From: Narcine bancroftii
Lineage: Eukaryota
Length of the DNA stretch: 64,000 bases
NCBI RefSeq assembly: GCF_036971445.1
Contig: NC_091476.1
Span: 165,044,001 to 165,108,000 of the forward strand
Direction of reading: 5' to 3'
The notes beneath the pieces were generated by a model. It ran no database searches. It had not been told where the DNA came from and saw nothing but the letters and a program-made list of their open reading frames with translations. Both the position numbers and the translations under genes were made by a program. Of the stretch, positions 1 through 64,000 are shown one piece after another (position 1 is the stretch's first letter; the number at the start of each line of letters is the position of its first letter).

Positions 1-30
1 TTATGCTCGTGTACCTCTTCTTTCAAGCTA

Positions 31-647
31 CAACAGATCCTTGAATAACGTAGTTTCACTCAACGTCATTTCATTATAACGTTGAAGAGAAAATAAATAA
101 ATAGATTGCAGCACCACTCTCTGTTATTGTTCGTTTTTGTATTGATTGCTGGGAGGTGCTGCCTCTTGCAATCTTTGCTTTTCAATTATTTATTCCTTGA
201 TTAATCCCTGTTGAAATCAGCATTAAACTCCACCCCAGCCTAAGGCAACACCAGGTCCCTCCGGAATGTCTTGCAACACTCCAACTTTCACCTGTGGAGA
301 TGATGATGACCAAGCTGCTTCTCATCCCTTTTCTGCGGGATGCCAGTAGCTTCCCTTCCCATACCAGCCACCACCACTGCAAGCACCATCTAAGCTAAAC
401 TGATTAAAAAATGTCTATTTATTTTTATTAATCTTTCTTAAATGTCACTATGGCATGCATTTATTTTACTGTTTAACATTAAAAGTGTTTTGTGTCATCA
501 TTTAGAAATTTGCTGATGTTTTTGGGTTGAGAAATAAACCGTAGGAACTTAACTCGTATTTTAATCATTGAGCCTATGGTAAAATTGATTCCATTTAACA
601 TCATTTCACTTTCCAAGAACATATCAACGTTAAGTAATGACCTGCTG
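31..647. mobile_element. Non-autonomous Tc1/mariner-Tigger-type DNA element with MER6-like ends
   Basis: Imperfect TIRs: CAACAGATCCTTGAATAACGT at 31 (preceded by TA) versus the reverse complement of ACGTTAAGTAATGACCTGCTG ending at 647. Confidence 0.6.
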
Positions 648-649
648 AG

Positions 650-1560
650 GTGTCTCAAAAATGCTGCAGGCTAAATATTAAGGGTCCTCAATGATTCCCT
701 GAGCCACCTTTAAGCATCACTCCTTGTAGATATCATTAATAGAGGGAAGAGGGACCCCAGTGATCTTTTCACCATTCTAATCACCCTCCATACTGCTTAC
801 ATACCCACAATTTGATGCTACTAGTCTGGACACTCGATTGTGCTCCTGTGGAATGTTGTTAGGATTGTGGCTGTTAACCTTGCTCTCCTCAAACTCCTTA
901 GGAAGAGTATGTGCTGTTGTGCCTTCCTGACTAATGAGAAGGTGTTGTGGGTCCAGGACAGGTCATCTTTTAAATGGACTCTAAAGACATTTGTGCTTCC
1001 ACTCTATGACTAAGCCATTGATATGTAGTGGGGAGTGCTCATTCGTCCACATAAAGTTCTGAATCATTTCCTTGTCTTGTCCACATTGAGACTCAGGATG
1101 TTCCTCTTACACCACTATACAAGCCTGTCAACCTCCTCTCTGTTAGCTAACTCATCATTGTTGCCAATAAGACCAAATAGTGTTGTGTTATCTGCAAACG
1201 TGATGATTCGGTTGGTGCTGAACCTGGCAGTATAGTTGTGAGTCGCCAGCGTGAACAACCCAGAAGTGCTCCAATTCTCAGCGTGTTGATGCTTGAGGTT
1301 TTTCTGCCAACTGGACAGACCGTGGTCTTTCGATCAAGAAGTCCTGAATCCAGTTACAGAGAGGGGTATTGAGTCCCAGCAAGGACAGTTTATCCACCAG
1401 CCTCTGAGGTATGATTGTGTTGAACACTGAGCTGAATGCAATCAACAACAGTCTGGCTTATGAGGCATCGTTCTCTGGGTGGATCAGGACAGAGTGGAGG
1501 GTCGGGGCTATTGCATCATTTGCGGATCAGTTTGGCTGACAGGCAAGCTGGAATGTTACT
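650..1560 (-). mobile_element. Degenerate Rex/Babar-like LINE RT fragment
   Basis: Minus-strand remnants such as LFLRSLRRARL...FHRSTIE, typical of the C-terminus of these RTs. Confidence 0.6.
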
Positions 1561-2194
1561 GGTAGGTGGTTTAGGAAAGGGTTCCAGCTCGCCAGCGTCC
1601 ATCGCCCCCTTCATTCATGATCCGTGGCTCTGTTACAGCTGGTTCTTGGTGAGTAAAGCAATACTAAAGGGGTCTGTGGATGAAAAAAAGACAAGGACAC
1701 TGTTCTGAATCACTACTGTAAATTGTAAATGGTTGCAGCCTGAGCACTAATCCCTACAACTCCCTGTAGGTTACACCTACCAACCTGAAAATGATTTACT
1801 TAACCCTTCTCACTGCTTCCTGCGACTGCCAATCCCCATTCATGTTAATATTTTATCTTCCAACACCAAGAGCTCTTACTATGTAAAGTGACCTTTACAT
1901 CAATGCTTCTCCTTTATCTGATCCATCCGCAAAAGAACTTCAGAAAATTTGTCAGACAAGGGAATGGTATCAAAAAGCAAGAGGACATGGCTTTAAGTTA
2001 AGTGTACGAAAGGAGGTGGAGGGTCGTTATTATACAGTGTGATGGATAAATGGGACATTGTTCAGGAGGTAGTGAAGTCAGATGCAATCATTTCATTTGA
2101 GGAACATGTATGCAGACATTTGGCAAGGTGTAGATTCTATCCTATTGCAAGCAAATGGGATTTGTGGAGAAGAGTGGCAATGGCTGCATAGGAC

Positions 2195-2385
2195 ACTTTC
2201 TTCTTTGGCTTGGCTTCGCGGACGAAGATTTATGGAGGGGGTAAAAAGTCCACGTCAGCTGCAGGCTCGTTTGTGGCTGACAAGTCCGATGCGGGACAGG
2301 CAGACACGATTGCAGCGGTTGCAAGGGAAAATTGGTTGGTTGGGGTTGGGTGTTGGGTTTTTCCTCCTTTGCCTTTTGTTCGTGA
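2195..2385 (-). mobile_element. 3' end of an RTE-clade LINE (5'-truncated copy)
   Basis: Nearly identical to 16190-16370, the 3' end of the RTE copy. Confidence 0.85.
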
Positions 2386-3559
2386 GGCAGTGTTTCTTAC
2401 TGCACAACAGATTCTACAATTCATCTTCATGAAGTCACGCTGACTCAGTTTCATTCATTATAGACTCCAAATGTTCTGCTAATATCTACTTAATAATTCA
2501 TTCCAACATTTTTCCAATTCCAGACCTTAGTCTATTTGCGAGAGGCTAGTCACTTTTTACCTTCCGTTCTTGCTTAATGGTATCATTGTTCACAAGTTTT
2601 TTCCAACCCTATAGTAGCTCTCCAGAAACTAAGAATTTTTGGAAGATTTTTAGTGTTGTAGTGGAATGTTTATAGTTTATACGATCATAAAGATTTGGTA
2701 AAATGTCATTCTCAGACACTCCTTAATTCCTGCTGCATTCACCATTAACACTCCAAACCCACACACTAATCTGCAGTCCGTTCTGACACCATTCACTCCT
2801 TGCCCAGCCTTTCTGAATTAACACCTACACTTCACCTGATAATCCTCGTCACTGATGAGCATGGCAAACAGTCCACAGTACTGGGCGCCAACAGGCCTAC
2901 CAAGCTGTGAAACAGAAGTTTAAAAGAAAACATCTGAACCTGCCATTACACACTGAAGGACCCTCTCTTCCCTGGCTTTTCAAAAATCTCCCACCATTCC
3001 ATGAATGCTGAGCTCACCACTCACTTTAAGCACATTAACATCCTGACATCTTCAAAAAAGTTCTGCTGTGTGTTTTTAAAGTGGTATTTAGGTGTTCCTC
3101 TCAATATTTGTGAGGCTTCACCTCATTTCGTAGAATAGCAGGTCTGAATAATGTACTTTTATTACCAGACTTTTCTATTGGACCTTAAGCATGGCTGTTC
3201 TAAATGTTATTATTCACCTGGTGCGATTCATTGGTCATCACCCTTTGTGTTGCAGCTGTAATTAATGAACTATCAGGTCCAACACTGTGGTGTGAAGCAA
3301 AGTCTGTAGGCCTCTGCCTGCTATCTCTCGTACCTCGAAGAAGGGCTTAGGCCTGCAACGACAGTAATATATACGGTATTAAGTATATACAGTAACTTCC
3401 TGAGTTTCTCAATGCCAGTGACAACTGCTGAGTTTTCAGAGATGCAGCATTGAGCTTGGCTGTGGTGCCCTATAGTGTCGGATTAGCCGTTGGTTCCGTA
3501 TTACTTCCACTCATGGAACTTGTGCAGCAGATAAAAGTGCTAATCTACTCACATCGATA

Positions 3560-3925
3560 TCTACAAGGAGACAATGTATGCAAGATCATACAAATATGAA
3601 TTGTCTTGTGCCAACATTGAAACAAGACTCTGAAACTAGAGGACATAGATTTAAAGTGAGAGAGAAAAGTATTTAGTGGGGGCCAGAGGACCCACTTGTT
3701 TTTTAAGGAGAATGTGGGTAAATGGAACAAGTTGCCCAAGGAAGTGGAGGAGGTGGGTACAATGTTTAGAAGACATTGAGACAGGTACTGAGGAAAGATT
3801 TAGAGAGATATGGGCCAAAACCAGGCAAATGTTTCCGCTCCGTAAATGGTTATATGGTTACATGGTTAAATGGGATAAGCTCCTGCAGGCAAATTGGCCT
3901 GCAAGAAGTTGGGCTGTCTAACTAC
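3560..3925 (+). mobile_element. CR1-like LINE 3' fragment
   Basis: AACTAGAGGACATAGATTTAAAGTGAGA... (TRGH-like motif) and a typical CR1 3' UTR. Confidence 0.6.
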
Positions 3926-4683
3926 AGATCTCATCTGTTTATATCTAAAAGCATTTAATAGGCATGTCTTTGAGCCATTTTACACAAAAAAAGTCTACAA
4001 AATGTTAGATTTGGCATTTTGAAGATGGAATTTCCCAGCAATGCAATACTTCGGTCTTTGGGTTCACTGATTTCATCATCTATCATTTTCCAAAGTGGGT
4101 TCCTGTCTTATCCTGGCAAGTCCATTCGAGCCCTGAACCTGCCGTGATCCTGCATCAGAACCTTGCAAAGAAAACTCGGTGCAAACTGGATCCTGGGTTG
4201 CGCGGAGATGGGAACGGCACCAACCCTGGGATGATTGACAGTCTCGGCGAAAGGCGAGTTTGCAGCGTTCCTAGATCAAAGCTCCTGCATGATTATTCGA
4301 CAAAGATTGCTCCCTCCTCCCTGCTTGGATTTTAAAATGAGATTTTTGAATGTCTCTCCCCCCCCAAAAAAAACCCAAATATTTCTCTGTTGCCGGCGTC
4401 TATTTAGCGCCGGTGAAGGAGCACTGCAAGCTGCAGTCCTGGGAGCCACACTCACCCCCTTGGAGTACAGCTCTGGGGCAATCCGGTCTGTCACCTTCAC
4501 CACCTCGGTGCACATGAATGCAAAGCCAAGTAGCACCGCAGAGCCATGACCAAAAGCCCCATGACCACAGTTCGCCAAATAAACTCGCAGCAAAGGGGGA
4601 GCGAAAGAAATGTAATCATTCTTAAAAGGACACCCACCATCCCACTGTCCGCTTTTGGTAAAGCCAAACAACCGTGAGTGTAG

Positions 4684-4910
4684 ACCACCTCCCAGACTTC
4701 TGCATTTTTGTCGCAAGTCCCACCTCCCACACCTCTGCATTTTTGTTGCATGTCCCACCACCCAGGCAACTGCATTTTTGTTGCGTCCCACCTCCCAGAC
4801 CTCTGCATTTTAATAGCAAGACCCACCTCCCAGGCCCCTGCATTTTTGTTGCAAGTCCCACCTCCCACACCTCTGCATTTTTGTTGCAAATCCTGCCACC
4901 TCCTCGACCT
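4684..4910 (+). repeat. Minisatellite, ~35-bp unit x ~6
   Basis: CCCACCTCCCA.ACCTCTGCATTTTTGTTGCAAGT; TGCATTTT recurs at about 4701, 4736, 4771, 4804, 4839 and 4874. Confidence 0.9.
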
Positions 4911-6589
4911 TCAGTAGAGTTCTACGGAAACCTCGTATGCACCAACAAGGCATGACGGCTTCAAAGTTGTGTAACGAGGAAGAATTCTGGCAGGAAATGA
5001 CTTTCTTTAAAAACAGAATTACGATGACTAGACCTCTGCTTTTTGTTTATGTCCACACATTTTGAACAAGTTTTTTTTGTGCTTAAATTGAAAACAGTTT
5101 CCATGAAAAATGTTTAAAGCAAACTTTGCTTGTTTATATAGGGTTTCATCCATTGCAATTTTTGAAGGAACTCAGTTATTCCTGCTCTTGTATTTAGAAA
5201 TCTGCTGACAGCAGGGCCAGACATCTTTTTTTTTTGCAAAACAGGCTGTAAAGTCTCAGCTTGCCATCAAAGCAACTTTAGGTTGGAAATTTGCCATTTC
5301 ATTTTTTTATTAATTAAAGTGGGTGGTAGGATTGGTTTATATCCAGTTTCTTGAGCCTTCGCAAAACCCTGCCATAAAACAGTTCACAACACTTGACCCA
5401 GTTCTCACATACAGCTGGGAACTGATGCGGAAAACATACAACTTGGTGGTCAGGTAATATCAGAGCTAAACAAAACTATATTTGAATTTTCCTCTTTAAA
5501 GCAACCGTAATGCTCCATGATCACAACCACCTTAATTTAAGAAAATTAGAAGTTTCATGACCTGACTCGGCTTGTCACAGTCAGAAAAAAGGAGCATTCA
5601 CCTCTGTAATTAACAAGTTTACTACTTGGAGTTTCTGTTTTGCATTCAGTCTTCTTCATAAGCTGTCCCTGAGATTCAAGGGTATATCGATTCCACTCCA
5701 GTTCTTGGCTTCCAAGGCACCCAAAGTTTCTTTTAACCTTACTGTTTAAAATGTACTCACCATTTTAACTTTATAACCAGAATGGATGACATCAGAATTT
5801 CCACAATATATTCCACGTACCACAAACTTGCTCATTCGTTTCATCCTAGTTGAATTAGATACAACACGCATGAAACCATCCTCTGCACGTGGTTCATGTG
5901 CGTATATACCTCTTGCCTTGGGAAGAATCTTCTTAAAATAGAAAGAGGGGAATCACAGGTTGATATCTGGGATGCATTTATGCAGACAGGAACCATAATG
6001 TTTAAAAGAAAGAAAGATAATGACAAATCTAGAAATTTGTAGTTTCAGGAGTTGACAAGATGCAGCAATAATATTTCTTATGGCTGATGTTTCAAGAACT
6101 AGGGGTCACAACCTTAAAATAAGAGATCAGTCCTTCGGTACTGAAATGAGATTTCTTCACTGAGGTCATGAATCTTTGGGATTCTCTTAGCAGGGCAGTG
6201 AAAACTCATTAGGCCAATTGCAAAGATTGATTAACATTAGGGAATCAAGAGATAGGAGATTAGTACAGGAAACTAACAATGAAGAAAATATCAATCATGA
6301 TTGTATTGAAAGGTGAAACAGTCACCATTTGGCTGTTTCAACTACTCATGTTCATCCAAGTTGTCTTCCCAATTTAGATTGGGGCATTTCGAGCCTCTAC
6401 TTACTAAGTCACACATAAACCACTTGCAGAACCTCATTTCATCCCTACTGCTCCTCTTGAAATGTTTCTGCAAGGTAAAAATAACAGAAAAGGATTTTGA
6501 ACGAAGCTTGTGCACGGATAACAAACCAGCCAGGAAATATTTGAGAGGGGAATACATTGTTAATAGGAAGGTCAGAATACATTGGTTCT

Positions 6590-7010
6590 TGACTTAGGTC
6601 TTTATTCTTTGGAGCGTAGAATGTTGAGAGGGGATTTGATTGAGCTACTTTAAATTATTAGGGGTATAGAAGGAGTTGACAGAGAGGATTTTTTTTCCTT
6701 TAAGAAAGGGGGAGATACAAACGAGAGGACATGAGTTGAGAGTTAGGGGGCAAATGTTTAGAGGAAACATGAGGGGGGGAAATTTTTACTCCAAGAGTGG
6801 TGGGTGTGTGGAATGAGCTTCCAGACGAAGTGGCGGAGGGAGGCTCGATATTAGCATTTAAGGAGAAGTTGGAGATGTATATGGACAGGAAAAGAATGGA
6901 GGGTTATGGGTTGAGTGTAGGTCAGTGGGGTTAGGTGGGAGAAAGTGTTCAGTGTGGACTAGAAGGGCTAAGTTGGCTTGTTTCTGTGCTGTAATTGTTA
7001 TATGGTTAAG
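6590..7010 (+). mobile_element. CR1-like LINE 3' end
   Basis: LGLYSLERR-LRGDLIE...TRGHELRV...FFTxRVVGVWNELP coding remnant plus 3' UTR. A second fragment lies at about 6060-6330. Confidence 0.8.
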
Positions 7011-7124
7011 ATATCTAGGAACCAGATCTGCTGGATTGCACTTTTTAACAGAAGACATAATTGTATGTCCAGGAAAGCCTCACAATAAAAGCTTTCTCAA
7101 CAATTATTTAGGAATGTAAATGGA

Positions 7125-10100
7125 TGGGGGCATGGCAAGATGGCATAGAAGAAAGACGTGTATTCCACCTTTCCCCAGCTGGATTACTAAATATCCGGTT
7201 TTTAAAAAGCAAAAAAGTGCTTAAAAACAATATTTACAGTTGTTTGAATAACAATGATTTAATATGGCATCTAATGTGAAAAAATTTAAACCTCAACTTC
7301 AGAAAAATTGCCATACAAAAGTGCAGAAGAATTGAGGTCTACCTGCATAGCTGAATCCACGGAATCATTGTTGGGAGTCTCTAAGCCTCAGAGGATTCCA
7401 GCCCTTTCAAGTTTGACCTCGGCACTGATCCTGCCTCCGCAAGATGGTGCTGACACTTTGGTGAGTTCGGCCGTTGCCGACCCGCGTTCACGTGAAGCCG
7501 TGCACACGGGCAGCACGGCCGACAAGGGGACCCACGAACTAGCGACCTCACTGGGTGGCCCGGGGGTGCACAGTGTAGCATCGGAGGATGCTCCTGCACA
7601 TCCGGCGGCTTTGCCTGGATTACGTGAGGCATCCCGGGTCCGAGAATTGCTGGACCAAGTATGGGCTGTGCGGGAGCCCGAACGTCGATGTCCCGAAGAG
7701 GTTGGGGTGCCGGCGTCGGGTGTCCAGACCCGCAGCCGTTCAGCTAAAGGATCTACGATGACTGAGGAAGAAGAGGAACTTACCTTATTGGAATTTGTTC
7801 AGGAGGAGGAGCCTGAAGTTAAAGGAGGCAGACCTCAAAAAGTGGAGTTGGAATCTGGAATAGATCAGTGTTCACTGTTTTGGAAGGGATTGCTTGTCAA
7901 ATGCACAATATGTCAAAGCAAATATCAACTCAGGTGAATCAAGGATTTATGGAGATGAAAATAAAAATGAATACCGTGTGATGAAATGTCAACTATGAAA
8001 CAGGAAATAACTGTAGTGAAGAGTGGTATTAATAGATGTATAAAATCAGTTGATACTGTGCAAGATAATTTTAAGAAAATTGAAACAGCCTTTTCTGAGA
8101 GTCAAAATCAGGTGGAACGTAATAAAGAAAAAATGGGAAAAGTGGAAGGTTCTTTTGTAGATTGGGGGATTCAAAAAAGAGATTTGTTGAAGAAGATTGA
8201 TTCGTTGGAAAATCAAAGCCAGAGGTATAATGTGAAAATAGTTGGTCTTCCAGAGGACATTGAAGGTTCCGATCCTATAAAAAATTTTAAGCATTGGATC
8301 CCAGAGCATTTTCCTGAAGGCTTGAAATTGGATCAGGCTCAGAGCTCTGAGAAGAAAACCACTTCCAGGACAAACACCAAGAGCAGTCTTGGTTCATTGT
8401 TTAAAATACCAAGACAGAGAAATGATTTTACGTATGGCGGTACAGAAAGCACGGCAGAATCTTTAATGGTTCAAAATAAGTGTTTTTTTAATGCCAATTT
8501 GAGCCAAGAGGTTATTAGAAGACGACAAAAATTTAATACGGCCAAAGATGTATTGTGGCGAAAAGGCTACAAGTTTGTTTTTCGTTATCCTGCAATTTTG
8601 AAGGTTTTTTATGGAAATTTTCAATCTCAATTCCTTGAGAATGATCATGATGCTTTGGTTTTTGCTAATTCTTTGCTAGAACTGTGAAGAAATGGGTCTT
8701 CACCTCTGTTGGCTCCTAAGAGGATGGTAAATAGAAATGGACATGGGTATGGAAAGAATGGAAAGAAAGAAGAGTTGACACAAAGTCTTCTTGATGTTGA
8801 AGATCCGGAGCAGTCGTTGGGCTTGGAATCATTGGGCTGAATATATGGACTATATTTCATTGTGTTTAATTAAATAATAAATATGTATCTGGCTGGGGGG
8901 GGGGGGGTGGATGACACTGAAAACTTTGATAGTCATCTACCACTAGTGGGTTCACCACACCCAGATTTTTAGGGTATTACTACCTTTGGGTGGTTTTTTT
9001 TGTGTTTTTGTGTTAATTTTTTTTAATTTTTGAGGTTTTTTTTGAAGAATTATAGAGGGGAGCATTATTTTATAGTGTAAATATATTAGTAGTTAAAAGA
9101 TGTCTAACTTGCATTTTGCAACTTTTAATGTTCAGGGATTAAATAATCCAATTAAGAGAAAGAGAATATTGGCTTATATTAAAAAAATGAAATTTGATAT
9201 TGCTTTTTTTTTTACAAGAAACACATTTTACTGAAAAAGTACATTTGAAATTGAAAAGAGATTGGGTTGGTCATGTTTTTTCTTTTAATTCTAAGGCAAG
9301 AGGAGTAGCGATATTGATTCATTAAAAATGTACCATTTGAATTGGAATATTCAGAGGGGCACGCTGTCAGAGAATTAAGAGTGAATTGTAAAATTTTTGC
9401 TGAATCTTTATGCCCCTAATATAGATGATGAGTGGTTTATTTCAGAAGCTTTTTTTACTGTTAACTCAAGCTAATGAAAATGTCTTAGTTAGTAGTGATT
9501 TTAATTGTGTTCTGGACCCTTTATTGGACAGAAATCCAAAACATATAAGGAAATCAAAGATGGCAACACAAATTAATGCGTTAATGAAAGATTTAAATTT
9601 GGTGGATATTTGGAGAAAAGTTAATCCTACAGAGAAAGATTTTTCTTTTTATTATTCACGACATGATTCATTTTCTAGAATTGATTTATTTTTGGTATCA
9701 GCACATTTACAAGGTAGAGTATTATGAGCTGAATATATAAAAGTAGTTACATCAAATCATTCATTATTACTTTTTTCTTGTGAAAGTTTGGAGGTAGTAC
9801 ATCTGTCATTTAGATGAAGGTTTAATGCAATGTTATTGAAAAAACAGAGTTTGTTACCTTTGTTAAAGATCATATCTCTTTATTTTTGACCGAGAATGTT
9901 AATTCTGTGGATAGTCATTTTGTAATGTGGGATGCTTTAAAAGCTCATTTGAGGGGGAAGTTTATTAGTTATTCTATGAAAGTTAAGTAACAATATATGG
10001 CAGAAAGTTTAGAGTTAGAAAATAAGATTGCTGAGTTAGAGAAAGATTTTCAGAAAGGTGTAACAGAAGATTAAAAAAAAGGTGCATTAGCAAGGTTGAA

Positions 10101-13100
10101 ATTATATTATAATACTTTATAAACTTATCAGTTTGAGCGCTTAATTAATCAATCTAAACAATGTTATAATAAGTTGGGGGAAAGAGCCCATAAGGTACTT
10201 GCTTGGCAATTGAAAGCTGAACAGACATCTCGGACTATTAATGCCTTTAAGAATTCAAAAGTTACATAAACCTCAGGACCAGTTTTATTCATTTTATCTA
10301 AAATTATATACTTCTGAGAGGAAACAGGATAATGGTTCTATTGACTCTTACTTATCTAAATTAAAGTTACTGGTATTAGATGGAAATGATGTTCAAGAAT
10401 TGGAATCTCCATTTGAAATTAAGAAAGCTATTCAGGAAATGCCTAATGGAAAGTCCCCAGGGGATGATGGATTCCCTGTGGAATTTTATAAACTTTTTTA
10501 TGATGATTTCTCTAATATATTTCGAAAAGTGTTGAATCAAGTTACTGAAGATCAGAAGTTACCAGTAACATGGTTTTTTTTTAATTTTTATTTTTCACTC
10601 TATGAACCATATTAACCAAAATACACACATTTCCCTCTTGAATATACACAGTGTCATTTTTTCCCCTTTTCCCCCCTCCCTTTGCTCCCTCCTTCACCCC
10701 TACTCAATGTTCAACATATATGATACATTAAACAATGTCATCACACAATGAAATTAACAAGAAATTTGTGTCATCCACTTTTACATACTGGGTCAGTTCA
10801 TTTCGTCTTCTTCTCCTTCTGTCATTTTAAGTGGTGGAGGTCTGTGGTAGGACTTCTCTGTTGTGTTCCATGTACGGTTCCCAAATTTGTTCAAATACTG
10901 TGATGTTATTTCTTAAATTATATGTTATTTTTTTCAAATGGAATACATTTATTCATTTCTATGTACCATTGCTGTACTCTCAGGCTCTCTTCTAATTTAC
11001 AGGTTGACATAATACATTTTTTTTGCTACAGCTAAGGCTATCATAATAAATCTTTTTTGTGCTCCATCCAAATCGAGTCCAAGTTCTTTACTTCTTATAT
11101 TACTTAGAAGAAAGATCTCTGGAATTTTTTGGTATGTTGCTTTTCGTGATTTTATTTAATACCTGATTTAGATCTTCCCAAAACTTTTCCACTTTCTCAC
11201 ATGTTCAAATTGCATGTACTGTTGTTCCCGTTTCCTTCTTACAGTGAAAACACCTATCTGATACTGTTGGGTCCCATGTATTTAACTTTTGGGGCGTGAT
11301 ATATAGCCTGTGTAACCAATTATATTGTATCATGCGTAACCTCATGTTTATTGTATTTCTCATAGTTCTGGAGCATGTTACCAGTATCATGTTCAAGTGC
11401 TTTAATAACTGTTATTCCAAAAAAAGATAGAGATCCATTAAAAGTGTATTCATATAGACTTATTCCTTTATTAAATGTAGATTATAAAATTATAGCAAAA
11501 GTATTAGCTAATAGACTTGCTAAATATTTACCCAAATTGGTACATATTGATCAAACATGTTTTATTAAGAATACAAATACATCAGACAATATATTTTGAT
11601 TAATTACTTTGGTCAACACATATCGAAAGCAACCTAACCTAATGGTTGCATTAAATGCAGAAAAAGCTTTTGATAGGGTTGAGTGGGATTTTTTTATTTA
11701 AAGTGTTAGAGAAATTTAAATTTGGCCCTTTTTTATTGGTTGGGTTAAGGCTTTATATACGAACCCAATTGCTAGGGTAGTGACAAATGGACAGATTTCT
11801 TTACAATTTAAATTGACTCGTTCAACTCAACAGGGCTGCACATTGTCACCAGGCTTATTTGCATTGGTTATTGAATTGTTAGCTCAGGCTATTAGACAAA
11901 ATGAAGAAATTAGAGGGATGAGGGTTAAAAATGAAGAATATAAAATTAACTTATTTGTGGATGATGTGTTGGTATACCTGACAGAACCAGAACAGTCATT
12001 GAAACAATTGCAAAAGTGTTTGTTGAAATTTGGAGAATTATCAGGATATAAAGTTAATTGGGATAAAAGTGAATTTTTTTCACTCCAGTTGGAGTGGGAG
12101 ATTATTCTGAATTTAAAACTATTACAAAATTAAAGTGGACAAGTAAAATTAAATATTTAAGTGTGTTTATGGATACTAATTATCAATCATTATATCAATT
12201 AAATTATGTACCTATATTAAGATGGATTAAAGCAGATTTGATTAAGTGGAAAGATCTTCCATTAACTTTGATTGGTCAAGTTAATTGTATTAAAATGAAT
12301 ATTTTTTCCTCAAATTCAATATTTATTTCAGTCAATACTTTGTTTAATTTCTAAGGGTTTTTTTTTCAATATTTGATTAATGCAATGCGAGAATTTTTAT
12401 GGAAAGGTAAATAGCTCGAGTAACATTGCATAGACTTATATGGAAGTATGCATTGGGCGGACTACAATTACCACATTTTCAAAACTATTATGAAGTGGGC
12501 CAGTTGAAGTTAGTAGATTGATGGATTTAGATCAGTCTCCTAGCTCGGATAAAGTGGAGATGCATGTATTTCTAGGGTTGAGATACATTAATTTATATTT
12601 TGTTGGAATTTGATTTTATTACAGCAATATGATATGCTGATATTGAAACATTTGTAAAAGATTTGGATTAACAAAAAGGGTGTTCGGGTCGAATGATAAA
12701 TTATCAATGCTAACTCCAATAATCAGCTTATTCCTTTTTCAATGTTTAATAATCATTTAAAGATTTTGGATTCCAAAGGTATAAAGACAATACAAGATTG
12801 TTTTGAAGAGGGGCAATTTATTTCTTTTAATCAATTGAGAGAAAGATTTAATATACCTGTAAATTCTTTGTTTGCGTATTATCAACTTAGAACTTTAATA
12901 AAAGATAAATATGATAGAGAGATGATTTTACCTACCTTGTTGAGATTTGAATCTTTGGTTTCCTCTATACTGAAAAAGGGTTATGTATAATTTGTTATAA
13001 GATAGTATTGATAAACCAGATTGGGAGAAATCTAAACTTAAATGGAAGAGTGATTTAGTATTTATTTTTCCCGAAGATGATTGGGTGACTATGTGTCAGG

Positions 13101-13760
13101 ACAATGTAATTAAATTGACTAATGTGCGATATGGAATGGTTAATTATAATTTTTTATATCAATTATATTTGACCCCAGAAAAGCTAAAAAAAAAAAAAAT
13201 GGATTTAGTAATTCGGATTCTTATTTTAGATGTGACTCATGTATTGGAACTTTTCTACATGCCGTTTGGACTTGTGTTAAAGTTCAATCATTTTTGACAA
13301 GGAATTAAAGTAGTTTTGGAAAAATTATATAATTTTATACTACTGTTAGATCCAACAATTTTTTTGTGGGGAAATTTGTATTCATTAAGGGGAATGGGAT
13401 TGGACAAAATTCAAATTGCTTTTGTACGTTTGGTGTTATCAGTAGAGCGTAAATGTGTTGCTAGTACTTGGAAAGATGATACTGAGATTAATATATCAAG
13501 CTGGCACAATGAATTGAAAATATGTATTGTCATGGAAAAAATTACATAATTTACATGATAATTTTTATTTTATTGGTAAGTGGTCTCTGTATTTGAAATA
13601 TATGCATTTAGATATACTTTGAAATGTTATTAACATTTTAAATATTTTCTTTATATATATATATATATTTTTTTTTTGCTCCCCTTAAGGGAGTTGGCTG
13701 GAGGGGTGGGAGGGTGGTGTGGGCATTTAAAAAAAAAGGAATGTAATTGGATGGATAAAA
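7125..13760 (+). mobile_element. Near full-length, degenerate L1-clade LINE (ORF1 ~7264-8687; ORF2 APE-RT ~9100-13600)
   Basis: 5' CAAGATGGC motif; ORF1 coiled coil with LENQSQRYNVKIVGLPE and FRYPA; ORF2 FNVQGLNNPIKR, DFNCVLDP, SRIDLF, GKSPGDDGFPVEFY, LNVDYKIIAKVLANRL, LFVDD; many stops and frameshifts. Confidence 0.92.
10573..11376 (-). mobile_element. 5'-truncated L1 inserted antisense into ORF2 of the larger L1, with a 15-bp TSD
   Basis: T-run tail at about 10574-10582; QYNWLHRLYITPQKL...RCFHC zinc-knuckle region; TSD GTTACCAGTA(A/T)CATG at 10558-10572 and 11377-11391. Confidence 0.88.
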
Positions 13761-14551
13761 AGAGGACATGCTGCACCTCTCACAGTCATACAGTAAAGTG
13801 CTGTGAGAAAGTGAGCAGTTGGTGGAGATGGAAGAGCAGACATCAGAGCCCTGAAAGGAACTGTCTCGGCTGCTATAGGGAGAAGGGGAGGAACAGCCTT
13901 TCTTGTTTTTTGATTTCCATTCATGAAGTGGGTAAACAAAGCTTCCCATAACAGAAAACTGAGAAACCCCTTCAAAATGGTGAAAGGTTTGCCCTCTTTC
14001 TCTCCTTCTGTAGCTCATCTTTCACATGTCAAGTATTAAGATTCAGAATTATTTTGCCATATGATAAAAACAGATGTTATATTACCATCAGCCTCATACT
14101 TCTTACAATCAGAGAAAGAGAACCAAAAGAGAGTCCCTTTGGAGTCACTGACTGTCCAAGGATTTGCCCTCCAGCCTCTGCAGCTGCACAGACTTCAGTC
14201 CAAACCATCACCCGATCCAAACCTCCAACATGATCAGGATGCCTTCAGCGCCTGAGGCTGCTTGGGATGCCTTCTTGCCCATGGCTCCCTCTCACTCCCC
14301 AACTTTGATATATGGTACCCATAGTCAGCTGGCCAGCCCATCAGAGTGGGGCATTGCAGCCATGTGCTATTGAGTTGGGCACCGATTTCGAAGCACATAG
14401 CCTGACTTGGTCGGTGAGTGGGAAGGTTGAGAATCACTGCTCTAGACCAAATTGTTACTGAAATATTTTGCTTGAGACAAATAATCATTGACCCATCTCC
14501 TTTGGAGTTATGAAACAGTGCACATAACGAGTCAATTAGGTACAATTGAAA

Positions 14552-14683
14552 CAGTGATTTTCAAACTTTTTCTTTCCACCCACATACCACCTTAAGCAAT
14601 CCTTTAATAATCATAAAGCAGCTATGGCATAGGGAATACTTAAAGTGGTATGTGAGTGGATAGAAAAAGGTTGAGAACCTCTG
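14552..14683. mobile_element. hAT-like MITE (~132 bp, largely palindromic)
   Basis: CAGTGATTTTCAAACTTTTTCTTTCCACCCACATACCACCTTAAG ... CTTAAAGTGGTATGTGAGTGGATAGAAAAAGGTTGAGAACCTCTG. A related TIR lies at about 14425-14439. Confidence 0.75.
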
Positions 14684-14739
14684 CTTTAAAGCCTTCATCC
14701 TATAGACCCATTTTGTCATTAAATGTAATTATAAAATTG

Positions 14740-17700
14740 TTGCAAAAATGTTGGTGAATAAAATGACTAAATTGTTACCTAAATTAGGTTTTGTGAAAAA
14801 GAGACAGTTGGCTGAGGATGTGGCTAGATTACTTTGTATAATTCATTTAGCAAAGAAAAAGGAGAGATTTAAGTGATGCAGCGGCTCTAGATGCAGAAAA
14901 AAAGCATTTGATAGACTGGAACGGGACTTTTTGTTAAGGTGCTGGATAAATTTAGATTTAGTTCAACTTTTTAAATTGGATTAAGGCACTGTATAATAAT
15001 CATTAAGCTAAAGTTGTAACTAATGGGCAATTATCTGCATCATTTCAGCTGGTAAGGCCAATTAGACAAGGATGTCACTTATTTCCTGCATTTATTTTAG
15101 TAAATGAACCACTTGCAGAAGCTATTTGCAGTGATTTGGAAATTAAGGGATTTAGAATTGGTCAAGAAGAGCATAAAATTAGTTTATTAGCAGATGATTT
15201 ATTTGACTAAATCAGAAGCTTTTTTACAAAGATTGTATATTAAATTGGAAGAGTATGGGAAAATTTGGGGATATAAAATAAATTGGAATAAAAGTTAAAT
15301 TATGCCATTAATGAAAGATTGTACTCAATGCCACAGGGATACTCAGTTTAAATGGCCGAAGGATGGTATTAAATATTTAGGGATTCATGCAGACAATAAT
15401 TTGAAGAATTTATATAAATTGAACTATTTACCATTACTTAAAAAAGTTGAGGAAGACTTTTAAAAATGGATTAATTTACCTATAACTCAAGTAGGTAGAG
15501 TTAATTGTATTAAGATGAATATATTCCCACGAATACAGTATCTTTTTTAAATGTTACATGTTTTAAAACCTCAATTTTGTTTTCAAGAACTGAACAAACA
15601 TATAAGGAAATTCTTCTGGAATGGTAAAATGTCAAGAGTCTCCATAATATGGACATATGAATTAGGAGGCTTAAAATCTCCTAATTTCAAAAATTATTAT
15701 TGTGCAGCACAAATGATGTTACATACTTTTTTTGAAAGAGTAGAAAAAATGGGTTAAATTTGAAATGAATAAAATTGGAGGGAGAAAATCAGAAGAATTT
15801 ATATATAAATGGGATCCAAAATTGATGGTTGGAGGAAAAGTAACACAATTTTTGAAATATTTGATTAATATGTGGAATAAATGATGAAATTGATGTAAGA
15901 GGTTATATATATAACCTAAGATGCCTCTGACCCAAAATTCCCTTATATCTTTTTCAAAAGACAATCAAATTTTAGACATTTGGTTTCATAAGGGGATTAT
16001 AAATGAAAACTGTTATGAAAGAGGTCAATTAATGACATTTGAACAATTGAAAAATACTCTGTTTTGTTACTTTCATTTGTGAGCATATTTGTGAGATAAG
16101 TTAGGATCAATTATGTTGCTGCCTACCTGAGGTGAAGTAGAATTTTTTTTTAATCAGAAGAGGAATTGTTAAGAACTTCACTTTTGTAATCTTTCTTTGG
16201 CTTGACTTCGCGGATGAAGATTTATGGAGGGGTAATGTCCACGTCAGCTGCAGGCTCATTTGTGGCTGACAAGTCCGATGCGGGACAGGCAGACACGGTT
16301 GCAGAGGAAAATTGGTTGGTTGGGGTTGTGTGTTGGGTTTTTCCTCCTTTGTCTTTTGTCAGTGAGGTGGGCTCTGTGGTCTTCTTCAAAGGAGGTTGCT
16401 GCCCGCCGAACTGTGAGGTGCAAAGATGCACCGTTGAGGCGATATCAGCCCACTGGCGGTGGTCAATGTGGCAGGCACCAAGAGATTTCTTTAGGCAGTC
16501 CTTGTACCTCTTCTTTGGTGCACCTCTGTCACGGTGGCCAGTGGAGAGCTCACCATATAACACGATCTTGGGAAGGCGATGGTCCTCCATTCTGGAGACG
16601 TGACCTACCCAGCACAGTTGGATCTTCAGCAGCGTGGATTCGATGCTGTCGGCCTCTGCCATCTCGAGTACTTTAATGTTAGGGATGAAGTCGCTCCAAT
16701 GAATGTTGAGGATGGAGCGGAGACAACGCTGGTGGAAGCGTTCTTGGAGCCATAGGTGATGCCGGTAGAGGACCCATGATTCGGAGCCGAACAGGAGTGT
16801 GGGTATGATAACGGCTCTGTATACGCTAATCTTTGAGGTTTTTCAGTTGGTTGTTTTTCCAGACTCTTGTGTAGTCTTCCAAAGGCGCTATTTGCCTTGG
16901 CAAGTCTGTTGTCTATCTCGTTGTCAATCCTTGCATCCGATGAAATGGTGCAGCTGAGATAGGTAAACTGGTTGACCGTTTTGAGTTTTGGAGATGTGGG
17001 GGTGCTGGTAGTCATGGTGGGGAGCTGGCTGATGGAGGATCTCAGTTTTCTTCAGGCTGACTTCCAGGCCAAACATTTTGGAAGTTTCCGCAAAGCAGGA
17101 CGTCAAGCGCTGAAGAGCTGGCTCTGAATGGGCATCTAAAGCAGCATCGTCTGCAAAGAGTAGTTCACGGACAAGTTTCTCTTGTGTCTTGGTGTGAGCT
17201 TGCAGGCGCCTCAGATTGAAGAGACTGCCATCTGTGCGGTACCGGATGTAAACAGCGTCTTCATTGTTGAGGTCTTTCGTGGCTTGGTTCAACATCATGC
17301 TGAAGAAGTTTGAAAAGAGGGTTGGTGCGAGAACGCAGCCTTGCTTCACGCCATTGTTAATGGAGAAGGGTTCAGACAGCTCATTGCTGTATCCGTCCCG
17401 ACCTTGTTGGTTTTCGTGCAGTTGGATAACCATGTTGAGGAACTTTGGGGGGCATCCGAGGCGCTCTAGTATTTGCCAAAGCCCTTTCCTGCTCAGTGTC
17501 AAAGGCTTTGGTGAGGTCAACAAAGGTGATGTAGAGTCCTTTGTTTTACTAAAAGTGGAGTTCATAAATCTAGACAGAGGTGGGAACTGGATTAAATGTC
17601 ACATTTGATTAACAAAGATGGGTGGATCTTTGTAGAGATTCCATGACTATTATTAATGAAAGATATAGATTAGTTCAGTGTAATTTTCTACGTCAGTTAT

Positions 17701-18370
17701 ATTTTACACCACAAAATTGAATAGGTTGAAATCAGATGAATCAGATGTGGTGAAGAGGAAGGAACTTTTTTTTTAAAAACATTCAGTTTGGTCCTGTTCC
17801 AAGGTAAAAACCTTTTTGGTTGGAATTAAGCAAACTTTTTGGAATAAGTTACAGGTGTCGTTTTTCCGCAAAATCCAGATTTATTTTTATTAGGAAATAT
17901 TGAAGGAACAAGACCTAAATTAAAATTATCAATATACCAGAGTGGCAAGAAAATGTATTGCAGTTACTTGGAAATAAGATAATCATTTGAGTATGGCATG
18001 ATTGAATGCAGAAATTCAAAGTTGTATCCCTTTAGAAAGAAATACATAAAAGAAATACACTGTGTTTCTACAAATTTGGCCCCCATAAACCCAAACATTA
18101 GGTTTAAATTTATAATGTTGGGCTTCCTGTACCTCTGAACCCATTAGAAATCTATAGAATGTATTAAAAGATTTTGGTTAAATAGATATGTTGGATATGT
18201 CCTCTGTGCAATCCTGACTCTTCTTTTTTTCCCTTCTATATATTTTATTCTCATACTGTTTATTCTGAGGGGGGGGGGGGTATCATGCATGAAGTTTTAG
18301 ATTGTTAGTTTTTGTATTAATATATTGAATTTGATCGTTTGGAAAAATGTTAAACAAAATACTCAAAAAA
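14740..18370 (+). mobile_element. Degenerate L1 ORF2 (RT to 3' end), interrupted by an RTE element
   Basis: Remnants ALDAEK-AFDRLE, RQGC, ISLLADD, GRVNCIKMNIFPRIQY, ELGGLKSPNFKNYY; resumes after 17536. Confidence 0.85.
16190..17535 (-). mobile_element. RTE-clade LINE (RT C-terminal half and 3' UTR), relatively young
   Basis: GVKQGCVLAPTLF, ELLFADDAAL, FTYLSCTIS..DNEIDNRLAKANSAFGRL, QLCWVGHVSRMEDHRLPKIVLYGEL..G.R.RGAPKKRYKD. Confidence 0.92.
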
Positions 18371-18559
18371 GCAAACCTTTTGAAACAAATGTTTTCCAGC
18401 GTTATTGTTCTAAAATATTTAAATCCAACAATTTGATTGAGAAACAAAGGAAGGAGACTATTTCATCTCATGAACCTGTCCTATCATTCAATGAGTCAGA
18501 AATGGTCATATTTCTTCAGTTCACAAAAATTAGACCAAGCCTGTTTCAGGACAAGTTGA

Positions 18560-19090
18560 TGGGACAAATGAAAATTTTAAAAATGCAGTTTGGCATAATT
18601 AATGTTTTCACAATAGGTTCTGAATATAAAAACAAGAGCATGACACCAAATCTTTGCCAGTCACTGGCGAGGTTTCAGCTGAGCACTGACTCCATACTCA
18701 ACAACCACCTCTTTATATAGTTAGTTATGTAGAATGGGATGGTATCGCAGATAAGATACCTAAATGTAGACTAGTGAACTGAGAATAATTGTTCTGAGCA
18801 GAGGTTTGCTGCAACAATGGACCGATTACTTATTTGCTGGCTATTTTAGAAACAAGGGGTAATATATTTAAAATAACTTGCAAAAGATGGGAGTAAAATT
18901 TTGAGAAATTATTTCATACAACAGTTCTGATCTGGAACTTGATCCTTAAGAGAGGAATCAAATTCTTCAGCATTTCAAAAGGGATTTGTTGGTAGACAAT
19001 TAATTTGCAGGGCAATGTAGAAGTGCCCAGGGACAAAACCGAATAGCTCTTTCAAAGAGCTGGTGCAGGCACAGTAATATAATCTGCTGT
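18560..19090 (+). mobile_element. Old CR1-like 3' fragment
   Basis: Degenerate L..SL.R.QL / ETRG / FFTQ.V..WN remnants. Confidence 0.5.
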
Positions 19091-21259
19091 GATCGGTCTG
19101 CTGGACTTTTTGAGCCTGCTCTTCATCCAGTAAAGTTGATAATTATCACATTAAATATCAATGACTCAGGAATGCTCAAGCTGATTGTGAAGTACCTGTA
19201 CACCAACAACTCCTTATTTGGCAATTAGGGATACAACCTGCTATAATAAATCCTAAGAAACATGTATGGAAAAAGGATTGTGAGTCTGAGTGTTCTGAAA
19301 AGACAAGTTTGTCTATATAAATATACAATGTGAGCCACACAGCAGATTCCCTTGGAGTGAGACTAGCCACTTGTGGCAGTGGTTCTTTGCAAAGCTCAGG
19401 CTCCACTCCTGCTGGGGTTCAAATCCATTCTTCAAACATGTAGGGAATTAAGAATCAAAGACTATGTATTTACTATCTTGGTAGGTGTCTCTAAATCTCT
19501 ACTCTGTACGCATTCATGTTCAAGAGATTTGATTTGTTAATTTCTCTTGTTCTATTATTTCAAATGTGTTAAGATGACTGCTCAAAAAATCCATAAGAAC
19601 CAATTATTAAATCATTAGAAAATAAAATTCTGCCAGAAAAAAGGTAAAACCATGACTAAATAAAGTCAATGAAGGGATTAAGGAGGTCATGGTATGACTT
19701 GCAGCATAGTTAATGTGTTTTCTTGGAGAGGCCAAGATATTTGAGGCACAATGGCCCCAAGATAAATACAAATCATCTCTGCCATTCAGTAAACTTGATT
19801 TTCCTTCATCCTCTTAAAGCTTACATTTCCCAATCTCTTTTCGAATCCAGATAAGTGTGAAGTGATGCAGTTTAGAATGTCAAGCCTTAAAGTTCCTTTT
19901 ATTGTCACATTAAAAATGTATTTAGCTTTTACCTGCCATAAAGCAGTTGCCATTAGTATTAACCAATATCCCTTACCACAGATAGAAGCAAGAGCCCCTT
20001 CAGATTTATTAAGATTATTCCTTGATTTGACACACTTAGAGACAAAGTCACCTCTCATTTTCTCCTTGGAGCAAAGGATGAGACATTACTTGAGGTCTTC
20101 AAGATTATGACAGGGAGATTGGGTGGATAACAAGCAGGTTTCTCCCTGAAGTGAGAGTAGAAAATGGCAGAGGACATTTGTACAAAGTGAGGGGAGGAAA
20201 GTTTAAGGCAAACTTCAGAGGTATTCCTCCTCCTCTTACACCCACCCCCCCCCCCCCCACCAACCTGAGAGAAGTTAGTGTTTATTGGCCAAGGTAGGGT
20301 AAGGTTTGTCAGTTTCTATTGATCAGCAAATATTTTGCTTTTTTGTGCTGTAACATTCTATGCTTGAAAAATATTTACTTTAATTTCTTGCTATTTTCTA
20401 ATTCATTCTCTCATTTTACACATCTCTATTAAATATTTTTGTTGAATTTCCAAAACTTTCCAAGGTTCATTCCTGATTTCGACCATGTTCAGACTCTTCC
20501 TTTAACAACTAACTTTCATTATCAGAAATGATTGGACAATTTTCTGACTGGACAAATACTCAATTTTTTTGAATTGTGAATTATTTTAATGTTTGGCTTT
20601 TTTATCTTAATCCCTGATCATTACCTATTATCCAGTTTGAAATTTTCAGATCATTTTAGGGGAAGAAAATTGGTTGGTTTGAAGATTTTTGATATACAAA
20701 TTACTACAAAATGCTTGCAGGGATAATTAAACATTTGAATAAAAGTATTTACAAGTGTGCCACCGATCTTTAAAATAAATGTCCAAGAACAGGTCCTGGA
20801 GCCTTCATGTCAATGCAATCACAAAGGCTTGCCAGTGGCTATTCTTGGGAGTTTGAGGAGATTCAGTACATCACCACTCAAAAACTTTGACAGATGTACC
20901 ATGGAGAGCATTCTGGGTGGTTGTATCATGCAACTTTACTATAAATATTTTAATGCTTTGTCTGCTTCCATCATACCTTGACATTCTTGTAATGAGGTAA
21001 AGATTAGTGTTTTGTTGTGAGCTATTAGCCAATGTCCAAATATTGTTTAAAAAGTATAAATAAGTGTAAAAAAAAAACCAATTTTCTCCTCCTAAAATGA
21101 TCTGAAAATTGCACCTGTAGATATTTTTAAAAATCAAAACCTTTTTATTTGTTATTTTATAAAAGGATCATGGAAGGAACACTCACTTTACAATCGCCTT
21201 GTCAACCTTCATTGCCACTCACCTATCATGAAACTAAGTTAATACCCTCCTCTTCCCAT

Positions 21260-21400
21260 CAGGGACACATGCATTTAAGGTGAAGCAGTGATTTACATTC
21301 ACTTCCTCCATTCAACAGTACTGCATTGTGTTCAGTGGTCTTTATGACAGAAATCAAATGTAGATTGGGCAACCACGTTGCAGAGCACCAGCACTGCAAC
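21260..21400 (+). mobile_element. Penelope-like element GIY-YIG endonuclease remnant
   Basis: FKVKQ*FT.TS....YCI...EIKCRLGNHVAEH resembles the PLE GIY-YIG motif. Confidence 0.55.
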
Positions 21401-21959
21401 ACTAAGCCATCACAAGTTCAGGAAAATTTCTTTTTTTTCTTTAAAAAGCGACAAATAAAGCTTTCTACTACCACTATAAAGTTGGCAGAAATAGGTGTTA
21501 CAAAAAAAATCAGACCAAAACTAGTGTTTGAATGCTCTCACCCTTTAAACAGTACACAAAATCACAAGTCAGAATATGGTTGCAAACAGAATGGGATCTT
21601 AAGACTGAAAGGTACATGACATTTATGACAGTTAACATGGGAACATGAATGGATCATCAGTTATCTTGTAAAGCTTCAGCATTATTCTTACTTTTAGATT
21701 TGTCTTCTCAGAATGGATAGTAATATTACATTAGTCTTCTGTAACACCAATTCAACCTGCAAGCTAAGAGCAGCAAATCTCAACTTTTTTGGCTATGGCC
21801 CTGAGGACTCTGCTCAATTTATGGGGAAGTAGTGAAGCTTTGGTTTCTTCTGTACTTCTCTCCTGCTTACTACATTAAAATAATTGTTACACGAGATGAA
21901 AAAAACTTTTACATAATGCGCTATGCCCCCCCCTCCCCCCATTGAGAATGGCTGATCCA

Positions 21960-22345
21960 GTCAACTGTGCATTAGAACATCCAAGACCATTTCAATCTCT
22001 GGTTTTGGAATTCTCTTCCCGTTTAGTCTGCCTTTATTTTTTTGTGCATGACCATACACTTCCCTACACTATTTCATCTGTCACTTTCATAGCTAGTCTT
22101 CCAATCTGGAAACTTCGCTTCCTCAATACCACCTGCCACTCTACTTATCTTTGTATTGTCTGCAAATGTAAACATAAAGCCATCATCGAAAAATCACTGA
22201 TATTGTGCAAAACAGACCCATCATTGACCCCTACAGGACACCAGCAACCAGAAATGGCTCCCTTTATTCCAACTCTGCCTTCATGCCAGCCAATTTTCTG
22301 TCCACACTTGCACCTTACCTGGAATATCATGGGGTCTTATCTTGT
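21960..22345 (-). mobile_element. CR1-like RT fragment
   Basis: Minus-strand GAISGCWCPVGVN.GSVL...HLQTIQR is a frameshifted SGVPQGSVLG...FADDTK region. Confidence 0.6.
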
Positions 22346-23164
22346 TTATCAACCTCCTACTTCACACCTTCAGCTTACCAAGCACCTTCCTGTATTAATG
22401 ACATTATTTCTGCCCAAACTCTTGATTTGTGGGCATATCTGGATATGGGCAAAATGTAGGCAAATTGTTTGGAACTGACAAATTGGGCCAAATGATCAGT
22501 TTCCATGCTGTTAAACTCTACAAATGATGGATGAGAATTTGATGGCATACACTTAAAATTTCAAGAAATATTGTGGACAATGAAAGCATTCTGTGAGACC
22601 CAACTTTGAGCAATAGATAGACTGGATGGCAAAGAAACTATTGGCATAATTAGCGAATAGTAATATGTACACCTTCCAATTTTTTGCAAATTGCATGAAC
22701 ATACAGGCACTAATTAGGAACCCTAAATGTTTATTGCCAGAAAATGAATGGAAAAATAAGAGGTCATGTCCCAGTTATTCTTCTTGGAGATATTAACGTA
22801 TTAGAGGCAATTTGGAGAACACTGAAAATAGTTGGATTGAGGCAGTCATCTTACAACATTGGACACCAGGATATATTTTGTAGAGTTAAAAAATAAATCA
22901 TAAAACAACAATTAAAACAAGATCAAAAAGAGCCTCAATATTACCATGCACAAACTGAAGCATGGCCAATAAATTGGACTACTCCAATAAATTTGATTAT
23001 AGTTACCTGGAAAAATAAGGCAAGCACCATTCTAAAATCAACCATTCTGACCAAGACAAGGCTTCTTGATTTTTTTTAAACAGCTCTTTCAGTATCATAC
23101 ATGTGTTCTTCAAAGCAACAGCCCAAGTTGCATCTCATATCCCCACAAAAGAACACAATTTTGA

Positions 23165-23255
23165 ACACAAATCTTAGTGACTTTATTTACATTGACAAAA
23201 ATAAATGGGTGTCATGAAATGAGGTTGTGATTCGGGCAATCCTCCATCCAAGATC
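23165..23255 (-). terminator. Candidate distal terminal exon with poly(A) signal
   Basis: Long pyrimidine tract tttatttctttaattctcctcag|GATC; AATAAA on minus at 23182-23187; downstream GU-rich TTGTGTTCTTTTGTGGGG. Confidence 0.6.
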
Positions 23256-24236
23256 CTGAGGAGAATTAAAGAAATAAAATTAGTCTTGCTGAAAATCTGT
23301 TCATTTCAAATAGTCCAATGTATTCATGCCATCACAAAATTTCCCATTGTAGCAGGTTTGTCTGATGTCAGTGCTGAGATGGTTTTGGTACCGATCAATC
23401 TTTTGTGACAGATGAATAACCCAAACAGAAATTTGCCTTAGGTCTGTAAGTTAACCACCCAGTTCGGGTATCTCACTGTCTTAAGGTCACATGATGAAGC
23501 ACAACTGCAGCCCGTGCAACTGAAAATAGGCAGTGAATGTGAATCTCTGCAATTGTTGTTATATTGCAAGGCACATTTTGTAGCATTGCCATGTACGCTT
23601 GACCTTGATGCTGATTCCAAGAGATCTGAAAAAATGAATTATCTGCCAACATTGTGACCCTCCATTGTCTTGCACATGATAGGTAGCCCACCATCTACGG
23701 AATGTACCCAACTCTTCAATTCATATTTGCCCAAGCAAATGAATCCAGCCATCTAGCTCTTTACTGCAGATCATAGCCCAGTCTCAGGAGGTATTCAATT
23801 GATTAAACTGGACATCTAAGATCAAGGATGTAAATTACCTAAGTGGTTGCAAAAGTTCTGGTTCCAGCTGATAGTAAAGTATGATACTTGACATCATGCG
23901 AAACTCACTGTTCAATCTCAACACCAGCAAACCTTTTGGGTACACATGGATTTTTGGGCAGTTCCATCCAAATGCTGCCATCGTTACTGACTACTGAAAA
24001 ATTAAGTGCTAACTACAACATCTTTTATAGCATTTTCAAGCTGTTATTTTCATAGTTCAACAATATTCTGTTCTCAAGGTGCAGACCAATAAAAATGCTA
24101 AGACACGAATGTATTAAAATTGGATACCAACTGAAAATACAAGTCTTAAATTTGGAAGGATTCCCAGACAGGCACCTACTTTGACAAAAAAATCATTGAT
24201 TATTGGTCTTCAACATCCTCCGTTTTATATACTTAC

Positions 24237-24302
24237 CCCTCTTCATGACGTGTAATGACTGACCAGATGTTAAATAGTCTGGTATGTGGCTTTACACAGA
24301 AT
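24237..24302 (-). other. Candidate distal non-coding exon of SFPQ, 66 nt
   Basis: gctttcttttttcag|ATTCTG...GAGGG|gtaagt; near-consensus splice sites. Confidence 0.6.
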
Positions 24303-25251
24303 CTGAAAAAAGAAAGCATAAATCAGCACAAGCTTGTATCATTATAAACTGGTTTCTTAACGGAGTAGGCTACACTGACAAGGTGCATTGTGTTCATCAA
24401 TAGATACATTAGTCAGCGCTTATGAGCTAACAGACTTAGAATCAGAAGAGTGTTCACCTGCAAAGGCAGACGCAACAACCTACTTGTGCCTAGTGACATA
24501 CATTTAATTGAAAAAAAATCTAATAGGCCTTTTTAGACAACAAGCTCAAAAATTCTGATGTCATCAATACACCTTGGAATGTGGGATGGATCTACAGGAC
24601 CCAGAGGAAACCTGCATAGACACAAGGATAACACAAGAACCCCTTGCAGCATTGTTCCAACCAAAATGTGCTACACTTTTTAGGAATAAATCAGTAAATC
24701 AAAGGTCTACCCAACATGACAAACTAATTGCCCATGGGATGCATTTAGTTCTGGTCACCACTGCTCAGGAAAGATATGATGGCAAGGATGCAGCCAGGGT
24801 TGCAGAATCTTAAATTGAGTTTGACTTCTCAGGGGAAGCTTTCAAGTTGATTTTTTTTTTCTCCACCCAGACAGAGGCAGTGAGAAGTAACCAAAAACAT
24901 ACACTAATGGGTTACAAAGTGCCATAACCAAAAAGGTGAATGCATCGATAGAGGAGACTGCTGGTTAACTGGAGAACATAAAGCTGTGGAAGAACTCAAA
25001 CTGCAGAAAGCAAAAGTTTCGGGGCTCTTTTAAACTTCCATGGATGCTGCCTGATCTGCTGGGTTCCTCTAGGGTGAATGAGATAGCTGGTTTCCAGGTA
25101 AGATTCCTCAGGAAAGGACTAAGGTCCAAATAACTGTTCCCTGCCATTGTGCAAATGAAAAATACCTTATCTTCTAGCTTCAAATATACTACAAAACTTA
25201 AAATGTGATCAAGTCTATTCCAGAATATTTTAGAACTTAGCAGTTACTTAC

Positions 25252-25304
25252 CAGTATTTTAATATACCAGTAGCCTGTCAACGTGCATCAAGCTCTTTCC
25301 ATGC
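25252..25304 (-). other. Candidate distal non-coding/poison exon of SFPQ, 53 nt
   Basis: gtgttctctttag|GCATGG...ATACTG|gtaagt; reads AWKELDAR* if joined to exon 8. Confidence 0.6.
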
Positions 25305-28300
25305 CTAAAGAGAACACATTAAGTTAGTAAGAGCTTAATGCCAGCTGATACATTGATAAATCTGCTCAGATCACATTACATTGGAAAACTGCCATACAAA
25401 TACAGCCCAAATGTAGATCTGGTATACAAAAGTTGACCAAATTCCCCGGTAGCCTCAGTGCCACTGTTTCCACAGTAGCACCCATTGACTAATATTTATG
25501 GGGAAAGAACAAGTAAACTTGAAAGAGGTTACAACTGATGTGCATCAGAAAGCACTTGTGTACTTTGTACTGACTTGCCTACATAGGCCGACAGAAAGGA
25601 GCAAAGCAAGAATTTATGCTTTAAGCCAAGCTTCACTTAGGCAATTATGGCACTCGGAACAGGGTTAAAACTACTCAAATTAAAAATTTTAAGTTTGAAC
25701 AGGCCAAATAAGATTGACCAAACTAGCACAAAAATAAATGCCTAATCAGGCAAGTGTAAGGGAAGTTACACTCATCTCAGAAATGATTCCAACCTCATTT
25801 ACAACACTAATAGATACCAAATATCCCTATTATGTATGTTCTGGCATCACTCTCCTGCACAGAGGCTCAAAATATTGTAGCCAAATTGAACTGAAAAAGC
25901 TCAGTCTTAGAGAATAATTGAGATGGAATACAGTGCAGACACTTAGCTATCTATTTTCAGAACCCCAAAGTCCAGTGTAATGAATTGATCCATGATTTCA
26001 GCTCTAGGGACAAGCCAGAAATTGCTTTTTACAGAAAGCATACTTCATTGCTCATTCTAAAGAGGCAATAATTTCTTTGACTAAGTATGTCTTCCAAATA
26101 TAGAATACAAATGTGATCAACACTTCAGCTTCAATATTGCATAGTGTTAATCTTGTTGTCAGCTTGTTAATCAATTAAACCAAATCAAGATTGCACTCGA
26201 GAATACTGCAGATGACTCTTGTGTCAAAATCCCAGCATTGCAACAGGATAACCACCATAAAATGGTCAAAGAACAGAACAATGTCAAGGACCATGACAAT
26301 ATTTACATCTTCTGCCCTAATCTTAAAACATTCTTCACAGCAACTTCACCCAAACAATCTAAGCAGTCAAGTCCAACATACCACCATGATCACCAAGTGT
26401 TTTCCTCTAGATGGTTTCAAGGATGTGAAGTTTGCAGAGATAAACTTAACAGAAAACTAATGACTATATCAACCCCAATACTGATCATATGTGATCCATA
26501 AGATTGGAGCACATCACTTCATCTCTTAATGAATTGACAAGCAAGCCATTTGCTGATCAACAGTCTCAAAGAAAGCAAACCCAAAATACTGTGATTTGGC
26601 CAAGGCCCATTCCAGTTATGTAATTAATTTTAATGAGTAGTCAGATGCCAAAAGGGCAAATACTTGGTTACCAAGTCCAAGGAAGATGCAAGAATTTCCT
26701 ACCAAAATTAATAAACTACTTTTCAGTACGTAGTATCAGATGCAGTATAAATCAGTTGAAGTAATGAATGACATTTACAGAAATTATACTTGCCATATAC
26801 AACAGGCAAGTATTGTTAAAAATTCTGCCAAACTTGTAACGGATCTTCCTACATTCAAATACATGGTCTGGTCTTAGGATCTCTGGCCAGATAGTCCAAT
26901 GATCAAGACAGATTGTAGTTAGTCATTACAAAGCTGACTTGGTAAAAGGCAAAAACCACATCTGGGCTATACTAAACATTACAGGAGATAAACCAAGTAC
27001 AATCAAGAGGTGCAAACATTCATGGTACAGGGATCTGACAGAGGCTCATCATGAGCAAGCTGATTAAATTGCCACAATTCCAAATTCAGTTGGCAGATCA
27101 AGCTGCCATTCCCTTCACAATTGCAGGCAATTGCACACCCACCCCTTCCCTTTTCCAAACCCCAAACATTATTACAAGTGTCATTCCAGTTATGGCAATA
27201 AGTGGCCTACAGCACATGTACTTGTTGATCATGCTGCTTTATTTATGGTCTTGGCAAAACTCAAGGCAGGTGCAGTGTTTAGAAAAAGATATGTTGAATA
27301 GATAAGCTACAACATTCCTATTTGAAGTCCACATCACATATCCAAATATACAATTGAAGACAGAAGGTACATCTACCTCTTAGTTGATGATCCACAGACA
27401 CACTGAGATCTTAATGCTGTGGTACAACAGTATTTCAAAGCTGCACTAGTAGCTGTACATCACTTGGCCTGTAATGCATCATTGATACTAGTCAGCAATG
27501 AATGCTAATAGTCCAACCGCTTAAAGTGCTGCACTGTAATCACACTGTCAGAAGGGTGATGCCTGAACCATTTCACTGACTTAAGAAATTACGAAAGACA
27601 TTTTAACAAGTTATTTGTACATACCTGTATGCAGTCTGTACTGTGTACCGCAGAACAAGCAGGAATACTATTCTCCAGGTCTTACTGCCCAATCCCATTT
27701 GCAGTACTACAGATCCTCAATGTAATGTATTGCAGACAAGCTGACTGTATTTATTCGCTGGAGAGTGGCATTACTTGCAATGTTGCAGCATAATTGGCTG
27801 CCAGCAGCCACTTGCTGGCTTGTAACTCAGATGCGTTGCCATGTGACCTGAGAATCTGAAACTGTTACAACTTCCACTGAAGAATACTGTACTGGGGAAG
27901 ACAAGTTATTTTAATTTGTTCCCAGACTTGATGGGCATTGCAAAAATGAGCACCTGAAGACCAAAAAGGCAACTGAACTTTCCTTGTTTTCAGATTAACT
28001 GATACATTAACCAAGTTCAAAAATAGACAAGAAAAAAAATGTAAGCAAACCTTTCAGCCAAAGTAACTTTGCTCCAATTAAAAAAAGGGATTCACTAAAA
28101 ATATATTGCGACCAAATGCACAAGTTGTGGCATCAAAAAAATTAAAAGGGTTTTCAAAAAATTTCCAAGCTCTGTTTACACCACCTAAAGAACTGAAAAT
28201 TCCCCAATAGATTCACAAAAGCCCCTAGTTACATGTAATATACCAAACCACATCGACCAAGTTACCATAAAGATTTGAAAAGATAGAAACCTAATTATCA

Positions 28301-28805
28301 AACCCATCTAAATATACCAAAACCCATGTTCAAATGCAGCAATGTTAAGGGAAGAGAAATAAAGTTACTGAAAGCCTGTAAAAGGTACTAAACAGCAAGC
28401 CAGAGCAGTTATTCATTTAAATCCACAAGCTGATTGCAGTCACTTACAGGGTTATTTGGAAAGGGTTCAAATTATCCACACTTTGGTATCAACTACATTG
28501 CATACCCTGGGATTCCACCACCCCACCTTCCTCCCCCTCCCCCCACCCCACCCACACCATTTTCAAATTGAAGTCAGAATTACTTTAAACCTAGTTGCAA
28601 CTCCCAGAATTTTGATTAAAAATATCCAATTTTGGACTGAAGCTTATGCTCAGAAATAGCAAATCAATGATTAAGCTTGGTTGCCCCTCACGAGTAAACT
28701 GCATCTACGGCCTAGTTGGACCATGTAAAAAGTGTACAGGTGTATTTGGTTAAATGTTCAAACATGCCCCACCACCCATCCCCACAAATAAGTTTTAACA
28801 CTTAC

Positions 28806-28891
28806 CATTATCTCAATGCTAAACAGCAATTATTTGTTGGCACAGCATGTTACTGCTTGGTTTCCAGTTACCCATTGAAGCTCTTCAGCTT
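28806..28891 (-). other. Candidate distal non-coding/poison exon of SFPQ, 86 nt
   Basis: cttctatatcttctgcctatag|AAGCTG...ATAATG|gtaagt; reads KLKSFNG* if joined to exon 8. Confidence 0.45.
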
Positions 28892-31297
28892 CTATAGGCA
28901 GAAGATATAGAAGTCACGTTCTGGTAGTCCTGGTATCCTGTGGCAAATTCATTCTTATGAGCAGATCTGCACCTCCCAGATCTTGCTACCGGATTCCAAT
29001 TATTGAAATTTTCCAATTAGTCATTCACGATGGAAGAGGACCAACTTTTCAATCAATAACTGAGGTGAAACCTTCATAAGTTAATAGTTGGTCCCACATT
29101 AGGTCAGTAGATTAAAAGGCTTTCTGGATCATTAACTGGAGATCTTTTGGAGAATATCTTTCACCAGATGAAATTCAATAAAACTGAAAATCAGCTGAGA
29201 CTTTAGAACTCCACCTTTCAGATCCTGTCTCAGTTTCACAGCAAACCCATATGGTAGAACTTTAATATCTACATACACAACAAAAAAAATTCTCCAAAGT
29301 CCAAAATTCCACAAAATAGTCCAGTGCTGTTGTTGATGTAATAAGTCCAAAGATGAAAGTATGTGCATCAATACCAGTAACTCTCGTGTTTACTAAATCT
29401 TGTGCACATTATTTTTGCACTTTTTACTGCATTTACTTCAATACACATTTCTATCATTGCTCGTTCCAAAATCCCAACTTGAGAGCTGGGACACCGGTGG
29501 CCCCAATTTCTGTCTCCTACAAGACCAATAAATTGGTTTACAAGCCTAATACTACAAAGTAACTACTTATTTACGCAGGAAACAGAAATTTGGTTTCATT
29601 GCAGTTTTGAGTTATCATAACCTCTGTGGTTTTGCACAACTAGACAGCCAATGCCATTTGGCATCAAGTCATACAGTGACTTGCACTATGAACTGATTTC
29701 ATTAAGTGGACCAGAAATGACAGTGGGGCAGGCCAAGTTGTGGCTAAATGAAATTTTATAAACCCAACTCAAAATACAAGAGGAATAAATGTTATGATTA
29801 AGGTGTACAATCAAAAACAGTGATGCAATTGGCATTGCCCAAAATATCAGCAACCCCAGAGCTTCTGCTTTAACTCGACAGGTGACATTTGAAGATCCAG
29901 AAATCAGATATCAAATTGCAGGAAAGCAGAGTTTGTTAAAATAAAGGTTAAAAAAAACCCTACCACACCTAGAGTGGAAATAAAACAAAAATCAATTTCC
30001 CAAACCATGGATGAAGCCCAGCATCACAAAATTCAATGCCTAAAAATCAGTGAGCCCAGAATAAGGAGCTTCAACATTTAGCAATGTCAACCAACCTAGT
30101 TGGATCTTAGCCAATAGATTGTTTCCATGGGGCAAAGAAATTGTCAGCTTGGGTGCACAGTTGCTGCATCAAACCAGCTTTAATGGATAGCACTGAAGGT
30201 AAAACCAATTTGTCTCCAAGGTCAGATCTTCACAATCTAGGTTCACTCTGAATTATGCAGAGCTGGCCACCATAGGTTCTCAAATTTAATCTTCAGACTA
30301 GCAAATTAAAAGAAGTTAAAATAAAATTGTGCTTAGCATTAATATAAACATTTAACATCATATGCACCAGCTGCAGCAACACCTTCCTTCACTCCCAATA
30401 TGGGAAAACATACATATCTAAAAATGTAGTTGCCAAACCAGACTCTTGGATGCCAGTGGACTTCACTGCCACACCTGACTGAATGTGCTTGCAAGTATCA
30501 GGGAAGGAAAAACCCCTTTTAGAACAATGTTCAGTCCAACTTTATCCAAAACTAAATCCACAAAAGAACAAAGAATCCCTTTTGAAAGTTTGCATGAAAT
30601 CTAATTGGATGACGATTTGTATTTATGACTAAAAGTTTCAAGACCTGACTGTCTATTGTGCAGTGAAGCAAAACACTACTTGGCTCTTTGGCCGACTGCA
30701 AATTAAATCAAAATTCAGATATCAGGCTGAAAAAAACCTCACTACTTAAAACCACACAATTGTGAATTGTGTTTTCAGTGCAATTCTATTCCCTTCAAAT
30801 AATTATCTTCACAATTGACTGAGATAAGTGGCACAGAGTTTGCAGTAGTCAGCAATACCTGTTCCACTTATGAAAGCTGAGATCTTGTTCTTTGTTAATA
30901 ACAACTCATTTCAAATTAGCACTACGAATGAGTTTTAATTTAAAAAGATGACCAAAATACAGAATTCCACCATTTCAAAACAAGCATTTAGCCTGCACAA
31001 TTAAACATGCTTCTACAATGACTCAAAGAAATACATGAAGCATACTTTCTAGAGGTTTAATGGCACTTCAGTGTACAGTTGAAGTACTGGAAAAAGATGC
31101 CTATTTGCACTTTCACTTGCTTGACATAATTCAACATTCACAATGTGCCAGTGTGAACTGTTACAGTTTACAAAGTTTAGTCAATACACAAATCTGAATA
31201 GGCATAAAATGCAACTTTGCCACCAACTAAAAAACGCAATTATGAAGAGCTCTCATCTAAATGACTATCTGGAATGCACACTAAAGGGCTACAAAGT

Positions 31298-31432
31298 TTA
31301 GTATCTAGGCTTCTTATTAGCCGTTTCATATTCTTCTCTCCCTCTACTAAAATTGGGACCAGTAGGCCCCATAGGACGTGGGGGCTGAGTATTCATTGGA
31401 CCTGGGGCTCCCTGTCCAAAGCGGTCATTACG
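31298..31432 (-). CDS. SFPQ: SFPQ last coding exon 9 including stop codon, 135 nt
   Basis: Acceptor aatag|CGT; translates RNDRFGQGAPGPMNTQPPRPMGPTGPNFSRGREEYETANKKPRY*. The C-terminal NKKPR(Y/F) NLS is typical of SFPQ. Confidence 0.95.
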   Translation of the reverse strand, partial: RNDRFGQGAPGPMNTQPPRPMGPTGPNFSRGREEYETANKKPRY

Positions 31433-31434
31433 CT

Positions 31435-31675
31435 ATTGGAAGTTCATCACACATGGTAGCAATCAAAGTCCATACAAGTTGAACATTACAAAGTGAGGAA
31501 AATGTGTAACATTTAGATCAGGGAAGGCATCCGTAGTCAACGTTCGTCGATTACAACCAGGAATGGGGCGATCCACAGGTACCAGGCACATAAAAAGGAA
31601 AAAAAGAGGGCAAGTTGTTCATTAGTTTACCGACCGGCACATGGAGGAATCCATGGTGGGTATAATCCTCCCATG
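31435..31675 (-). promoter_or_regulatory. Distant branch point, polypyrimidine tract and AG-exclusion zone upstream of the last SFPQ coding exon
   Basis: No AG dinucleotide on the minus strand from 31667 to 31435. ACTAAT at 31626-31621 is followed by a U/C tract at about 31612-31581. Confidence 0.75.
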
Positions 31676-33723
31676 ATTTATGACAGCTTAAGAACAATGG
31701 CTATTCTGCTTTAGTGCAAACAAACCACTTTAACAATAAAGGAATGCAGTGCAATACGCACAAAATGTGGGCTTTTAGCTGTTCATCACTGTTGCAATCT
31801 CCACAATGAATGTCAGAGATGCAGATTTTTAACACTTCAAGTTAAATAGCCACTGGCCTTAATCGAAGTCACAAATTACCACCGACTTATTCCCACCCAT
31901 TTCCCTTTTAACAATCTGACTAACGCGCCAGTATTGTAGTACTGAATAGTTACTGAATGGAAATAATTTTGGTCCAGTAAAATATCTGTTATCACCATTA
32001 AGTCATGATAGGCCAAGTTTCTGACTTAAATAGAAAAATATCCGATCAGATGCCTTTACAGTTTAAAGGAGCGATGTTGTAGAAATTTTAATGTACAAAA
32101 TTTTAGACTGCAAACTACAATCACAGTACAGCACAAGTACTACAACACTGGATCATCATTACCATCAAGGATTACCTGAGAAAAATACTGCAAAGGAATC
32201 CACTATTAGAAGTCCATAATTATCAGGTCATTTCCCTCAGTTTTTTTTATGCCTTGCCAAATTTACCACTTGCACAGAACTCAACCATTTGGAGGATAAG
32301 GCAAGCAAGTAAGCCATGACCCAAGGCATACTGTTGTGTTAAGAGGACAAGCATAGCCTCTTTCAATTTACTTCATAGATCAATGTCTCTGCAGCCTAAC
32401 TGCAGCATATACTGCCAATATAATTACCCAGTACAAGATCAGAGATTTGAAAAATTTCTCAAACAGAAAACCAATGATTCAACCATTTGGAATTGGATTG
32501 GACATTCAGGATCAACAGTCTCACATTATGAATATCACCTCTACTCACCCCATCTTGCCACATGACCCATTTTTTCACTTAAGTATTAAGTCTGTCTTCT
32601 GCACCCTTTCACTGTACCAGACCAAAAGGTCAGGATCAGCAATGTTAAGATGCAGGGAAATTGTATTTATTAGCTGCTGCAGTTGAACAATCACAGGAGC
32701 CATGGGATAGCCTATTTCCTCCTGTGCTACAATTTCTGACCATATAACTGGTCATTAAAATACAAGGATTTCTGCACTTTCTAACAAAATACATCCACAC
32801 TAATTTCAATATTGCAGTTTGTTATATACTGGAAGAATGTGCTTGATATTTATGTATGTAACAGCAGCTACAAATGCCAGAACATTTGGACAGGAAAGTA
32901 TCAATTTCCTATGGAACAAAAACCAAACTGATTTGACTGTATAGACAATCAGCCTTCTGTATCAGAACAATTGCAACCTTATCACTTGGAATCGCCAAAA
33001 TATCCCACTAGCCAATCTGAAGTTACGATGGAACATTATCATTCTTGGCATGAATACAAGTAGTTCACTGTTATTTCACCCCCCCAACCCCCCACCAAAA
33101 ACAATTAGAAAAATTGAAACCCACCCAGTTTTCCTGCAAACCTAATTTCCTCACAAAGCCTTGGCCCCAAGCACACAATCCTACATTCTGATTCTATTAA
33201 CTCACAACTTTGGTAATCCAGTTAGTGAAACACTTGTTTAAATGCATTTCAACTGGGTTAAATTCACAATCTTCTGCCTTATAATCACACGGATTGCAAT
33301 CGAACTTACAAGCAGTAATGACTACCCTATAAACGTTTGGCGCAGCCAAACTTGAGCAGTGACATGGCAATTAGATCCTGTGATCAAGGAGCAAAACTGT
33401 TTAATATCAACTCCTGTAAATATATTAACATGTCACAATATATGTACTTTTCAGAAAGTTGAATCCACTCCCATGCCAAGTCCACACTAATTATTCAGCT
33501 CCTACAATGGCCTTATTCAAGCGGTTTCTAAGTTTGCCGTTTTGTGCTTTGTTTCAATAGCATCAAGCTAAGCAGATGAACTACACAAAAGGACATTTGT
33601 TCATACTGCAGAAAATCCATTACAGTCATCTCTTTGTTATTTTTATACCACTACCCTCACACATTCCGTTCTACAGCCAGATCATACATTCAAGCATTCA
33701 CTCTTAACTACAGTATGCTTTAC

Positions 33724-33869
33724 CCCTGCCATGTCGCTGGTGTTTGCGCTGGTGCTCATCATCTGTCCAGTCATCGCACTAGGTCCTCCAGGACTACTCA
33801 ATGCACTGTGACCTTCATAGGCCATTGCTGCCATTGGTGGAAAACTTTGGTTTGCAGTTGTATATTGTT
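33724..33869 (-). CDS. SFPQ: SFPQ coding exon 8 (C-terminal low-complexity region), 146 nt
   Basis: Acceptor tttcag|AA; translates EQYTTANQSFPPMAAMAYEGH...MMSTSANTSDMAG; donor GGG|GTAAAG. Resembles the human ...KFPP...YE...SDM exon. Confidence 0.88.
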
Positions 33870-34489
33870 CTGAAATTCAAGAATGAGGATTCAACAATAG
33901 AAACTAAATTTAAAAAGTGTCGATCATATTTACACAATACAAAATATGCTAAATTCTTCACAAGGAATATTCATCACTATTAGGCTACAATCAGGAAGAA
34001 TATACAGGAATCAAATTAAAAAATATCAGAAGAGTCCAAAGACAACTGAAAATCAATTGGGACAGAAATTAGAAGTTCCCAAAAGAAAATGTTTTTCTAC
34101 AAGTTTCAGTCTCAGAACTTTCAAATGCACAAGATCAACACATTTTGAAGTCTTGTACCCTACAAGATAGAATCAGTTCAAACAAGTTTTATCCTTTTAA
34201 ACCTGAAAATGACTGAAGTACCCAGCATCTATTCCACTAAACCAGTTTCCATTGCCAAGTTACTGATCCAATATTTGTTTCAATTAAGTACCCAAGACAT
34301 CAAAACAAAAGTCACCCCTTCAAACAACTGACAACCTCAAGAGTGGACTACTTCTGTATTTTAATAGTTTGATCCTTGACAATACTTGCCTTTACTGTTG
34401 TCATAAAGAGAAAAAAATACATTCATCTCATCATTTCAGCAAATATAACCAGACTCATAACCTCCTTCAAGCTGATGATTGACGTTTGA

Positions 34490-35590
34490 ATCACAACCAC
34501 TTGGACAGCCCCAACTCAGAGGTCAGAATGCTGTTCATTGACTTAGTTCAGCATTCAGTACTGTGATTGCCTCCAAGCTAATCGCCAGAATTCGCCATCT
34601 CATCCTTCTGAAACTGGACCTTGACTTTCTGACTAACAGACCCTTATCTATTAAGTTAGACAACCTCTCCATTCTCACCCTGAGGGCTGTGGCTGAGCCT
34701 TGTTCTGTACTTCCTTTTTACCTATTACTGTATTCCTGTGCATGGTTTTAACTCCATAATAGTTTCCTGACACCACCATTTAGTTGGCTGATCAGAGGGG
34801 AACGATGAGACAGCTGACAAGGATGAGATACAGCACCTGACCATGTGGTGTGCTAATAATCACCCACCCTTTAACACCCAGATAACCAAGGAGATCAAAG
34901 TGGACTTCAGCCATGCTGGGAGCCACATTCATGCCCAAATCTACACCAATGGAACTGTAGTGGAACATGATTCAAGCTTCAATTCAAATTCCTTGGTGCC
35001 CATATTTCCAATGATCTCACGTGGCCCTTGAACTCCTCCATCCTGATCAAAAAGGTGCCACAGCGGATTTCCTGCAGAGCATCAAGAAAGCTCACATTAG
35101 TCCCAGGATACTGCTGTACCTTAGAGCATACCCATCAATGGCATCTCAGTGTGGTATGGGAACAGTCCCATTATTTGATCACAAAGCACTCCCATGGGTG
35201 GCGAAATCTACCCAACAGATTATTGGCACCCAATTCCTCACCATTGAGAGCATTTATCAGAAACTCTGCCAGTGCAGGGCAAAAAGCATCATCAGGGATG
35301 CCTCTCACCCTGTGAACTTTTTAAACTCTCCTTCCATCTGATAGGTGATACAGGATCCTCCACTCTCAAACCTGCAGAAGTTTTCTGAACTGTGACCCTT
35401 ACATCTTACCGCTGAGCAGTATTGTACCCACATTGTACTGTCAGTACTTTTATACTTGTCCGTTTGCTTTTATTTGCAGTTACTTGTAAATAGTACTATT
35501 CTTTATACTTCCGGTTAGATGCTAATTGCATTTCATTGGCTTTGTATCTGTACTTGGCACAGTGACAATACAGTTGAATCTAAAATCTAA
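34490..35590 (+). mobile_element. Rex/Babar-like LINE fragment in SFPQ intron 7 (antisense to the gene)
   Basis: VRMLFID.SSAF.T, WC.NN...N...TKE..VDF, A.SII.D.SHP; 3' tail GACAATACAGTTGAATC. Confidence 0.75.
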
Positions 35591-35995
35591 TCCAGTATTG
35601 TACAAAACAACTTCATGTAACTATTCCACAATATCAATTTGTACCTCAGTCTTCCATCTGACAACATTCCATTAAACAACTCTGTCCAGCATTTCAGGTT
35701 AAGTACATTGAACTATGGAGTTGCCACTACATTTATCTTGCCATCATTTACAAAATAGTCTGTTCATAGGTCAGATTTGACCACGCTGCGGTCAAAGCAA
35801 CCCATGACATTTGCATCCCCAATTTACAAAGAGCATATAACTGTGAACCTGTCAATTTGAGTACCTGACTATTTCTGGTCACCTGGACCTCAGCAAACAA
35901 CCAAGTAACATTAATAATTAAAATTAGGCTAATCAGGATTACTGAAACCATAAATTTACAAATATCCAGAATTTTCCAAAAGACCTGCATTTTAC

Positions 35996-36032
35996 CTGTC
36001 ATTCCTCCAGCCATACGCATTTCGCGTTCTCT
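35996..36032 (-). CDS. SFPQ: SFPQ coding exon 7 (small exon), 37 nt
   Basis: Acceptor ttttttttccag|AGA; translates REREMRMAGGMT; donor AG|GTAAAA; keeps phase with neighbouring exons. Confidence 0.9.
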
Positions 36033-36619
36033 CTGGAAAAAAAAGTGATAATAGAAAATGTAATATGAAGAGGTGACCAGGCCAAGTCCAACTGAATTTT
36101 AAGTAAGCTCATTTCTGCAATATTAACCTGCTATATACCCAAATTTACAACAGCCCAATAAAACAAAACAATGGAAAATATAAGTTACACGAGTCTCTAC
36201 AAGTCTCAACTTGACACCAATTTCTACCCAAATTGCATTGAAATATTTAAAATACACGGGTAAAACTTTTAATTGACATGCAACAGCTGCACAAAAAAAT
36301 GGTATTTGCATATCAAACAAATTAGATACATGGGACCTAATGGAAAATACTTTTCAATGTGTTAGAGGAAAGTTAAAAATGCATTGAAGGAGAAATTAAA
36401 GTTGGACTCAACAAAGTTACAGTAATGAGAAAAATCTCAATCGCCAAGAGACCAAAAGTACAAACAGAAAATTTCAAAGCTGTTCAACAAAAAAGTGCTG
36501 GAGAAACTAAGTTATGCAATATTCTATTCAGGCACTTCTTGCTCGTTTCCAATATCTCTATGAAAGGCTCAGTAATGAAACATTGGTTATATATCTGTAA
36601 AACAAATAATACAGCACTG

Positions 36620-37990
36620 TACATGCCTTTTGGCCCTCGATGTTGTACCAATCCATATCCCCAAGTACTAAACCCTCCCTAATCCATTATTTTTCTTTCA
36701 TCCATATGTCTAAAGTCTCTTAAATGTCCCCTATCATCCCTGGGGTACCAGCAACCACAACTCAAAAACTTATCCCCGACGTCTCACCTAAACTTCCCTC
36801 CCTTAACTTGATCCTCTGGTATTTGCTGATCCTGCCCGAGTAAATAGATCCTATCTGTCCACTCTTCTATGCCTCTCAATCTTGTAGACCTCTATCAAGA
36901 CTCCTCTCATCCTTCTACACTCCAAAATAAAGTCCTAGCTCTGCTAACCTTGTCTCATAAGATGCATTGCCTGGATTAGGAAATATCTTGGTAAATCTCC
37001 TCTGTACCTTCTCCATCGCTTTCACATCCTTTTTTGTGAGGTAACCAGAACCGAACACAATGTGGTCACACCAAAGATTTGTCGAGTTGTAACATGACTT
37101 CTACTCCTGAATTCTATCTCCCCATTAATGAATCCAAGCATCCCATAGGCCTTCTTAACTATCCCATCAACCTGTGCGGTGACCTTGAGGGGTACAGGGA
37201 TTGGCACCCCATGGTCCCTCTTTTCATCCACATTTTCTTAAGTAACTGAACATTAACTCCGTAGTCAGCCCCCTGGTTAGTCCTTCCAAAATGCATCACT
37301 TCACTTTTCCAGATTGAAATCCATCTGCCACTTATAACCTTCAACAACCTCCAGCCCCATCTACAACTCCTTCAAACTTCATGTCACCTGCAAACTTACT
37401 GACCCATCTCTCTGGCTCTTCACCCAAGTCATTTAGAAATATCACAGAGCAGCAAAGCCATGTTATCCTTGAGTAAACCACACTTCTCCAAATGCTCACA
37501 GATCCTATCCTTTAAAACTCACTGGCCTTTCATTCCCAGGATTCTTCCCAATACTTTTTTTAAAAAGAGGGAACTACATTTGTTATTGTCTAATCCTCCA
37601 ACACTTCCCTTGTGGCCAAGGATCATAGGTATTGCCCTAGCTGTCTCTTCTCACTTCCCACAGCAGCCTGGGGTATATTTGGCCCTAGGGACTTATCAAT
37701 CTTGGAATGTTTTTAAACAGATCCAACACTTGTGCTTCCCTAATCTCCACATTGTCCAGCACACAGGACTCTTCAATTTAAACCTCACCGTGATTTGAGG
37801 TCCTTTTCATTTAGGACCTCCCCAGCTTCAAGGCATGTTGCCACCCTTATCCTTTATTGGCCCCACCTCTTTTCATCATCCTTCTGTTGTTCACATTTGC
37901 ATAAAATGCATTGGGGCTTTCCTTAATTCTACATGCCAAGGCCTTCTCATGACCCTTTCCAGCTCTCCTAAATCCTTTCTTAAGCTTCTT
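36620..37990 (-). mobile_element. CR1-like LINE fragments in SFPQ intron 6
   Basis: KSEVMHFGRTN, LKVTAQVDGIVKKAYGMLGFINGEIEFRSR, KRAKRGHEKALA.RIKE.P.AFY-like segments. Confidence 0.8.
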
Positions 37991-39244
37991 CCTGGCAACA
38001 TGAGAATGCTGTATGATTTGCTGAGTTTCTCTAGCACTTGTGTATTGAACTGCAATCACAGCACAATGTAAAAAAAAACAGGACACTTAACAGGCCCACA
38101 AGCCCACACTGCTCAATTGACCTACAACTCTACATTTTTAAGGGTGGGAGGAAACCCAGACATCAGAAAACCAAAGCAGATACAAAGAGAATGTACAAAC
38201 TCATTACAGTCAACACCAGACGAGCAGCCCATTGAAGCACAAACACAGACTACCACAAATTTTGCAGTTAAATAGCCCACATTTGGGGACATTGTAGGCA
38301 TCAGCACATCCAAAATGCAATAGGATGGTCCTGGAAGAATGACTATTTTGATCACGGTCTCTCCCCTACCAGGCATCTGCAGAGTTGGTTTAACTAATTT
38401 CAAAGTTATTACAGCTTACAAATACAATGTACCGAATAAATCAGCAAATTTGTCCAATTTTTTTTGAAAATTTAATTGTTGCTTCACGGGTACAAGCACA
38501 ATTTTGCAAAACTTGAGTAAACTAGAATCTGGGCATTCATTAAATAGGAAAAAGCCTTGGATATCAGTGTACCAGTTAGCACCGTGCTGCTATAGCACCA
38601 GCAACCAGGGTTCAATTCAAGCGCTAGTTTTTTTTTCTTCCTGTGTCTCGGTTCTCCGATTTCTTCCCACTGTTCAAAATGTTTTGGAGTTGTATGACAA
38701 TGGGGTAAGCTTTGGGCTAAAGGCCCTGTTACAGTGCTATATGTATCCTAAAATTGTTAAGTAGGCAGAAACCTCAGATCACAAGTGTAATTGAGTGGTT
38801 CAGAGGCAAGCAAGCCAAGGTGTATAGCTTAATGGTAGCTTAGGGACTTGTTCCAATCTTAGCTCATCTTAGTCAAATCTGGTCCAGTTCCACACGGCCA
38901 CCAGGAAATAATGTAGCATGAATAAATTTCGAAGATTTGAAAGAGCAACTGTTCAGAAAATAGTTGCAAACACCTGAAATCTTGCAAATACCAAGAGATT
39001 TCATTCCCAACTTCAATGATGTAAAATGGAAACCTCCTAAAGGATTTTTAGAATGTAATATTTCAGGACATGAAGCAGCTAAAATCTGAGGAAACAATAT
39101 TCATGGCACATTTATAATTTAACATTAATGGCAATACCTTTGGATTCATGGACCCACTAATTTTTGTTTTATGTGAAATCAAACATTCATGATTACGACA
39201 TGGACACTGCTTTAAAACAATTCCCAAGATGGAAAAAACCTCAC

Positions 39245-39359
39245 AGGATCCATGTATCCCATGCGGAAGCTCTCCTCCCTCTGGCGCCTTATCATCTCCT
39301 CTTTCTCCCTTTGTCGCATCAGCATTTCCTCCTCCCTTCTGCGACGCTCTTCTTCTTGC
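39245..39359 (-). CDS. SFPQ: SFPQ coding exon 6 (coiled coil), 115 nt
   Basis: Acceptor ttcag|G; translates QEEERRRREEEMLMRQREKEEMIRRQREESFRMGYMDP; donor CCT|GTGAGG. Confidence 0.95.
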
Positions 39360-39455
39360 CTGAATGCACAAACAACATTAAAAAGTTAATTTTTAACAAA
39401 TTTGAGATCTATAAACAGCCCATGGAATGCAATTTCACATGGTCCAAATTCTCAC

Positions 39456-39540
39456 CTCAATTCAAGTTGTTTACGCTTCTGAACTTCTTGACTGTGGAGT
39501 TCTTCCATGCGCCGTAGCTCTTCTTGGCGCCGCATGAGAT
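39456..39540 (-). CDS. SFPQ: SFPQ coding exon 5 (coiled coil), 85 nt
   Basis: Acceptor ccag|AT; translates [29 protein letters not shown]; donor AG|GTGAGA. Confidence 0.95.
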
Positions 39541-39805
39541 CTGGTTTGAAATTTTTCAAAATAGAGAAGTGTTAATCAACTAGTGCATGGGCACAGCAGA
39601 GATCATCATATCCCACTTTATAACACTCAGTTCATGTGCAGAATACCATTTACAAAATGTTAATATAATGTCAATGTTAATATATGCCTAGAAAAAAATA
39701 AAAAGATATCATTATCTTCTATTCATAAAGTGCATTTACTTTGATATTAAGCAGTGTGTATCATAAAGGCACATTTCAATACTAGATAACCAATTTCTAA
39801 CATAC

Positions 39806-40002
39806 CCTGCCTCAACAACATTGCTTGATGTTCATGGTATGCATCTTCCATCTCATTTTCCAGCTTATCCCTGGCCTCTCTCATGTTCTTTTCTACTTGC
39901 TCTCTCTGTTGTTTTTCCATTTCATCAAGAGACTTCCATCGCTGGGAATACTCAAACTCAAACGTTCCGTGCTGAGCAAAACGAGGAGGGTGCTCCCTTT
40001 CC
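39806..40002 (-). CDS. SFPQ: SFPQ coding exon 4 (NOPS / coiled coil), 197 nt
   Basis: Acceptor ttttcag|G; translates [40 protein letters not shown]...HQAMLLRQ; donor G|GTATGT. Confidence 0.97.
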
Positions 40003-40179
40003 CTGAAAAGTTGCCACATTCCACATCAATTGCTAAAAATCAAACTACTTTAAACAAATCAAATCTGCAGCAAATACAAAAAGCCTGAATGCAAGTACTA
40101 CAAGGTTAGGAAATTTAGCCACTTTTCCCAATTTCAATTAGCTTTAAACTGAGATATACTTCAAGTCAAAGTAACTCAC

Positions 40180-40275
40180 TTCTGATACATTGGGTTCCTT
40201 TGGGCAAGCTTCTCAGGAAGACCATCTTCATCATCATATTGTTCCATTGGTTCCACAATTACAGGACGAGGAGAC
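40180..40275 (-). CDS. SFPQ: SFPQ coding exon 3 (NOPS domain), 96 nt
   Basis: Acceptor tgtag|G; translates [32 protein letters not shown]; donor AA|GTGAGT; phase consistent. Confidence 0.95.
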
Positions 40276-40488
40276 CTACAAGGCAGTAAACAAAATTTGA
40301 CAATTCATTTTTGATTTTGGGACTACCTGAAGCCACATGGATACTGTATTGTTGCATTATTGAAAAGTAAATAGTAAATGGGAATGAAAGACACAAATGA
40401 CCTTATGCTCGTGAAATTATCGCGTCATTCAGCAAGTACTCGAGTTACTTTGTAGAGCCTCCAAGTGACAGAATTCAAATTTCCTTAC

Positions 40489-40790
40489 GCAGTTAAAAGG
40501 AATACTCCTTCATTGCATCGATCGAGTGCCTTCCGCGCAGCTGGTTTTGTAGCAAATTCGACGATGCCTTTGCCCGTTGATCTGCCGCGATCATCCACGA
40601 TGACAATAGCTCTCTCCACTTGTCCAAACTGAGAGAATGCTTCCTCGAGCAATTCATTTGAGACATAGGGGGACAGATTGCGTACTGTCAATGCAGCAGA
40701 GTGTGTGGCAAAACGGATACGAAGTGGTCGGCCTCTCATGGGCGTATCATCAAGTTCTGCTTTGGCAATTTCAGCCAAAGTTCGACTTTC
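40489..40790 (-). CDS. SFPQ: SFPQ coding exon 2 (end of RRM1 and RRM2), 302 nt
   Basis: Acceptor ccccctttag|GAA; translates [30 protein letters not shown]...[12 protein letters not shown]...EGVFLLT; donor GC|GTAAGG. Confidence 0.97.
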
Positions 40791-41693
40791 CTAAAGGGGG
40801 GAAAAAAAAAAACAGTATTTTGTTGGATCTGCCAAAAAATATTTGTACCAACCAAAAATTGCTCAGGAAGCATGCAAACTTGAAGGATATTTGCGGTTCA
40901 ATTTGTCGATTTCGGGAGCTGTACAACATTCCCACCTCCTCCTCAGATTTTTTTTTGAAGCTAACGTTCCAAAGGGAAAGACGTCGGGGAACTCCTGGTG
41001 GGCCGCTTACCAGACTAATTAGATGCACCCAGTGGGACAACAGATGCCTCACATCTCCAAGCAGGCAGGCAGGGCCCGACGCCAGGACTGGATTTCAGAT
41101 TTAGGGAGGCTACTTCCCCCTCACCTCTGCCATCAGACTTCTGACTGAGCACCGAAGCTAACCTCCCTTGAGCCCTCCTTCTTGCCCGTCCTTGTATTGA
41201 AATGCAGCTTAAAGAAACATTTGTCCGGCGATGCCCAAAAGCAGACGCTCAAGGCAGTAAATCTACGAAATCTTTAACGAAAACGAGGCCAAAAGAATAC
41301 TGACATTCTCAATTTGGAGGAAATTGATTACTCACTTGATGCATATGGGTTGGATTCTTATGCTAGATTCACACTGCGGCTCGTCTACGAGGATTGAGTA
41401 TGTGCAATACAAACTTGACGTCATGCTTTCATCCTGATAGAATTGAATCAACTTCGAGGTGGAGATTTAATTCGCCACGATGGTCGAATTGTGTGATTTT
41501 AAATGCAGGTGCATTGAGGGAGAACCGTTGACAATAAATGGAGGGGCGGCAAGGTCCTGAGGGGCTTGTGCCCACGTCACGTCTTTCCCGACATGCAAAT
41601 CCGAGGGCTCCCGCCGCCGTCCCTCAGGGTACGTTCAGGCGCGGGCGTGGCTCCAATTGCGTGCAAGGACGCGACGCGCCCGAGGCCGGAGTG

Positions 41694-41906
41694 GCCGGGG
41701 GGACGGGCGCGCGCGGGGCGGTCGGGGGGACGGGCGCGCGCGGGGCGGTCGGGGGGCCGGGCGCGCGCGGGGCGGCCGGGGGGCCGGGCGCGCGCGGGGC
41801 GGCCGGGGGGCCGGGCGCGCGCGGGGCGGCCGGGGGGCCGGGCGCGCGCGGGGCGGCCGGGGGGACGGGCGCGCGCGGGGCGGCCGGGGGGACGGGCGCG
41901 CGCGCG
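41694..41906 (+). repeat. GC-rich minisatellite, 27-bp unit x ~8, in SFPQ intron 1
   Basis: GGGCGCGCGCGGGGCGG(C/T)CGGGGGG(A/C)C recurs every 27 bp from 41705 to 41894. Confidence 0.95.
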
Positions 41907-41945
41907 CTCCGCCCGCCACCGCTAGGCGGCCCGGGCCGCACTCAC

Positions 41946-42563
41946 CAGGCGGATGAAGCCGAAGCCCTTGCCCTTGTTGATGAACACCTCGCCCGGCTCG
42001 CCGTACTTGTCGAAGAGCTTCTTGAAGTCGTCCTCCGTGATGTCGCCCGGCAGGTTGCCGACGAAGAGGCGGCACCGCTGCGTGTACGTCTTCTCGCCCG
42101 GCTTGCGGAGCAGCGAGAGCTGGGCCCGCAGCACCTCCTGCGCCTGGCGCAGGTCGCTCTCGCTGGGCTTGGAGTCGCGCGGCTGCCGGCCCGGGCCCTC
42201 GGCGGCGCCCGCGTACGGCGGCTTGCCCTCGCCGCCGCCGCCGCCGCCGCTCCCCCCGCCGCCTCTGGCCGCCCCCGGCGCCTGAGCGGCCGCCGCGTCG
42301 CCGTTTTTCTTGTCGGGCTCCTGCGACTTCTGAGAGGCCGGCGCCGCCGACTTGGGAGGCGGGGGCTGTGCCGGAGAGGCCGCCTGGCCCTGCGCCGAGG
42401 GCGCCGGCTGCTGCTTGAGGGCCTCGGCCGGGTTTCCCGCCCCGTTGGGGCGGTTGGGGATGTTGTTGCGGTTGACGCCGCCGCCGCCGCCGCCGCGGAA
42501 AGGAGGGCTCATCCCGCCGCGCCTCTGGAATCCGGAGCGGTTCCTGAAGCGATCCCGAGACAT
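41946..42563 (-). CDS. SFPQ: SFPQ coding exon 1 (RGG/Pro-Gln-rich N-terminal region and start of RRM1), 618 nt
   Basis: Translates [12 protein letters not shown]...[53 protein letters not shown]. The MSRDRFR start is characteristic of SFPQ. Ends at donor CTG|GTGAGT, phase 0. Confidence 0.96.
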
Positions 42564-42599
42564 CTCGTCGAGTTTGAAGTCGGATTCGCAGCCTGCGCT

Positions 42600-42800
42600 C
42601 CCAATCAGTGGCGTGGAGGAGTGCACAAAATGGCGCCCGTCGAGGGCTGAGGCGGGCGCGGGCGCCTTATATAGGGCTCCAGAATCCCGCGCCGCGGACC
42701 TCCGATTGGTTGGGGGGCCGCACCGCATGCGCAGGTCCCCAGCACCGATTGGTGCCGACGGACGTCAATTAACGGCACTGGCCGCCAAGCGACCAATCGC
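42600..42800 (-). promoter_or_regulatory. SFPQ: SFPQ core and proximal promoter
   Basis: TATATAA on minus at 42667-42673; YY1-type CGCCATTTT at 42627-42635 near the expected TSS; CCAAT on minus at 42705-42709 and 42748-42752 and on plus at 42793-42797; CRE-like TGACGTC at 42761-42767. Confidence 0.85.
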
Positions 42801-43529
42801 CTGCTGCTGCTCTGCAGACAAAGGACTGCTGCTTTCGCGAGGCGCAGGGAGTGCCTTGTCCTCCTTCGTGGAGGCCGCTGGTCTCGTTCGTCCCATGTGA
42901 GGCCTCATTGACGTTGGAGCCTCCACTTTTGCATCTAATCTTCCACTTTTGCATCTAATCTAACGTTATTAATCGTATATAATACGAGTGGAGGCATTAA
43001 TCCTCAAGCCTTCACTAATATACTCCAGAAATGTTTAGTGTAGCCATGCTTGATCTGTTAGCAAATTTGTCCTTCCTACTGTGGTCCATAAATGTCATAA
43101 ATTTGCATGATTTATCGATGCAATTTTAAAATTCGAAGAGCCTCCACCTTTTGCATAATACTGTTGATCGCAACCATTCATGTTGAAGGTGCATCTCTGC
43201 TAATACATTTCTATCATTTTAAAATGATAACATAAAATGAAACCTCTGCTGCAATATATAATATATATAATAATTTTTGAAAACTTTATACTTTTTGAAA
43301 TTTTAAAAACATGTCCTGTTCCTTTCCCCATTAATTTCCCACCCACCCCATGTGAAGTCATTACTGTAACCTATAAAAATGTAACGTTTTCCTCATTGAT
43401 TTCCTCAGCCACCACCTTTGCAATCCCTCTGATGGCTGTTGGGAGGAAGGAAGCTTTTTGTGTGCCTTCAGCAGCACATTTTATTGAAGGGATCACCCTC
43501 GAGTCGTTGGGTATCACGAAAAATCTGAC

Positions 43530-43880
43530 GTGAAGGCACCAGAACGCTGGAGAAGCTCAGCAAGTCCTACTGTCCTTTATGCAGCCAAGGTAAAAAATAA
43601 AAAACACATAACCGATCGTTCGGGCTTGAGCCCTTCATCGAGGCATGGGAGAATGCTGGCAGGCGTCCGAACAAAAAGATTGGAGGGGGGGAACGTTGCC
43701 CAAGGCAGGAGATGATCGGTGGAGAAAGGAGGGAGTGTTTGGCAGCAACGAGGTCAAGGAGGGACAGATGGATGGGTAAGGGAGGGAGAACTGGAAAGAG
43801 AGAGGGGAAAGAAAAGGCGAGCAGTTTAGCTGTCAGCAGAGAAGTCAATGTTAATATCCCATCGTGAGAGTGCTTATTCT
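43530..43880 (+). mobile_element. Dispersed repeat, probably Penelope-derived terminal sequence
   Basis: GCTGGAGAAGCTCAGC...CGGGCTTGAGCCCTTCATC shared with copies at about 50100-50240, 53045-53115 (inverted) and 55320-55420. Confidence 0.5.
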
Positions 43881-44029
43881 CTGAGAGCTATCGGGTTATT
43901 TTTTCTTTTAATCTTCCTTCACTTTTCCCATGACTGCAATTTTCTCCCTTTCGTTTGGATGATACCTTTTTGCAAGTCTCCTGAATTTATTTCGACCAAT
44001 CTTTTGGGAACAGCATTCCATTTCTTTCT

Positions 44030-45237
44030 TTCTTTTTCAAACTTTTTATTAACATTTCATCATATACACAGCATGGTGATAATAGAAATAACAATTAAAA
44101 TGGGATGTCCAAGTCTACATAGTATGTCTCATATATAAATTACAAAGACTGAAAATGTGACATATTAGGAATAATATTCCTAACAAAGAAAACAGATTAA
44201 GAAATAATTATATATATAAAAAACAACTAATCGACTAAAAAAAATATCTGTTGAATAGTTTAAAACATAGCTTGGGTCCTCGCCTACAAATAACAAAAAT
44301 GGCAAGAATTATATTACATCTGGAAAGGAAGAGTTAATTCATAGAATAACACCAGTTCTATTCCATGAAAGTAATCAATAAATAGTTTCCATGTTTCTTC
44401 AAATTTAATAGTTGTTTCTAAAGAATGACTTCTGATTTTTTTTTTCTTGATTTAAGAAGACATAACATGAGAAAGCCATTGAAATAGTGTAAGAGAATCA
44501 GAAGTCTTTCCATTAAAGTAAAATGGCTCTTCTAGCCAATAGTGTAGAAACAGCTTTTGCTCAAAATGCAGAAGTAGATAAACAACCTACATCTCTAATT
44601 CCAAAAAAAAAGAGCAGTTAAGGGGTTAGGTTGTAACCACTGGTTGTAACTAGTGTCATTGATAGAGTTTTAAAAGTATCTTTCCAAAATTTTTCTAACA
44701 CGTGACATGACCAAAACATGAGTCAATGAAGCCACATCAGTATTGCATCTATCACAAGTAGAGCTCGTATTAGGAAAGATGCACGCTAGTTTATCTTCAG
44801 ACATATAAGATCTATGAACTATTTTAAACTGTGTTAAAGAATGAAGTGCACAGAGTGAAGCAGTCCAGTAATACTTCCCCATGTTTCAGGAGATAGTTGA
44901 AGTTCTGATTCCCATGTTTATTGAATATCATCCATAGGGACTGATCTCAAATTTAATATGAGTATAAATAGCACCAATTAAACCCTCTGAAAGGGGTCTT
45001 ACCAGAATAAAGTATCAGGTAAATCTGCTGGTTGTGATGTTAGATAATTAGACATTACCATATTCAGGACATTTCTAATGTGAAGATATCTAAAAAAATG
45101 TGTGTATGGTAAATTATTTTTGGTTGAAAGTTATTCAGAAGACATCAAACCAACATCAGCAAATAAATCTACAAAAGAAGTAGTTCCTTTAATCTCACAA
45201 ATAAGGAAGGTTTGGTCAAGGGTGTAAAGTAAGATAT
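44030..45237 (-). mobile_element. L1 3' fragment
   Basis: HSLTQFKIVHRSYMSEDKLACIFP...TCDRC zinc-knuckle region; T-rich tail at about 44030-44050. Confidence 0.8.
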
Positions 45238-45656
45238 TGTAGTGGGCCACCGAACATGCCATGCTCGAAGTGGCAACCCGACACCGGGAGCCCGTGGCCA
45301 ACACAACCGGCTGGGATGGGCGACGTTCTTCGAAGTCGGCGCCCGACTCAGTAGCACGCGGCTGCAGCATCCCACTCCAATGGGCTGGCCAGCAGCAGCG
45401 AATCGGGTGGAGCCAGGGAAGCAGCCACAACTGGAGATGAGAGGGGCTCACTGATTGGCTGCTCCCCGGATAGCACTAAACAACCAATCCCAGGAAATGG
45501 ATCGCAATGCCATCAGCTGGGTGACATGATGATGTCAGAGATGGGCTTCTGAGCCCTTTAAAAGCAGAGCTGCCAGCACAGTAAACCAGTGTTGAATTCA
45601 CCCCCATAGTGTGTGTCTCTTTGAGCGAAACCTCTCCAGCAGTAACAGCTGCTGCA
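45238..45656 (+). mobile_element. Solo LTR (419 bp), probably Gypsy-type
   Basis: TGTAG...CTGCA termini; perfect 4-bp TSD ATAT at 45234-45237 and 45657-45660; internal TTTTAAAA and AGTAAA signals; GC-rich island in AT-rich L1 sequence. Confidence 0.8.
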
Positions 45657-46254
45657 ATATATAATTATTTTTGAAAACATTATAGTTTTTGAAATTTTAA
45701 CTCCGTTTCCAACTTTATCTTTATCGGTAGTTACAAATCTATACTGATGCAGCTTATTCTTATCCAATCTATGCGAGTTTTTTTTATTTTATACTGAGTC
45801 CAAACCTAACACCCCTCCCTCTCCCTCCCCCCACCCCATTCTCCCTAACATCCAACACTTGACACACAACCAATCAAAGAAAAACATTTAAGACATAAAA
45901 AATATTTACAACAATGGAGTAAATAATATCGGAGAGTTATAGGTCTGGCCTGGCCCAGCAGCCTGAGATTGGGTGTTTTTTTCTCCCTGACTTTTCCTGG
46001 CTGGAAAAGTCCCACCCCAGAATTGGGGAGGATTTGGAGTGGACTGGGGCCCTGAGGTAAAATTGTCCTCTTCATAGCCATGCACTTTTGTGGTTCAGGT
46101 ACGGCTGCCATACTTTTTGGAAGGTGCCATACCTTCCCCTTTAATTATAGGTGATTCTCTCCAGGGGAACACAGGCTTGCAATTCCTTGTTCCACTGCGC
46201 AATACTTAGACAAGAGTCGGACTTCCAGGTAACCGCTATGCACTGGCCACTGCC

Positions 46255-46620
46255 TTTTTAATCCCCTTCCGTGAGTGGCATAATCTCACTCTTGTCCCAA
46301 TTGATCTTGTACCCAGAGACCTCCCCATAGTCTTCCAAAGTAGAGTGCAGTTTGGACAATGAGTTTACTGCGTCTGTCAAATATATCAGTACATCATCGA
46401 CAAATAAGCTGATCTTATGTTCTTCCTGGCCCTTAATGTCTGGATCCTGGCCAACGGTTCCATAACCAATACGGATAGGCCTGGAGATAGCGGGCATCCC
46501 TGTCTACTTGATCTTGTTAGTGGGAAAGCTGAAGAAATTTGACCGTTAGTCACAACTTTCGCCTTGGGCGTATGGTATAGCGCCCTTACCCAATTAATAA
46601 AAGTTAAGATATAAGCCAAG
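46255..46620 (-). mobile_element. L1 RT fragment
   Basis: RSSRQGCPLSPGL; HKISLFVDDVLIYLTD...SGYKINWDKSEIMPL. Confidence 0.85.
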
Positions 46621-47594
46621 GCAAAAAAATTTTAGTCCAAAAAAACCTTCAAAATTGAAACCAAATACATAATGAATAGTTAATAATTGGATTGGAAATA
46701 TACTTAGTGATGTTGGATAGTCTAAAAGGTAATGCTGGTCCTAAAAAAAGAAGCTAAGGAACAATTCTGGACAGATTCCAATTCCAAATCTACCGAGAGT
46801 GGATGATCAAATTTATCAAGGTAATAAATCCAAAAGATAATATAGCGAATACATTTGCATTACATGGAAGACTATGCAGAGGTCATGGACTGTTCCTTGC
46901 ATTGAAAGATTGGTAGCTTTCAGGCAGACCAAAATGTGTTTTTCATTAAATTGATAACCTTCCAGCAACAGTTGGTATTTGCCTTTGTACGCAACCATAG
47001 GCACAGCTGATGGAGCACTGAGTCCTTTGTTATGCAGCTGTTGAGGGTGAACTTTGACAAACACCTTTGCTTTTTTTCTAACCTATTCTGATAAATATGT
47101 ATTCCAGAAGGAAATGCTGATGGTTTCAACTCCACTGGGACTGCTTTATGTACAGAATGCTGCTGTGCAGGAAGGATCTGACAGGGAAGCTCTCACCAGC
47201 AGGCAAACTTCTTAAGGTCTGGTGGTGAAGAAGTCTATTGGATGACTTTGACAGTTTTGTACAGAAAGCCATTCAACAGGAACTAGCTTCTCCATTTCCC
47301 ACAGAGCCTCAGGACATTTTGGATAAAAATCCAAAATTTCCTGTGAACAAACTTTTCTACTTGGTATAGATGGTGTGGAATGGTCCAAGTGAATGAAATG
47401 CGCCATAGCAACATCATCAAACCTAGTTTTCAACATATCAATCCCAGCATAGCTCTGAAGACAAAGTCTCAGGACAATTTGGAAGTCAGATCAGATAACA
47501 AATGCAGCACAGTAGTACTGGAGTAGGTTACTGGTCACACGTGTCCCACATTAGAACAGTTTTGAGGACACCTACGTCCTGTTGACCAGGTTCC

Positions 47595-48540
47595 TGAGAG
47601 TTTATTGTCATATGCTTAACTACATTGTACTGATGCAAATTTTAAATTCTGATGTGCCACAGCCACACAGGTGCATACTATACATCAATGACAACAGTAT
47701 GAATTACCATGAGACAGAGATAAATGTAAAAGGATATAATTAGGGATAGGACAGCTTGGGGATGTTCAAGAGCCTGATAGCAAGAAGAGCTCCCAAAAGG
47801 CCTCGGGTGCTGAAGGATTCCTGATCGTATCGGAGGTTTGGATCTGAAGCTCGGAATGCCGATGGTTAGAAATGGAGACAGTTTTTGGAAATATCGTGGG
47901 GTGAAAGCTGTTGATTGATAGTTTATATGAAAACCCCAATGTAATACAACAGGAAAAAGGATCACATTAAAAACTGGCAAAGACTAGCTTAAAAAAAAGA
48001 ACTGGAGTCGGTGCAGTTGCAGAGGCTGTGGGAGCGCTGGAGGTAAATCTAAAAACTCTTGTGGTCTCTGAAGGGACTCTTTTTCTTTTCTTTCTCTTAT
48101 TGTTAGGGGCGTTGGGCAGTCAAAAATTGAAGAATATCATGTATATTACATGTTTTATATATTACGTGACAATAAAAGAAACCTTTGAATCTTTGATAAC
48201 ATGAAAAGAAAATTGTTCTTGAACCATTGGTCCTGAACTTTAGCCTTCTATATATTCTGCCTGAAGATAGCAGCGAAAAAAATTATAACCAGGGTCATGG
48301 CGATCCTTTATGATATTGACTGCCTTTTGAGAAAATACCTCACATGGATGTCATCAGTGGACAGGTCAGTGCTTGTGATGGACTTTGCCAGGTTTGCCAC
48401 TTTATTCTTTGCTGGACATTCAAGATTCTAAACTAGATTGCTATGCAACCAGTCAGTGTACTTTCTAGTGTACACATGTAAACGTTTGTCAGAGTATTTA
48501 ACAATGTGCAAATCTCACATTTCTTAGAAAGTTCTTTCCT
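47595..48540 (-). mobile_element. Rex/Babar-like LINE 3' fragment with an inner inserted repeat (~47800-48200)
   Basis: TTTATTGTCA tail at about 47601; minus-strand RT C-terminal remnants at 48200-48540; inner element ends TGACAATAAAAG. Confidence 0.5.
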
Positions 48541-48999
48541 GTAATGGAGTCAGAGAATTACTTCCACAAAACCAGTGCCTGTTAAAATAAGACAATACAC
48601 TCCAACCAGATTTTGTCACATGCCATGTTCCATAATCTCAGCCAGACTTGACAGTTAAGGGTACAGATGAACATTTTGAAAAGTTGCCAAAAAAATGTTT
48701 TTTTTTCCTGTAATTAACTCACTCCCAAGTGCACATTAAATTGTTGCGGTGACTCATCCATCTGTAGAACAACCATGGATCAAGGGAAAAGATACAGATG
48801 GAGATTTTGATATCAGCATCTCTGCAGCCTGGAATTATTTTCGCTCTTGAACCTGCTTTGTTCCTAAAGGCTCGCTATAACACATAATAAGACAGGAGAA
48901 AAAGTGGCCTTGCTTTTATCAGATTAGATAATCTCCGACTCACCAACTTAGACTGTGCCAGTAATATTCAATTGCAAATAGCCTCCTAGAATTCCATTT

Positions 49000-50011
49000 T
49001 GGAATGAGCCCAGAAAACCCCAAACCCAGCAGCAATAGAAATTCACCAAGACAAATGGTTACTTAAACAAATGTTACTTTTAATTTTCTTTAAACATAAA
49101 AACAGGATCAAACTTTAACTTATTACTATTAACTTAACCCCTTTCTAATTCTAAGTGCATGTGCATGTAATGTGTGTGTAAGTTCAGAAAAGTTATTTGA
49201 TTCACAGTCCAATCTCACTTCTCACTCCTCCAAGTTCACCAGTATCAGGCAATTCTTATACTGTGCACAGAATTTAAAATGTATGAACCTTCACCAGGCT
49301 TTGGTGCTTGAAAGGTAAATGGTTACTCCCCAGGAAGGTTTTTATTGGTTTTCAGAGAGAAATTTGTTGCTCTTTGGACTGATTCCTTCAGATTAGCTAC
49401 TTCAGTGTCTTGATGAAGAAACTTGCCCCATCAGATCAGGTTTTCCAGATGATAACCTCTTTCTTTCATGTTATCACAGAGTTCCTTTTTTGTTTCCCTT
49501 ATTTCAAGTGAAACATTATACAGCCAGGCATCTCCTCTTGTATGGACCACAAGGACTTTGACCAGGCTGAACTAAGAACTCACAACCCGTCTTCCAAATG
49601 GGGTTTTTCCACAAGCTTGTCAGCTTGTCCTGTTCCAGTCCCGGCTGCTGCTGCTGAAGTGTAGAACTGAATTTTCTCTCTCTCAGAGAAAACCACATGA
49701 CCCTCTTAGAACAGCCAACTGCACTCAAACTGCGACTCCAGACCTTATCTTCCGAGTTTGTTCATCTGTTGCTTTCCAAAACAATAATCCATTACTCCAC
49801 AGCATCTCCAATTAACACCTTATAGGCCTTCTTCAAAGTTTTTGCAAAGGCACCCAGAGCCTGGACTGTCCGTCTTGAGCAGAGCTCCGGCATTTTAAAT
49901 GAGATCTGTTTTGAAGTGTTTGCATGTGACCCACACTAAAAAAACCTGCCACATTTTATCTCCTTTAAAACATATCTATATACTATATAGAATATAACCT
50001 AATCTGTCACA
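49000..50011 (-). mobile_element. Putative solo LTR (~1 kb)
   Basis: On minus it begins TGTGACA at 50011 and ends in a degraded ...CA near 49000; ATTAAA near the 3' end; near-TSD ATTT/CTTT; no ORF. Confidence 0.55.
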
Positions 50012-50264
50012 CTTTCTCAACCAAAGTGACAGAGCAAGTGTTCACTCCAATTTCACCTGGGTCCTATGTAAAATGAGCTATATAAAATTCAGAAGTAAAA
50101 TAAGAAAGTCTGCAGACACCATCGTTGAAGTCAAAACACAATGCTGGAGAAACACAGCTGATCAATTGTAATAATATAGCAAAGATAAAGATACATAACC
50201 AAAGTTTTGGGATTGAGCCCTTCATCAAGGTATGATACCTGCTGAGAGCCAGATCACAGATTTA

Positions 50265-53043
50265 TTTCAGATTTATTGTCAGACTACATACATGACACCA
50301 CATACAACTCTGAGATTAATTTTTCCTGTGGGCATGGCAGAATTACCACTAATTGGTAATGCAAAAATAAACTGTACACAATGAAAAACAAAAACATAAA
50401 TAAAAGAACTGTAAGGACATAATGAATGTAAACAAACTGACCGTGCAATAGAGATAGAACAAAGAAAACCAATCAATAAAGTGCACAAGTAAGACTCCTT
50501 AAATGAGTCTTTGACTTTGTTGTTATCCATAGATCAAGATCACAACAGGAGGAGCAGTTATGACCTGCAGAAAGCCATCTTCTGGGCAAAGTGGAGTTTG
50601 TAGATGAAAATGGAAACCACAAGGGATACTGACTGTTGTGGCAGGACCTAATTGACATAACATGCCTCAAAATCTGGTGCAGTAGAAGACAGCAAAGATT
50701 CACTCCCTAATGAACTCATGCATTCTACGCCTGATTCAACCACAAGAGTAAGAAAGAACCACAACTGCTCTTCCTCCATGTCCCCTGATGATCCTCTCCT
50801 GTCCATATCCGATGACGATATTTGAGTTCAAGAGTTGAGAAATCATGTTGCAACCCTGCAGATCTCTAGTGAGACTACTATTATGTTCAGTTCTGGTCAC
50901 CTCATTATAGGAAGCTATGGAGAGAGTGCAGAGGAGATTTACCAGGATATTGCCTGAATTGGAAAGTAAGCCTTATGAGGCAAGGTTAGCAGAGTTGGGA
51001 CTTTTCTCTTTGGAGCATAGAAGGATGAGAGTATACTTGATAGAGGTCTACAAGGTAGTGAGAGGCATAGATAAGGTGGGCAGCCAGTACCTTTTTCCAA
51101 GGGCAGGAATAGGAAACACCAGAGGATATAAATTCAAAGTGAAGGGAGGGACATTTAGGGGGGACATCAGGGTAAGTTTTTCTTTAACCCAGAGAGTTGT
51201 GGGTGCCTGGAATGCCTTGCCAGGGGTGGTGGTGGAAACTGAAACATTAGGAGCATTTAAGTGACTCTAAGACAGACACATGAATGGAAGAAAAATAGGG
51301 GGTAGTACTTTTTTTAGGACTGTATATGGATCGGCACAGTGTCGAAAGCTGAAGGGGCTGTACTGCGTTGTAGTGTTCTATGTTTTATGAAGTGCAGGAG
51401 AGTGAATCTGAGGAAAACATCCAGTCCGGACAGAGTACCCGGCTGAGTGTTAAAAATCTGTCCTGACCAATTTACCAACATATTCATGGATATCTCACTC
51501 TGGCAGGGAGTGATACCCACCTATTTCAAACAGACATCAATGGTATCAGTGCCCATGAAGAGTGTGGTAACCTGCCTAAATGACTATTGATCAGTGGCAC
51601 TCACATCAACAATTATGAAATGTTTCAAAAGGCTGTTATTGAAGCATATCAGCTCCTGTCTGAGCAGCGACATGGACCTGTTCCAATTCATAGCAACATA
51701 TCTACTGTGGATGCCATCTCACTGGCTCTACATAAAGCCCTGGAATACCTGGACAGCAAAGATGCATATATCAGGATGTTCTTTATTAACTGTAGTTCAG
51801 TATTTAAAAACATCATCCCCTCAAAGCTGATCAGTAAACTCCATTACCACACGGTATAATTGGATCCTGGATTTCCTCACCTAAAGTCCACAATCAGTGA
51901 AGATTGGTAAGAACATCTCTACAATCTCCATCAGAACCAGAGCACCAGAGAGCTATGTTCTTAGACTCCGCTCTACTTACTTTACACCTATGACTCTGTG
52001 GCTCGGTACGACTGCAACACCATCTAGAAATTTGCTGACGATATCACAACTGGGGGTTGCATAAAATAGGTTGATGGGAGGGAGATTGAAAACTTGGCCA
52101 AATGGTGCACCAACAATAACCTCACACTCAATGTCACCAGAACTAAGGAGCTGATTGTTGACGTCAAGAAGGGAAATCCAGATGTATATGATCCAGTGAT
52201 CATTGGGAGATCAGAGGAGGGGAGGTGAGTAATTTAAGTTCTTGGGAGTCACTCTCTTGGAGGATCTTTCCTGGACCCAACACACTAATGGCCTCATGAA
52301 GAAAACACGTCAGCACCTCTACTTCCTCAGGAGTTTGCGGTGGTTTGGTACGACACCAGAAACCCTGGTAAATCTCTACAAATGTATGGTGGAATGTGTG
52401 CTAACTGGTCTGGTATGGGGACACTGTAAAGCCCTGCAAAAGATAGTAGACCTAGCCCAGGACATCCCAGAAAAAAACCCTCCTTGCCATCAAGAACATC
52501 TACACGCAACACTGCCATTGGAGAACAATAGCAGTCATCAAAGATCCACAGTACCTAGCTCATGCTCTGTTTTCACTGCTACCATCAGGAAAGAGGTCAA
52601 GGTGCCACAAGTCTCGCACCATCAGGTTCAGGAACAGCTGCGCCCCCTCCACCATCAGTCAACTCAACAACAAACTCAGTCAGGGACTTATTTAAGGAGT
52701 CCTACTTTGCACATTTTCTTCCATCAGGAAAGAGGTCAAGGTGCCACAAGTCTTGCACCATCAGGTTCAGGAACAGCTGCTCCCCCTCCACCATCAGTCA
52801 ACTCAACAACAGACTCAATTAGGGACTTATTTAAGGACTCCTTCTTTGCACATTTTCTTTTCCTCTCTGCATTGCAGTCAGTCTGTTTGCATTTCTTTAT
52901 TTGTTTACATGTGTACATTGTGAAGTTTTTTTTTCACGACCAATAAATGGGAATTCTGCCTGGCCCACAGAAGAAAAGAATCTCAGGGTTGTATGTGATG
53001 TCTTGTGTGTACTCTTGACAATAAATCTGAAGTCTAAATCTGA
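50265..53043 (+). mobile_element. Rex/Babar-like LINE with an inverted copy of its own 3' end at the 5' side and an inner CR1 insertion (~50820-51390)
   Basis: VALTSTIMKCF.RL, YIRMFFINCSSVF.NIIPSKL, KFADD, LGVTLLEDLSWTQH..RQHLYFLRSLR; CR1 ORF ERVQRRFTRILPEL...TRGYKFKV...WNALP. Confidence 0.8.
52582..52859 (+). repeat. Tandem duplication of 139 bp within the LINE 3' region
   Basis: CCATCAGGAAAGAGGTCAAGGTGCC...TTTGCACATTTTCTT at 52582-52720 and 52721-52859, with few mismatches. Confidence 0.92.
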
Positions 53044-53199
53044 AAAATATCTTTATCTTCGCTATATAAAGTATATTGTTTGATCAGCTGAGTTTCTCCA
53101 GCATTGTGTTTTTACATATAAATTTCAGGATGTTTAAAAATGCTATATATGTGTTTGAGTGGCCACAAATTAATATTAATGGATTAATCACAATAAGAA

Positions 53200-54150
53200 A
53201 ATTCACAGGATAGCAGACCTGGCAGATGTTGATGAGAATATTAACTAAAGGTGCAGTTTTAATTCAGAACAGGAGTTCGGTTTTGGAACCCAGCAAGTGT
53301 GTAGAAGACTGTGTTCAAAATGAATCATCCATGGACCCATCAACTGGAAACCATGGCTGAACAGCGAGGAACACTCGCTAGGAGTCCGGTGACTCAACCT
53401 TACAGAAGAAACCTGGTATGACCTGTGCAGAATCATAAGGGATGCCAAGGGGCTGTACCAAACTAGACTCGTCCCAGACATTTCTTATAGACACCAAGAA
53501 CCTTTGCCATCACGAGCAGAATTACAAACAACCAACCCTTCCAGATGAGCTCAAGGGCTTCAACACTCACTTCAAGCAGAAGGTCAGCAAGGCATGTCTC
53601 TTCTATCTCCAGTACACCTGCACTGGTGGTCAGAGGGACACATTTATCTCTAGCACACATGGTCACCGCTTCAGATGTTAGTTAGGCTTTCTGGAGAGTG
53701 AACCTGCCAAAACTGACTGGTCCAGATGGAGTCCCTCTATGTGTCCTCCATATCTCTGGAGATAAACTGACAGGAGTCCGTTTTCAACCTCTCTCCCAAC
53801 AGGCTGAAGTACTCAGCTGTTTCAAGAAAGCTACAATCAGCTTGGTACCAAAGAAGAACGTAGAGACTGGTCAGTGGCTCTGACATCCACCATCTTGAAG
53901 TGGTCTGAGAGATTGGTCATGGCATACATTAACTTTAGCCTTCCACCCACCCTTGATCCACACCAATTTACATACCTCCAAAACAGGTGAACAGCAAATG
54001 CCATCTTCCTGGCCCATACACAGCCCCGGAAAACCTGGTCAAAAAGGACACCTACGTCAGACTATCCATGACTTTCTTTCATGCAGGCTGCAATCTATGA
54101 GAATTGGTGATGGCACCTCCTCCATGATCATCCTCAACACCAGGGTAAGG
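53200..54150 (+). mobile_element. Degenerate Rex/Babar-like LINE fragment
   Basis: LPDELKGFNTHF, NLPKLTGPDGVP..VL, CFKKATISLVPKK, VALTSTILK. Confidence 0.7.
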
Positions 54151-57100
54151 AAGAAGATTCATCCACACGAAATCACACATCTGATTTAGGTTCACCCTCT
54201 TTTCTGCCATTATCACATACCTGAATTAACCTCAAAGTTGAAAAATTATGCTCCTTTTGCTCTATACCAACTGATATCTCTCTGTAGCTCTGCACCTTTG
54301 TACAGTGTCATTCTATCCATAAGGTTATTCACAACATTTCCAAATTATGATAACTATAGATTGGTGTGAGGTCACACACCCTTTCACAATAATATACACT
54401 CTAACAGCTATTTACAGCTTCAAAATATCTGAAGGAGTTATACATTCTGTTATTCTATACATCCTTTGTCTCCTAGATGTTGCCATTGAAGAGAAAATGA
54501 ATAGAGAGGTTTTAACTTTAGAATTCCCATGTCCTATTTTGGCTTTTGATGCTTATTTTCAGTTCCATGTACTCACTGAGACTTCATTTTTAAAATTTTT
54601 AGGATGATATCATCAGTTCAATTTGACTCGAGAAAAATAACAGAAAATATCTAACCATTTTACAACTGGGAGAAAATAAGCAATGGGAATCACATTGTAG
54701 AAGTATCATGTAAGCTGATCTTATCAACAAATCAAAGATTAAATTAACCATAAGCTACCGAAAAATGAACTTTCTTTGTAATTTTATGAATGCTTAGAGA
54801 TTCGTATTGTGCAACCCTAAATGATAGAAAATACGATGTGTGCAGAATAAGTGAAAGTTAAATTAATGGGAACTTGATTTTTTTGTCACTGGTCTGAATT
54901 AGAGGGCACTTGTCTATTTATCAAAGAGAGTGACAAGGTCCCTGAAAACCTTTGTGAAAACAAATGGGACAGAAGAAGATCAAAGATTTGAAAGGTGAAG
55001 CCAAGAATACCAAAGATTTAATGATGTATCTGCAGACATGTGACAGGACGGAACCTTTCTATATTGTAGCAATGATATTTTTGACTGCTCCACTGCGGAC
55101 TCCCTGTTGTCACTCTTTGAGAAGGTGGAGACAAATTTAAAGTCTTCATTATTGTCTCCATTACAGTTGTTACAGCACTGGGGAAGCTACACCCAACTGA
55201 TCTCCATGATCATTGTCAAATAAGTGCATCAGCAGGCCCAAGGTCATGCTGTATTGGTTGGTGTGAGTAAGCTTCACTAACTGCTGGTCACACGGTGCTA
55301 CAGGTTGTTGTTAAACAAGAAAGTCTGCAGATACTGGCGACGTATGAAGAACACAAATGTGCTGGAGAAACTCAGCAGGTCACACAGGAAGGAAAGGTGA
55401 ACAAACATTTCAAGACAAAAATGATGGTTATCAAGTTGTTGATTCTCTTACCACTACAGTCTTTATAATCAGTCACATTTTTAACCTTCATCCATATTTA
55501 TGCATAAACTGTTCTATGCTTGGCTTTCTCTTGATTCCCACTTTCCAACATTTAAACAAAATTAAGGTATACATTTAATATCTCAAATTAGAACCATTAC
55601 AGTGATATTAATATAGGAGACAAGCCTAACCTGTTGCTGAACTTGAACTGTCTGCCCAAAGCCATATTGGTGGGTGTGACCAACTGAGCTATACGAGATG
55701 CTGATCACGCTCTGCCAATGCATTGAGTGCTTCTGAGGCTTTCCATAGGTGGCAACTTATTTTCACTTGTTGGTTCTACTGTTAGAGACCATTATCCTTT
55801 GGGAAGACATTATGCTTTAATCATCAGCGTAAATGACTGTCATGGGTGGGGATTGTGGGTTTCATGAAATGGGAACAATATATCAGACCGAGGCTTTTGT
55901 TTATTATTGTTCCAAATAATATCGAAGAACAGTTGGTGCAAACATTCACGAAAACTCAACCATATAAACCTCCGCTTTCTTTCCATTTACTGCATTTCAG
56001 TTGCAATAATAGAGTGATTTTGAAGATTTTTTACAAATCTCACTTCCAAATCATTAACAAAATTTACAGCAAAATCAATCTTGCGTTGAAATCTGATGTC
56101 GCTTTGATGTCAAAATGCATTTAGAGTATCAGCTTTGTAATGGTAGAGAAAAATAATTCTAGAGATCTATGTCATCAACTTGTGTGATTAACTGCTTCAT
56201 GCTCATGTATCGCTGCATGTGTTTGATGCTTAAATAAGCTCAACAAGTAAGGGTCACACTGACTGTGACATTAAGAAGTCTTTCTGATTATTCAATTGCT
56301 GTCCAAAGGAGGAGGTGGGAAGCAGCAGTAAGGCAGGTCAGAAGCCAACATGGTGGGGGGGATAATATAAAAGATAAGTTCAAATAAGTCATGTTTGAAG
56401 ATAAATCTCATTAAATTAATTCCTTATACTCTTAATTTTGATATTGTTTAATTGAAACTGTATTTCATATGAAAGATGGGAAATTTATTTTTCATTCTTA
56501 ATTAACACAGTGAATAAATCAAAGGCCTCTCCTTATCAATTTGTAAAAGGATCATGTTCTTGCAATCCTGAAATGCATAATGAGAGTCCCTGCTTTTTCA
56601 GCACTTGCTATAACCCAGTTTACAGCACCTCTATTGCATTGTGGGATTCCTTGGGTGATTAGTTCTATGTCAGCTTGGATGCCTGGCTTCACTGTGTGTG
56701 GGTTCAAACAACAGGGTAAGCATCAAACATGCGTCCTACAATTTTTCAGGATTCTGTTAACTCAAGCTGCATGTGCGTTTTTGTACACTGTTAAGAGCTG
56801 AAATTATTTTAATTTTTAAAACATTTGAATCTGCATGGAATGAGAAAGAGGCCTTCTTTGACATATTCATGTCAAGGATTACAGGTACAGAGATTTAATA
56901 GGTTGCGCTGAAAGAAAAATCTGCAGGAAAGGTGTGTTAAAAGGTTAAAGGAAAAAATAACCATTAAGCAATTTTCAAACACTCTTGGTGCTGATCATTC
57001 ACTGCATTCTGGTCTCACACTGTTCAGAGATGGACAGTAGGCCTCCTAAAAGGGGCATGGCATGTGTGCATTATAAGACATGGATGATTAATTGAAAGCT

Positions 57101-57429
57101 CCAGGGAAGCAAAGAGAACAGAAAAGAAACCTACAAATGGGATGCTGCAAATTGCTCAATGCTTAAATCTTACAAAGGAGATATACATGTACACCCACAC
57201 ACACCCCACCACCCCATATCAGTTACCTCTGATTACTGTGTTTTATTCTTTAGACTTCCTGTCAGATGCACCCAGCCAGTAGCGTTTAAGAACATTCACT
57301 GATATGGTATTTATTTTCTGGTGTGAGGATGTGCTGTATTAAATGGAATAATCTCATTTTATGGCACATTGTGAAAAGCAAGTGACCCAGTCTCCTCTTT
57401 CTCCAAATTTTAAATTAAAAATTTAATTG

Positions 57430-57720
57430 TTTATTGTTTTGATTTTTCTTTAAAAGCTGTTGTAAACTCGTGCCCATTCCAAATTACAGGCCTGTTTTGC
57501 ATAAATCTCATTCTCTCCCTTAGGTGAAGATCATAAAATTGTGCCTTTTGCATTCCTAAATTACTCCCATTTATCCTCACAAAAGCTTTCACTATTTGGA
57601 AATACTTCTCAGCTCTTAACAAAAGTTGCATTTCCCTGAGTTTCTCCTCATAACCAAAGCCTTTTCCTTTTGTGAAGCTCTTCTCTACCCTTTGTAAAGT
57701 CATGATAGTAAACAGTGACC
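57430..57720 (-). mobile_element. CR1-like 3' fragment
   Basis: LQRVEKSFTK..GFGYEEKLREM.L...QNRPVIWN. Confidence 0.55.
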
Positions 57721-59509
57721 TCTCTCAAATTATAATAATGTTTGGATTACGAACTTATCTCAGTGTTAATCACTTGAGTAAGGAGAGGGGCCTTTGCTTT
57801 TCACTCTTCAAGAAGATTTACTGCTAAAGTGAGAGAAGGGCAAATGGTGTTAAAAAGGTTCATTTTTATTTAGCCTTCAGGAGTTCTGAATTTTCCAAAC
57901 TCATCATAGCTCTGAGGTTTTAGGTTCAAACAGACGGCATGAAAGCCGTCTATTTTGGTGGAAGAAATAGTTGAAATTTTGGGGGAAAAAAGAGTCAGTT
58001 CTAATTGAAAAGAGCAGTTTGGAAGGCAGGGGGGTTGTTGATGGTGAAGGACATGGGAAATGTAGTGAATTGCGGGTGAAGTTACTGAGCAAAGAAGAAG
58101 AGGCAATGAGTTGGTAGCCCAAAGGAGAACTAATAGGGTGGTGGTGTGCAGTGGGGAGAATTGGGGATGGGGATGTACAGGGAGAAACACAGTAAATGAG
58201 GAAGGGAAGTGCTATTTTTTGTGTAACTACTATTTCAAAACCAATTTGTCATGACACCACTTCTCCAAAAATGAAACAAAGTACCGTAAAGCAAAAACAA
58301 AGAAGGAAAAGAGGAGTTTTAGGGAGACAGAAAGAAGGACAACATGACAACTTTGGAGATTATGTGCTAGAAATGTGTCTGCTCTGTTTCTTCTGGTTTT
58401 AAGCTGTATTTGGTGTCTCCCTAACACAAAATTATGAGGAAAACGATTGGGTATTTCTATGTTCTATTTAATAACTAGCATTATTAAGCTATTTTGCAAC
58501 AACAGTTGAATCTCTCACAGCAGCCACAACATCATTAGCTCATTATAAAGGAATAAGTGTACAACATTTCTAGCATTATTCCACCTGCTTAGGATGGAGA
58601 GGATGCATCAATAAGGAACAAAGAGGAAACTTGAATTTCATGCAAACACCTGGCAGAAAGTTGCCAGGATGTTCTTCGCAAGATGCATCATTGCCCCTGC
58701 ATTGGTGAATTATGTTGAAGAAGCTCTCATGACCTCAAACGATTAATCAAGGTAAGTCCTGGTGATGCAAAACTTTCTCATTCACCTGTGGCTCTTCTCT
58801 TCAGAGTTTGTGAATATCTTCCTGTGAAAAACACTCAGTCACTCATAAGTCATGCCTCTTTTCTTGCCTCTCTCTCCCTCTGATCCTCTGGAACTCTTTT
58901 TTAATTTCCCTGCTGTTCTTCATGTTCTCCTCTTTTCCTCTAATTGTAATTTTCACATTACTCCCCATTCCTCCCAGTCTCCCATCTCCTCTCATTCCTG
59001 TCTCTCCCAACCACTCTGTGAGTTCTGTTTCTTTCTTTATACTTTGACCTGTTAAATAAGGTACAAAATTGTGTGTCCTGTCCACTGCAGTAGCACTCCC
59101 TTAGTTCATTACAAATATTCACCTTGATTCCATGCAACTGTATGCATTCTCTATCTCTCCAGGTCCACTACACTTGCACCTTCTCCATGACTAATGCACT
59201 CAATCATCCAAGAATTCACACCACTTTATGTAGTCAGCTACCTTTCACAATTATTATGTCAGGGGCAAAGATGACAAGGAAAAGGTGGATGTCTCTCCAG
59301 ATGGTGAGACAAATCTCAGAACAGCAGGTTGACCTCTTTGAAAGAGTGAGTGGTGAATCAGGTGAGCACAAGAGCAAGTGAGGCACCACAAGAAGCAGAG
59401 CTAGTCTGAGATCTGCTGGGTATAATTTCATTGCATGTTAACATAAACTTTCTCATTGGTACAGGGTATCTTCACTGATAATGAACTGGCCATGTCTCAA
59501 AGCTCACTT

Positions 59510-62500
59510 GTCTCTCTTTTAATATTTTTATTGATTTTCATAAGTAAACATGCATATACAAAACATTTATGGAATGCATAATGACTCAACAAACTGTATA
59601 ACACATAACACAAACATAATACAAAAAATACATCAAAAGGATGTCTTTTTATCATGTAAACCTTGGCTCTAAACCCCATCCCCTAACCCACATTGTATGA
59701 CTAAAAAAAATGTACTTCGTTCCTGATGTAAAATAGTAAGTATTAAAATTTGGAAATAATATTATGCCTAGAGGTTATGAATATAATTCAGAAATGGTCC
59801 CCATAACATTTGAAACCTTATACTTGAATTATTAATTGAGTAACGGAACTCTTTCTAAGTTTAAACAGGACATAATTTACCTCAGCATTAAGCACGAGTG
59901 GATGGGGCAGCATCCTTCCAGCTAAACAGTATCGCACGTCTGGCCAACAGAGATGCAAAAGACAGAGAACGACATTTAATTGGAGTTAAAAGAATATCAT
60001 CCTGTCCAGTTGTACAAAGAGCAATCAAAGGATTTGGCTCTACATTTACGTTAAAAATTAAAGATAAAGTTTGAAACACCTCCCACCAGTATTTTTCAAG
60101 GCTAGGACACATCCAGAACATATGAATTAAAGAAGCCTCTCCTCTCTTACATTTATCACAACAAGAATTTTGACTTTAGACATATGGGTCCTAGGTACAA
60201 CTTTAAATTTTCACAAGCAATGATGGGCACATAAGGATGTAGTGATATTCAGCTTAAGAACTAGATCCCAGACTTCATCCGTAAATGAGAAGTTAAAATC
60301 CTGTTCCCAGGCATTTTTAATTTTAATTAGAGGGCATGTTTCAAACCCACCAACTTATCATAAATGATGGATATTAAACCTTTGCAAGGATTTTGCCAAC
60401 TGAATAATGCATCAACAGTGTTCGAATGAGGGTGCCTGAGGAAAATCAGGTATCTGAGATTTAAGAAAATATCTGAAAAAAAAAGAGTATGTAGTCAATT
60501 GAACCTTCCAGAAAGCTGTTCAAATGATGCAAAACTATGTTCAATATCTAATCTAAATCATTCATGAAAAACAAAATCTTGGAAAGAAGGTTGAACAAGA
60601 TGATTGGTTAAGATAGGGCTTGAAAAAATGAACTTTTTCCAATTAATATGCAGGTCACTATCTACACTCAAGTTCAATTAAAGATTGTCAGAGTTAATTT
60701 CACATTCTTAGAGGTTAAAATTACTAAACAGTTTAAAGGTCCATATAAACTCAATTTTTCTCCTCTATTCGAGTATGTGAAATTGTCTTTTTCTAGATGG
60801 TCTCCTTTATCATTATCTTTAATAGGTCATATTAATGCAGTTAAAATGATATTATTGAAGTTTTTTTAAATCAATTTCAAGTAATTCCAGTTTTCATCTC
60901 AGTCTTTTTTTGATAATATTGACTCAAAAGTTTCTTCCTTTATTTGGAAGAACACTCTAGAATTAGGAAATTTCATTTACAAAAAAATTGAGAAAAGATG
61001 GAGGCATGGCCCTACCTAATTTTAGATTTTATTACTGGGCTGTTAATATATGTGATCTAACTGACTGGATTTTTTTATTCTGACAAATTGGATCGTCCAT
61101 TACAGACAGGTTGAGAAGTGAAATCTATCCAGCAGTATTCAGTGGCCACTTTATTGGTACCTTTCTTCCATTAAGTTTTACCAAGATTAATAAGGATATA
61201 TCCAATCCAATACTCAAACAAATATTGCAAATCTAGTTCCAATTTAGGAAATGTTTAAATTTAAAAACCTTTGTTTTATCTAGTGCTATCTCTCATAATT
61301 ATTTTTATGACCATCAATAATTGATTAATCCTTCTCTATAGAAAATCAAAGGTATTATTTCTTGCAAATTTATTTAAGGAAGGTTGTTTAATAAGTAAAT
61401 ATGACTGACCAAATATCTGTTTTTTTAGATATTTACAACTTAGAAATTTCTTAAATACCTTATTACCAGACTTTCTATTTGTATATCCACCAGATCTAGC
61501 TGATAATATTTTTCAATTGAATACTTCTCAGAAAGGATTAATTGGAATTTCATACATTATTGAAATTATGTCCAGTACTTCATGATATGATTAAAAAGAC
61601 TTGGGAATTGGGACTTGCAAGACCCTCATTAGAGGATCTATGGGGCAAGATTCTTAAACTGGTGAATCCATCTTCAATATGTGTCCGACATTCATTAATC
61701 CAATTAAAAGTGGTGCATCATGTTCACATGTCCAAAGATAAGCAGGCTTGCATCTTTTCCAATTGACCCTACTTGCGATAGATGCAAATCTGATATTGCT
61801 ACATTAACACATATGTTTTGGCCTTGTCCATCTTTAGAAATCTATTGGAAAGAAATATTTAAATATCTTTTCAACTGTATTTTTGGGTTATTGAATCAGA
61901 CATAGGCAAAAGGTTGTGGCCCTCTCTACATTGTTGGCTAGAAGAGCCATCTTATTCAAATGGAAAGACTCTAGATCTCCAACAGGTTTCAGTGGTTCTC
62001 TGATATTATGTCCTGTTTAAGTTTAGAAAAATTTAGATGTCATGTATTTGATTCATCGGTGAAATTTGAAGATACATGATGACCTTTTATGTCTTATTTT
62101 CATTTGATGTAAATGTTCTTAATGTGTTTAGAGGTACTTTTACAGATAAGATATAATCTTACCTTTGTTTTTTGATTCATGGTATGAATCAAAAGCTACA
62201 AAATAGATCTAACCCTTAGGATAAGCTGCTCAGATTTTTATTTGGTTAGTTCTTTTTTAAAGAGTGTATATATATTTTGTATGCCTTTTCCATCTTCATC
62301 CAGTGCAGTGGAGGGGGGAATCAAATGTATACTGTTTGAAGTTTTATCTTAATATATATACGTATGTGATATTGTATTTTCAGTTTCATTGTACTGTATT
62401 TATTATAAAAACCAATAAAAAAAAAATTGAAAAAGAAGACAGGGCTTGATAGAGAAACACCACAAAGTCCAAAGTGTTTTCTCAACTGCACCCACAGTAT

Positions 62501-64000
62501 GTGTAAATACAAGATTATCAATTTATTTAAAGGGAAGTGAGGTCCAAGAAGTGCTGGAATGGAAATGTTTTTTTTAAAGCAGAATTCAGCTCCATTGCTT
62601 CCCATTCTGGACAGTCCACTCAATTATGAAAATGTAAACAAAACATAAAGTTATGTATATTGACTGCCCAATAGTAAAATTTGAAATTTGGTAGACCCAT
62701 GCCTCCATTCCTTTTAGGCTTTGGAAGATTAACTTTGTTTAGATGAGGGTGCTTACCCTTCCATATATATATTATATAATCAAATCAAGTGAATCAAAAA
62801 ATGATTTGAGAATGAAAATTGGTATAGACTATAAAAGGAATAAAAATTTAGGTAAAATATTCATTTTTAATAGAATTAATACGACTGACCAGAGATATAG
62901 AAAGTGGCAACCATTGTGTTAAAGATCATTTCACTTGCTTTAATAATATAAAAAAAAAATGTACTTATGATTCTTTGTAACAGTAATACTGAGATAGTTA
63001 CATTTATTTTCCACAATCTTAAAAGGAAAATTGGTGTACACTTATGCAGGTGTATTCAAAGGGTAAAGTTCACTTTTATGGAGATTTAATCGATATCCTG
63101 AAAACTTTCTAAATTGAGAAGTATTGACAGCATGGACGGTAAAGAAGTGTCAGGATTTGATAAGTAAAGCAGAAGATCATCCGCATAAAGGGAAACTCTA
63201 TGTTCAATTTCTTTCTATAAATCTTTGAAATATCCCTGCACTCTCAAAATGCAATTGCTCACGGTTCCAAGCCCCAGATCAATGAGTAATGGACTTAGAG
63301 GATGCCCTTGATGGGTTCCCCATTGGAAATTGAAAGGTTGTGATTGTTGAAAATTAGTGAGAATTGAGGCCATAGGGCATGAGTACAATAATTTAATCCA
63401 TGTAATAAAACCTGAACCAAAATTGAATTTTTCTAAAATCATAGATAACTATATCCATTTAACTCAATCGAATGCTTTCTCTATATCAAGGGAGAGAACA
63501 CACTCAGGAACTGCATGAGAAGGTAAGTACAAAATAACTAATAAGTGAAATATTAAAATAAGAGTAACGGTTTTTAATAAAACCAGACTGGTCTGCAGAA
63601 ATGATAGATGGTAATATATTTGACTATCAGGCCAAAACTTTAGCCAAAATTTTTACATCAATATTTAATAAAGAAATCAGCCTCAAGGAGGAGCACTCAG
63701 TTGGATCTTTACCTTTCTTTACTATGAGAGATATACACACTTCGTTAAATGTTGCCGGGAGATTACCCTGCCTGAACGAGTCTAATAACACAGAATTTAA
63801 TTGAGGTGAAAATAGATGAGAAAAAGATTTGTAAAAAATCCACAGGAAACCAGTCGGGTCCCAGAGCTCTTCCAGAATGTAGTGAAGAAATAGCAGCAAC
63901 TATTTCTTCGTGTGATATAGACTCACCTAGTATCATTTGGTCATCTGAAGAAAGTGTGGGCATGTTTAAACAATCCAGGAAATCTTTCATCATTTGTGAA
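59510..64000 (-). mobile_element. Degenerate L1 ORF2 (RT to 3' end), running off the window and split by a nested L1
   Basis: GRALGPD.FPVDF, LISLLNIDVKILAKVLA, GTHQGHPLSPLL, SLYADD, MFWMCPSLEKYW; T-rich tail near 59515. Confidence 0.88.
60624..62435 (+). mobile_element. 5'-truncated L1 inserted antisense in another L1, with a 14-bp TSD
   Basis: SRWSPLSLSLIGHINAVKM, GGMALPNFRFYYWA, CVRHSLIQLKVVH, CDRC...HMFWPC; AATAAA and A-tail at about 62414-62434; TSD AAGA(T/C)AGGGCTTGA at 60610-60623 and 62436-62449. Confidence 0.88.

Follow-up and report, generated by a model that had tools for sequence, protein, structure and literature searches.

In the ray Narcine bancroftii, the penultimate coding exon of SFPQ splices not only to the last coding exon but also, skipping it, to a distal exon. 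We think that the distal route is probably the ray counterpart of human altSFPQ: exon 8 would be joined either to exon 9 or to three distal exons with an early stop, and the latter product is a predicted NMD target that likely limits the SFPQ level.

The window, the whole stretch of 64,000 nucleotides that was analysed, contains SFPQ on the minus strand with nine coding exons. Exons 1-9 form an open 577-aa frame that is identical from MSRD onward to RefSeq XP_069751887.1, and a database protein identical to ray SFPQ carries Pfam PF00076 and PF08075 (precomputed). Exon 8 ends in phase 0, and the two routes diverge at its donor, 33724. The relevant features are:

42563-41946, 40790-40489, 40275-40180 and 40002-39806, minus strand: SFPQ coding exons 1-4.
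39540-39456, 39359-39245, 36032-35996 and 33869-33724, minus strand: SFPQ coding exons 5-8.
31298..31432, minus strand: exon 9, the canonical last coding exon, giving in translation 44 residues that end in NKKPRY.
28806..28891, minus strand: X1, a candidate exon of 86 nt with good splice sites and without junction support.
25252..25304, minus strand: X2, the stop exon of 53 nt; joints in contigs, and a tail that equals that of a RefSeq isoform.
24237..24302, minus strand: X3, a non-coding spacer exon of 66 nt; both junctions in all four runs.
23165..23255, minus strand: exon T, the likely last exon of about 91 nt; acceptor joint in all four runs, presumed end.
21125..21869, minus strand: T2, a further exon or extended end; acceptor at 21869, AATAAA at 21149, low end approximate.

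Junctions were taken from spliced contigs of four out of five runs, representing two organisms (A and B, approximately 3-8% diverged) and two studies. The canonical joint from 33724 to 31432 was present in all four runs. The joint from 33724 to 25304 was seen in both organisms and in two of the four runs, being missing from the two deepest, while 25252 to 24302 and 24237 to 23255 were each recovered in four of four. Hence, of the exon chain and junctions proposed in a preliminary description of this DNA, the path through 25304-25252 and 24302-24237 to the 23255 acceptor was borne out, whereas 28806-28891 had no joint in any run and 33724/28891 was found in none of the four. The distal junctions were seen joint by joint in contigs, not all together on one molecule. 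Contig depth, which does not measure expression, was 325 at the distal joints versus 1174 at the canonical joint, and 435 versus 850. A role of the distal exons as 5' UTR of the following gene was considered and rejected, given that they are joined to exon 8 of SFPQ and that the next gene-like match lies ~17 kb further.

The window sequence has minus-strand YAG acceptors at 28891, 25304, 24302 and 23255, and G/GTAAGT donors after 28806, 25252 and 24237; these splice sites, together with an AATAAA and a GU-rich element, are all located where the preliminary description had placed them. Under a strict cassette rule, 31297-20500 contained two cassettes (28891-28806 and 24302-24237), compared with a shuffle mean of 0.18 (P=0.018; 500 dinucleotide shuffles, with one cassette arising in 15.8%), and 25304-25252 failed this rule by one pyrimidine. 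An Rfam scan of the 64 kb window returned no matches, and a UG-repeat scan for TDP-43-like sites revealed nothing distinctive close to the 3' UTR. In translation, joining exon 8 to 25304 gives eight residues and then a stop (TGA at 25280-25278), and joining it to 28891 gives seven, in agreement with the earlier expectation of a stop within 8-9 codons. The 8-residue tail of the distal isoform thus replaces the 44 residues ending in NKKPRY, a loss that had been anticipated and that is also found in RefSeq XP_069751888.1. In human SFPQ, the NLS lies at the extreme C terminus (PMC12372870). The C-terminal KKPRY motif of ray exon 9 is likely an NLS by comparison, and its removal is predicted to affect localisation.

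For exon X1, no joint to 28891 or from 28806 was found among the contigs of the four runs, and none of the 223 fetched proteins ends in the X1 tail. The missing joint is weak evidence because contigs drop rarer variants, and even 33724/25304 was lost in the two deepest runs. It is possible, although we doubt it, that the X1 acceptor is a chance site and that a long exon 9 extends to the donor at 28806 and is spliced there, which would produce a full-length-coding mRNA with 3' UTR introns and a second likely NMD route. One contig of the run labelled X1 ends exactly at 28806, a weak hint that bears on the donor only. Moreover, 28571-29324 is the least diverged of eight segments between the two organisms (23/754 versus 398/7935 substitutions, Fisher P=0.016, chosen post hoc), and an annotated 12-exon mouse transcript has its last junction 2212 nt after the stop, compared with 2558 nt predicted in the ray. 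Against this, none of the four runs has a joint from 28806, contigs of the other three runs pass 28806 unbroken, and nearby G-rich tracts break contigs in all runs.

The AATAAA of exon T, at 23187-23182, is followed by TG-rich sequence after about 23165 and overlaps a splice donor (GT at 23190). Contigs cannot show transcript ends, and the end at ~23165 was deduced from the AATAAA and from comparative last-exon lengths (83-97 nt in mouse, zebrafish and human annotations). Upon closer inspection, three contigs continue unspliced past ~23165 and one splices out of exon T at 23191. An organism-B contig runs from exon T into sequence that agrees, on visual comparison, with the stretch starting at 21869 in 23 of 24 letters, and three organism-A contigs, if colinear, have their ends at an estimated 21017-21181. 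Exon T is therefore not always terminal: it is read through, and in organism B it splices on to 21869. The terminal exon described earlier at about 23165-23255 thus stands as to its acceptor, joined in four of four runs, but not as the sole end. We also noted that T2, as a further exon or extended end, was absent from that description.

The X2 tail is exactly that of RefSeq XP_069751888.1 (Narcine bancroftii SFPQ-like isoform X3), which is listed as a protein isoform; orthologous shark and ray isoforms are likewise listed in RefSeq as protein isoforms. Such a tail is present in 11 of the 22 named cartilaginous fishes examined, among them sharks, rays and a chimaera. After the same junction, tails with a length of 5-8 residues are likewise present in database entries from mammals, birds, turtles, a crocodilian, squamates, frogs, coelacanth, paddlefish and reedfish. 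Thorny skate isoform X4 stops after two residues; the tail sequence is thus only loosely kept, which fits a stop-giving role.

In the distal isoform, the distances from the stop to the junctions are 26, 92 and 157 nt. Since the stop lies 92 nt before the third junction (24237/23255), this isoform is a predicted NMD target; the X2 stop precedes the X2 donor by only 26 nt, and it is therefore the 66-nt X3 that makes the 50-nt rule apply. We propose that the exon 8 donor would choose either exon 9, yielding the full-length protein, or the distal route through 25304-25252, 24302-24237 and 23255 onward, on which translation would stop after eight residues and the likely NLS would be lost. By analogy with human work, proximal polyadenylation after exon 9 would compete with distal splicing, high SFPQ would favour the distal route, and an exon junction complex left at 24237/23255 would trigger decay, while mRNA that escapes may give a little cytoplasmic protein. 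Among the listings of a search of the non-subscription literature there were no NMD or SFPQ perturbation data on cartilaginous fish and no paper on an altSFPQ-type isoform in them, and four autoregulation terms had no matches in PMC7997972.

It seems unlikely that the main product of the distal route in rays is an NLS-less cytoplasmic SFPQ made from a stable, translated form, with decay being minor. Sharks and rays do retain the 8-residue tail, and the contig depth of the distal joints is sizeable; furthermore, human altSFPQ is partly translated according to section 8 of PMC12372870, a paper that proposes a stable transcript in 'lower-order organisms'. On the other hand, in both organisms the stop has two to three introns downstream of it, the 50-nt rule applies at 92 nt, and the tails vary widely among lineages, down to the two residues of the skate isoform. 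Far less probable still, and largely refuted, is a functionless origin of the junctions in splicing noise on read-through RNA or in a processed DNA copy. Unspliced contigs do cover the whole region, and the runs were guessed to be RNA rather than recorded as such. Nevertheless, identical junctions appear in the second organism at about 3-8% divergence, the tail is annotated in 11 species, and the joints fall exactly on GT-AG sites, with a depth of 7-10 in the X2-X3 intron versus ~870 at the X2-X3 joint (in the runs labelled X1 and X2).

A different alternative bears solely on origin and can hold alongside the decay switch: NMD operates, but the downstream exons of the ray arose independently of the mammalian ones. 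We regard such convergence as rather unlikely. Human primers have no significant nucleotide match to X3 or T, and the two downstream exons are described as poorly conserved (PMC12372870). However, the exon count after the branch is equal and the spacing near-equal in ray, zebrafish and human, and short tails occur at the same junction in every jawed-vertebrate group sampled. The decay switch itself thus likely goes back, from this comparison, beyond mammals to early jawed vertebrates. We lean somewhat towards the decay module (a stop exon, a ~66-nt spacer with the NMD-triggering junction and a ~90-nt last exon) being one unit inherited since the jawed-vertebrate ancestor, kept in geometry and serving self-limiting decay before any protein function, the reverse of the order put forward in 2025; the ray would add a poly(A) signal overlapping a donor and perhaps 3' UTR splicing from 28806. 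A 2025 study placed the origin of the two downstream exons in mammals and suggested a stable transcript for other vertebrates (PMC12372870). Contrary to that statement, the junctions in two ray-like organisms and a zebrafish annotation row indicate that the decay-triggering layout is old, so zebrafish and elasmobranch cells could be used for testing the loop. The suggestion in the preliminary description of an ancient, NLS-less, stop-containing route like that of human SFPQ gains support from these junctions, cartilaginous-fish annotations, and the human and zebrafish layouts. altSFPQ is up in ALS and FTD models, and its original purpose may have been a decay switch or a cytoplasmic protein. 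The novelty is modest, lying in the contradiction of the mammalian-origin statement; as the mechanism is already known, what is gained is a date in evolution rather than a new system.

Human altSFPQ (ENST00000470472 / NR_136703.2) resembles the ray isoform in branching at the penultimate coding exon, in a short tail without the C-terminal NLS, in two introns after the stop, in the distance from stop to last junction (105 nt versus 92 nt in the ray) and in a short last exon (94-97 nt versus about 91 nt). By contrast, the ray has nine coding exons to the human ten, its 8-residue tail shows little sequence likeness to the human tail of seven, and, on the ray side, organism B additionally splices its last exon to 21869. 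Decay, autoregulation and TDP-43 control have been demonstrated for human altSFPQ only, with NMD sensitivity and SFPQ autoregulation reported in section 7 of PMC12372870 and in PMC6547761 and PMC12586192. It is likewise in human alone that SFPQ has been shown to bind its own pre-mRNA and to favour the poison form. Exon by exon against human exons 11-13, geometry agrees and sequence likeness is weak or ambiguous. X2 is likely the counterpart of human exon 11; in a stop-register comparison it ranked 4th of 116. Tail-peptide rankings (one using 29 distinct tails, some of them probably from intron read-through, the other 10 tails hand-picked one per lineage) are ambiguous between X2, which came 2nd-10th of 601, and an X1 acceptor shifted by 3 nt, which came 1st-4th. 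The idea that the human 3-nt variant is located at the exon 11 acceptor, in the manner of the tandem acceptor of X1, was discarded, since both human transcripts have the distance of 105 nt and it is their UTR lengths that differ. The best matches of three human primers to the region were no better than chance; the last-exon primer tied for best at the start of exon T (14/21, at 4 of 13501 positions), not significant given the choices.

In the relevant row of supplementary file 3 of PMC7310861, zebrafish sfpq ENSDART00000151438 has, like the ray, a short intron-bearing 3' UTR (215 nt), with 12 exons, 126 nt to the farthest intron and, by subtraction, a last exon of 89 nt; this is an annotation row (Type code 2), from a paper that reports working EJC-dependent NMD in zebrafish. 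Unlike the poison exons of SRSF7 and U2AF1 (PMC6547761), the ray form substitutes an alternative 3' end for the last coding exon. That none of the three short human primers compared stands out argues against ultraconservation of a poison exon. Long ultraconserved sequence was not detected in the ray, where layout rather than sequence is kept. What ray SFPQ has in common with the AS-NMD of these splicing factors is the predicted self-limiting feedback via a stop-containing form.

SFPQ lies on the minus strand; translation of its nine coding exons gave 577 residues with a C-terminal NKKPRY, matching RefSeq XP_069751887.1 (electric ray Narcine bancroftii) from MSRD onward, which identifies the window as ray DNA. 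Since the first coding exon (41946–42563, minus) runs unbroken up to the end of the first part of RRM1, the ray gene has nine coding exons; the extra human intron presumably falls within the equivalent stretch. Human SFPQ has ten coding exons by the numbering in PMC12372870. Intron 1 starts with a GC-rich tandem repeat (unit ~28 nt, 41680–41930, read by eye in the sequence), and a 17-residue insert in RefSeq isoforms X1 and X3 maps to a small in-frame cassette (35020–35072, minus), possibly an exonised repeat, within the repeat-like intron 7. Skate isoforms (proteins P0029, P0032, P0034) use an upstream donor within exon 8 and have different short tails; in stingray isoforms (proteins P0006, P0024–P0026) a 7-residue insert sits where exon 3 meets exon 4.

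Beyond exon 9 (31298–31432), the canonical last coding exon, the preliminary description had proposed four exons as an ancient poison or alternative-last-exon pathway, and a sequence check located all four features as described.

Candidate distal exons of SFPQ (window positions)
28891–28806, minus: exon X1, donor G/GTAAGT
25304–25252, minus: exon X2, donor G/GTAAGT
24302–24237, minus: exon X3, donor G/GTAAGT
from 23255, minus: exon T, AATAAA at 23187

Distal donors match the consensus at 7–8 of 9 positions vs 5–7 of 9 for the eight coding donors. A strict cassette rule picks X1 and X3 only, against a shuffle expectation of 0.18; with P = 0.018 for two such cassettes but 0.158 for one, the cluster is above chance, whereas any single cassette may be chance.

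Five runs contain the stretch; contigs from four of them, three of organism A (one study) and one of organism B (diverging by ~3–8% by segment), were compared over 22700–34200. The runs are not recorded as RNA, yet they behave as spliced RNA because the canonical joint 33724/31432 occurs in all four and loose contig ends at 33872 in two continue as exon 7 (compared by eye). Being contigs, they give the presence of junctions rather than level, strand, ends or co-occurrence on one molecule. Three of the predicted distal junctions were recovered, all with GT-AG sites: exon 8 to X2 (33724/25304) in 2/4 runs, one per organism, and X2 to X3 (25252/24302) and X3 to T (24237/23255) in 4/4. That these joints are noise is thus a reading to which we give very little weight. 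The proposed chain is therefore supported at X2, X3 and the T acceptor; X1 has no joint to or from it in these contigs. In the two runs whose canonical joint is deepest, the exon 8–X2 joint is missing even though X2–X3 is there, which suggests pruning by the assembler and makes the absence of X1 joints weak evidence.

Unspliced contigs cross the last coding intron (31433–33723, minus) in 4/4 runs, a pattern like that of human SFPQ, in which intron 9 is retained. The acceptor of exon 9 has few pyrimidines (8/16). Unspliced contigs also span all 6 kb between exon 9 and X2 (25304–31297, minus) in 4/4 runs, the X2–X3 intron being thinly covered, and read-through RNA spliced solely from X2 onward may exist. 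A short repeat fragment at 25035–25072 draws numerous unrelated contigs.

The X1 tail ends none of 223 fetched proteins, and X1 is unlikely to be a cassette exon. Use of its donor from a long exon 9 is possible but doubtful; it is favored by the end of one contig, by local conservation that is slightly raised (noted post hoc) and by a 12-exon mouse row in PMC7310861 supplementary file 3. A G-run tract 250 nt past this donor (28533–28553, minus) is in principle G-quadruplex-capable, and contigs break or diverge there in 4/4 runs.

Joining exon 8 to X2 adds eight residues and then TGA at 25280–25278, which bears out the proposed stop within 8–9 codons. The stop lies 26 nt upstream of the X2 donor but 92 nt upstream of that of X3 (157 nt for that of T), and it is therefore X3 that makes the 50-nt rule apply. 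Decay of this transcript is predicted; EJC-dependent NMD operates this way in a fish, according to PMC7310861.

T is likely both a last and an internal exon, because three organism-A contigs pass unspliced through it to an estimated 21017–21181, close to AATAAA at 21149, and one organism-B contig leaves at a donor with GT at 23190, three bases ahead of the AATAAA of T, and continues as window sequence from acceptor 21869 (23/24 letters). Its predicted end near 23165 would fit the last-exon lengths of other species. An organism-B 3' UTR contig stops at 30276, right past ATTAAA at 30290; no AATAAA occurs within 28000–31297. Further downstream are LINE-like retroelement remains (16200–17600 and 7000–16000, read by eye) and an exon-like stretch (4455–4562, minus) weakly matching (tblastn, E=0.001) the non-SFPQ, presumably TMEM35-like, part of a fused bichir model; since the reading frame opened by the ATG at 4562 meets stops, the stretch may be frameshifted or mis-started.

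The X2 tail is that of RefSeq isoform X3 of Narcine bancroftii (XP_069751888.1). Of the 22 named cartilaginous fishes fetched, 11 have related tails, all from predicted models: one chimaera and ten sharks and rays. In one thorny-skate isoform the tail stops after two residues. Among the best 120 of 862 hits and ten clusters, tails of 5–8 residues at the same junction were found in mammals, birds, turtles, a crocodilian, squamates, frogs, coelacanth, paddlefish and reedfish. Against a published human primer in stop register, X2 ranks 4/116 and X1 66; primer scans over the whole region gave no standout match, and ranking of tail peptides was ambiguous. Orthology of X2 with human exon 11 is thus only weakly supported by sequence, and exon geometry is more telling. 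In four rows of PMC7310861 supplementary file 3, where Type code 2 is undefined in the header and distances are assumed to be spliced nucleotides, the UTR and the distance to the farthest intron are 199/202 and 105 nt in human, 215 and 126 nt in zebrafish (12 exons) and 2295 and 2212 nt in mouse (12 exons), giving last exons of 94–97, 89 and 83 nt by subtraction. The ray values are 183, 92 and 91 nt, with the end set at 23165. The shared tails across jawed-vertebrate groups and the near-equal human, zebrafish and ray geometry agree with an ancient architecture, sequence support for orthology being weak. Independent origin of the downstream exons, a question separate from mechanism, seems rather improbable.

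Human altSFPQ, as described in PMC12372870, joins exon 9 to 11, adds seven new residues, loses the NLS and has a stop followed by two introns; it rises 20-fold with cycloheximide and is autoregulated, and some protein is cytoplasmic. The loop was proposed in PMC6547761, with TDP-43 control added in PMC12586192 and bioRxiv 10.64898/2026.07.22.740184. We consider it likely that the ray uses a loop of this type: with SFPQ in excess, splicing would shift from exon 9 and its poly(A) sites to the distal acceptor, and the resulting transcript would decay. The splicing and the stop position are seen in the ray, and regulation and decay would follow by analogy with human. A chiefly protein-making distal route is unlikely, given the stop position; PMC12372870, which describes good conservation of the first distal exon, allows for a stable transcript in other organisms.

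We found no paper on an altSFPQ-type isoform in cartilaginous fish; the ray isoform is already partly annotated, and the loop is known in human. What the ray data add is a probable date, placing the NMD-prone SFPQ layout in early jawed vertebrates, and with it a correction to the statement in PMC12372870 that the two downstream exons are of mammalian origin.

Follow-up and report, generated by a model that had tools for sequence, protein, structure and literature searches.

Why does the intron ahead of the last coding exon of an electric ray gene run for 233 nt up to its 3' splice site with no AG, and does this stretch help to decide which ending the transcript receives? The question arises from a window of 64,000 nt of Narcine bancroftii DNA (the whole stretch that was analyzed; contig NC_091476.1, positions 165,044,001 to 165,108,000), in which a sequence-only reading named the gene SFPQ and proposed that a distant branch point chooses between the productive last exon, intron retention and skipping to distal exons. 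Positions below are those of the window, the gene lies on its minus strand, and negative numbers count upstream from the 3' splice site.

Nine minus-strand exons join into a frame of 576 residues with no internal stop. Coding exon 1 (41946..42563) is 100% identical to the SFPQ-like isoform X2 protein of N. bancroftii, the next 14 matches of the same search being from sharks, rays, and a chimaera, and exon 2, in the RRM and NOPS region typical of this DBHS family, scores 184.6 bits for SFPQ compared to 169.4 for NONO and 165 for PSPC1. Judged by these matches and by an SFPQ-type C terminus, the gene is SFPQ, and the AG-free zone does lie before its last coding exon as had been read. All chondrichthyan matches have a short low-complexity part at the N terminus, and ray coding exon 1 presumably spans what in human is divided into exons 1 and 2. 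The upstream exon (33724..33869, equivalent to human exon 9) supplies a donor common to the near and the distal acceptor. It is followed by a GT..AG intron of 2291 nt (31433..33723, equivalent to human intron 9) and by the last coding exon, whose coding part (31298..31432, equivalent to human exon 10) ends in KKPRY and a stop codon and by homology would carry the C-terminal nuclear localization signal. A candidate GC donor 6 nt inside exon 9 was dropped, since the joint uses the GT at 33723. The proximal 3' untranslated region at 31154-31284 is nearly identical in one of the aligned runs, X18 (2 other letters, 2 gaps), and sequence giving the impression of decayed LINE fragments lies in intron 8 (34500-37900) and downstream of the gene (21900-22500).

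Which of the endings are used? Four contig runs out of 24 listed were aligned to 23100-33950 with a likeness threshold of 80: X3 (organism A), X5 (B), X18 (D), and X24 (L). No run is on record as RNA; spliced GT..AG joints show spliced RNA in at least three of the four. In X3, X5, and X18, the joint 31432-33724 excises exactly the 2291-nt intron, the shorter flank measuring 29 letters, so the acceptor of the last coding exon is used. In X5, which comes from a relative, exon 9 is also joined to a distal exon at 25304. The same donor makes both joints in this run; hence one donor serves two acceptors in a relative, and the downstream exon is alternatively spliced there. Among the 15 joints listed, the distal joint occurs in one of the four runs and not for N. 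bancroftii itself. Joints 25252-24302 and 24237-23255, present in X3 and X5, carry the distal chain onward: the first distal exon (25252..25304) encodes an 8-residue tail with its stop at 25280-25278, the second (24237..24302) is untranslated, and the third (23182..23255) runs up to an AATAAA at 23187. The stop codon of this form lies 26 nt before the first junction and 92 nt before the second. A stop more than 50 to 55 nt upstream of a later junction marks a transcript for nonsense-mediated decay (NMD), and the ray distal chain is thus predicted to have an NMD layout. Short tails of this kind recur in annotation models: of 120 listed proteins, 22 end about 6 to 8 residues straight after the end of exon 9, and one of these, from a chimaera, has a tail of 8 residues. 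The acceptor of the first distal exon is compact and ordinary, with a TACTAAC whose A lies at −20 and an AG-free run of 27 nt.

Contigs covering the whole 2291-nt intron occur in all four runs; pre-mRNA or DNA would look alike, and contigs of other introns are likewise present. Among the outcomes that the earlier reading named, skipping to distal exons is seen in one relative's contigs and all three are published for human; retention in the ray is at most putative. In the 6 kb that separate the last coding exon from the distal chain, many pieces (25300-29200) reach at least 80% likeness in X18 and X24, for example 25738-26017, 27349-28147, and, immediately ahead of the distal acceptor, 25276-25519. 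At 25035-25072, many loose ends in all four runs point to a likely piece of dispersed repeat.

A direct scan confirms the absence of AG on the minus strand from 31667 to 31435 (zone 31435..31667), 233 nt in a window where the mean AG spacing is 16.6 nt. The zone is bounded upstream by the AG at 31669-31668 and downstream by the acceptor AG at 31434-31433, and AG density is normal beyond its upstream edge, with AGs at −237, −256, −270, and −275. AG is the sole dinucleotide of the 16 that is missing from it. When the 2291-nt intron is dinucleotide-shuffled 2000 times, an AG-free run of at least 233 nt never arises (mean longest run, 90; maximum, 194), and base shuffles of the zone itself come out free of AG in 2 of 100000 trials, with a mean of 9.0 AGs. 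At the other seven coding-exon acceptors of the gene, the AG-free runs measure 28 to 57 nt. The zone sequence is nonrepetitive, with no simple-repeat origin, and holds 7 CpG dinucleotides compared to 16 in the remaining 2056 nt of the intron. Only one AG-free run on the minus strand of the window is longer, 254 nt at 41651-41907, and it is caused by a GC-rich tandem repeat (about 21 nt) with which intron 1 begins (41690-41910).

Where in this zone would the branch point lie? The earlier reading placed it about 190 nt from the 3' splice site, and an ACTAAT is indeed found at 31626-31621 on the minus strand with its A, 31622, at −190, inside the branch-site 10-mer GTAAACTAAT (31621..31630). ACTAAY motifs are not rare by themselves (57 matches in the window versus 70 expected). 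Directly after the branch site comes a polypyrimidine tract (31584..31613, −181..−152) that is 87% pyrimidine. At the 3' splice site (31429..31441, AG at 31434-31433), the local tract is weak as had been described, the final 23 nt of the intron being 48% pyrimidine. The main tract had also been called the only strong one; its strength holds, but a second, moderate pyrimidine stretch lies at about −78 to −50 (15 of 20 versus 19 of 20 in the main tract). The zone further contains three YTRAY branch-like motifs: TTGAC with its A at 31537 (−105), CTGAT with its A at 31518 (−86), and TTGAT with its A at 31463 (−31). Exons with distant branch points, as defined by Gooding in 2006, call for an AG-free zone of 100 to 150 nt or more; in the ray it measures 233 nt and lies directly before a used acceptor. 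A branch consensus with an adjacent tract near the 5' end of the zone likewise belongs to this class and is seen here (CTAAT at −190, tract at −181..−152). Together with the human mapping described below, motif, tract, and zone suggest that the ray spliceosome very probably branches at A 31622.

How well is the element kept in other species? X18 differs from the ray by 13 letters and 1 gap over 31404-31728 (325 nt), and X24 differs by 7 letters and 2 gaps over 31410-31712 (303 nt), compared to 17 to 34 other letters per 152 to 175 nt in the other intron pieces listed. Of the intron pieces listed, those covering the zone are the least changed in both distant relatives. X3, a single run, has another letter at 31541, inside an otherwise shared 22-mer, and this change creates no AG. 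Upstream of the zone, a second conserved intronic block (31813-31982) is 87 to 89% alike in X18 and X24, and a weaker one is present in X24 at 32803-32977.

The human orthologue is entry IDB1147464.9055 of the AG-exclusion list in supplementary file 2 of Gooding 2006 (PMC1431707), which gives a zone of 183 nt, AGs at −185, −202, and −213, a tract at −154..−128, and a branch candidate at −163; in supplementary file 1 of that paper, as far as its text was available, no SFPQ entry was found. Compared by eye with this entry, the ray 10-mer (31630-31621) is identical, 23 of 27 aligned bases of the tract match, and a conserved block past the tract (31530..31583) holds a 15-mer (31583-31569) and a 22-mer (31551-31530) that are both identical to human. 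Over the core, which extends from the branch 10-mer through the 22-mer, comparison by eye gives about 84 matching columns out of 101, and a stretch of 13 nt spanning the acceptor junction is likewise the same as in human. The spacer between (31435..31529) is 23 nt longer in the ray and by eye mostly unalignable, yet it is free of AG in both species, which is what scanning from a distant branch point predicts. Conservation in another vertebrate, on which the earlier reading depended, therefore holds for human, with a CTAAT-type branch 10-mer, tract, blocks, and AG-free spacer in common. The lines leading to electric rays and to human split roughly 450 million years ago, and the distant-branch-point layout likely goes back to early jawed vertebrates. 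An exact 21-nt pattern had 0 matches in metagenome contigs.

Is the homologous adenosine used in human cells? Published lariat tables bear on this through the donor chr1:35652601, which matches the hg38 boundary of exon 9 once the assembly offset is applied. For this donor, and with their score taken as read support, File S1 of Pineda and Bradley 2018 (PMC5959240) pairs position 35650357 with a score of 64 and 35650358 with a score of 3, besides 35650339 (2), 35650338 (2), 35650331 (3), and 35643659 (4, far downstream). The five positions near exon 10 total 74, none of them nearer than about −137 among the rows listed, and File S2 gives 35650357 a score of 74 over all donors. In Table S2 of Taggart 2017 (PMC5378181), all six rows listed for the acceptor chr1:35650194 (hg19) are labeled distal (−136, −137, −141, −148, −162, and −171). 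The only A row listed is −162, in the context TA(A)TTTT with the branch base in parentheses, with 4 unique reads and a branch mismatch present; the most-read row is a C at −171 (9 reads, 5 unique) with no mismatch and no motif, and counts are small throughout. Coordinates in the two sources differ by one, as 0- versus 1-based counting would lead one to expect. The lariat context matches the A at −163 in the Gooding entry, which aligns to ray 31622. Among the rows listed, there is no human lariat at −82, the equivalent of ray −105, or nearer to the acceptor, so the lariats at 20 to 40 nt that would have spoken against the earlier reading do not appear in them. The distant branch point is thus supported by human lariats at the homologous A about 163 nt upstream, while none of the 15 joints listed from the ray or a relative is a lariat joint, a kind that contigs rarely keep.

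Could the zone instead be kept as a structured RNA? Folding z-scores do not rise above shuffles (0.69 for the zone, 0.08 to 0.46 for four subregions), and Rfam returns no match in the zone and only a subthreshold mir-1256 match at 25275-25350 (E 0.4). RNA structure was rejected as the main explanation on z-scores of 0.08 to 0.69 and the lack of an Rfam match in the zone. The predicted probability of being unpaired is 0.68 for 31622, compared to 0.10, 0.19, and 0.10 for the internal As at 31537, 31518, and 31463. A predicted hairpin at 31554-31533 on the minus strand, with pair probabilities of 0.84 to 0.91, lies largely within the 22-mer and pairs its internal TTGAC; we hypothesize that such a modeled hairpin may mask internal branch motifs. 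The hairpin sequence is invariant and so offers no covariation, and the X3 letter at 31541 would break its closing pair. At 31567-31558 on the same strand, the ray could form a 3-bp stem with a 4-nt loop whose pair is kept by a double change in human (by eye, and weak), a stem that is absent from the folding program's prediction. The earlier reading also tentatively placed a human ultraconserved element at this position, the class being defined by at least 200 bp without difference among human, mouse, and rat. A preprint does report a UCbase ultraconserved element in human SFPQ near the nonproductive junction, with no exact position in the text available, and the candidate element number had no text match in the literature searched.

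What might the element do? In the established model for the distant-branch-point class, the first splicing step is independent of AG and is followed by scanning for an acceptor. Applied to the ray, U2 would pair at CUAAU (A 31622) and U2AF would sit on the adjacent tract, the first step would proceed independently of AG, and scanning over the next 190 nt would bring the spliceosome to the first AG, which is the near acceptor. A near acceptor that is slow next to a compact distal one could leave room for the three outcomes known in human, and in the ray the distal chain would be predicted to trigger decay. Published observations are consistent with such a role. Branch points at least 100 nt from the acceptor are reported in 22% of switch-like retained introns compared to 4.6% of constitutive introns, distal branch points are tied to late splicing (PMC5378181), and human SFPQ is described as promoting its own NMD form. 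In human, exon 10 carries the C-terminal nuclear localization signal. Pointing the other way, deletion of a distal branch point in the minigenes of Taggart 2017 had little consequence as long as a proximal one was present (PMC5378181). Branch sites of the ACUAA type can be contested by QKI and SF1, in a paper that, in the parts available, does not have SFPQ as a target. Given a correct branch point, we think it likely that the element has a putative causal role in the choice of ending. Our preferred reading, held with somewhat less assurance, is that the zone is the ray orthologue of the distant branch region of human SFPQ intron 9 and tunes competition between the near exon and the distal chain. 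That it decides among the productive exon, retention, and distal skipping, as first proposed, is putative and on balance a little better than evenly supported.

These readings have to be weighed against others. A run that arose by chance would find company in the AG-free runs of 254, 188, and 144 nt elsewhere in the window, but none of the intron shuffles reaches 233 nt, the run terminates exactly at a used acceptor, and the same feature in the human orthologue already refutes this explanation, which we regard as negligible. Nearly as improbable is that the region is conserved for another reason, as a DNA enhancer, a small structured RNA, or a protein platform, with the absence of AG as a side effect. 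The CpG-rich invariant core (7 CpG per 233 nt versus 16 per 2056 nt), the ultraconserved element reported in human SFPQ, and a small hairpin that recurs in centroid folds would suit it; against it, the spacer that has diverged beyond alignment is also AG-free in both ray and human, human lariats map to the zone in the tables available, and neither the z-scores nor Rfam mark out a structure. The zone may still have an additional function beside splicing. It is also improbable, though slightly less so, that the ray branches at one of the internal or proximal motifs (31537, 31518, or 31463) rather than at 31622. Those motifs are present, the Gooding entry gives its highest U2 score to the human counterpart of 31537 (6.55 versus 4.37; PMC1431707), and a moderate pyrimidine tract follows 31518. 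Against this, no listed human lariat lies at the −105 equivalent or nearer, the zone remains AG-free for 130 nt upstream of 31537, and prediction pairs the three internal As and leaves 31622 mostly open.

The main rival is control driven by polyadenylation, or more broadly a distant branch point that is real but merely permissive, the ending being set by which poly(A) site is used after the last exon, by the region around the exon 9 donor, or at the distal acceptor. In human, TDP-43 knockdown is reported to move SFPQ to a distal poly(A) site and a downstream acceptor, SFPQ has been proposed to bind downstream of exon 10, and an antisense oligonucleotide from a panel tiling the exon 9 donor and the distal acceptor raised the alternative form. 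In the ray, the first AATAAA lies 3.5 kb beyond the stop, and nearer to it the only signals are the ATTAAA copies at 31061 and 30939. Weighing against a permissive role, conservation extends about 55 nt past the tract in two blocks identical to human, beyond what a branch site and tract need, the whole zone is kept in relatives, and distal branch points are enriched in retained introns in the published data available. We consider this alternative rather unlikely, and tuning of the competition by the zone remains the reading that we prefer. Poly(A)-type signals lie at 31061, 30939, 27755, 27243, and 23187; having only ATTAAA near the stop could favor read-through to the distal acceptor.

Why would such an element matter? 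SFPQ is a splicing gene linked to ALS. In the portions available, the SFPQ and ALS papers set out a three-way choice at this intron but name no branch point and the branch catalogues list the site with no comment, and the ray joins these two literatures. The word "branch" is absent from the main texts of the three SFPQ isoform-switch papers searched, and in the open literature, with subscription papers outside our scope, we found no link between a branch point and SFPQ regulation. Conservation as far as an electric ray marks which 100 bases matter and so gives exact targets for mutagenesis and antisense work. In human, a variant lying 100 to 200 nt inside intron 9 is predicted to cost the exon with the nuclear signal if it introduces a new AG or alters the branch A. 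A bolder proposal, which we put forward tentatively and consider less likely than not, is that the zone times SFPQ homeostasis in cis, an arrangement already in place before the lines of sharks and bony vertebrates parted, with a distant branch site and an invariant block that hides stronger internal branch motifs. Slowed commitment to the nuclear-signal exon would then let SFPQ (or QKI, as a lead only) divert transcripts to the NMD-coupled distal chain, and the element behind the SFPQ isoform shift in ALS/FTD would lie some 163 nt ahead of exon 10, beyond the stretches covered by the published antisense panel.

The mechanism itself is not new: the class has been known since 2006, and the human site already stands in three supplementary tables. 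Known exons with distant branch points include rat alpha-tropomyosin exon 3 (−175), PTB exon 11 (−351), and GABA-B receptor exon 23 (−275) (PMC1431707). Ray SFPQ has in common with them a long AG-free zone that holds the branch site and its tract toward the 5' end, and a regulated exon downstream. Those exons are internal cassette or mutually exclusive exons, whereas the ray exon is an alternative last exon set against a distal acceptor 6.1 kb further on, and the ray zone is not pyrimidine-rich throughout, unlike the zones of the three. The closest system is the exon 10 zone of human SFPQ, with the same gene, intron, branch 10-mer, tract, 15-mer, 22-mer, and acceptor, a branch candidate near the 5' end of the zone, and dense AGs just upstream of it. 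The two differ in zone length (233 nt in ray versus 183 nt in human), branch position (−190 versus −163), and spacer, and the branch point is mapped in human and inferred in the ray.

The comparison extends to the isoform switch. In human, published accounts describe a switch between wtSFPQ, altSFPQ, and an intron-retained form with autoregulation through NMD (PMC12372870, PMC6547761, PMC12586192, PMC5964114); the "9 kb" given for the retained intron in PMC5964114 refers to the long intron that reaches the distal exon rather than to the 2.4-kb intron alone. PMC12372870, in the text available, assigns the origin of the two further distal exons to mammals and suggests that in other animals the alternative transcript is stable. 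The ray likewise has two further distal exons, which may or may not be homologous to the mammalian ones. The two introns that follow the stop in its distal chain speak against the idea that nonmammals make the alternative form from a stable transcript. Overall, the ray gene has the layout of the human switch: a single donor, a near exon bearing the C-terminal signal, a distal exon that adds a short tail, and two more exons beyond it.
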